Source: Trichomonas gallinae (taxonomy: Eukaryota). Taken from it: a stretch of 57,075 nucleotides of DNA. The translations under genes were made by a program, and so were the position numbers. The DNA is taken from NCBI GenBank assembly GCA_008369845.1, contig MRSU01005831.1, positions 1 to 57,075 on the forward strand. The letters run 5' to 3'. Shown piece after piece: positions 1 through 57,075 of the stretch; the first letter of the stretch is position 1; the number at the start of each line of letters is the position of its first letter. The notes under the pieces were generated by a model. It was not told where the DNA came from. It ran no database searches and was given only the letters and a program-made list of their open reading frames with translations.

Positions 1-358
1 ACATATACTAATATATTCATATGTATTAGCGATTTGAATTCCAATAAGGACGACGATAGCGAGGACGATAGACATCTATAAGTAAGAGAATCAATTCGTT
101 ATAAATTTCGAAAGTCGAAAATTTTAACGAGATCAAAAGTAATACAACAAAAATATGTATTGAGCTTCATGCAATTTAAAAATGATATATAATGGTTGTG
201 TAAATATTAAATATTGATATATTTTTCCATTATCATTGATATTTTATAAATTTTGATTATTTTGAGAAAATCGACTTTTGAGTTTGAAAAATGGTTTATG
301 ATGGCTAACAGAATAATGATGCTAATTTTTAACGAAAAATTTCAGAGGCCGTTTAAAA

Positions 359-1108
359 ATGTCTGCTGACGAAGAGAAGAAGCAACTGATCGAAAAAATC
401 ATGAAAAAGAAGGCCAGAAGGGATCTCATAAGAGAAACAGGAAAGAAAGATTTCGATATATTGACAAGAAAACTTGCTGAAGCGAGAGAATTAAAACAAA
501 AATTAACAGATCAAGAATATGGCGTTTTGGAAGGCATGACGGATGATAAAGCTCTTAAAGTTCTTCAGTTATCTAAAGAAGCAGAAAAATTAAGCGAAGA
601 ATACGAATCACTTAAAAGTCAATCGAAGAAAAACGAAGATAGCAAGAAAGCATTGCAAGAAGGAATGGTAACATTTGAAGATACAATCAAAATGCAACTC
701 AATTTATCAAATACAAACGAAATCATTCCAAAATTAAATTCTATGAAAGATTTACAGCAAAGGAAGCGCGATTTACAGATGAAGCTCATTAAATTGTCTG
801 AGGATAACCAATCTTCAACTAACATTGAAGATGGACCAACAGAAAAAGTTAGACAAGATGTTAGAGCAGAGATCGAGAATTTCGCAAGATCTGCACGAAC
901 AACGAATCCAGAACTTGCCCATTTACTAGCTGCATTACATAACACTCTTTATAGAGTAAATGGAAATCCAAATGAAGAGTATTTCGAAGTTCATGCAAGA
1001 AGTGTAGTATATCAATCACGAGCATACGGAAAAACCGCTCAAAATCCACCAATACAACAATCTACTCGTATTTCTGATAATCTCCCGCCAAATCCGCGCA
1101 ATTTTTAA
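359..1108 (+). CDS. Hypothetical coiled-coil protein (249 aa)
   Basis: ATG-to-TAA ORF, K/E/Q/L-rich heptad-like composition; no recognisable family motif. Confidence 0.75.
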   Translation: MSADEEKKQLIEKIMKKKARRDLIRETGKKDFDILTRKLAEARELKQKLTDQEYGVLEGMTDDKALKVLQLSKEAEKLSEEYESLKSQSKKNEDSKKALQEGMVTFEDTIKMQLNLSNTNEIIPKLNSMKDLQQRKRDLQMKLIKLSEDNQSSTNIEDGPTEKVRQDVRAEIENFARSARTTNPELAHLLAALHNTLYRVNGNPNEEYFEVHARSVVYQSRAYGKTAQNPPIQQSTRISDNLPPNPRNF

Positions 1109-1371
1109 GATATTTTTTATTACTCGATGTTTATAATAAACCATTATTTATTAGTAATACAACATTTTCAACTTTCTGTTGAAGAAAGCCAAAATTTGAA
1201 ATTAAAAATATGTATTACCATATGAATTAATGATATAGAATTTGAATTTTGAAAAATTATACGTGATTGAAGAAAATTTTAGTGCAAAAAATGTATTATA
1301 TCATATATAGGTTATAAATATAGAATATCAAGTGTAAAAACGATTTTTTTATCATAAAATTTTAAAATTTA

Positions 1372-3411
1372 ATGCGAAGAGTTCAAAATCAACGGCAATC
1401 GATAAAGAAACTTCCGTCATCTAAAACATTGCCGAGTGTTAAAAAGTCCCTCGCATCCACATCCTCTGTTCCTAAAGCTAAATACCCGATTTCACCGCCA
1501 AAAACGCCAGGAGATTCGTCAATTCGAATATCGAGAGTAAAATCAACAACGAAAGCACCTCCACTTAAGGCTGACATCATCGTTGTTAACGCAATCAATA
1601 ATGTTTTAAAGAATGAGCAAGGAAAATCATCATTCGTTCAAGTTTTTTCAGCTGCTCAAGAAATAGAAGACAACAATACGATATTAAAACTCTTTGAACA
1701 CCTCAAAGAACAAATTCGAGATGATTTAGATTTGATTCAAATTTATACTGTCGAAGATTTGATTGATCAGTATAACAAATTCAATAAAACTATATCGAAA
1801 GTACAAAGCTTCATGAAATTCCTCGGTTTGAAGAATTTACAAGATTCGAGAAATATGTTGCCAGCATGGAAGTATCAGCAAGAATTGGATAAGCACACAA
1901 ACAGATGTCTTCAAATAGGACGTGTTTTGTGGCTCGAGCGCGTTCATAAACGCGTTTTAGGAAATATTTCGAAAGAAATTAAAAATCTCTTCCAAAATCT
2001 TGTGAAAAATAACAATACTGAATCAAAATCTGTTGTTCAGCAGCTATATACAATGTTCAAAGACCTAGGCTTGGATTATATAGAATCTGTATCAGAATTA
2101 TTTAATATGATCTATATATCTGAGCACAAAGATAAATCACCAAGTGAAAAGCTAAAATTCTTGATGGATGACATCACAAGACTATCGGAGATATTCCCTA
2201 TGGACAGATTGCAAGAATTAATGTTTATTAATCATCTTGATGACTTTTTAGATCCTTTACTAAAGAATCGTGATGATAAACTGCTTCCAAAGGTCAGTTC
2301 ATTCCTCTGTCCATCAACAGTTGCAGAATATTCGAAGAAAGTTGTGGAATTCATGGAAACTCTTCAGCCACCAATTGATTTCTTCTCTCTTTCAGAGTTT
2401 CTCAGGTATTTTTCTTCTATCATTCCCAATTCCCTTCCAGTTCGAAAATACGTCGGCGCGCACATCAACAAGACGTCGACAAACTTCCCTTCTTCGCTTG
2501 CTTTCGTTTTCTTCGCACACATAGAGATGACAGTCAATCTTCAGCCTCTCGCAAATCTCGTTCCGCTATATACTACGCCAGATGATGTTTACGACGAAAT
2601 CAACAAAGCTTTAATGAGGAGATTGCTGCAAAAGAGATCAAATGATTTGACTTTGGAAAGGAAACTTGTTGAAGACTTAAAACCTGTTTTAGGCAGAGAT
2701 GCTTTGAGAGAAACTTCCTTGATTTTGAATGACTTCAAATGCCAGAACAATCTGATGCTCGTTTGCAAGTCTTTGTGGCAAAATATCATTCCAGAAGACA
2801 AAATCAAGATTCCTGTTGAAATAGAGAAAGACATCATTCACTCTGCATCAAAATTCATCAAAAGTTACCAAAAATTGAGTATTTCTGGTTTGTATTCGAC
2901 AGTTGTTGTTTCTGCCATGTACGAGAAGGAAGAGAAAACAATAACGATGTCGGTACTTCAGTACAACATCATCAAAATGGTTGAGGCAGGAATCCTGCAA
3001 CTCGCTGAACTTGGAGCAACGAAAGAACAAATTAAATCTGCACTAGGGCCATTAAAGAAGGCGAAAATCTTAGCGAAAGTGCCTGGAGGATTCGCTATTT
3101 CTAAAAGCCCGGTGGCAGGAAAACGCCTGAATGTCTACGAATCAGTAACAAAACAGAAACAGAAAAAGCCGAAGAAAGAGCAAGAAAAACCAGTCGAACA
3201 CTTCGAAGGTGTAAAAGCAGCGATCGTAAAGATCATGAAAAACGAAAAGAAATTATCAAGACAGGCTCTCAAAAAAGGTATTGTGCAGCTTACTGAGAAA
3301 CTGTTCGAAACATGGGATGATGAAATGGAAAGAGCCATCAAAGCTTTAATTATGGATAGTTATCTAAGTGTTGACAAAAATGACGAAAGCATTCTTCATT
3401 ATGTAACATAA
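1372..3411 (+). CDS. Divergent cullin-family protein
   Basis: C-terminal 'VKAAIVKIMKNEKKLS...AIKALIMDSYLSVDKNDESILHYVT' matches the cullin neddylation winged-helix domain (AAIVRIMK...LI..EYL.R....Y). 'LMRRLLQKRSNDLTLERKLVEDLK' matches the cullin homology region. The N-terminal extension is basic and S/P-rich. Confidence 0.85.
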   Translation: MRRVQNQRQSIKKLPSSKTLPSVKKSLASTSSVPKAKYPISPPKTPGDSSIRISRVKSTTKAPPLKADIIVVNAINNVLKNEQGKSSFVQVFSAAQEIEDNNTILKLFEHLKEQIRDDLDLIQIYTVEDLIDQYNKFNKTISKVQSFMKFLGLKNLQDSRNMLPAWKYQQELDKHTNRCLQIGRVLWLERVHKRVLGNISKEIKNLFQNLVKNNNTESKSVVQQLYTMFKDLGLDYIESVSELFNMIYISEHKDKSPSEKLKFLMDDITRLSEIFPMDRLQELMFINHLDDFLDPLLKNRDDKLLPKVSSFLCPSTVAEYSKKVVEFMETLQPPIDFFSLSEFLRYFSSIIPNSLPVRKYVGAHINKTSTNFPSSLAFVFFAHIEMTVNLQPLANLVPLYTTPDDVYDEINKALMRRLLQKRSNDLTLERKLVEDLKPVLGRDALRETSLILNDFKCQNNLMLVCKSLWQNIIPEDKIKIPVEIEKDIIHSASKFIKSYQKLSISGLYSTVVVSAMYEKEEKTITMSVLQYNIIKMVEAGILQLAELGATKEQIKSALGPLKKAKILAKVPGGFAISKSPVAGKRLNVYESVTKQKQKKPKKEQEKPVEHFEGVKAAIVKIMKNEKKLSRQALKKGIVQLTEKLFETWDDEMERAIKALIMDSYLSVDKNDESILHYVT

Positions 3412-3639
3412 TCTTTTTATCATGAAATTTGTTTGTTTGTTTATGTAAAAATCATGTATTATTTTGGATTTCAAATTTTTAATCACTAATCTTTATGAAA
3501 CAATCAATACATTTTTTTAATATTCTAAAATATGCAATTTCGCGTTAATGATTAAAATCTTACTAATTTATTAACAAATTATGCAATAATACATCTATTT
3601 CATAAAAATTATTAATTTGATTAATATTAGCAAAAAAAA

Positions 3640-6600
3640 TTATTCCTTATCATTGATGTTGAGTCTATTTGCATCTTCTTTTTTGATGACTGAGTATTGA
3701 TGATCATTGTCATTCTTGATTGTGAGATCGTAATAATACCTCAACCCCAACGCCAGATTAATCCTAGACGCAAAATCGCCCGAGTGAGTGATCAAGAATA
3801 ATTGAACATTCATGTTTCCTGTTTTTGTCCTTTCCCTAAACAGTTTGGCGACAAGAGAAGCAAAAGCATATATCTTGTGAAAGTCTAAGTTTGCAGTTGG
3901 TTCATCGAAAGCTACCATGCAGCACTTCGGTGAAAATGCTTGCGCCAGTGCAATTCTGATGATTAAGCTTGCCAAGACTTTCTGTCCTTCACTGCATCTC
4001 AGCTGCATGTCGACATCCTTGTTGAGTCTTCGCATCTTGACTGAATACCTGAAGCTGACACGCGCCTTTTTGCTATCATCCTTAGGTGACTCAGCTTCCG
4101 CATTGATGTAGATGTTGTCGATATCCATCTGCGATCCTGTATCCTGCCACAGGACTTGAATGTATTGATTGATTTCCTCAATCTTCCTCTTATGGTATTT
4201 AATGATAGTCTCATCTAATGTCTTCTTATAATGATCAAGATCGGAAATAGCCATTTCAAGCGCAGCAATTTCCACTGTTTTCTTGTTAAGTTCTGTAAGC
4301 GTATCTGCATAACCCTTTGAATATTCATTTTCCGCACGAAGTTGACTTTCGCGTTCTTTTTTCTCTGTTGACTTCTCAACAAGACTTATTCTAATTTTGT
4401 TGAGTTTTTCTTTGTCAGTGGCGAAATTTTGAATATCTTCATCTGATGCATATTTTTCTTTTTGAGATTCAAAAGCTTCCTTTTCGTGAAGCTTTTCTTG
4501 GTAACTTTTATTATATTGGTGGTATTTTATCATTTCTTCTATTGAATTTAACTCTGCCTTGGATTTATCCTGATCATTCTTAAATCTATTCAATGTCTCT
4601 TCATGTTTTTCCCTTTGTTGTTTATTCATTTCCAATTTACTTTCGATTTCTTTGATGTCCTTCTTCAGTTGTTTTACTTGTTCGATGGTCTTTTCCTGTG
4701 ATGATGATTTAATTACTTCGGAGCTCTTTTTAAGATCATCAACACGCTTCCCCATGATGAGCTTTTTATCTTTCAATTGCTGATATTCGTTTTGAACTTT
4801 ATCTCGTTTGGAATTCAATTCTTTAACTTTTAATTTGTAATTGGCTTCGCATTCATTGAATTTTTTGTCTATGTCTTTAAAGTCATTATTCAGTTCATTC
4901 ATTGATTCGATGTGCTCCAATTTGCTTCCACGCAGCTCGTTCAACTTCGCTAAATTTTCAGAATAATCTTTATAGGTTTTCTCAGTATCTGAATATTTCA
5001 TTTTGAGTTCGTTTTCCCTTGTCATTGCTTGTGATTGTTCATCCATAAGCTTGCTTCGTTCACTTTGAAGATTGGCCTTTCTGTCTTCTTTTTCACTTTT
5101 TTCGTTAATAACTTCGTTTTTCTTCCGCAATGAAGGATTAAGCTTTGCTTTCAAATTGTTAATTTCATTCAGTTCCGCAGCTATGTCATCATTTAATTCA
5201 TTAATCTTCTTCCCAAGTAATTTTGCTTCATCCATAATATCTTTGTTAACTTGACATTCATGGAGATTTGACTTCAAGCGAATTAATTCGTTTTTACCGA
5301 TTTCGATTTCACTTTTTAGATTTTGTATTTCTTTTTCTCTTGTTGGGATGATATTATTGAAGTTCTGAAGCTCAACCCAATCTGAATGAATGCCTTCGAC
5401 TGATTCAAGTTTCTGCTTGACTTCGATTTCTTTCTCTTTAAGTGCTTTGATTTTATCAGGAATTCCATCGAGAACGGACTTAATTTGCTCTGTAATGAAT
5501 TCGTCCCTTTCAGCAATCGATTCGAATTTACGCTTACAAAGAGGACATTGACATTTTTCTTCCTTTGCCTCATCGAGGAAACCTCGGAATATTGATTCTG
5601 ATTTTTCAGTCTTCGAGAGATCATTCGTGCATCTCTGCAACTCATCTTTGAGTTTATTGACGACATCATCATAATTTTCATCACAAAGGATTTGGATTTT
5701 GTCTAACTTTTTGTTGCGTTCATTTATCAAATTTGTAAGATCTTTTTCTTTTGATTTCAAATCGTTGGAAATGATATCAACATCTTTATCCTTCTTTCTC
5801 ATTTCGACATCTGCTGCTTGGAATGCTATATCACAATTTTTGGATTCATAAGATACAATGTTTAGTGCATTTTTGGAATCTATTGTAATATTTTTCATTT
5901 TCTCACGCAATTCTTTGAGTTTTGAATCAAGAGTTAATTGGGCTTTTGCCAGGATGTTTTCGTGTTCAGAGATTGCTCTTTCTGTTGTATCTTGTTCTTC
6001 GTATTTCTTCAAAATATCTCTGATGTGATTGAGATCTTCATCTATGCTCTTGGTATCTTCGGCATTCTTTTCAATCTTTTGCTTGATCGATTCAACAGAT
6101 CTTTCAGATTGCTTCTCTTTTGCGAGCTCATTCTCGGCTGCCTTAAATTCATCTAGTTTATGCTGGCATTCTTTTTCATTGTACGACTCTAGATTTTGAA
6201 TTTGAGATTCGATTGACTCTAATTCAAGTTTTTTGGCATCTATTTTACTTTGTTGTTCTTTTTTCTTTCTTTGGAGAGTATTCATGCTTATTTTATATGA
6301 TTCTTCTTCGTTTTTGAGTGATTGTTCCAAATCATATTTTTCCTTCGATATTTCGTCGAATTTATTAACAATTTCTTTGTATGCACCATCATAGTCATTT
6401 GTGTTGTAGTTATTTTCGAATTCTGTGATCAATTCCTGAAAGTTTGTAATATGATATTCAAGGACCTTTATGGAGTCTAAGCTTTTAGATAACATATTGT
6501 TCTTGTCAGATAGATTTTTATCCAGATCCTTGCGTTCTTTGTTATTCTTATCTAATAATTGGTTATAAAGATTAATATTCTCCTCTGATGATTGGATCTC

Positions 6601-7530
6601 TTCTTTAAGGGTCTGTTTTTTCGATTCACAATCATCAAGTGGAATAATAGTGCCATTTATCTTCTGCCCTTGTTCATCTTTGATCTTCTTTTGGAATTGA
6701 ATTTCATTATCGATTTTATCAATTTCCTTCTGCAATTTATCAATGAGTGTCTTCTTTTCTTCGATTTGTTTAATCTTAGATTCTAATATTTTCATTTTTT
6801 CATCAAATTTTGTGATCTGATCTTGTAATTCATTGACTTCCTTTGTTAATTCATCTGCACGTTTGCGGTGACCACTACAGATCTCATATTTTTCTGATAA
6901 GTGCGTCTGATCCTTTATGGTATCTCCTAATTTCTTCTTAATAGCTTTTACACGATCATTAATAGCCACAACAGCTTTATTGTACTTATCTGAGCCAAAT
7001 ATTTCATCAAATCTCTTCTTTAAATCAGCAGATTTAAATTCAATGGGCCACGTTTGGTCGGCTTGGCGGCAAAAGATAACGTATTCGAGGATAGGCTTTG
7101 GTATTCCGAGTAAAACAGGTATTTTTCGGTTAATATTATCGGAAATTGTATCAATTGGTGTGGTATCTTGATATAATGTTGTAATCTTCGTTTGGCATTT
7201 TGCACCTTCTATAGTTTTGGTTTTGTCTACTTGTGCAACGCGTTTGACTGTGTATGTTTTGCCATCTATTCCTAAAAATGTTAAACTTACTTCTGGAGTG
7301 ATTTGCTTTGCATTTAACATATTTAGATCGTAAAAGAAGCTTGAATTGATCTTTTCTGTTGTACATGATCCTGTTAAAGCGTATTTAATGCTTTCGATAA
7401 TAGTTGATTTACCAGAACCATTGCGCCCAGTGATCAAAATAACCTGATCATCAAAGTCAATTGACTGCTTCCCAGCTGTCGGACTGAACAGTCTGACACC
7501 AGAAATCTCCATCTTCAATAATTTCGACAT
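3640..7530 (-). CDS. RAD50: DNA repair protein Rad50 (SMC-like ATPase)
   Basis: Walker A 'ITGRNGSGKSTIIESIKYALTG', 'YVIFCRQ' Q-loop, long coiled coils with central zinc hook 'CPLC', signature 'CSEGQKVLASLIIRIALA', Walker B/D-loop 'FDEPTANLD' and 'LITH'. Start placed at MSKLLKMEISG (7530) rather than 7575, because it matches Rad50 N-termini and follows an AAAGTGAC motif. Confidence 0.96.
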   Translation of the reverse strand: MSKLLKMEISGVRLFSPTAGKQSIDFDDQVILITGRNGSGKSTIIESIKYALTGSCTTEKINSSFFYDLNMLNAKQITPEVSLTFLGIDGKTYTVKRVAQVDKTKTIEGAKCQTKITTLYQDTTPIDTISDNINRKIPVLLGIPKPILEYVIFCRQADQTWPIEFKSADLKKRFDEIFGSDKYNKAVVAINDRVKAIKKKLGDTIKDQTHLSEKYEICSGHRKRADELTKEVNELQDQITKFDEKMKILESKIKQIEEKKTLIDKLQKEIDKIDNEIQFQKKIKDEQGQKINGTIIPLDDCESKKQTLKEEIQSSEENINLYNQLLDKNNKERKDLDKNLSDKNNMLSKSLDSIKVLEYHITNFQELITEFENNYNTNDYDGAYKEIVNKFDEISKEKYDLEQSLKNEEESYKISMNTLQRKKKEQQSKIDAKKLELESIESQIQNLESYNEKECQHKLDEFKAAENELAKEKQSERSVESIKQKIEKNAEDTKSIDEDLNHIRDILKKYEEQDTTERAISEHENILAKAQLTLDSKLKELREKMKNITIDSKNALNIVSYESKNCDIAFQAADVEMRKKDKDVDIISNDLKSKEKDLTNLINERNKKLDKIQILCDENYDDVVNKLKDELQRCTNDLSKTEKSESIFRGFLDEAKEEKCQCPLCKRKFESIAERDEFITEQIKSVLDGIPDKIKALKEKEIEVKQKLESVEGIHSDWVELQNFNNIIPTREKEIQNLKSEIEIGKNELIRLKSNLHECQVNKDIMDEAKLLGKKINELNDDIAAELNEINNLKAKLNPSLRKKNEVINEKSEKEDRKANLQSERSKLMDEQSQAMTRENELKMKYSDTEKTYKDYSENLAKLNELRGSKLEHIESMNELNNDFKDIDKKFNECEANYKLKVKELNSKRDKVQNEYQQLKDKKLIMGKRVDDLKKSSEVIKSSSQEKTIEQVKQLKKDIKEIESKLEMNKQQREKHEETLNRFKNDQDKSKAELNSIEEMIKYHQYNKSYQEKLHEKEAFESQKEKYASDEDIQNFATDKEKLNKIRISLVEKSTEKKERESQLRAENEYSKGYADTLTELNKKTVEIAALEMAISDLDHYKKTLDETIIKYHKRKIEEINQYIQVLWQDTGSQMDIDNIYINAEAESPKDDSKKARVSFRYSVKMRRLNKDVDMQLRCSEGQKVLASLIIRIALAQAFSPKCCMVAFDEPTANLDFHKIYAFASLVAKLFRERTKTGNMNVQLFLITHSGDFASRINLALGLRYYYDLTIKNDNDHQYSVIKKEDANRLNINDKE

Positions 7531-7540
7531 TTTTAAAATT

Positions 7541-7554
7541 GTGTCACTTTTACG
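7541..7554 (-). promoter_or_regulatory. AAAGTGAC-type upstream motif (CGTAAAAGTGACAC on the minus strand) just upstream of the RAD50 ATG
   Basis: Seen directly. The identical 14-mer occurs at 25080-25093 upstream of the talin-like gene. AAAGTGAC is recalled as an over-represented trichomonad core-promoter motif. Confidence 0.55.
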
Positions 7555-7758
7555 AGGAAGTTCCCTATCTTTCATTTTCGTAAAACTTCATTTCATTTTG
7601 TTTTTTTGGATCTCACAGAATAATTGAAGCTAATTTCACTAAAATCTCATTTTGCTTTTTAGTAATTTTTTTTGATTTCTGGAAGAAATTTTAGAAAATT
7701 AAAAAAATACATATGATGTAACGGATTCATATATGTGTTCATATAGAAAGCTACGTAT

Positions 7759-8038
7759 GCAGCAATTCCAGTGTTACTCAACATCAAACTAAAATCCGTA
7801 TACGCATTTGGCGGCTAAACGCGCATTTGACGGCTAGCTCTCAGTTTTATTTTCGACTAAAATTGATACCCCTCGGAAGAACATACTATGGTAGTTCTAT
7901 AAATGGTATCAAAATCCGTTTTAACTTATATATGGTTTTTTAGATTTGTCAATATAAGTAGATATCGTAGAATTAATCTCAGTCTCCAAATTAACTAAAA
8001 CGTATTTTTTTACAAATTTTATCAACTGGAATTGTTGC
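7759..8038. mobile_element. MITE-like ~280 bp element with imperfect 14-bp terminal inverted repeats
   Basis: GCAGCAATTCCAGT (7759-7772) and ACTGGAATTGTTGC (8025-8038) are reverse complements at 13/14 positions. The interior is similar to 52192-52420. No ORF and no clear target-site duplication. Confidence 0.5.
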
Positions 8039-8787
8039 GATGTGCGAATTATCACTTTTTATCAACGAGAGAAATCAAATATATCGAACAGGCGATATGC
8101 GAAGCACAATCCTCTTAAAATATCTGAAGTTTTGGATGCAAGTACATGAAACCTAAAAGATGAAGCCTCATAACATGCCATATATCTATGCTCAATGCGC
8201 TATAAAGTGTGGTGTTTTCATTGTTTGATTTAGACTAATATTGAGGAAATTTGTCAGAACAAAACGTGATAATCTATAAGAGATTACATTTTATTGCATA
8301 CCGATAAGGTATATTTTATCTGTACATTAATATTAATATTGATAGACTATACATTAATATTAACATTGACTTGCATTGGTGATTGCTATGATATTGATAG
8401 ACTATAATGACTATAATTTATTTTTCACAAAATTATCTCAAATTGAAATGATTATTTTTTTATCAGATAACATACTCCATTACTAGTTATTTCCAATTTT
8501 AGTTACAAAATTAATATATTGATTATTTAAACGTATGGCGATTAAGGAATGTTTAATTTTGCTAATACACAGCTCTATGTCATGGATAAAGTCTAAATTA
8601 CCAAGGATGAAGGGAAAAATTTCGGAACTCAAAACTTGATTGATTTTTTTTTAATTGCAATTGTCAGTTTTCTCCATGACAATAGCTAAAGTTATGGCAG
8701 AAGAACATATATGTCGAAAATCGGAAAACTTTATTGTAAAAACTAATTTTTTACTTTTTCTTGAGTCTAAAATTTTTCTAGATAAAA

Positions 8788-9837
8788 ATGAGTGAGCCTG
8801 ATCATGAACTGCAAGCAAAGAAAAAAGTCAGGTTTGCTCCGATGCCTCAGTCACGCCCTTCACTTCATCTGAATGATGACGCGAGTTACAGAAATAATTT
8901 AAATCAGCCAAGCAAGCCAGAACCAAAGAAAGATGATGATGATAGCTTCCACAGCGACTCCGAATCTTCTGAACAGAAAGAGGTGCCAAAAGAAATAGAA
9001 GAGGCTAAAAAAGAATGGAATCAAGTCGAAAGTCAGCAGAATCAGCTAAATCAAGATATACCATCAGAGCGTGGTGTTGGAGGCACGACAATTGACCGTT
9101 CTTCAACAATCACATACTACGATGCATCGATATATCTTTGTGATCAGTCGGAGAAAGTGAGTTGCATGATTCCTGAGATCAAGTTTTCATCTAAAACATG
9201 TTTCTGCTTTCCAAAGAAGCCTTCTCAGGGCGCTTTGAAAGCTTTTGGCCACGCATACAGATTATGTAAACTCGAGTTCAATGAAGGAGATTTAACTCAT
9301 CACAGAATACTCACTAGCCTTCACGTAAGCCTTACAGGCATTACTACACCCCCATTACGCATAGGTCCTCATTGGGAAGATGTTGGTTTCCAATCAACAG
9401 ATCCTATCAAAGACCTCCGTGGCTCTGGTATGCTCGGTTTATTACTTCCTTTAGGTATGTTCGCTAAATTTAAGGCATTTAGCAATCGTGTCATTAAAAT
9501 TTCTCGCGGTGATTCTCCATTCCCGCTAATGGTTGTACTTATTGTCTACACAAAGGATACTGTAAATGCTGCAGAATCGACAGATCTGTTAGATGGTGCT
9601 AGCACACCAGAAGAAGCTTGGAAGAAAATGCTTTTATACTTCGCAGGCCTCGTCAATATGCTTATTACAGATTGGGTGCGTGATTTCTTATCGTTTGGAA
9701 CTGATTTTAATCATTTTAATGTAGTTGCAGCTCGTGCAAGAACATCACCCCTTGAAGCACTCAGATGGGGCGAGAAAGCTGAGCATGAAGATGATGCTGT
9801 ACAAAAGCCTCAACTTGAAGATGCAGATCAAGTATAA
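8788..9837 (+). CDS. ELMO/CED-12 domain protein (ELMOD-like, putative Arf/Arl GAP)
   Basis: 'HWEDVGFQSTDPIKDLRGSGMLGL' matches the ELMO-domain signature W..iGFQ..DP..DfRg.G.LgL, with the conserved Arg retained. The N-terminus is acidic and disordered. Confidence 0.9.
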   Translation: MSEPDHELQAKKKVRFAPMPQSRPSLHLNDDASYRNNLNQPSKPEPKKDDDDSFHSDSESSEQKEVPKEIEEAKKEWNQVESQQNQLNQDIPSERGVGGTTIDRSSTITYYDASIYLCDQSEKVSCMIPEIKFSSKTCFCFPKKPSQGALKAFGHAYRLCKLEFNEGDLTHHRILTSLHVSLTGITTPPLRIGPHWEDVGFQSTDPIKDLRGSGMLGLLLPLGMFAKFKAFSNRVIKISRGDSPFPLMVVLIVYTKDTVNAAESTDLLDGASTPEEAWKKMLLYFAGLVNMLITDWVRDFLSFGTDFNHFNVVAARARTSPLEALRWGEKAEHEDDAVQKPQLEDADQV

Positions 9838-10212
9838 TTTTATCTTTTTCTAATTTTTTGTTTCATATATAATTTGTTTCTTTGTAAATTGACTTTTTAG
9901 AGAATACAGAATTTATAGGAAATCAAAAAAATTATATTCGAAAATATTTTACCCTATTCTCATGCTATAAACCAAATAATGCAACAAAATACTATATGGC
10001 TTAATACCATCAAAAGTATAGATAAATTTTCTGATCATATGAAGAAAAATGCAAATAATTTTAATATTTATCATCGAGTTGTCATTATTGAAGTCAAATA
10101 TCCAATCTAATATGAGTCTATTGCTCAATTTGGTATTGTTATGACTTGATATCATACAAATGTAAAGAATGCATTTTTAAACGTGCATTTTATCCAATAT
10201 TATGACAAAATT

Positions 10213-10248
10213 AAATTATGACATGTAATATTTTACATGTCATAATTT
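10213..10248. promoter_or_regulatory. Perfect 16-bp inverted repeat (AAATTATGACATGTAA-tatt-TTACATGTCATAATTT) just upstream of the WD40 ATG
   Basis: Arms 10213-10228 and 10233-10248 are exact reverse complements. The regulatory role is inferred from position only. Confidence 0.6.
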
Positions 10249-10257
10249 TTATTGCTC

Positions 10258-11322
10258 ATGTATACTCCTTTGCAACAGCAGCAGTCTATTGCTATGTTAT
10301 TGCACCAAAATGCATGTGAAGCATTTGACAAGTATGTGGATGGCAGAATGACTGCACATAACAACTATATATTTCAAATGGTCAAAAGATGCGATTATGA
10401 TGTGCAAAGTGTCGGTTTCATAGGCGACGATAACATGTTTTATGCGGTTTCCAATGATAAATTCCATGTTATCAAGATTAATGATACTTATTCCGATACA
10501 ATTGATTTTTCTGAGACACAGTTTTCAAGTACCATACAATCTATCTCACAAAACAAATTCACAAACAATGTATTCTTAGTTTCATCGGGAAATGATATCT
10601 CAATACTCAATTCTGAAAATTTAAATATTGCGAAAATCCCTTTAGAGCCCAGGAAAAGGAGTGTATCATGGATGCATGATCCAACTCACACAGATGATAA
10701 CAAATACACGAAATTCTGCACATACGACGAAAAAGGCGAATTCAAAGTTTTCGACGTTGCTAGATTGCAGTATGAATCCTCTTGTCAGCTTGCACCAGGC
10801 TTTGCGAAAATATATCCACACCCATCTGAGCCTTATGTCATCATTGCTGGTGAAATGCTTCAGCTGATCGACACAAGAACCAACGGACGTGTTGCTATGC
10901 TCGAAATGCAGCCAGGATTTAGATGCCTCAGCTGGATGCCTGAAGACAGATCTGGTATTATCATTGGCTACGACAATGGTTCGATCGATCTTTTCTCACT
11001 TGCTGACCAAAAAGCAATTGTTACTCAGCAAATCTCTTTAGCTCCTATTGCATCCGTAGAATTTTGTCCGAATCAGAGTGGAACAGCTCTAATTGCAAGT
11101 GATTCCGAAATTGTTTTCGCAAACTTGAAATCTTGGGGATATGGGAGAATGACAGTAACTAGAACACATCAAGGACATGTTGGACGTATTGTTGATGCTC
11201 ATTGGTTCGATTCTTCCGCTCAAAATCCTCTTAAGTCGCTTAAAGTCATTTCATGTGATGATCAGAGAATGATCAATGTATTTGAAATGCCAATTGATTA
11301 TATTCCAGTCTTCCAAGCCTAA
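10258..11322 (+). CDS. WD40-repeat protein, divergent RBBP4/MSI1 (CAF-1 subunit C)-like
   Basis: Beta-rich WD-type repeats ('FCTYDEKGEFKVFDV', 'IIIGYDNGSIDLFSL'). The C-terminal 'HQGHVGRIVDAHW...VISCDDQRMINVFEM' resembles the last RBBP4 blade (HGGHTAKISDFSW...CSVSEDNIMQVWQM). The first ATG is at 10258. Confidence 0.7.
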   Translation: MYTPLQQQQSIAMLLHQNACEAFDKYVDGRMTAHNNYIFQMVKRCDYDVQSVGFIGDDNMFYAVSNDKFHVIKINDTYSDTIDFSETQFSSTIQSISQNKFTNNVFLVSSGNDISILNSENLNIAKIPLEPRKRSVSWMHDPTHTDDNKYTKFCTYDEKGEFKVFDVARLQYESSCQLAPGFAKIYPHPSEPYVIIAGEMLQLIDTRTNGRVAMLEMQPGFRCLSWMPEDRSGIIIGYDNGSIDLFSLADQKAIVTQQISLAPIASVEFCPNQSGTALIASDSEIVFANLKSWGYGRMTVTRTHQGHVGRIVDAHWFDSSAQNPLKSLKVISCDDQRMINVFEMPIDYIPVFQA

Positions 11323-11730
11323 TTTTTATAACTTTTGTTTTATTTATATTATAAAGATCACTCAACATATCATTATTTATATCATCAATCATAGTATTGT
11401 TTATGATTTTCATTTTTAAATATATTTTCTATATATGTAGCATGTTTTCACTTTTATTATTAAACTTTCGATCCTATTGTTATCATAACTTCATTTAATG
11501 TGACCAATACAGCTGGGCTATAATAATATATCGCATACAAATGCCATTTAATATGAAATTACTGTTCAATAATATGAAAAGAACAAATAAATCCTTAATA
11601 TAAGAAACTGCGTATGATTTTACCAGAATTTTACAGAATAGGTAATCATGGGCTTATAATGTATCATTTCATAGCGAGCATGGTAATACTTACGATTTTG
11701 TGACAAATTGAAAAATAGAAACCAATTTTT

Positions 11731-12100
11731 TCATAATGGCAGTTAGAATTTTACTTGACTGGCTATTATCAATATTTTTATCAAAGAAAAAGCATATAGC
11801 ATAATAGATAAATTGGTGGGAATTTAACAATTGTTCATTTTTTATGCAATTAAAGTGGCATCATGTTATATCTGTTATTAGTGATCATGCTGATATCTCC
11901 AATTTTGTTTTATAGGTTTAAGAAAATTGGACATTAGAAAATTATCATACTGACTATTATCAATATATTTATCAAAGAAAAAACATATATCATAATAAAA
12001 TTAAATTGATTTAACAAAAATTTTCGTAATGGCAGTTAGAACACTATTAGACTGATTATTGTCAATATTTTTATCAAAGAAAAAAACGCATATAATAATA
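11731..12100. repeat. Three degenerate ~100-bp direct repeats (core CTATTATCAATATTTTTATCAAAGAAAAA.CATA) upstream of the HAD gene
   Basis: Cores at ~11757, ~11949 and ~12050. Copies 1 and 3 are both preceded by TC(A/G)TAATGGCAGTTAGAA (11731, 12024). About 90 bp of unrelated sequence separates copies 1 and 2. Confidence 0.85.
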
Positions 12101-12409
12101 CATTTTGATTGGAATTTTGAATTTATCTATCGAGAAAACGTGACAAGAATAAAAACCTCATAGAATTATTTCAATAATTACAAAACGGTTATTTTAAGCC
12201 TGTAACTTTGGGCTAAATTTATCATATTTAGTTATAAAACCACCAGATGTGAATGACCACTTTAGTATTCATTTTAAAAATTTTTGCTCACAAATCCGAT
12301 CATTCAATTTTATTTTATATCTTGTCATATTATTTCCCAAAAATGCTTGTTAATTCAAAGTGATGGGTCTGAATTCAAAAACGATTTGTGAGGGGTTTGA
12401 AAAGTGATT

Positions 12410-12415
12410 TCATTT
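12410..12415 (+). promoter_or_regulatory. Initiator (Inr) element TCATTT
   Basis: Matches the trichomonad Inr consensus TCA(T/C)(T/A), starting 12 nt before the HAD ATG at 12422. Confidence 0.65.
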
Positions 12416-12421
12416 TTAGAT

Positions 12422-13102
12422 ATGACCCAGACATGGCCTCATCCTATCAAAGCAGTCGTTTTTGACTGCGATGGTGTTCTTCTTGACACAATCCCAATCT
12501 ACCGCAAGGTCAACAGCACAATCATTGGACAAGAGTATCCGGAACATTTAGTCAACAAGACAAACGGCAGAACCGATATCGAAGTCTGCAGATTCATCAT
12601 CAATGAATTCAAGTTAAACCTCACACCTGAAGAAATGGTTAAGATTCGTTACCAGTATCTCGATAAGTGGCTCCCAGACTGCGAATTAGTTCCAGGCATC
12701 CGACGAATCATCGAGACAATCAAGGGTATGGGCCTCAAGATTGCTATCGCCACAAGCTCCCAGAGACACGGCTACAATGATAAGATGGAGAAGCACAAAG
12801 ACTTAGAGCAGTACTTCGACTACATCCTTTGCGGTGACGAAGTTTCAAATGCTAAGCCAGATCCAGAAATTTTCCAGAAGGCCGCTGCCGCAATCTGTAA
12901 TTATCCACCAGAGAACGTTCTTGTTTTCGAGGATGCCCCATCTGGTGTTAAGGCTGCTAATGCTGCTGGAATGCCATCTGTTCTCTTATGGAGACAGTCA
13001 ATCAAACCAGATCCATTCCTTGAGGATCTCCAGGCCAAGCCAACATTGATCATCGATGACTTTGATAACTTTGACTTCAAGACCTTCGATTTCCAGAAGT
13101 AA
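12422..13102 (+). CDS. HAD-superfamily hydrolase, subfamily IA (HDHD1/pseudouridine-5'-phosphatase-like)
   Basis: Motif I 'VVFDCDGVLLDT', motif II 'IATSS', motif III 'KPDPEIF', motif IV 'VFEDAPSGVKAANAAGM'. The ATG at 12422 follows an Inr. Confidence 0.93.
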   Translation: MTQTWPHPIKAVVFDCDGVLLDTIPIYRKVNSTIIGQEYPEHLVNKTNGRTDIEVCRFIINEFKLNLTPEEMVKIRYQYLDKWLPDCELVPGIRRIIETIKGMGLKIAIATSSQRHGYNDKMEKHKDLEQYFDYILCGDEVSNAKPDPEIFQKAAAAICNYPPENVLVFEDAPSGVKAANAAGMPSVLLWRQSIKPDPFLEDLQAKPTLIIDDFDNFDFKTFDFQK

Positions 13103-13258
13103 GCGCCTTTTATTATAATTCTTTTATCTAATATTAAATATCGGTATATATAAACTATTCTATTATTAACCTCATATGTTTTTCTTCCCACTTATCTGAA
13201 TTGAAAATTTGTCATCAACACTGGACTATCTTAAGGGCGTCAGTTGGAGTGTGTAACA

Positions 13259-13399
13259 AAAGTGCGGCAGTCACTTTTTGGATTCTTACATTTGAATATT
13301 TGACACTTTACACGTCAACTCCTGCCATATTTCACTTTTCCCTACACCATTCTGTCAGTTGCAAAAAGGTGACATATCTCATCTGAACTGTCGCACTTT
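13259..13399. repeat. Imperfect fold-back/inverted-repeat element
   Basis: AAAGTGCGGCAGT (13259-13271) pairs with ACTGTCGCACTTT (13387-13399) at 12/13 positions. The inner GTCACTTTTTG (13270-13280) pairs with CAAAAAGGTGAC (13361-13372) with one bulge. Confidence 0.55.
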
Positions 13400-13500
13400 A
13401 TCACAAATTTGTGTAGTCGTCACAATCTCAGTCTGGAAGAAATTTCTTTCGACTACTTATTTTTGTATAAAACCCCTTAGAATGGTCATATAGTTTTGAA

Positions 13501-16500
13501 ATGTACCAAAAAATGACACATTTCTATATGTTAGTCACCCAGATCTTTGATCAATTTTGGTCATCATGCCAAAAAGGGATAGTTAATAGGCAAATCTTCA
13601 ATCAGATCAATGAACTAATGAGTTTCGTCCTTGACTCGGATTGTGTTCCACCTAAGTACAATTGCTTAATAGATGATTTCTTTGATAAGCACTTATCAAC
13701 ATTCTTATTGAAGATTATTGATGTTAACAAGCCAAATGATGAGAATTTGCAAATGATAATTCAGCTTGTGAAAATATCTATTAAAATATTCGAGAAACAT
13801 TTCATAAACTTCCATGTTGAGTTCCTCAAATCAATTTTAGTTATCATCAATATACAAAATACAATATTGTTCAAGTCAGCAGACGACTATTCAAATTTCG
13901 ATTTCATATCAACTGATTTTGATACAGAACATATCATTTCAGATTTCGAATTATTCATGCAAAACCTCGAAACTACACAACTAACTAAGCTATCATATCT
14001 ATTAGACATTATTTTGCATATGAAAATTATTTTTCCTTTAGAATTTTCAATATATCATCAATTATCCGATTTTATTACAAATAAAAATGCTAATCCTTAT
14101 GATTTCACGATGATATTTAATGCCTTACTAACTGTTAAAGAAAATTCGATTCAATCTTGTGCTCCATGTTTATGTGATTTCTTTGTGCAGCATTTCAAAG
14201 ATGATTAGATTAACGAGACTAATTACTATTTTATCATATTTGTGCTCAAAAAATGCAAATTTGAAAACATTGATATATGTTATAACAATATTTCGCACTA
14301 TATATCAAAAAAAGATCTTTTAGCTTTACAGTCTGTTTACCCTGATAAACAGCAATCGTTATTAAACCTTTGCTTATTAAAATTTCCAATCTCAGACATT
14401 ATATCAGTAATTGATGAGTTAAGTGGTACATTTGATATAGACATATCAAGTAAAATCCATCTAATGACTCAGATTGATTTACAAAACATGATTAAAATTA
14501 TCGGAAAGGTAAATTTGGATTCACTTTAAAAACTTGAAGAAGGACTGTTAACACTCGAATATAGTGAAGCTAGACTCAACCTTTTGAAAGAAATTCACAC
14601 GATCACAAATGATCGAGAAATTATTCAGAAATCTGTTGAGAATAGAAGTGAATTGGGATCCTACATCTATTCACAAAGCAATACTGGTGAAATTACACAA
14701 AATTGCATTCATAATCCTGATAACATCGGATTCGCGCTTGCTTTGTTACACAAAGTCCAAGAATCTGGTGAAATTGTAATCAGTATAGAAGATGCAGCTA
14801 GTATTTTTAATAATTTAACTCATAAATCAGGAAAATTCATTTTCGAAATTTTGATCGAAATTCCTCTTTAAACAGCGAAGCCCAGAATCTCACCCTTGCA
14901 CTAGAAATACAGACTGACTGGTTCTCAAAGCTCGATGTTGACGTGAAATACGTTTTTCTTTACAGAATTCATGCATTTTCTAATTTAATGCAAAATCAAA
15001 AGTGGGTTAAGATATTTGAAGCAACAGGAGGTGCAGAGATACTAATAAAAATTGCATTACTAGTAGCACAAGGTATGGTTTCATATTCCAACGATGAATT
15101 AGATATAATTTTGAAAGTAGCACGCGAAGTCATCATTCACTGCCCTGATACTATTCTCAAGTTCGAACCCGGCGATTTCATGATTGCTGCAAATCCAAAA
15201 TCCATTCCATCAATCTCCTTCTTTTCTGAGATCTGCACCATCTACCCTTATGTTCTCAACTCTTTAACAGAGCCATAATCACTTGTTAGAGCTTTGGCTA
15301 TCGACGAGTAGTGCAATGACAAGGATTCCATCTTCAAAATCATTATGCCTTCAAGAACTATCCAGACATTGTTGGAATGATGTGCAATTTGTGCGAGCAA
15401 TCTTTCGACAATTTAGTCGAAGGTTTTCCAGACTTGTTTGCACAAATCAGCCTACAGATACCGATGTAACATAGGTTGAGACTATTTGAAACCTTCTCCG
15501 AGTGCTTCTTGAAGCGCTTCAACTTCCCTCAGGATCCAATGGCAAGACTAGATTTTGTTTCTCCTTCACCGGAATATTTGAAGTCGACATTTTCATGCTT
15601 CGTCTCTCTTTTCCCACATTTGGACGAAATCAAGTACTATGAGGAGATATTTCACGTGATAATAACGCAAATATTACTGGATTCCTCGATCTACTATGAA
15701 CCATTCAACGAATTCTTGAATTTCATAATGATGATGCTCGACAGTTTCAGCGATTTGGTTGTTAAATCATTCCCGATAATTATAAGCGCCAGAGATGACT
15801 ACAAGAACATAGAAACAGAAGAATTAACCTCGTTTGCAAAATCAAAGAATTTCTCAGGCAAAAGTATATCGACAGAAATTGCTTCGACTTTGTACAAAAA
15901 TGTTCAATTTCGAAATTTGATTCTTTCTGACTTCTTTGCTGAAGGAACATGGCAGAATGAGCTGCAGAAAATATTCGCAAACATGCTCCTCTTTCCATAA
16001 GATATAATCAGTTCATAAAATTTCGAAAAACATTTTGGAGAAGAAAATCTTGAAAACTCAATAACAAAATTCGCAGAAATTGAGTATTTATCAGACAACA
16101 ACTTTGATGGAAACATAATTTTCTCGAAGAATGGAATGATATTGGCTTTAGAAAATAGACCACAGCCAATGAATTATCCAATTATACTCGAAACAATACA
16201 AATAGTGAAGCAAAGCATCCTCGCAAAGGTTACGCGCACGCATGCATACGAGCAGATTGTTTCCAGGATGGATGCAGAGCATTCTAATCCTAATTTCTGC
16301 ATAGACAGGCTCTTCGAGATCATGTCTGAAGAAAATCCGGATTCAGTCAGATTGAGCTCGGTTTCAGAGAGAATCAAGTCAATGTTCAACAGCGAGTCAA
16401 AGTACGTTGTCAATTTCCTTGAGAGAAAGGACCACATGGATTTTTTATTGAACAAGCACGAATCAGTCAGAAAGACGTATTAATCGATTCTAGCACCAGC

Positions 16501-18660
16501 TTACAACATTTCACCTAACGAAAAAGTCTTGGGTTCTATCTTAGACCCAGTCAACGAAAAACTTTGTGAAAAATGGATGATTTGCGAGAGTTTGCTTAAA
16601 ATTTTCGGCAGCATCAAAATAAACCAGTCGAATGTCATACAGAAGCTTTGTCCATTTGTTATAAATGATATAGAAAACTACGAAAGTTTGCACCGAGACG
16701 AAGGAATCTATGAAAAAATAGATCTTTCAGGTTTATTCGAAATTTTTAAAAAATTATTAGTAATGAGACATTATATGGCCAGCTTCTTCAAATTATGACA
16801 TTCAACGATATGTTTAAGTCGCCTAAACACATCAAGTCATTCATGAAGTTTATCAGTGTAGCTTTAAACAACAAGAAAGAGCTACAAGTTCCTCTGTTTA
16901 AAGTATTAGACAACTCCATTGCTCCATTTGTCGTCAGTCATTTATTCATCACAAGTATATCGATAAACGACCATTACAGAGATCGCCACAACAAGCAGAT
17001 TCTCTCGTTCATAAACAAGACAAACACCGAATACAAACTGAACTTCTTGAGTGAATTAACAAGAGATGCTGTCGCGTGTTCAGAAACTATATACGAATGA
17101 TTCTTCAATAACTTCACTCTTTGGACAGAAACTTTTCTTTTTGACATGAATTAAAAATACGCGAAAAGTTCGCACAGCTTGTATGGGCGATAATCAATGC
17201 TTGCGTGCCCGACGACAAGCCAATGATGCTGAATACTATTTTCGAAGTCTTATTCTCAATGATACCAAGCCTAGTCAAAGCGCGCAAGAATACGTATTCT
17301 TTCCTGGACGATGATGTTGAAATTAGCGGCAAAACATTCCCCGATGGAGACTTCTTCAAGTTATTAAGGTCGATTATATCAGCTGGGCACCTTCAAGGTG
17401 ATGTTATAAAGAACTCACAGCGCCTCTACAAGTATATTATTGGCCTACAGAAAAACGATCTACCAGGTAATTTTTTGAGGATCCACATTTTGTACTTCAT
17501 GTTCAAAGTTGTTCCGCCTGAGAAAGGGGCCTTGCTTTTTGCCGGATTTGATTACCAGAACTTCATTGCATAACTTTCTAATTTCGCTTTCGAAGGCTTA
17601 TTGATAACCCCGCAGATCAACATCTTGCATAATATTTTGATTAGGACTCCAAGACAGTATTTGAGGATTTTCTTTGCATCTGAAGTATTTAAGAACGCTT
17701 TATCATGGATGTTCTATCCGAATAACGAAAATCCTGCAGATTTTGCTCGATCATAGACAAAACACTCTGAGTTTGGCAGAAGGATGCATGAATATGATTT
17801 GATACATCACAAAATGGTTTCTCATCAACAAGCGAAAAGAAACTGAACTATTTACAACACCAAAATTGCCTTCAGATCACATTATTTCATATTTAGTAGA
17901 GATTGAAGCGCTGTATATCAGTAGGTATTACATTGAGAACAAAGGAAAGAAATCTTTCTTCGGTAAAAATTATATTTCGGAACTTAAAAAAGAATGGGAA
18001 GAAAGATCAATTGATCCACAGCATCTGCTGAATGTAGCTCTTTCGCAAAAACAAGATACGAATGGTTACTTCAGCTTGATTTTATCTCTATCTTTCATTG
18101 ATCAAAAAATCTCTGAAAGTATAATGAATTTAATTGCAGATATGAATATTATGGAGAGAGTTCATGAGGATGCGAAATATTTAGCGGCAGCCTTCATCAA
18201 TGAATATTCTCAATTTGTGATTGATCACGATGAAAGCAATTCAGACAAAATTTCATCGATTGTGCTCCGCGAGTTTTGTTCCCAATAAGAAATATACAAT
18301 GATCTTTGCTTATCGGTTGCACGAATAATTAATTTACAGATTTCAGACCAAATTGATGAGTATATTACAAAGATTACCACCAATATTGTTGAAATATCTG
18401 ATTTTGGTGATGGATTTCTCAAATTTTGTGAAGCTATTCAAAAACTTGGAAAATTCACCGGCAAACAAAGCTTGGTCACTCGCGCAAATTCACTAGTTGG
18501 TGAGGCGGTTAAGATAGTGAATAAATCTCTCGAACAACAAAATTTATTGAAACCAATTAAAAACATCAAAACCGGATTTATCTTTATCAAAACTCTATAT
18601 CCAGATCAGCCAATCGAATACTTGAACGACATCAATTCTCTTGGAATGAAAGTTAGATAA
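13501..18660 (+). pseudogene. Disrupted ~1700-codon gene, probably a large helical USP9/24/34-like (family C19 ubiquitin hydrolase-like) protein
   Basis: A chain of same-strand ORF fragments. 13501/14242/14584 share one frame, 15476/16136/16529 share another and 17866/18472 share a frame, separated by in-frame stops and frameshifts with protein-like sequence running through the stops. 'KNFSGKSISTEIASTLYKNVQFRNLILS...WQNELQKIFANML' resembles a degenerate USP Cys-box region lacking the Cys. Pseudogene status is well supported; the family call is weaker. Confidence 0.75.
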
Positions 18661-19099
18661 TTTGGAAATCTAATTGCAACGGCGGTTATTGAAGAGATAG
18701 AGCATTATATGTTAAACTAATATTCTACGACTATTTGCCCACACAAAATTCAAACACTCTTAAGATCAAACTTTATTTTGTCCTTTCTTTATTTTTAAAT
18801 AAACTATCTTGTTTGTTATTATAAAATCGCATCAAATCATATTTTATATTTGAAAGGTTTCATCAAAAAAATATTTTTGGAAAACCTCCCATAATATGTA
18901 TATTGTCTAAATATTCTATTTTTAAATGAAGTTTTCACCTTAATCATTTGGTCACTTTTTATTCAAAATATAAATTAATATAAAATAAATATTATTATAA
19001 ATATCTTTAAGTTTAAAAAATACGAGTTTTCATAAAAACCTAAAAACGGTTAATTTACGATAAACGATAATTTGAAAGAGAAAATTTTACTGTTTATCT

Positions 19100-19118
19100 T
19101 CATTTTATCTCTTCATTT
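19100..19118 (+). promoter_or_regulatory. Tandem Inr elements (TCATTT at 19100 and 19113)
   Basis: Two Inr-consensus matches within 25 nt of the tetraspanin ATG at 19125. Confidence 0.65.
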
Positions 19119-19124
19119 TAAAAC

Positions 19125-19775
19125 ATGACCTGCTGCTCATGCATGGCTCGTACCATCATTGGTATTGTTAACCTTGTTATTCTCATCATTATCGCTATCT
19201 GCTGCTGGGTTGGCCGCAACGTCTTCACAGAATACAAGCTCGACAACATCAAAGACTTCAAGAATCAGACAATTTACATCATTGTCGTCTTTATCTTTGT
19301 TGCAATCGTCTGTATCATTGGTTTCTTCATGATCTGCTGTGGTGGCTTCAAGTGCTTCCGCTGCACATACGCATTCTTCTACCTCGTCATCGTCATTGTT
19401 GAAATCATTCTTGTTGCCCTCGCTGTTAAATTCTCCAGCAAGGCTATGACCTACGCGCAGAAATTCTGGGACGAATACAAGAATCAGACTCTTGTTCAGG
19501 ATGTCGAATTGGCCCTTCAGTGCTGTGGTTTCAATGAGTCCTACACAGATGGTACAGTTTGCGGTTACAACTACACAGCTGACAACAAGACAAGTGCTCC
19601 AACATGCTATACTCAGGTTAATGATCTCGTCAAGAAGAACAAGAAGTATGCTATGATTGGTGGTATCATCATCCTCGTTCTCCAGATCATCCTCTTCATC
19701 TACGCTACATGGTACGGCTTCTGCTACAAAGATGAGGAACAGGATGATAACGAAGGTATGACAGCTCAAGCTTAA
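19125..19775 (+). CDS. Tetraspanin family protein
   Basis: Four hydrophobic TM segments, large extracellular loop with 'LQCCGF' and two further Cys, and juxtamembrane Cys clusters (palmitoylation-type). The stop codon overlaps TAAA. Confidence 0.93.
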   Translation: MTCCSCMARTIIGIVNLVILIIIAICCWVGRNVFTEYKLDNIKDFKNQTIYIIVVFIFVAIVCIIGFFMICCGGFKCFRCTYAFFYLVIVIVEIILVALAVKFSSKAMTYAQKFWDEYKNQTLVQDVELALQCCGFNESYTDGTVCGYNYTADNKTSAPTCYTQVNDLVKKNKKYAMIGGIIILVLQIILFIYATWYGFCYKDEEQDDNEGMTAQA

Positions 19776-22015
19776 ATTTGATTAAAGTATTCATTTGTAT
19801 CCTGTAAAAATATGCAAAAAGTATTTTTGCTTTAAAAAATGAATTTATCATGAGGGGAACAGTCTAAAATTCGAGAGATTCTCTTTGATTTTCTTCATTA
19901 TTGAATTTAATAAGTAATTTGGCCTGTAATTTAACATGTTCTTCTTCAACTAAACGAAATTATTTTGGTTTATCGTTTGTTTTCATTTCGGCATTTGATT
20001 AGATATATATTGTCCACGCGTTATGTCGGTTGAAAAGCTTTGTATTCAGCAGCAATATCAACACCAAGTTAAATGTCAATATTCTTCTGTATGATGAAAC
20101 ATTATGATGATAAATCAAGTATGAAATATTAAAAATTAATAAAGAAACAGCTGTCAAAACTCTTGATGTGATTCTTTTGAAACCTTAGCACTCGTTTTAT
20201 GTGACATTTGTGTTGATATTTTAGGAGAAATCAATTCGATGACAGTAATGATTTTTATTGGATTTTATAAACAAAAATTTTTGAATCTAAAAATCTACAA
20301 ATGTTTTTGTGATTTTTGTATAAAATCTAAAATTTTCAAAAGAACAAAATCGATATATCGATTTTATAATATGTTTATGATATATTTATCAAATAGTTTT
20401 CCAAAATATAAAAAAATCTTGAAATCAGACAAAAGAAACACAAAGAAACTAGTAATAAATCACTATATTATTACATGTCTCCGTTATTGTAGCAGATATT
20501 GATCATCTAATCACAGAATTTAATTTTTTTCCATGGAATTGGGGGTTATGAATGCATACCATTACGAAATGCCAGATACTATCTGAAGTCTACATAATTT
20601 GTGAATCAAATTACCTAGTACACTATCATTATTCTTGAACAACAACGACGATAAATAAAATCAAGAATTTTCCATGTTGTTGATTGTTATTGACGATGAT
20701 TTTATTCACACTCTTGAAGCCAACTAAAATCCAAAGACTTCTGATATACAATGACTTATATCCACCGAAAGACCTTTCTCGAAACATGACAATGAAATAT
20801 TACTAAAAAAAGTTACGAAATCTGTGACCATCAACTTATTCATGACCTAAATTACAACAATTCCTTTTTAATGGTCAGTAAAATTTCGTCTAAAATTCCC
20901 AATTATTAATTCCAAAATAAAAGACAAAATATTAAACGAAATGCTTTCATTGTAGTGATGAAATCTTTTCAAATATTACATTTAATACAACTGCTATCCA
21001 GAAAATCAATCCAATTTTATTGATATTTCCCAAGATATGAAATTCAATAATAAATTCGCTATGGTATATTATCATATACAAAGTATGATGCAGACTTGCA
21101 TCAAAACTATTCTGCAAGATCATCTTTGAATATTCAGATGGAAAAACAAGAAAACAAACTAAAGGAATACTAAAAGTCGAATAACTATAATACGTATTGA
21201 ATTATCATCATCCAAACTTGATGTAAGCGATGATAATTTTTATAAATAACATTAGACTTGATGAATTCAGGAATTCGTCAAGAGAAATCCTTAAATTTTT
21301 CCAAGATTGAGCAAAATCTACCATTTCTCTTTATTAAGAATTAAAATCGAGATAAAATCTGATCGAATAGCAGTTAAAATTCTGAAATAGAAGAACATTG
21401 GCGCTTACATTACTGTTGACATTGCAATAAGTACTGCAAATGTTCAATATATGCCAAAAATTTATTTTGATTTCCAATATTGATCAAGGATTAATTTCCA
21501 CACAGCTATTCATTTAGTCTACCCAGTAACAAAAAGGAATTAAACTAAATAGAGCTTTATTTGGATATTTTTGATAAAATTTGATCTGCATTTTAATGAG
21601 GATCGTTGGTGATTACTCTTTAACGTCCTTCAACGAAAAATATAAACAAAAAGGATAAAATGTCCAAGTATTGGAGCCTAATCCAACCCACTAACTTAAT
21701 TTCCGAAATTATTCGTTATATACGCCAGCCGAATGTGTTCGAGTGTTTAATTAAGAACCAAAAGGACATCATTAATTGCTGGAAATTAAAGACCAAATCG
21801 GTGGAAAATGTTTGATATCGTATAAATTTCCAAAAACCAGTTTGTTCTGAGTAAATATAGATGAAGAATAAAAATACAGCAAAAATTTCGAAATTGTGAC
21901 AAATTAATATTTTATGAGAGGAGACCGTTTACTTTATAATTAAAGCTTTAATTATCGATCATATCATTGCAAGGATTCGATAAAACAACGAAATTTTTTG
22001 AATGGAAAATTTTAC

Positions 22016-22888
22016 TTACAATTCACAATTTACGAAAATCTGGGTGATGAAATCAAATTTTTGAGCTAGAAATGAACATTCACTAGCTAATATAGATTGA
22101 ATAGAATTAAAACAATCTCTAAAGCATTGAATATTTGAAATATTATGTGGAATGTCCGAGATCGTTTGGACAATCTCGATGATCGCACTGGCTATGTTCT
22201 CACTACTAAACTTGGTCCAGCATTCTGTCGTCATTAAACAATATATCATAGGAACTATAATTTTTTCATAAATAAAGGGACTAGCTTGAATATCTATCAT
22301 GTGCTCTATATACATCTGTGGGGTTATCACTCTAGTGTTAAACTTAAGCAATTTAAGAATCTGAAGTTCTGCTTGAACTATGTCATCAACTGTTATATTA
22401 TCTAATTCTGTAATCAAATACTGGCAGAATGAGTCATACTCATCGCCTTCTAACTTGTTTGCTATGAATAAACATGTGCCTGCTAATAATTTTGCTTTTT
22501 CATTCGATATTGATGTCAATGATGAAATAAGGTCATATAGCTTTACTGCCATGGAAGTCACGTTATGATTGAGATTTGTATTTAGGCTAAAGTGTATCAT
22601 CCATTCAATGATTAAATAACGGGATGACACGAATTGATTCGAAAATTCTGTGTTGTTCTTCAATTGATTGCAAATTTTATGGCTTTCATTACATCTGTAT
22701 ACTTTAAAGAGGTTTTTAGCGGATGGTGAGGGCTGTTTGAATTCTATTGCAGGAATTTGTTTTGATTCTATTAAAGGATTCCTTTCTGTCATTGATTTTT
22801 GGTAACGCAAGGTCGTTAGTGTCGGTATAATATCAGAAAACCATGGGTTGCGCAAAGTTAAAGAAGATTGTGGTATCATCTGTAGCAT
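22016..22888 (-). CDS. Cyclin (cyclin N-terminal box) family protein
   Basis: 'RYLIIEWMIHFS...SMAVKLYD...KLLAGTCLFIANKLEG...IVQAELQILKLLKF...TP' matches the cyclin box. The first ATG is at 22888; the ORF-track start at 22972 is a TTG. Confidence 0.9.
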   Translation of the reverse strand: MLQMIPQSSLTLRNPWFSDIIPTLTTLRYQKSMTERNPLIESKQIPAIEFKQPSPSAKNLFKVYRCNESHKICNQLKNNTEFSNQFVSSRYLIIEWMIHFSLNTNLNHNVTSMAVKLYDLISSLTSISNEKAKLLAGTCLFIANKLEGDEYDSFCQYLITELDNITVDDIVQAELQILKLLKFNTRVITPQMYIEHMIDIQASPFIYEKIIVPMIYCLMTTECWTKFSSENIASAIIEIVQTISDIPHNISNIQCFRDCFNSIQSILASECSFLAQKFDFITQIFVNCEL

Positions 22889-25079
22889 AAATTTGGCGGG
22901 GAAAAATTTAAATCTAAAAAAAATTGTGTATGAAATCTTATTGAAATTTTTGAAAAATCCGAAAATTTTCAATTCACATCGTCAGCTGATTTAAATCGCG
23001 AATCTTCATATACGAACGGATCCCTTCTCCGAGTGTTCGTACATTTAATATGCTTTTTGAGAGCAAATTCCAAATAATAAACGTCTTTATAATTTTCTAT
23101 TTGAGGTTTTTGTGTGAACATTATATATATTTCAGATATAGTATTTATCTTCTAATTTTAAACGATCTATGATTGCAAAAGTGCCCAAACCAAGCGACTT
23201 TTTAAAATCATGCTCTAGAAGCAATAATGGATGAGTACCATCGATTTTTTTTAAAAGTTATCAAAAGTTTCTCCTTTAGCATATTGATATCAGCGTCCGA
23301 AATCATATATATTAAAACAAATTTGGTGAGATACAGTAACTTTTATGAAAAGTCATCCCAAACGTTAAAAATATACATGGGAGGATACATACATGCTATG
23401 TTGAAAGTTTAAAAGCTTCCAATTTTTCCTTCATCATTGAATAATTTGTGTTCGATTTTTTTCAAAAGTGTGGAAATATAACCTTTCAAAATTATGCAAC
23501 TACTTATAACCATACAACCTTTGCCACGTCTCCCATTTCCCGGTATGACACCCAGTGGCAGTATTTCTAATGAGAATAAAAATTTTGAAATGAATAATTT
23601 TGTATAAATAATCAATTTGAGAAGAATACTATATGAAGCATATTTCACCACTGGTAAAAGTACCATATTTTATCTCCGATTGCTGAAAATACAGCTTTAG
23701 AGAAAACGCAAACAATCGGATTCTGTTTATGAGTAGATTAAACCTTGTGTGTATATAAATCATTCATATTATAGTTTTCTCAATTTGTTTTTCTTATCCA
23801 AATTATGAAATAGTGTTTTCTTTAGCCAATCAAATTTAAAATCATGACTAATATTGGTGTTTTTCATAATTTATACATATAAAATTATATTGTAGATATA
23901 TAGAATTTATTTCACATGTGTTAGATGACACAACTATTAGTTTTTAACATCCCAGCAAAAATAATATCAAACGAATAAACATTAAAAGCTTCTATTAACT
24001 TTCAGGAAAGATAATAAGTACTATATCGCTTATTGCACAATAGCAACTTGTTCACAAACATCTTCTTTATATATCGTATCATATAAATCGATGTGTCATA
24101 ATAAAGGAAATATTATTCTTGTTTTAGGGAAAACAAATAATATAATTTCTTGCATATATGCCCTGCGAATTAAATATAATTTGACTGAAAAAATTGATAT
24201 TTTCAAATCTATGTGAATATATTAAGGAGATGTTGATCGTTATTAAACGGAATCTATCACATTTGTTAAGCGCCAAAATGTGGAATTAGCAATTTTAATA
24301 ATAATGCAATATTGACTCAGAATTCCTCTCATATTACCAGAAAGAATATGTCATATACATCAAACTCAAAATGAAAGCCAAAAAGAAAGAGTATATACTC
24401 AATGAATCTTTATCAACCTCACCTAAGCACAACCATAATCAAAGATTTGTAAATATTGATACCAAGCCAAATATATTTATCATGACATGATCGTTCATCT
24501 AAAGAAGCAAATTTTAGATATCAAATTATATAAATCGAAAAAAAAGGTTTTACAATATCGAGTCACTTCATTGAATCTAAGTAGTAATAATGAAAGTACA
24601 CCAATAATTACGAAAGAATAATTTAAATTTGTAATTTCGAAAGTTGCGTTTGGAAGCAGCAGAATGATAAGTAAGCATCTATGTTAGGTGCATATATTGC
24701 GTTCTGAATGAGATTAAATGCAAATCTCTGACTAACGTATGAAAGTTTTGGAAATAATTGGTTGATTACGTGATAATTGATCGTAACGCACTAATAAGAC
24801 ATGGTATAAAGGTTTGAATATATGCGGTTGAGTCTTATAACTGAAACAAGAAGCAAGAATTGATTTTAATCTTCGAAAATAATTTTTACAGATTTATTTT
24901 AAACATTCGAGGTCAATGACAGTCTATTTAATATAAACATCAACAAGTCTATCAAACCAAATGACTTTGTCCCTTTTCAATATTTTCTCCGATTATTACA
25001 TGAAATATAGGAATCTTTGATGCTTTTCAATCTAAATTTCGCAAAATATTCGTACGATTTATTTTTGATGTTTCAGCCA

Positions 25080-25093
25080 CGTAAAAGTGACAC
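25080..25093 (+). promoter_or_regulatory. CGTAAAAGTGACAC motif followed by TCATTT Inr-like elements (25101, 25111) upstream of the talin-like gene
   Basis: Exact 14-mer match to the motif upstream of RAD50; lies ~130 nt before the ATG. Confidence 0.5.
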
Positions 25094-25224
25094 TATTTAT
25101 TCATTTCACCTCATTTCTGAATTACCTTAATTTTCTAATTATCATGATAGATTTGATGATGAGGAATCCAAATATCAAATAATTATTTTTTTGAAATATT
25201 TACATTTTATTTAAATTTTTTAAT

Positions 25225-28200
25225 ATGTCAGTGATTCGCTTATATACGAGTGCTGGCTTAGATGATCCTAATCCAAGAATGAACCAATACGGTGCTCAGT
25301 ACACAGGTGAGCAGTTCTTACAGTTAGCCTGCTACACACACGGTATTGAGTACAACAATACATATGTGGTTAGGTACATCTCTCGCTACGGTTATGAAGC
25401 TGTTTTGAATTATCAAGATACATTGGAGCAACAGGGGCTCGTTGACGATATGCATCTTTTTATTGCTTGGGCTTCAGATACCCGTCCACTTCCATATCCG
25501 CAATACAATTCTCAGCAACAGGTTGGATACCAATCCCAGCCACAAGTCAATTTACCGCAACTTGAACTTCCGAATTTGCAATCTCAATCTTTCCAAACAC
25601 AACAACAACAAGCATCTTACTTTAACTTTGATATTCCTCAGTTCGAATCCGGAATCATGCCACAGGAAATCCAACAATACGATTCTGTTTCTCAGTTTGA
25701 TCCTAACGCTCAAGAACAATCGGCGGATGATCTTGATGTTAGAATTAAGACTGTTGATAGCTTCGATACATCAGTTTTCGATACACAAACACAACTTGGT
25801 TTCCACGATCAGGATTCAGAAACCATCCAGGCTTACACACTGAATGGATTCCAGACAAACACATTGATGCCTGTTACATACGGTAAATCGTATTCATTCT
25901 CACAAGTTATTTCCGCAGCTACAGAATCTCTCGGACTTAGATATGAAGATTACTCAATCTTGCTTGTCTTCTCCGACGATGATATGCGCTGGTTCGATCA
26001 CAGCAAGTACCTTGAAGACTACTCCGTCTTCAACGGCATGAAATTCTGCATCTTCCCAACAGAATACCAGATCAAGGTCGAATCAACAGTTTTCAACAAC
26101 ACAAACCAATACATCATCGGTATCACAGATACAGTCGAGACAATCGTCAAGAAGATCGCTCAGGTCGAAAACATCGAAAATCCTTCCGACTTCACATTAT
26201 TCAGAGAAGAGGAAAAGGATAAGGATGGAAAGAAGAAGAAGACTTTACGTCCACTTTCCTTATTCCAGGATCTTCCACATCAGTGCGATGATTTCAAGTC
26301 TCTTGTCTTAAAGCGTCGCTTCTTCATTTTCTCTGCTGCTGATTTGGTTTCACCAGCATCTATCTTAATGGCTTTCGATGATGCCTTCGACGAAATCAGA
26401 ACAAACAAGAAGATCTACATGAGCGAAGACACAGCTGTCGAATTAACAGCTTACGCTTATGTTGTCGATCACCCAGAATTGAGGCTCGACAGCGACAATC
26501 CACCAGAAACAAAGAAGCACAGACCATATCAATACAAGAATGGAAAGAACTTCAACAAGCAGGTTTACGACTTCCTCTCCTCAAGAGGTCTTCCTGACAC
26601 AAACAACGCTGCTCGTCTTTTCATCCGTATCGCACGTACACTTCCAGGCTTCGGCATGATCCGCTTCAAGTGTTTCATCGAAGTCGACAAGGTCGAAACA
26701 AGATGCGAATGCCTTTGCACACCACACGACTTCCTTATCTACAACGAGGAAGCCAGGAAGACATACTACCGCATTCCATACCACTCCATCGTTAACCTCA
26801 CAAACGAAGAAGATGTCGTCACAGTCAACTACTCACTCCAGAGGAACGTCGGCTCAGTCAACATTCGTGCCGGCCACTCCGAAGAGATCTACGACGTCAT
26901 CCAGTCATTCCACACAATCCAGCGCAACCTCCTTCTCGAGCGTGCTCGTCTTCGTCTCGAAGGCAAGTGGCGTGGCCCAGTTTCTGAGATGGATCGTCTC
27001 AAGCTCGATACATACAACAGCATCTCAGATAAGGAGCCAAAGCAGATCGAATACGATAAGTCCTTCACAGGTAAGATGGTTCTCCAGCTCGCCATGAAGG
27101 AGCTCCGCCTTCCAGTCGAGAAGATCGACGACTACGCAGTTCTTTGCCAGATCCACACAAACAGAAAGTGGCTCAACAACGACGTCACAGTCGGTCAGCT
27201 TGGTGTCTTCGAAGGTTCCAAGCTCTACATCCTCACAAAGAAGGTAAAGATCAACGTCAAGTTCGGTGAACAGGATGAGAAGCTCTTCCTCGATCTCACA
27301 GAGCCGTGCCAGTCTGTCGTTACAGACATCTTCAAGCAGGTCAACCAGCCATATGTCCACGGTTACGCTCTCTTCCACCACAAGAACAACGAAATGGAGC
27401 CACTCGATTACAAGTACTCCATCCCAGAGCAGACATTGCACTTCCAGACACTTTACCTCAAGCGTCGTTTCTTCATGCTTTCCAAGGATGACTTTGCTTC
27501 CGTCCAGCTTTCTAAGATCGGTTACGCAGACTCTCACGACTACTTCCTCAACGCTCAGTGCCAGGCAACAGACTCCGTCCTCCAGGAACTCACAACACTT
27601 TCCCTTTTGATTGATGGAAAGGATGATGCCTACGTCCAGTCCAAGGACTTCCAGCTCGAAAAGTGGGTCCCAGCAAGCTACAAGATGAACAAGGCCTTCA
27701 AGCAGAAGTTCATCAAGGAGTTCCCATCATACCCACGCCAGGAGAAGGAAATCAACTACATCAGAAAGTACATGAAGATTGTCAGAGATGTTCCATACTT
27801 CGGTGCTGAAATGCAGAACGTTAAGTATCGTGTCATCGATCTCAAGAACAAGAAGAAAGGAAAGGATCTTAACGGTGAATTCCGTTACTGCCCACTTCTC
27901 GTTTATCTCATGGATGATAACGGCAAGCAGGTTTACAAGATCCCATGGACACTCGTTATTCGTACAAAGATCATGAAGGATTCTATCCACTTCACATTCT
28001 GCGACTCCACACACCACACATCCAAAGAAAACGTCGTCACACTCGAAATCAGAACAAAGGATATGCAGAGATTCCAGACAATGGTCGATGGCTCCCTCAA
28101 CATTTACCAGCAGATGCTTAAGGAGCGTCAGCGCGAACTCCAGAGACAGCGTGCCGAAACAGCGCAGAAGCTTGCCGGTGGCTGGCAGGATCAGTATGGT

Positions 28201-31200
28201 GTCATCCACGGTCCTATGATCGATCTCATGATCTCACCAGATCTCGGCGGCTACAAGAAGAGCAAGCTCACATTCTGGATCGATCTCGCCGCAACAGGTG
28301 ACGAACTTGTAGACCAGATGTCCAGATACTTCAAGATCGATCAGAAGCCGAACCAAGTCTACAGCGTCGTTATCATTTCTCCAGATGGTAACTTCTCATG
28401 GGTTGGTCCTAAGGAGTCTCTCCTCGACATCAGCCCAACACGTAAGTCACACCTTGTCATCTTGAACACAACACCACTCATGAAGATCACATCCGCTTCC
28501 AACATCTCCAAGACAATCAAGCTCGATATCACACAGCCACTTAAGGATCTCCTTAAGAACATCGCAGGTAAGTACGGTATCTCCAACTTCCTTGGTTACA
28601 CACTCTTCACACCAAACTCCCAGAACAACGGCGAACTCGTTCCACTCGAACTCGTCAAGTCCATCCCAGAACAGACTTACAACTTCGATGATATCGTCTT
28701 CCGCCGTCGTTTCTACATGATTTCTCGTGCCGACTTCCTCGATAACCGTGCTCTCTGGCAGACATACTCCGATATCGTCGAGCTCGTTCTCAGCGGTTCC
28801 ATGGATCTCACAAACGAACAGGTCGCTGAACTCGCATACTACCAGCTCATCGCTGAAAAGAACGAGAAGCTCGAGGCCAAGAACATCCCAGACGATCTCA
28901 ACAAGTACGTTCCAAAGAACATGAAGCTCGCAAGGACAATGGCTAAGGACCTCAAGAACTATTGCAAAGTCATGCCAATCGAAGATCCAAACGATGCTCG
29001 TAGAAAGTACATCGCTCTCGCTCGTTCAATCGAAACATTCGGCTCTGAAATCTATCAGGTCCAGTACTTCGATAACGTCAAGGGCAAGGTTGTCGCCAAG
29101 GACTGCCTCCTTTACGTCACACCATACAAGATCTACACAGTTGATCTCCAGACAAAGAAGAAGTTAATGTGCTTCGAGTACTGCAACCTCCTCGATGTCA
29201 ACCAGGTCGACGACATGCTCTCACTCACACACTGCACAAACAACGGCCACAGACTCTTCGATCTCTTCAAGAGCCCACAGGCCGCCCTCATCAAGCAGAT
29301 CATCACATCATACATCCACATTGGTATCGAAATTCTCAACAACGCTATCGCAGAAGGTCTCGATGTTGAAGAAGTCGCTACATGCTACAGAATCACCGTT
29401 AACGCATCTTATGTTCTTGCAGAAAAGAACATCAGCCAGTCTATCGCCCTCGATAGCCGCCTTAACGGCAAGCAGGTATCTGCCAGAGTCAGCAAGCTCA
29501 TGGGTCTCCACCCAAGAGGCGAGTACGCATGCATGCTCAACTTCACACCACAGGATCACAAATGGTGCTTGGACAACGAGCTCATTGGTAACCTTCGCCC
29601 ATACGAGAACATCTCAATGTCCGTCTTCAACCGCTACATGAAGATCAAGATCTCTCTCGATGGTGTCACCTACACATACCCAGCTGTTGATGTCACAAAG
29701 ACAATCAGAGAGCTCATCCCACGTCTCGCTGCTCACTTCGATATCGAGATGCCAGTTGGCTACTCAATCATCAGAGCTGACAACAATGAGCCACTCGACC
29801 TCAGATACACAATCCCAGAGCAGGCACCAATCTTCGACGCCTTCATCTTCAGACGTATCTACTTCATCACATCCAAGTACGATATGCAGAACGACTTCAT
29901 CGTCACAAAGCTTGCCGAAGACTTCAAGATGTCCGCACTCAACGGTGGTGCTATCATTTCCGAGACAGAAATGCTCGAACTCGCTGTTTACGATGTCTTC
30001 ATGCACTCCGACAACCCAGAATCTGTCAAGAAGATGGTCTTCAACTCTCTCGACGGATTCCTTCCAGCTGGTATGGCAAGCAAGCCACAATACATCACAA
30101 AGCTCAACAACATTCTCGCAACAACACCAGCTATGTCTTCTGGCAACGCTGCTCGTCAGTACATTCTCCAGGTCTCCAAGCTCAACGGCTTCGATAGACA
30201 AGTCTTCAACGCTAAGGTCATCGATGATGAGAAGAAGGAAGAACTTCCAGTCCACCTTACAGTTTCATCCACACAGCTCAAGGTTACATACGACACAACA
30301 TCCCGCGAGACAATCTCCGTCTCTATGAAGCACGTTCTCAACTGCCAGTCCATCCAGGACGATCTTCGTATCAGAATCGAATCCGACGAAGGTGATTCTA
30401 CAGTTATGAAGATCCGCACACAGGAGGCTGAGCAGATCGAGAAGAAGATCACACAGATCATCAAGTGCGTCGTCCCAGACTTGAAGACGCGCGAACAGGT
30501 CATGAAGACATGCTTCTACAACACCAACAACATCCCACACGAAGCTGGCGAAGTCCCAATTATTTTCGCTTCCAGATTCAACGAGAGAAGACCACGTGTC
30601 ATCATGATCAACCCGAACAAGACAGCAGCTCAGGCAGTCGAACTCCTTCAGCAGCACTTCTTCATCAAGGATCCATCCTACAGGATCGGCTTCTTCGCAT
30701 CCGATTACTCCTTCGGATTCCTTGGCGATGCAATGCCGCTCAAGAACATCTACACTCGCCCAGATATCGTTCTCTACTTCATGAAGCCATCAACAGAGTC
30801 ATACATCGAGTCTGCTCTCAACTTCATTACCAAGCATAAGATCCAGATTGATGATCCAATCAACACAATCTGCCAGACAATCCTTGGCCAGCTCGGCATG
30901 GGTGTTGAAGATGGCTACACACTTTACACACCAGACTTCACACCACTCGATATCGCTCTCTCACTTCCATACCAGACAGACATGATCTGGGATCTCTACC
31001 TCAGACGCCGCTTCTACGTCTTCACATACCAGTTCTTCGACAAGCCAGAGAACATCAGCTCACTCTACGACGATTGCAAGCTCGCTGTCACAAGCGGCTC
31101 AATCCCAACAACAGAGGATCTTGCAGCATATCTCGGTATCTACTCCGTTTATGCTCAGATTGCTTCTGTCTCTGACTTCAACGCTCACCTCGAGAAGTTC

Positions 31201-34200
31201 GGCACAGCCAGCGTTCTCCCAATTGCATTCCAGAACTCTGAGAATGCTATCAAGAAGGTCGACACAATCAGCCGCTCCATCATCCCGATCAGCGCTCCAG
31301 ATGCTCAGGCAAAGTACATCGCTGAAGTGTGCCAGCTTCGCGGCTTCGGTGCTGAATACCACGATGTCGAGTTCAAGACAGCCTTCAAGGACTGGCGCCC
31401 AGGTGTTCTTTCACTTTCTCCATTCTTCATCCAGGTTGAGACAGGTGGTAAGATTGTTGATACAATCGATTACACAAAGATCATCCACTACTACCCAGAC
31501 GAGACTGGATGCATCATCCTTCGTTACTACAATGATAACAACTTCATCAACTTCATCCAGATCAGATCTCCACACACAAACCAGATCTTCACATACATCA
31601 ACACACTCGCCCACTTCATGAACCAGTACGGCCACTTGCTCTCCATCGATGAAATCCGTGCCATCCTTCTCAAGCTCAAGAACAACCCGAACGGCGGAGA
31701 ACTCGGTTATGGCCAGGATTACGATCCTGGACTCTTCCAGTTCGACAACATGGACTTGACATCATTCGATACTGATAACCTCAAGATCGAAGATATCAAC
31801 CTCGACTACCTCGAAAAGAACAGAGACTACGACGACTACACATTTGGAGGCAATGATGTTCAGGTCCAGTTCGACCTCCATGACGCTCCAGATGCTGTCA
31901 TGGCTGCTTACAACGATCCAAGCAACTGGTGGAAGGCCAACCAGCTCGGCCACAGCATCAACAAGTCTAAGAACGCTATGGAGAACATCGAGAGATGCCT
32001 CCGCCAGATCATGGACGACTTCAACAAGATGACACCAGAGCAGTTCAACGCTCGTCTCAACGCTATCGACGATATGATGGCCCTTATCAACCCAGACGAT
32101 CTCGGCGATGACTTCAAGGCTGAGTATGCTAAGCTCAAGGATCTCATCAAGGGTCTCAGAGACTTAGGCAGAATGATCGAACAGTCCGATCAGGAACTCT
32201 ACAGATACCAGGGCCAGATCGAGGATATGATCAAGGATGCCCTCGGTCACTGCCCGAACCTCAAGAAGCTCATCGAACTCCGCGCACAGCAGGTTGCCAA
32301 GGATAACCAGACACCACTCACACCAGTCTCAAGATCCCTCATCGCTCTCACAGATCTCCAGGACAAGCTTACATGCGATCTTCTTAGGAACCTCGACAAG
32401 CTTAAGGGACTTGGATTCGATACACGTGCTCTTATCCGCAACTTGCAGAACTCTGCTGATACATTGACACGTCTTGCTGCTAACTTCACAGATGCTACAG
32501 ATCCAAAGGTTCTCGATCAGCACATCATTCCACAGCTTGAGCAGCTCGGCAACCTTATGACACTCCTTCAGCAGCTCATCGAGAAGGCCAACGTTGATGA
32601 TCCACAGCTCCGTGAGCTTCTTGCTACACTCGCAGGTGGCAGAGAAGCTGTCGAAGCATCTTTGGTTGACTTCTCCAACAGATCTAAGCTCGCTGCTGGT
32701 GATCAGAACGCTACACTCCTCAACAACAGGAAGGCCGTCAATGCTACACTTCTTAACCTTATCAAGGCCAAGAAGTACATCGACGAGAACCTTGGCAAGA
32801 TGCCAGCTGATCTCAAGAAGGAGGCTCAGGACCTTTCTCAGATCCTCACAAACGCCGCCCTCGCTCTTGCTGTCGATCCAAACAACACACTTCCATCCCA
32901 CCAGGCTATGGATGCACTCAGACTCCTTCTCGGCAAGCTGAACGGCAAGAAGAGCCCAGCTTTGAAGGGCACAATCTCTGACCTCGGCATGTTCCTCGAC
33001 GAGCTCGAAGCTGCCCTCCGCGCCACATCATTCATCAACATCATCCCAGCTAACGTCGATAAAGTTGTCGATGATGCTATGATCATGATCAGACGCTTCT
33101 CTGCTCTCAACACAGAAGAGTGGGCATCTCGTGACAAACCAGGCCTTGCCTCAACAGAGAAGGCCGTCACAGATCTCAAGACAAACGTTGATCTCATCGA
33201 GAACCACATCAAGGAGCTCCGCAAGAACATGGTCAACGGTGCAGCTCAGAGACAGATGCAGGTCGACCTCCTCAGACTCGCAAACGAGCTTCCAAACATG
33301 CAGCAAGCTGTCGAGCTCATCTTCAAGAACACAAACGATAACTCATTCCAGGTTATCCTTGAGCGTCTCATCACAGATCTTGACGCCGCCCTCTACGATA
33401 TGCCACCGAACGAGGACATTGGCCGCTGCGCACACATCGAGAAGTACCACAAGGCTATGACTGCTGTTGCTAACATCATGAACACATCCCACAGGACAAT
33501 GCAGCTCGAGGCCATGAAGAAGCACCCAGCAACAATCGCCAAGCTTGACACAATCCTTGACAAGGTTGCTGACTTCTACACAAACCTTGTCCGCGATCGC
33601 GCTGAACTCCACGAGCATCCATTCGCTAAGGAGACAATCAATGAGGCTATCCAGGATCTCGAGAAAGTCTCCAAGGTTATGAACCTTCTCAGACTTCCAG
33701 CCACAGAAGTCTCTGAGATCACACACAACAACGAACTTGACAACGGCATCACAGATGCTATCAAGGCCATCAACATTGCTGTCGCTGCTCTCAATGATGC
33801 TCCACTTACAGTTTACCGCCTTCCACCAACAGCCGAGGCAATCAAGAACGTCAAGGATCAGACGAACCAGTACATCAAGCAGCTCGAGGCACTTGCTAAG
33901 CAGGATGCCATCGCTAACAACAAGTCTCATGCTGACAAGGTCAACAAGGAGCTTGAATACATGAAGAAGAAACTCGCTCAGATGAACCAGCTCAAGCCAT
34001 ACGATATCCAGCAGCTCTACAACATCCTCGAGAAGATGCTCCAGCATGCCGAGAGACTTCCATCCAAGCTTTCCAACCTTCCATCCACACCAGGCCCATC
34101 ACCAGAGGCAATCGCCAAGCCAGAAGTTGCTGCTCTTCGTAACGTCCTCAAGGTTACAATCCCAACACCAGAACACGCCACAAGAGAAATCCTTGAGTGC

Positions 34201-37200
34201 ATCGACCCAACCGACAATCTCATCAAGGCACTCGAGAACCTCAAGAAGGACAAGGATGTCGCCAAGAACAAGGAGATGATGGCTGCTCTCGATGCTTGGA
34301 TCAAGGCCCTCAAGGCTGGAGAGAACATGCTCCGCTCTGTTCCAAAGTCTGGCAACACAGTCCAGAGCCTCAAGGCACTTCTTCCACAGCTCGTTGGCCT
34401 CAACAACGACGTCCAGAATGTTCCAAGCGTCATCAGGAAGGAACTGGATCAGAAGCTCATGGACAAGCTTCTCGATACACTCGGCCTTGCTAACGCTAAG
34501 TTGTCACAGGCTGTCACATGCGTCCGCAACCTTCCAACTAAGGGCACAGTCAACGCCGACATCAACTTGTTCCGCCGCTTCGATAACGACAACGAACTCG
34601 ATGAAGCTATCCCAGAGATGGCCCAGCAGTTCAGCGACATTTCTCAGCTCATCAAGTCCATTGCCGAAATTCCACAGCTCGGCAACCGCCCGAACACAAA
34701 GATGCTCATCGACGAAATGGCCGCCCTCCTCAACCAGCTCTCTATCGATGTCAACTCAGCCAAGGCTGATGAGAAGAAGCTCCTTCCAGTTCTCAACAAC
34801 TCCAGAGACCGCCTTGCCCAGGTTGCTGCCAACTCCGAGCTTGTTTCTCCAATCGTTGGTGTTCCAAAACTTCCAGAAATCGCTAAGAATGTCTCTACAA
34901 ACTCCCAGACAATCAGCCGCCTTCTCGAGAAGCCACACTTCAACGCCCAGAAGACAAAGGAGTTCACAGCTCTCATCGAGCCACTCCTCAAGAAGCTCGC
35001 CGAGGCCCTCAACAACCAGTGGTACCTCCAGAACGCTAACACACCAGCGTTAGCTCCAATGAAGGAGCTCCCATCCAACACACAGGGCTGGCTCAACAAC
35101 ATCAAGGGTGCCAAGCCAGGTGCTGCCCAGCGTATCTGCGACGATATCCACACAACACTCTCCAACCTTATCGGCCTCATCATGGAGTACCCAGAGCTCA
35201 ACAACATCGCCAACGCCATCTTCAACATCCTCGATGCAACAGGCAAGTACACATCCACATCCAAGGGATCTGGCTTCTCTACACAGCTCTATCCAAAGAC
35301 AAGAGTTGTTCCACCAGAGATCCTCTCACAGGCACTTGGATTGCTTTCCGAGTTCCTTGCCGGCAACACATCCAACCTTCCACCAAACGTTCTTGCTGCC
35401 CTCGAAGATGTTCTCATGTCCATCGCTGATAAGGCAGAAATGCTTCAACCATTCGTCAAGTACGCAGCTCAGCTCCTCGCTCCACAAGTGGCAAGTGGCG
35501 ACCCAGTCACAGCTGCTCGTGCTGCCCTCATCGCTGCTCTCACATCCGACAATCCAGAAGCTAGAGCTGCCCTCATCGAGGACCTCGCTGTTCGCAATTA
35601 CGTCCGTACAGCCAACGCTCTCAACAACCTTGCCACAGAAGTTGAATCCCTCAACGGCAACTACCCAGAGGAAGTCGACTACAGACTCAGCGCCCTCAAG
35701 CACGCCATCGCTGTTGCCGATACTAAGCTTCTTGTCAAGTGCGGCTCCATCTCTGCTGCTATCATCCTTCTCGACCCACTCCACAACGTCCAGCAAGCTG
35801 CCAGACTTCTCATCCAGTCAGCCGGCCGCGCCAAGCTCGACAACGAGTTCTCCAACCTTCCAGCAGCCCTCAACGACTACGAGACATGGCTCTACGAGTC
35901 TGACATGGCCCTTACAAACTTGTTCAACGGTCAGGTCGACTCACTCCTCGTCAACCTCGAGCAGGCAATGTCCGACGACACAGCTCACGCACTTCCAAAG
36001 ACTGCTCAGAAGTTCGTCCGCGACATGGTTGTCCCACTCAAGCGCAAGGAGCGTTTGATGACAATCAAGTGGGAGGATATGGCCAACGAAGCCAAGACAT
36101 ATCTCCAGTTCACAACAGATACACTTCCAGCTATCAAGTCCTCCTCCGTTGTCTCTAACGGCCGTGAGAACGTCATAGCAATCGCTGATGCCATCAACAA
36201 GATCAACCCAGCCATCCGTATGTGGTCCGCAATGGCTAACAAGATCGATGAGCCGAAGTTCCGTTGCCAGACAGAAGCCGATCTTGGCAACTACGTCGCC
36301 AATGGAAACAGACTCAACAATCTTGCCACAAATCCAGGCGTCTTCGCTACAGAGGAAGGCCGCCTCGAGACATGCATCCACGACGCAATGTGGGCTCACT
36401 CACTCGCCAAGTTCGAGCCAAAGACAAAGGATAAGGTTGACAACATCAACCGCCTTGTCAACTCCCTCAACAAGTCAATGGCAAGCAGCCCACTTGTTAC
36501 AAAGCAGATGCTCGGCATGCTCTTAGACAAGCTCGGTGAGATGCTCAACGAGATTGTCAAGACATACCCAATCGACTTCTCCAAGCAGTTCATGGACGAC
36601 ACAGCCAAGGAGTTCGATATGGATCTCATCACTGACAAGGAATGCCTTGCTGCTGCCAAGGTCATCAAGGCAGAGCTCGAGCGCTCCAAGAAGCACGTCG
36701 ATGCTACAAAGAACGAGAAGCAGGTCAAGAAGCAGGACGGCACAAATGTAATCCCAAGATCCGTCCTCAACGTCAATACAGCCAACGAAGAGAAGCCATC
36801 TGGCCGCGCTGCACTCGAGAACCTCGCCGCTGAAACATTCTACCAGTTCGAGCTTCAGACACGTCTCGCCGAACTTCAGCAGCTCCTTCTCCAGCTCTAC
36901 CCAGATCTCATCAAGTTCCTTGAGAACCCACAACAGGTCCAGGCCGCCCTCTCGCAGCTCGATGCTGGTGATCTTGAGAGAACAGCCAACGAAATCAACA
37001 ACATGCTTGGCTTACTCAACGATCCACAGAAGTTCGACAAGTATGCTAAGGGACTTTCTCAGGAGCAGGTCTTCAACGAGCTTCTCCTCCTTAGACACTA
37101 CTCAGATGCTCTCCAGAAGCAGCCAGTTAGAAATGCTTACAACACAGCAGAGATCATGAAGTGGGTCCAGGAGAACCCAGCTTCTGAAGCAGACCCAGCT

Positions 37201-40200
37201 CGCGCCATCCAGAAGATGTCTGCTGTTGAGCAGCTCCTTCAGACACTCATGGCCCTCAAGTTCGCCGCCGCAACAAACAACCCGAAGGCCGCCAAGTTCG
37301 CTCGCACTGAGGAAGGCCAGAACGTTCTTAGACAGAACATCCCACAGCACGACTTGATCCAACAGCAGCAGTCCATCACACAGCAGCTCGGATTCATCAA
37401 CCTTCCAGAGTCACTCAAGCTCATCCACTCTCAGATGTCCCCAGAAGAAATCCTCAACCAGGCCAGAATCATCAACTCTGCCATCGACACACTCACAAAG
37501 AATGCTGACAAGATCAACCCAGAGAACCTCACACAGCAGGAACTTCTCAAGGAACTCTTCGCTCAGCAGATCCAGCAGGCAAAGGAGAACCCAAGCACAT
37601 TCGGCAACCACTACGTCGACCAGGAGCTCACAGAGAATGCCCTCACATTCCTCGACAACACCCAGGACAAGCTCGCCATCATGCGTGCCATTCATGCTAT
37701 GGCCAACCCATATACAGGCGTTCCAAACAAGCCAGGCAAGCCAGTCCTCGCAAAGACACTCGACACTGTCGCTAACCAGGTCAACAACCCAACCAACGAA
37801 CTTCCAAAGCTTAACGGTGCTGAGCAGGAGGCTGTTCAGTACGCTATGGCAGTCCTCTCCAGCCCAGAGTTCCTCAAGTTCGCTCCAAAGCGCAATGAGT
37901 CCGTTTCATCCGCCAACGCTACAACAATCACTTCTCTTGCCAACCAGCTCACACCAGCTTCTGGCAATGATCTTTTCGTTGCGCCAGCCGCCGCAGGTGT
38001 CAACAACTCCTACGAGAAGAATGATATGGTTACAAACGCTCTCCAGTTCGCCACACTCCTTAACAACATCAAGAAGGCTCTTAACGCTGTTGCCCCAGGC
38101 GTTAAGCCTGCCGCTAAGGATGCCCACAAGGCTCATGTTATTGAGGAAATCGAGAACTTCAAGAACACACCACTCAAGGACTACAACGCAAAGATCAAGG
38201 CCATGAAGCCAGACGAGCAAGCTACACTCCTCGCCGTCATTGATGGAACACTCGCTACACTCAATGACGCTAATACCAAGCTCAACGGCTCTGACTTCCG
38301 CAACTTCATCTTCGACAAGGCTGCCCTCCTCGCCATGCAGCAGAAGGGCACACCAGACCCACTCTCCGCCGCCAAGATCGAAGAGCTCTCGCAGCAGGCC
38401 GCCAAGCGCCGCAAGGAAGTTGACATGGGTCTTAAGCTCAGCGACCTTATCATCAAGCGTGGCAAGATCACAGATGTTCCACCAGCTACAACAGTTGGTA
38501 AGGATGCTATGAAGGCTTCCATGGATGAAGTCCTCAAGCAGCTCGAAATGTCATTCAACGCCCTCAACGGCCACCTCGGTCGCTTCAACGATGATGAGCT
38601 TGCTAACCAGCAGGCGGTCCTTCTCAGCACAGGTATCCTTCAGCACTCCGTCAACTTCGACACCATCCAGCAGCTCGCCGATGCCCAGCTCCAGAACCAA
38701 CTCCTCAGAGGCAGCTCCAACTCTGTCCTCAACTCCATCAAGTTCATGGAGGAGCAGCAGAACCTTCTTGAGAAGCTTCTCAACATTGCCAAGAAGATCA
38801 ACGCTATCATCAAGGATGCCAAGGCCGGCCAGTACTCTCTCCAGGAGTACGCTCAGGCTCAGGATGCCATCGCCACAATGTGCGGCATCTCCGACGAGCA
38901 GCTTGACCTCTTCATCGCTTCACAGAAGAAGGAGCAGCTCATCTGCCAGGCAGGCCAGATCGCTGAGATCATTGCAATGATCAACAACTGCGCCAAGCAG
39001 CCAATCACAGACTTCCTTGTCAACATCCCAGAGTTCGATCTTTCAGTCCGTGCTAACAACGAGACACCATCTAACCACCAGCTCGCAACAGCAGAGTCCA
39101 ACCTCTTCGCTGCCATCCTTAGACTCCTTCCATCCATGTCTATGGTTCCAATCGCTGAGTGCAAGAACATCCTTTCTACAGAGACACAAACAGCAGGTGT
39201 TCTTCTAACAAGACTCCTCAACCACAAGGGTACATCATACCCAATCGACGCAGCTACACTCCTTCAGTTCATGCCACAGCTCTGCGCAGCCGCCATTCGT
39301 GTCATCCCATCACTCCCAGAGCCAGTCCGCAAGCTCATTGGTGCCTCCGCCACAGACTTGGCCATCTCCGCCGCCAAGATCTCAACAACAGGCGCCAACC
39401 TTGCCGATCCAAAGGCTTCTCAGGAGTTCTACAAGAACGTCGAGAAGCTCCTTACAGCTATCCGCGCTCTCAACGCCATCTGCTCCGAGCAGGGTATCGA
39501 ACTCAAGAGTATCGATGCTCTCGCCAACGTCAAGCGCTCCATCGACACAAAGGATGTTGATGATATCGCTATGTCCCTCATCGATACACATGCCATCAAC
39601 GCTGCCAACACAGCTTCCAACACTAAGGATGCTCCACTTGATGCCCTCAAACAGCCACTTGCTGATGTCGAAGGACCAACATTCGAGATCCAGTCAAGAC
39701 AGGTCACAATCACTCCAGAGCTCGACAGCAAGCTTACAGCCCTCAAGCCGAAGCTCATCGAGGTCATCTCCGCCCACACACCAGATCCAATCAAGGAGAT
39801 CAACTCCATCCAGAACATTAGAACAGCTCGCGATGGCCTCCTCGACAAGCGCGCCAAGTTCCAGACTGGCGTTAACAGCTTCGTCAGATCAGTTTCCCGC
39901 AAGGACCGCAAGCTCGTCAAGAATGCCATCACAGACATTCTTACAACAGTCTCCACTGGCGAGTCTATGGCTGCCCGCTCTCTCATCGTGACAAACGCTG
40001 CCAACCCAGGCAACTTCTCCGACCTTGTCAGCAAGTTCGCCATGTCCGTCTCATCTCTCAAGGCTATCGAAGACTTATCCACAGACACATCCGCCAACTC
40101 CACAACTGTCCGCAGAACAACACGTTCACTCAACAGAATGATCGACTCACTCATCGATATGCTCGAAGATGCTGAGACACCACAGTGGACAGAGAAGCCA

Positions 40201-41682
40201 ACGAAGCCAATTGATTGCGCCAAGCTCGAGGTCCTCAAGTCCCTCGTCGGCACAATCCAGGTCCTCATGGGTGCAGTTGCCGCTCACAGCAGTGCTAAGA
40301 TCCCAGAAACATTCGCAGAGAGCCTTAAGAAGTGCTTACCACAGTTGAAGTCTGCTCTTGAAGGCGTCAAGAAGAGTTCTCAAGCAATCGAGCCCATCAA
40401 CACAGATAAGAACGCTTACATCGCTTTCAGCAAGGACGTCAACGATTACATCGCCAGCAACGAGGAGCTCTCCAACAACCTTTCTGACATCACACTCCAG
40501 AGCTTGCTTGACGGCCTCTCAAAGATCGCGTCCGCATCACACGCCACAATGGCTTCCCTCAACAGACTCACAGATGTTGAGATCGAAGAGCCAGATCTTG
40601 AAGCCGCTGACTTGCTTCCACAGCACTTTACAATGCCCCCAGTCCCATCCAACATCACCCAATCTCTTGCAGACCAGGCCCAAGCACTCGCCAAGGCTGC
40701 CGCCGAAGTCAAGAACTTCGAGAAGACATTCTTCACGAACGCAGCTGCCAAGGATAACAAGAAGACAGCCAACTCTCTTGTCGAGTACACGAAGTCCATG
40801 AAGGCCGCCATCGAGAGGATCCTCGGTGTTTCCGCCACAACGATGACCCTCAGCCACCAGACAGCCCTCACAAACAGTGCTTCCTCACTCGTCAACAGCA
40901 TGGATTCACTCGTCACAGCCCTCAGGAACAGATTCCTCCTCAGAGGCGACTGGAAGAACTCCTCAGAAGAGGCCAAGCAGACACTCGGCGCCGAGTTAGA
41001 CAACGCCGTCAAGCTCGCTAACGAAGCAGTAGAAATTGCCCGCCGCGAAGAAGCAGCGAACGATGCCTACACAAAGAAGCTTCGTGCCGCCCTCAAGCCA
41101 CTCCAGACAGCATCCTCCAAGGTCGAATCACAGCTCCAGGCTGCCCAGGAGCTCCCAACATCCATGTCCAGAGAATGGGCCCTCCAGATCCTTTCTCTCG
41201 GCAGTGCCCTCGCCAAGGCTACAACAAAGATCCTCCTTCACTCCAAGGAGCACCCATCTGCCAACTCCAATGCTCATGCAGACATGGGCGAGAACGTTAC
41301 AGCCGAACTCGGCAAGCTCTCACAGGCCGTCGAAAAGATTCTCGGCGGTGCTGAGGAGCCAGAAGCAATCGTCATGACTGTAATGGACGCCCTCGGCGCA
41401 ATCTGCGCCAAGTTCACAAAGGGCTCTGGCATCGAAGACCAGGGCCTTCTCGAAGCCTTCAACATTGTCGCAAAGACTTCCAGGAATGTCAAGGATACCG
41501 CAGAAGGCATCCTTTCCCAGAAGCGCGCGGCAAAGGAGAAGTCTACAGCCAGGGCTGGAGAAATCCAGGCAAGGAAGCAGTCCAAGCCAGTCCTCTTAAA
41601 GAGACTCGACCTCGAAGCTCGTGTTATCAGAGCCCGTACAATTCTCGAGCGTTATGAGGCCGCAGTCAACGCTATGCAGTAA
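25225..41682 (+). CDS. Giant talin-like protein (5485 aa): orphan F0 + 5x(F0-F1-F2-F3 FERM head) + helical rod + I/LWEQ-like C-terminus
   Basis: Uninterrupted 16.46-kb ORF with strong C-ending/AAG/ACA/CCA codon bias. The talin F1 end motif (L..TL.EQ....L.LRRKFF) and F2/F3 junction motif (Y...AR.L..YG) each recur five times. The rod is Ala/Leu-rich and amphipathic. The C-terminus aligns by eye with the talin I/LWEQ helices and dimerisation helix. Confidence 0.85.
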   Translation: MSVIRLYTSAGLDDPNPRMNQYGAQYTGEQFLQLACYTHGIEYNNTYVVRYISRYGYEAVLNYQDTLEQQGLVDDMHLFIAWASDTRPLPYPQYNSQQQVGYQSQPQVNLPQLELPNLQSQSFQTQQQQASYFNFDIPQFESGIMPQEIQQYDSVSQFDPNAQEQSADDLDVRIKTVDSFDTSVFDTQTQLGFHDQDSETIQAYTLNGFQTNTLMPVTYGKSYSFSQVISAATESLGLRYEDYSILLVFSDDDMRWFDHSKYLEDYSVFNGMKFCIFPTEYQIKVESTVFNNTNQYIIGITDTVETIVKKIAQVENIENPSDFTLFREEEKDKDGKKKKTLRPLSLFQDLPHQCDDFKSLVLKRRFFIFSAADLVSPASILMAFDDAFDEIRTNKKIYMSEDTAVELTAYAYVVDHPELRLDSDNPPETKKHRPYQYKNGKNFNKQVYDFLSSRGLPDTNNAARLFIRIARTLPGFGMIRFKCFIEVDKVETRCECLCTPHDFLIYNEEARKTYYRIPYHSIVNLTNEEDVVTVNYSLQRNVGSVNIRAGHSEEIYDVIQSFHTIQRNLLLERARLRLEGKWRGPVSEMDRLKLDTYNSISDKEPKQIEYDKSFTGKMVLQLAMKELRLPVEKIDDYAVLCQIHTNRKWLNNDVTVGQLGVFEGSKLYILTKKVKINVKFGEQDEKLFLDLTEPCQSVVTDIFKQVNQPYVHGYALFHHKNNEMEPLDYKYSIPEQTLHFQTLYLKRRFFMLSKDDFASVQLSKIGYADSHDYFLNAQCQATDSVLQELTTLSLLIDGKDDAYVQSKDFQLEKWVPASYKMNKAFKQKFIKEFPSYPRQEKEINYIRKYMKIVRDVPYFGAEMQNVKYRVIDLKNKKKGKDLNGEFRYCPLLVYLMDDNGKQVYKIPWTLVIRTKIMKDSIHFTFCDSTHHTSKENVVTLEIRTKDMQRFQTMVDGSLNIYQQMLKERQRELQRQRAETAQKLAGGWQDQYGVIHGPMIDLMISPDLGGYKKSKLTFWIDLAATGDELVDQMSRYFKIDQKPNQVYSVVIISPDGNFSWVGPKESLLDISPTRKSHLVILNTTPLMKITSASNISKTIKLDITQPLKDLLKNIAGKYGISNFLGYTLFTPNSQNNGELVPLELVKSIPEQTYNFDDIVFRRRFYMISRADFLDNRALWQTYSDIVELVLSGSMDLTNEQVAELAYYQLIAEKNEKLEAKNIPDDLNKYVPKNMKLARTMAKDLKNYCKVMPIEDPNDARRKYIALARSIETFGSEIYQVQYFDNVKGKVVAKDCLLYVTPYKIYTVDLQTKKKLMCFEYCNLLDVNQVDDMLSLTHCTNNGHRLFDLFKSPQAALIKQIITSYIHIGIEILNNAIAEGLDVEEVATCYRITVNASYVLAEKNISQSIALDSRLNGKQVSARVSKLMGLHPRGEYACMLNFTPQDHKWCLDNELIGNLRPYENISMSVFNRYMKIKISLDGVTYTYPAVDVTKTIRELIPRLAAHFDIEMPVGYSIIRADNNEPLDLRYTIPEQAPIFDAFIFRRIYFITSKYDMQNDFIVTKLAEDFKMSALNGGAIISETEMLELAVYDVFMHSDNPESVKKMVFNSLDGFLPAGMASKPQYITKLNNILATTPAMSSGNAARQYILQVSKLNGFDRQVFNAKVIDDEKKEELPVHLTVSSTQLKVTYDTTSRETISVSMKHVLNCQSIQDDLRIRIESDEGDSTVMKIRTQEAEQIEKKITQIIKCVVPDLKTREQVMKTCFYNTNNIPHEAGEVPIIFASRFNERRPRVIMINPNKTAAQAVELLQQHFFIKDPSYRIGFFASDYSFGFLGDAMPLKNIYTRPDIVLYFMKPSTESYIESALNFITKHKIQIDDPINTICQTILGQLGMGVEDGYTLYTPDFTPLDIALSLPYQTDMIWDLYLRRRFYVFTYQFFDKPENISSLYDDCKLAVTSGSIPTTEDLAAYLGIYSVYAQIASVSDFNAHLEKFGTASVLPIAFQNSENAIKKVDTISRSIIPISAPDAQAKYIAEVCQLRGFGAEYHDVEFKTAFKDWRPGVLSLSPFFIQVETGGKIVDTIDYTKIIHYYPDETGCIILRYYNDNNFINFIQIRSPHTNQIFTYINTLAHFMNQYGHLLSIDEIRAILLKLKNNPNGGELGYGQDYDPGLFQFDNMDLTSFDTDNLKIEDINLDYLEKNRDYDDYTFGGNDVQVQFDLHDAPDAVMAAYNDPSNWWKANQLGHSINKSKNAMENIERCLRQIMDDFNKMTPEQFNARLNAIDDMMALINPDDLGDDFKAEYAKLKDLIKGLRDLGRMIEQSDQELYRYQGQIEDMIKDALGHCPNLKKLIELRAQQVAKDNQTPLTPVSRSLIALTDLQDKLTCDLLRNLDKLKGLGFDTRALIRNLQNSADTLTRLAANFTDATDPKVLDQHIIPQLEQLGNLMTLLQQLIEKANVDDPQLRELLATLAGGREAVEASLVDFSNRSKLAAGDQNATLLNNRKAVNATLLNLIKAKKYIDENLGKMPADLKKEAQDLSQILTNAALALAVDPNNTLPSHQAMDALRLLLGKLNGKKSPALKGTISDLGMFLDELEAALRATSFINIIPANVDKVVDDAMIMIRRFSALNTEEWASRDKPGLASTEKAVTDLKTNVDLIENHIKELRKNMVNGAAQRQMQVDLLRLANELPNMQQAVELIFKNTNDNSFQVILERLITDLDAALYDMPPNEDIGRCAHIEKYHKAMTAVANIMNTSHRTMQLEAMKKHPATIAKLDTILDKVADFYTNLVRDRAELHEHPFAKETINEAIQDLEKVSKVMNLLRLPATEVSEITHNNELDNGITDAIKAINIAVAALNDAPLTVYRLPPTAEAIKNVKDQTNQYIKQLEALAKQDAIANNKSHADKVNKELEYMKKKLAQMNQLKPYDIQQLYNILEKMLQHAERLPSKLSNLPSTPGPSPEAIAKPEVAALRNVLKVTIPTPEHATREILECIDPTDNLIKALENLKKDKDVAKNKEMMAALDAWIKALKAGENMLRSVPKSGNTVQSLKALLPQLVGLNNDVQNVPSVIRKELDQKLMDKLLDTLGLANAKLSQAVTCVRNLPTKGTVNADINLFRRFDNDNELDEAIPEMAQQFSDISQLIKSIAEIPQLGNRPNTKMLIDEMAALLNQLSIDVNSAKADEKKLLPVLNNSRDRLAQVAANSELVSPIVGVPKLPEIAKNVSTNSQTISRLLEKPHFNAQKTKEFTALIEPLLKKLAEALNNQWYLQNANTPALAPMKELPSNTQGWLNNIKGAKPGAAQRICDDIHTTLSNLIGLIMEYPELNNIANAIFNILDATGKYTSTSKGSGFSTQLYPKTRVVPPEILSQALGLLSEFLAGNTSNLPPNVLAALEDVLMSIADKAEMLQPFVKYAAQLLAPQVASGDPVTAARAALIAALTSDNPEARAALIEDLAVRNYVRTANALNNLATEVESLNGNYPEEVDYRLSALKHAIAVADTKLLVKCGSISAAIILLDPLHNVQQAARLLIQSAGRAKLDNEFSNLPAALNDYETWLYESDMALTNLFNGQVDSLLVNLEQAMSDDTAHALPKTAQKFVRDMVVPLKRKERLMTIKWEDMANEAKTYLQFTTDTLPAIKSSSVVSNGRENVIAIADAINKINPAIRMWSAMANKIDEPKFRCQTEADLGNYVANGNRLNNLATNPGVFATEEGRLETCIHDAMWAHSLAKFEPKTKDKVDNINRLVNSLNKSMASSPLVTKQMLGMLLDKLGEMLNEIVKTYPIDFSKQFMDDTAKEFDMDLITDKECLAAAKVIKAELERSKKHVDATKNEKQVKKQDGTNVIPRSVLNVNTANEEKPSGRAALENLAAETFYQFELQTRLAELQQLLLQLYPDLIKFLENPQQVQAALSQLDAGDLERTANEINNMLGLLNDPQKFDKYAKGLSQEQVFNELLLLRHYSDALQKQPVRNAYNTAEIMKWVQENPASEADPARAIQKMSAVEQLLQTLMALKFAAATNNPKAAKFARTEEGQNVLRQNIPQHDLIQQQQSITQQLGFINLPESLKLIHSQMSPEEILNQARIINSAIDTLTKNADKINPENLTQQELLKELFAQQIQQAKENPSTFGNHYVDQELTENALTFLDNTQDKLAIMRAIHAMANPYTGVPNKPGKPVLAKTLDTVANQVNNPTNELPKLNGAEQEAVQYAMAVLSSPEFLKFAPKRNESVSSANATTITSLANQLTPASGNDLFVAPAAAGVNNSYEKNDMVTNALQFATLLNNIKKALNAVAPGVKPAAKDAHKAHVIEEIENFKNTPLKDYNAKIKAMKPDEQATLLAVIDGTLATLNDANTKLNGSDFRNFIFDKAALLAMQQKGTPDPLSAAKIEELSQQAAKRRKEVDMGLKLSDLIIKRGKITDVPPATTVGKDAMKASMDEVLKQLEMSFNALNGHLGRFNDDELANQQAVLLSTGILQHSVNFDTIQQLADAQLQNQLLRGSSNSVLNSIKFMEEQQNLLEKLLNIAKKINAIIKDAKAGQYSLQEYAQAQDAIATMCGISDEQLDLFIASQKKEQLICQAGQIAEIIAMINNCAKQPITDFLVNIPEFDLSVRANNETPSNHQLATAESNLFAAILRLLPSMSMVPIAECKNILSTETQTAGVLLTRLLNHKGTSYPIDAATLLQFMPQLCAAAIRVIPSLPEPVRKLIGASATDLAISAAKISTTGANLADPKASQEFYKNVEKLLTAIRALNAICSEQGIELKSIDALANVKRSIDTKDVDDIAMSLIDTHAINAANTASNTKDAPLDALKQPLADVEGPTFEIQSRQVTITPELDSKLTALKPKLIEVISAHTPDPIKEINSIQNIRTARDGLLDKRAKFQTGVNSFVRSVSRKDRKLVKNAITDILTTVSTGESMAARSLIVTNAANPGNFSDLVSKFAMSVSSLKAIEDLSTDTSANSTTVRRTTRSLNRMIDSLIDMLEDAETPQWTEKPTKPIDCAKLEVLKSLVGTIQVLMGAVAAHSSAKIPETFAESLKKCLPQLKSALEGVKKSSQAIEPINTDKNAYIAFSKDVNDYIASNEELSNNLSDITLQSLLDGLSKIASASHATMASLNRLTDVEIEEPDLEAADLLPQHFTMPPVPSNITQSLADQAQALAKAAAEVKNFEKTFFTNAAAKDNKKTANSLVEYTKSMKAAIERILGVSATTMTLSHQTALTNSASSLVNSMDSLVTALRNRFLLRGDWKNSSEEAKQTLGAELDNAVKLANEAVEIARREEAANDAYTKKLRAALKPLQTASSKVESQLQAAQELPTSMSREWALQILSLGSALAKATTKILLHSKEHPSANSNAHADMGENVTAELGKLSQAVEKILGGAEEPEAIVMTVMDALGAICAKFTKGSGIEDQGLLEAFNIVAKTSRNVKDTAEGILSQKRAAKEKSTARAGEIQARKQSKPVLLKRLDLEARVIRARTILERYEAAVNAMQ
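25822..31630 (+). repeat. Five tandem talin-type FERM head modules (~383-414 aa period)
   Basis: F1 motifs: KRRFF (26311), KRRFF (27460), RRRFY (28702), RRIYF (29851), RRRFY (31003). F2/F3 motifs: ARTLPGFG, VRDVPYFG, ARSIETFG, VSKLNGFD, VCQLRGFG. Confidence 0.88.
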
Positions 41683-41710
41683 AGCATCATAGGTTTTTTA
41701 TTGATTAATT
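41680..41710 (+). terminator. Trichomonad-type 3'-processing signal: TAAA overlapping the stop, downstream TAATT, then a T-rich tract
   Basis: 'cagTAAAgcatc...ttgatTAATTtcactcatttttttt' fits the recalled T. vaginalis UAAA / Y(A)nAAUU / U-rich arrangement. Confidence 0.5.
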
Positions 41711-41942
41711 TCACTCATTTTTTTTATTTCAGTTTTTATTTATTGACATTGACTAAAGAAATCAATTCGAAATAATAATAATTGTATAAGAAGAGCGACA
41801 AATCAAAGCATAGACTGTTAGCAGTCTGCCATTATATACGATTTTCAAGTGTGAAATTAGTGGATTCAGCTCATATGATTCGTGATTTGTGATTTACATG
41901 TCAAAAATATGATATACGTTTTCCAAAAAAATTAAGCAAAAA

Positions 41943-42926
41943 ATGAACTCTTCAGACTCTAGCATTTTAGATTTGTCTAAAGAGTGGAAGATGAAAGCAG
42001 ACGAGACAATCAAGGCAACTATAGAAGAAATAAGCAAAGGATCTGAAAATTATACGCAAACTCAACTTAAAAGATCGAATGTTAACCAAATGCAGCAGCA
42101 AACAACAAAGCATCAAGCTACTCTTGCAGCAGCTGCCAAGGAAGGCGAAGAGAATGAAAAAGATCGCCAAGAATGGGCAAAAACTCAAATCAACGAATTA
42201 AATGATCAAACTAAAAACGAACTCGAATCAATTGAAGCACTTCGCGTCAAGCAGCAGGCTTTCTACCAGGCCCAGCTTGAAAGTAAGAACGAAGTCTGGG
42301 AGAAATGTCTTCAAGAAAGACGAGAAGAAGCACAGCGTCTTCGCGCGATGATCGAGCAGCTTAATTCTGATATCAATGTTGCTCGTGGAGAAGCAAAGGC
42401 TGACATTGAAGCCGCAAAGAAGCGCGCAAAAGAAAGTAAACAAATTATCAGAGTAAATCGCGAAAAACAGATTCAAAAAATTGCTGACTTAACAGCACAA
42501 ATACAGAAAGAGCGTAATGCACATGGTCCTAACTTAAAACAGACACTATCTCAGGCAAATCAATCTCTTGCACAGAAAAAGGAGCAAATGTCGCGCTTAG
42601 AACAGAATCTACTCACTCTCAAGTCTAAACTACGCGACAGGGAGAGCACAAACACCAACAAATTCCGCCAGCAAGTGAGAACAATCAAAGATCTCAGAGC
42701 TCAGCTTCAAGTTCAAAAAGACGCTGAAAAACAGAAGCAGCAGGAACTAATGAACATGAGGAAGATGTGCGCGTCAGTTTCAAGGAAGATTTCCGCCTAT
42801 AAAGATGAAGCTGCTTCACTCAAGAGACAACTAGCAATGATGACGAAGGACAACGAAGAGCTTCAGAGCGAAATTGTTAAACTTGAGCGCCAGATGTTCC
42901 CGCAGGTGTTCAAACCGGTCCAGTGA
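41943..42926 (+). CDS. Hypothetical long coiled-coil protein (327 aa)
   Basis: ATG-to-TGA ORF, almost entirely Q/E/K/R/A heptads; no family motif recognised. Confidence 0.8.
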   Translation: MNSSDSSILDLSKEWKMKADETIKATIEEISKGSENYTQTQLKRSNVNQMQQQTTKHQATLAAAAKEGEENEKDRQEWAKTQINELNDQTKNELESIEALRVKQQAFYQAQLESKNEVWEKCLQERREEAQRLRAMIEQLNSDINVARGEAKADIEAAKKRAKESKQIIRVNREKQIQKIADLTAQIQKERNAHGPNLKQTLSQANQSLAQKKEQMSRLEQNLLTLKSKLRDRESTNTNKFRQQVRTIKDLRAQLQVQKDAEKQKQQELMNMRKMCASVSRKISAYKDEAASLKRQLAMMTKDNEELQSEIVKLERQMFPQVFKPVQ

Positions 42927-43482
42927 TATGTTTTCTGTTAGATATTTTTATCCTATGTTTTTTGTTTAAAAATTTAGTGTTGTATTATTTTCTAATATAG
43001 TCTTGTTGCGCTTTCATCCAAAACAATAATTAATCATCTCAGAAAGATGCGGACTTCAAAGTCCATACTATTCATCTCAGTAAATTTCATGAAAAATTCT
43101 TTCACCAAAAACATGATGTTTTACACGACAAATTTTGACACAATTTTTGACACGTAATTTTTTTAAAGAAAAAATATTGTTGTAGGTATATGCATTAGCC
43201 TACTGCGACTCCATGACAAGATATGCAGAAGCCCTCATCAAACATCAAAAGTCAAGCCATCGACACTGACTCCTATAGTGAACCATATTCGGAAATTTGT
43301 CATTTTGACATTTTACAAATTAAGGTTATATTATAGTTGGGAAAAAAATATATTAAAACTAAATGTAAAAAGAATAGTATATGTAGTCCAGGACAAGTCA
43401 AGTCATTTTAAGTATTCATTATTACATTTAATGTAAATACTTGAGATTTGATATTAAATTTAAAAATAAAGAAAAAATTTTA

Positions 43483-53205: not shown

Positions 53206-56200
53206 TTATTCGTTCTTCAATGCCTTCAAACCTGATAATTTCTTGACGATATCAATATTCGGCTTGAAGAATGCGATGCCCCAGTCATAAGCAGCCTTGA
53301 CAACACCGTATACGTTGTTGAACTTCTGCAGTGGCTCATAATCGTCATTTGGCTCAGAAGCACTAGCGCGCGCGATTTTTGTTCCGATTGACATAACTTT
53401 GGCGAGTCCATTTTGCTCTGAGACTAAAGCCATGATGGCACCAGCGAGAGTAACACCGACACCATATGCAGCGAGGCCTGTATCCTTGCCTGGTCTCGTG
53501 CATTCTTTGAGTGCGAAAACGAACTCAATGATGGACCACATAGAAGCGAATCCCTTCATTGTGTTTGCAGGCGGAAGTCTCGCTGATCCTTCGATGAGCG
53601 AATCTTCAGCGAACAAGCCTTGCTCGTTTACGTATTCTTTCAGCAAGACTTGGAATGCCCACCTCAGACACATGCCAGCACTGTCGACAGCAATGTCTGA
53701 GCTCTGGCCTGTGATCTGGCCGACAGACTTCGCGAAATTGTCGTCGAAAAGCTTGTCAATGCCCTTCTTGTACTCATCTTTAGACTTGAGGACAGACAAA
53801 GCGTGCGCGAGAGAGAACCTTCTGATAACGAGGGCTTCATCGAGCATTTCGAGGGCAATGAATAAGTTGCCGAGTGCTTGCAGTGACAACAGGAGGTTCT
53901 CCATTTGCTTGTCATCTGTAAGGTATTTGTATGCAGACTCATAGCGAGCGAAGACGTTCTTAGGAAGTGTGCCATATGGAGAATCTTTGACTCTCGATAA
54001 GCGAGGCTTGATTGCAGAATAAGCTTCTGTGAAGTTCTTGAAGATCTTCGGGATGTGTGATTCTATGTACCTCATCATGACAGCGAGGGATCCTTCGCTG
54101 CACTGTCTGACGAAGAAAGTGAAGTGGGAAACAGTGACGAATGCAAGAGAGTTTTCTGTCGCGATGACCATAATCTTACCGATCTCCGATGAGCCGAGTG
54201 ACGATGATGGCTTGAGGGCAACTTTCTTGTTGGGGATGAATCTGTGTGGGTTGATGGCGAGAGTGTACTTAGGGATGATCTCCTTGAACAAATGTGATAT
54301 TGTGTTCTTGAAGTAGTCGCCGATGAAAGTGAGCGGATTGCTGTCATTCTTCGCACCACGCGCGATGGAAGTGAAAGGAAGCAGTGGAAGGCCATTCTCT
54401 GTCAGTAATCTGTGAGTATCCCTGAGTACTTCCAAGCCGTGTGATATTGCGAGCGCGGCTGTAAGTCCGTGCTTCTTCGCGAGGTCGAACAAATCAGCGA
54501 CACCTTGGTTCATTGACTTGTCGACAACCTGCGCGATAATCTGTGTGATTGAGATGTTCTTTGCCAGGTAGTGGAACCTGTTCTGCTGAATGATAGTCCT
54601 CAATCTGTAGGCCTTGGAAATTGGCAGCGTTGTGTCACCTTTAAGATTATCGGCAACATATGCTGTCATCTTGTCTGGGAACTGTCTCAATGTCGAAAAG
54701 GCTCTGAAAGCGTTGAAAGTGAATGTGGCTATGATAGCGTTGAGTGTGTCAGTGCAAACCTGTCCTTCCGAGCGAATTTCGTCTGCCATCAAATCGCTTT
54801 TGTGCATCTTCGTTGCAGTGTAAAGCGCATCATCATATATAGCGAGTGGATAGAAAATAAGTTCTGTGAGTTCTGGCTGCTTGTAGTTGTTGAGGGCGAA
54901 GTTGCAGAGTCTCCACGGCATTGAAGCCGTCGGAGAGAAGTGGATTGTGTTGTTGACTTCCAGCTCTACCTCCTTGAAATAGAAATCGCTCTGTAAGACA
55001 GCTTGCTCGAGCAGCTGGTCGAAAGATAAAAGCTCGGCCCACTCGAATGACTGGTTCAAAAAGTTGTTGATTGACTCGATCTGCTTCTGCTTCAGAGCTG
55101 TGGCGGAAGTGAAGGCTCTGCCCTGCCTCATGAACTCTGATATTGGGCACACGATGTGGTGGAGCTGTATTCTGACAAACTCTATAAGCTGCGGAGAAGG
55201 AGCGAAAAGTTTTTCGTCGATTTTTCCATTGAAAGCTTCTTCTTTCATTCCTTTTTCTTTCATTGACCATTTCTCAGAGGCTTCGTAGTGTGTGCCGATT
55301 GAGCGGAGTGATTCCAATATAACTGTAAGTTTATCTTTGTCGCGCGTCATTTTGATATAACATTTGGCGAGTGTGTATTTAATAAATTCTTGCCATGCCG
55401 TGGAAATAGATAAGTTGATTGACTCGAATATGAATGGTGTGTTCGAACGAAGTAAATCGTGTAAATCTCTGCATTGAGATAAAAGTTGAAGAAGAGCGCT
55501 GAGATCATCCTCTTTGTAGCCATAACGCATTGATCTTTCATATGGCTGCAAATTTTCTGGTTCTTTAGGAGGATTTGCTAATTTCTCGCAATATTGCTGC
55601 CGAAGAAGGCTTCTTGTATATGTTAAAAGTCTGATAGCTCTAACTACAGCATCAAGAAGTTCTTTGTTAACTGAAGATGATTTTCTAGTAAGAAAACTTG
55701 AAATTTTCATCGAAATTTCTTCGAATTCTTTCCTGAGGCTTGGTAGTACGTTGCATGGAATTGTTGTCTTTGGTTCAAACGGACCTCCTTGGAACATCGA
55801 CAATTTCTGAATTTTTTCGAATGATCCAAGAGAAAGTTCATGATAGAGCGGAACATAAGGAATCGACTCAACCAGTTCCTTAATTCCTGAAGGAGCACCG
55901 ACTATTAGCGTAAATGGTTCAGGGAATGAATATACGAAGAAAATTAAAGTTGTAAAGTAAGCATAGATAAGATTTGATTGACAATAGCTTCTCTCTTTGA
56001 GCATTTTGCTGAGGGCCGTCCACACGACGTTCGCAACCTTTGGCATGTCTGAGAGCGAAGATAATTCTTTTTGCATCGCTCTTCCGAAGTTATCATGCAT
56101 TGCAAGCCATTCTATTGCAGCTTTTATGCGATTATTTAACATAGCTGTGGATTTTTTATTTAAATATTTCTGTAGATTGTTCAAATCCAATTTTATTGAC

Positions 56201-56685
56201 GTCTTTTTCTTAAGAATTTCATCAATTGCTATGGATTTATAGAAAATATTGCATACTTGAGAGAGAACTACATCAGAATATACGCCATTTGGATCACAAA
56301 TTTGCCTGAAAAATTTAGAAAGTAAATTCGTAACCTTTACGCAAGTTTCCATTGCACTTTCGACGATTTCTAACGCGTTTTCGATTATATTGTGAACATT
56401 TTGAGATATTGCTTCCTCGTTTTGCTGAACATTTTGAAGTCTTTTCTCCAAAATCCACGACATATGCCTACGCTTGTATATTCTTGACAATACATTGTCG
56501 AGCAAGTTATTAATGTTGGATGCTTCCGAGACAACAGCGAGTTCGGAACTTGCTGATAAATGTGAAAGTGTCTGATAAAGTGAATGATCAGCCGTAGTCT
56601 CGTCTTCAATATGAATGAATATCGAATACGGGGCTGATAATGGTGATGTAGATTCAATGGCCAAAGAGTCCAAAGTTTCAAACAT
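53206..56685 (-). CDS. CYFIP: CYFIP/Sra1/PIR121 homologue (WAVE/SCAR regulatory complex subunit)
   Basis: 'YERSMRYGY' resembles CYFIP 'YERATRYNY'. 'SDFYFKEVELE...IHFSPTASMPWRL' resembles 'SQLWFREFFLE...IQFPIEMSMPWIL', and 'IFYPLAIYDDA' resembles 'VLYSLDLYNDSA'. The 1159-aa length is consistent with the family. Confidence 0.9.
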   Translation of the reverse strand: MFETLDSLAIESTSPLSAPYSIFIHIEDETTADHSLYQTLSHLSASSELAVVSEASNINNLLDNVLSRIYKRRHMSWILEKRLQNVQQNEEAISQNVHNIIENALEIVESAMETCVKVTNLLSKFFRQICDPNGVYSDVVLSQVCNIFYKSIAIDEILKKKTSIKLDLNNLQKYLNKKSTAMLNNRIKAAIEWLAMHDNFGRAMQKELSSLSDMPKVANVVWTALSKMLKERSYCQSNLIYAYFTTLIFFVYSFPEPFTLIVGAPSGIKELVESIPYVPLYHELSLGSFEKIQKLSMFQGGPFEPKTTIPCNVLPSLRKEFEEISMKISSFLTRKSSSVNKELLDAVVRAIRLLTYTRSLLRQQYCEKLANPPKEPENLQPYERSMRYGYKEDDLSALLQLLSQCRDLHDLLRSNTPFIFESINLSISTAWQEFIKYTLAKCYIKMTRDKDKLTVILESLRSIGTHYEASEKWSMKEKGMKEEAFNGKIDEKLFAPSPQLIEFVRIQLHHIVCPISEFMRQGRAFTSATALKQKQIESINNFLNQSFEWAELLSFDQLLEQAVLQSDFYFKEVELEVNNTIHFSPTASMPWRLCNFALNNYKQPELTELIFYPLAIYDDALYTATKMHKSDLMADEIRSEGQVCTDTLNAIIATFTFNAFRAFSTLRQFPDKMTAYVADNLKGDTTLPISKAYRLRTIIQQNRFHYLAKNISITQIIAQVVDKSMNQGVADLFDLAKKHGLTAALAISHGLEVLRDTHRLLTENGLPLLPFTSIARGAKNDSNPLTFIGDYFKNTISHLFKEIIPKYTLAINPHRFIPNKKVALKPSSSLGSSEIGKIMVIATENSLAFVTVSHFTFFVRQCSEGSLAVMMRYIESHIPKIFKNFTEAYSAIKPRLSRVKDSPYGTLPKNVFARYESAYKYLTDDKQMENLLLSLQALGNLFIALEMLDEALVIRRFSLAHALSVLKSKDEYKKGIDKLFDDNFAKSVGQITGQSSDIAVDSAGMCLRWAFQVLLKEYVNEQGLFAEDSLIEGSARLPPANTMKGFASMWSIIEFVFALKECTRPGKDTGLAAYGVGVTLAGAIMALVSEQNGLAKVMSIGTKIARASASEPNDDYEPLQKFNNVYGVVKAAYDWGIAFFKPNIDIVKKLSGLKALKNE

Positions 56686-56705
56686 CAGGTAAAACTATTT
56701 ATTTT

Positions 56706-56713
56706 GTCACTTT
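56706..56713 (-). promoter_or_regulatory. AAAGTGAC motif ~20 nt upstream of the CYFIP ATG
   Basis: gtcacttt on the plus strand; same sense-strand orientation as at RAD50 and the talin-like gene. Confidence 0.5.
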
Positions 56714-57075
56714 TTTGGTAATTTCTAACTTTAAAATTCTTTATTTATATACGATTTGCATCAAGAGATAGAAATTTCAAAAAACTGACATGTCACGTTT
56801 TTGTAAATAACAAGCAAAATAAGGCTATAAATATCTTATACATATATATATGATTTCAATTTTTCGAATACGATGAAATTATTATGTTTTTTTATATGAT
56901 CCGCATCCTTTCCACAGCATTGATCGCTTATATATATAGATGGCGATAATGTGTATCTCGATCGAAAAAGCTTTATCCAAAATTAAATAAAATTGAGAAG
57001 TGTTTCAACTCGCTTTCTGGCTTTGTGATAGGATTTGAGATCTCAAAGTTCTAAAGTATCATTTTTATGTCCATC

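What the first reader, a model, noticed from the sequence alone, without database searches (positions are those of the whole stretch)
25225..41682. Giant 'five-headed' talin-like protein in a trichomonad
Seen: a 5485-aa ORF whose N-terminal ~2130 aa contain five tandem modules. Each module has two ubiquitin-like segments, the second ending in a [KR]R[RI][FY][FY] motif, followed by an acyl-CoA-binding-protein-like helical segment ending in a Y/F...xR.L..FG motif and a PTB/PH-like segment. About 3200 aa of amphipathic helices follow, and the C-terminus resembles I/LWEQ. Established: this F0-F1-F2-F3 + rod + I/LWEQ order defines talin, which in animals (~2540 aa) and amoebozoans has a single head and links adhesion-receptor tails to actin. 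Inference: this is a multivalent talin of more than twice the normal length in a lineage where I know of no canonical integrins. It could cluster several surface-receptor tails or PIP2 patches per molecule and form the core of an integrin-independent adhesion/mechanosensing apparatus, for example during amoeboid host-cell attachment. I know of no description of this architecture but cannot search the literature.
Basis: partly seen in the sequence, partly recalled or inferred. Interest (0 to 1): 0.93.

Follow-up and report, generated by a model that had tools for sequence, protein, structure and literature searches.

The report
Five-headed talin relative in trichomonads
A single 5,485-residue gene, likely from a trichomonad, encodes five talin-type head domains in a row ahead of a long helical rod, a layout shared by genes of the human parasite Trichomonas vaginalis, and it likely ties several membrane partners at once to the actin skeleton in a lineage where a 2023 review says talin has not been identified.

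Summary
The ORF is real: an independent contig spans it and RNA-type contigs tile it. The last ~210 aa are predicted to be a five-helix bundle, a flexible linker and one helix. They match talin R13/HIP1R THATCH by structure (Z 13.4-13.8) and by profile (E 2e-7), but not by Pfam.

It is a family: 22 other five-headed proteins (three T. vaginalis genes, one T. foetus gene) and 10 single-headed 2,480-2,780-aa paralogues with the same tail. Heads group by position, so the array is old and fixed.

Caveats: the middle rod has no detectable sequence match to talin, the actin-binding KVK motif is missing, and the F3 tryptophan used for integrin tails is absent in all 126 heads. Actin binding, ligands and an adhesion role are inferred, not shown.

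Ten literature searches found no description. Verdict: a new architecture of a known protein kind, in a lineage not known to have it.

The parts
25225..41682 (+). Intronless ORF, 5485 aa, five-headed talin-like protein
   Evidence: spanned by an independent contig and tiled by RNA-type contigs
25231..25473 (+). Extra lone F0-like (ubiquitin-fold) domain, aa 3-83, followed by a Q/D-rich linker
   Evidence: hhalign probability 98.8, E 5e-17 to the heads' F0; 23 N-termini aligned; reversed control 0.1
25819..26925 (+). Head 1 (F0-F1-F2-F3), aa 199-567; short lysine-rich F1 loop
   Evidence: FERM_M E 3e-4, FERM_f0 E 0.014; class profile 99.8 to talin heads; not modelled
26989..28110 (+). Head 2, aa 589-962; the most basic head class
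   Evidence: FERM_M E 2e-4; model aligns with kindlin-3 Z 26.4 and talin head Z 24.4; mean F2F3 charge +5.1
28216..29328 (+). Head 3, aa 998-1368; best sequence match to talin
   Evidence: phmmer: the top 20 of 23 PDB hits are talin, best E 6e-11; FERM_M E 3e-7, IRS E 0.006
29389..30480 (+). Head 4, aa 1389-1752
   Evidence: no Pfam hit; class profile 99.7 to talin heads; same secondary-structure order as heads 2 and 3 in the model
30550..31620 (+). Head 5, aa 1776-2132; the most acidic head class
   Evidence: FERM_M E 3e-8; class profile 99.6; mean F2F3 charge -6.3; not modelled
31642..31914 (+). Acidic head-rod linker, aa 2140-2230 (17.6% Asp)
   Evidence: composition
31912..41055 (+). Helical rod, aa 2230-5277; aa 4601-5277 predicted as tandem helical bundles
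   Evidence: model pLDDT 86.2; bundle at aa ~5120-5273 aligns with talin rod bundles, Z 14-16; aa 2230-4600 not modelled
36769..37530 (+). Two clear copies of a ~125-aa repeat found only in five-headed members, aa 3849-4102
   Evidence: HMM hits in 17 of 19 five-headed and 0 of 10 single-headed proteins; no hit in controls
41056..41550 (+). Last five-helix bundle, R13/THATCH-like, aa 5278-5442
   Evidence: VIA-align: HIP1R THATCH 1R0D Z 13.8, rmsd 3.5, 160 aligned; talin R13 2JSW Z 13.4, rmsd 3.1, 159 aligned; hhalign E 1.9e-7
41584..41676 (+). C-terminal single helix, like talin's dimerisation helix, aa 5454-5484
   Evidence: single helix after a low-confidence linker; heptad match to talin's helix with near-invariant L, E, V, R

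Best explanation
This is a divergent talin relative with five heads instead of one, and it likely works as a membrane-to-actin linker: the heads would bind lipids, small GTPases and the inner tails of surface proteins, while the tail is predicted to dimerise and would grip actin filaments. Shown here: the domain order, the talin kinship of every head, a conserved five-head family and transcription. Predicted: the fold of heads 2-4 and of the last 885 aa. Inferred: because each head position has its own conserved character, the five heads probably read different partners, so the array would act as a coincidence detector or a pre-built adhesion-site scaffold rather than five copies of one grip. 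If it dimerises like talin it would present ten heads. The partners are probably not integrin-type NPxY tails, and the actin contact must differ in detail from animal talin. The rod would bear load as in talin; force-driven unfolding is untested.
For: Heads: PDB sequence search, Foldseek (top 12 rows are talin heads, E 5e-21 to 5e-19, kindlin next at 1e-14) and profiles all point to talin. Tail: five-helix bundle, linker and single helix as in talin's actin-binding domain (PMC2168396 passages). The best structural rows for that bundle are HIP1R THATCH and talin R13. The last 200 aa pick talin's I/LWEQ region out of a whole-talin profile: score 40.2 against next-best 30.3, reversed 29.3, 20 shuffles at most 19.0. 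In one of two near-equal registers the last helix keeps L2509 and E2512 in 25 of 25 and R2519 in 24 of 25 sequences; E2512 contacts actin in the cryo-EM structure (PMC11831117 passage). Ten single-headed paralogues of 2481-2782 aa, the size of ordinary talin, share head and tail. Heads 1, 2, 4 and 5 each form a 23-of-23 clade. No transmembrane segment is evident (maximum hydropathy 1.77, inside head 1). Dictyostelium uses talin without integrins, and its talin B binds RapA (PMC9197732 passages).
Against: Pfam I_LWEQ and the talin-rod models hit neither the window's rod nor any of 10 single-headed paralogues. None of 14 rod windows of the single-headed profile exceeded probability 9.2 against talin, and the last window did not pick I/LWEQ. 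The strong E 1.9e-7 falls to probability 32, E 5e-4 when the whole talin is the target. Z 13-14 is near the level that the tool calls common for helical bundles. The KVK actin-binding columns are gaps in 14-15 of 15 five-headed sequences, W2389 is lost in 25 of 25, and R2513 and R2526 are not kept; mutating K2443, V2444 or K2445 cuts actin binding to 43-54% in talin. The F3 tryptophan W359 is present in 13 of 14 canonical heads and 0 of 126 parabasalid heads (its role in integrin binding is recalled). A relaxed vinculin-site pattern (recalled consensus) finds 0 sites in three family members against 6 and 2 in two canonical talins. The only localisation datum seen is T. vaginalis TVAG_252220 listed as 'Unknown' in a hydrogenosomal membrane fraction (PMC3174187).
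Confidence: 0.6

Rival explanations
1. A talin-derived linker used in membrane traffic rather than adhesion. The heads would sort cargo tails or lipids at endocytic or phagocytic sites and the THATCH-like tail would couple the coat to actin, as HIP1R and Sla2 do.
For: The last bundle fits HIP1R THATCH as well as talin R13 (Z 13.8 against 13.4), and Sla2's C-terminal region is Foldseek rank 5. Integrin-binding residues are absent. The T. vaginalis orthologue came out of an organelle membrane fraction.
Against: The head is talin-type F0-F3 and the single-headed paralogue has talin's size and order. The fraction's authors note carry-over of cytoskeletal proteins. This rival shares the molecular mechanism of the best explanation and differs only in site.
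Confidence: 0.2
2. A talin descendant that has lost actin binding. It would be a multi-FERM scaffold whose rod and tail serve only as spacer and dimeriser, or bind a parabasalid-specific fibre instead of actin.
For: KVK, W2389, R2513 and R2526 are not kept; no vinculin-site pattern; two five-headed members (P0022 = TVAG_107970, and P0023) are not hit by the family's own tail profile; the rod carries a repeat unknown elsewhere.
Against: The last helix is among the best conserved parts of the family, with invariant L and E and a near-invariant R on one heptad face, the face proposed to touch actin in talin. The bundle-linker-helix layout is kept in both subfamilies.
Confidence: 0.15
3. Convergence: F0-bearing FERM heads were fused independently to unrelated helical bundles, so the likeness to talin beyond the head is a common fold.
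For: No detectable sequence match over the middle rod; no Pfam rod or I_LWEQ hit; head 2's best structural score is to kindlin, not talin (Z 26.4 against 24.4).
Against: The tail profile aligns end to end with I/LWEQ and its final helix, and HMMER with the family tail profile finds the I/LWEQ region of canonical talin P0060 at 22.6 bits. Head, size and tail all coincide with talin in the single-headed paralogue.
Confidence: 0.05

Closest known systems
Talin (animal TLN1/TLN2; Dictyostelium TalA/TalB; PDB 3IVF, 6VGU, 2JSW, 8VDO)
   Same: F0-F1-F2-F3 head, rod of helical bundles, last five-helix bundle plus linker plus single helix.
   Different: Five heads plus a lone extra F0; 5485 aa against ~2540; middle rod not alignable; lineage-specific rod repeat; KVK, W2389 and W359 absent; short F1 loop.
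Single-headed parabasalid paralogues (T. vaginalis TVAG_101030 and TVAG_329890, T. foetus TRFO_11406, H. meleagridis GPJ56_010551), annotated as hypothetical or FERM-domain proteins
   Same: Same head type and same tail (147-221 bits to the five-headed tail profile); the last ~880 aa and parts of the mid rod align.
   Different: One head, 2481-2782 aa, no ~125-aa repeat. They are not labelled talin in the names seen.
HIP1R / Sla2 (THATCH proteins; PDB 1R0D, 9HDD)
   Same: THATCH-like last bundle (Z 13.8).
   Different: No FERM heads (recalled: ANTH head and coiled coil).
Kindlin (PDB 6V9G, 5XPY)
   Same: Compact F0-F1-F2-F3 fold; best structural score for head 2.
   Different: No rod or actin-binding tail (recalled); sequence searches rank talin first.
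Dictyostelium FrmA and MyTH4-FERM myosins (multi-FERM proteins)
   Same: More than one FERM domain per chain (FrmA: recalled as two talin-like FERMs; two-FERM proteins P0129 and P0140 seen). FrmA controls turnover of adhesion foci (PMC9197732 passage).
   Different: Two FERMs, not five in close tandem, and no talin rod or THATCH tail.

Membership tests
Talin | N-terminal head of F0-F1-F2-F3 | tested here: met
   Five copies; profile probability 99.6-99.9 each; Foldseek top 12 rows talin; heads 2-4 modelled at pLDDT 87.6
Talin | A single head per chain | tested here: not met
   Five heads plus a lone F0. This is the novelty; the single-headed paralogues meet the feature
Talin | Rod of tandem four- and five-helix bundles | tested here: met
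   aa 4601-5485 predicted as tandem bundles, best matches talin rod domains Z 14-16; aa 2230-4600 not modelled
Talin | Rod homologous in sequence and order to R1-R12 | tested here: inconclusive
   0 of 14 windows above probability 9.2; no Pfam talin-rod hit
Talin / THATCH (I/LWEQ) proteins | C-terminal five-helix bundle followed by one helix | tested here: met
   Model; 1R0D Z 13.8 and 2JSW Z 13.4; profile match
Talin / THATCH (I/LWEQ) proteins | I/LWEQ signature residues and the KVK actin-binding motif; Pfam PF01608 | tested here: not met
   Block-1 I/L largely kept; W lost in 25 of 25; block-3 E depends on alignment; Q replaced; KVK columns are gaps; no PF01608 hit
Talin / THATCH (I/LWEQ) proteins | Binds F-actin | not testable with these tools
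   Needs co-sedimentation or cryo-EM
Talin | Dimerises through the last helix | tested here: inconclusive
   Heptad pattern matches in two near-equal registers, scores 13.8 and 11.6, others at most 6.7; no experimental data
Talin | F3 residues for NPxY receptor tails (R358/W359; role recalled) | tested here: not met
   W in 0 of 126 parabasalid heads against 13 of 14 canonical heads; aromatic in heads 2, 4, 5 (13, 11, 15 of 23) but rarely in heads 1, 3 (1, 2 of 23)
Talin | Cryptic vinculin-binding helices exposed by force | tested here: inconclusive
   A recalled consensus pattern finds 0 sites in 3 family members, 6 and 2 in two canonical talins; presence of vinculin in the lineage not tested
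Kindlin | FERM with F0 and an inserted PH domain, no rod (recalled definition) | tested here: not met
   Heads are ~365 aa with no insertion in F2, and a 3250-aa rod follows

The most novel reading that the evidence does not exclude
Parabasalids, including Trichomonas vaginalis, carry an unrecognised talin system far outside animals, fungi and amoebae. It has an ordinary one-headed talin and an ancient five-headed form whose heads each read a different membrane partner. The five-headed form would be a self-contained, integrin-free adhesion core that couples host-cell attachment to actin during the amoeboid transition.
Probability: 0.35. Interest if true: 0.88.

Novelty: new variant of a known kind. 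Interest (0 to 1): 0.74.

Why it matters
A 2023 review says talin has not been identified outside Amoebozoa and opisthokonts, leaves open that talin-like molecules exist in other crawling cells, and calls the crawling of T. vaginalis without myosin II a mystery (PMC10846614 passages). This finding names five candidate genes in T. vaginalis and two in T. foetus that are annotated only as hypothetical or FERM proteins, so the question of how these parasites couple their surface to actin becomes directly testable. A divergent talin in metamonads would also push talin's origin deeper; a talin homologue in the brown alga Ectocarpus is already mentioned in print (10.1101/2020.04.29.069435 passage). 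A fixed array of five specialised heads is a natural experiment on multivalency, which animal cells reach by clustering single-headed talins.

Tried and rejected
Mis-assembly or recent tandem duplication: rejected. The modules are 14-24% identical, with one weak DNA self-match, an independent contig spans the ORF and 22 other proteins have five heads.

'One rod repeat per head' as five autoinhibition docks: rejected, because copy number runs from 0 to 6 while head number stays five.

Dimer prediction of the last helix (two copies of 40 aa) gave no answer, score 0.07 with the alignment not used; it counts neither way.

phmmer of the last 393 aa against PDB found nothing meaningful. A word-based search with the last 593 aa found no relative, but covered only lengths 1039-2965. 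ESM Atlas ranked I/LWEQ first for the tail at 0.89, a lead only, and gave no usable hit for two mid-rod segments. The search with the single-headed alignment returned 5 close members and nothing named outside parabasalids; it is insensitive, so the range in other metamonads is open.

The tree does not resolve head order or origin: head 3 is not one clade (18 of 23) and the split from canonical talins has support 0.22.

An error of mine: the 'R358/W359' rows were anchored on the wrong column and are replaced. MAFFT and hhalign place the last helix one heptad apart; both registers are reported.

No genome is held, so integrins, vinculin and paralogues in this organism were not searched. Three look-ups of earlier scan findings gave nothing on this protein.

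Full report
Observation. The ORF at 25225-41682 (+) encodes 5485 aa without an intron. Its GC content is 47-53%, against 26-39% in most flanking bins. Their limits are aa 199-567, 589-962, 998-1368, 1389-1752 and 1776-2132.

The gene is not an assembly artefact. A 17,952-bp contig of run X1 differs at 431 letters yet spans the ORF, with one in-frame 3-base deletion among the listed indels. Run X2 (RNA is a guess) has long contigs that follow the window's ORFs and leave most bins between them empty. In this gene its pieces run from 25234 to 41647; one covers heads 2-5 (27247-30777), one bridges head 5 and the rod (31442-32262) and one covers 33607-41647. Run X3, on record as metatranscriptomic RNA, has depth in 26 of 30 bins. 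No single RNA contig spans the whole gene. The first ATG is supported because homologues begin with the same N-terminal domain.

Heads. Pfam finds FERM_M in 4 of 5 modules, 2 above cut-off. Module 3 against PDB gives talin for the top 20 of 23 hits, best E 6e-11. Profiles of each position (23 sequences each) match a profile of 14 canonical talin heads over 335-344 columns at probability 99.6-99.9. A model of heads 2-4 (aa 586-1757, 23 sequences) has pLDDT 87.6 and repeats the same order of two ubiquitin folds, a helical lobe and a PTB-like lobe three times. Foldseek ranks 12 talin heads first, then kindlin. VIA-align gives head 2 Z 26.4 to kindlin-3, 24.4 to talin and about 20-21 to ERM proteins; head 3 appears in lower rows and head 4 in none of the 50 listed. 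Heads 1 and 5 were not modelled.

Tail. Pfam and phmmer see nothing in the last 393 aa. A model of aa 4601-5485 (27 sequences, pLDDT 86.2) shows tandem helical bundles, a last five-helix bundle, a low-confidence linker and one final helix. That is the layout of talin's actin-binding end (PMC2168396 passages). Foldseek's best match is full-length talin, E 9e-4, the only one at E<=0.001. For the last bundle alone the best rows are HIP1R THATCH (Z 13.8, rmsd 3.5, 160 aligned) and talin R13 (Z 13.4, rmsd 3.1, 159 aligned). Among 48,161 representatives the next rows on that range are plant enzyme inhibitors at Z 11.4 or less. These Z values are close to what helical bundles reach by common fold. 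The sequence evidence is independent: the family's last 890 aa align with the I/LWEQ region of six canonical talins at probability 93.7, E 1.9e-7. Against the whole talin profile the last 200 aa still choose residues 2292-2507 of 2543, with score 40.2 against 30.3 next, 29.3 reversed and at most 19.0 in 20 shuffles, though at probability 32. The middle rod gives no match in 14 of 14 windows.

Family. A profile of the five modules found 414 proteins at E<=0.001 among 1.84 billion representatives; I examined the best 150. Twenty-two besides the window's own have five heads (the 99%-identical P0001 left out). Of these 23, 17 carry the same tail, 4 stop before it and 2 are not hit by the tail profile. 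Ten single-headed proteins of 2481-2782 aa share head and tail. I saw no full-length member with two, three, four or six heads in these 150. Of 20 proteins looked up by name, 6 had one; two more names came. Five-headed: T. vaginalis TVAG_252220, TVAG_445430, TVAG_107970 and T. foetus TRFO_05648. Single-headed: TVAG_101030, TVAG_329890, TRFO_11406 and Histomonas GPJ56_010551. The names seen are 'hypothetical', 'FERM domain-containing', 'Second domain of FERM family' and 'KREV interaction trapped 1-related'. The window's organism is inferred to be a parabasalid; related DNA occurs in bird metagenome runs.

History and specialisation. In a FastTree of 140 heads over 363 columns, heads 1, 2, 4 and 5 each form a clade of 23 of 23 (support 0.90, 0.99, 0.90, 1.0), head 3 groups 18 of 23 and the single heads 11 of 11; deeper order is unresolved. 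Identity within a position is 20-25%, between positions 15-19%. Linker lengths are position-specific, with medians of about 23, 36, 21 and 26 aa. So the array arose before Trichomonas and Tritrichomonas split and has stayed at five. Mean F2F3 charge runs from +5.1 (head 2) to -6.3 (head 5). The W359 column is aromatic in about half or more of heads 2, 4 and 5, aliphatic in heads 1 and 3, and never tryptophan (0 of 126, against 13 of 14 canonical). The five-headed rod also has a ~125-aa repeat, 1-6 copies in 17 of 19 members and none in 10 single-headed ones.

Mechanism. The most likely reading is a membrane-to-actin linker: heads at the membrane, tail on F-actin as a dimer, rod between them bearing load. 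The domain order and kinship are shown, the folds are predicted and every binding step is inferred. The position-specific heads suggest different partners per head. Ubiquitin-like folds could bind Rap-type GTPases, as Dictyostelium talin B does. The weak point is actin binding. The KVK motif and W2389 are missing, and the last helix keeps talin's L2509, E2512 and R2519 only in one of two near-equal registers, losing R2513 and R2526. I put talin homology at about 0.9 and the linker function at cortical or contact sites at 0.6. The rivals are an endocytic or phagocytic linker (0.2), a scaffold that no longer binds actin (0.15) and convergence (0.05).

Literature. Ten searches were run. 'talin' with 'parabasalid' gave 0 papers. 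'talin' with 'Trichomonas' gave 17 listings, of which I read passages in three, none reporting a trichomonad talin. None of the 40 of 178 papers listed for other parabasalid names contained 'talin'. TVAG_252220 appears once, as 'Unknown' in a hydrogenosomal membrane proteome (PMC3174187, passages). All 14 papers were read as keyword passages only, with no supplements. Kusdian 2013 and Sebe-Pedros 2010 were not seen, so an earlier mention cannot be excluded. FrmA's two FERM domains are recalled.

Verdict. It is best filed as a new variant of talin, and it fails several residue-level tests of membership. Interest 0.74: surprising architecture, a lineage where talin is said to be unidentified, and named genes in a tractable parasite, held back by the lack of functional evidence.

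Noticed in passing
window 13501-17573 (+): A chain of seven short same-strand ORFs (73-235 aa) separated by small gaps, possibly one long gene broken by frameshifts; run X1 barely covers this stretch.
   Followed up: no
window 53206-56685 (-), 8788-9837 (+), 19125-19775 (+): A CYFIP/Sra1-type gene (FragX_IP E 8e-125), an ELMO-domain gene and a tetraspanin lie in the same window. All relate to actin or the cell surface, but proximity means little in a eukaryote.
   Followed up: no
window 1372-3411 (+), 3640-7575 (-), 46308-47405 (+), 49249-51936 (-): Ordinary neighbours: a cullin, a Rad50-like protein, a protein kinase and a TPR protein.
   Followed up: no
P0075 (3808 aa): A talin head joined to a vinculin-family C-terminus (PF01044 E 1e-66). 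Several 3400-4900-aa proteins in the list end in a similar sequence (for example P0056, P0076, P0087, P0091). Source organisms not looked up.
   Followed up: partly
P0127 (1083 aa): VIT and vWA domains fused to a talin-like F2-F3 module.
   Followed up: no
P0112, P0114, P0136 (1708-2287 aa): Further divergent single-headed proteins with weak or no Pfam hits, not matched by the family's tail profile; possibly other divergent talin-like lineages.
   Followed up: no
window 31002-31061 and 33340-33372: Another contig in runs X1 and X2 matches both short stretches, which may point to a paralogue in the same or a related organism.
   Followed up: no
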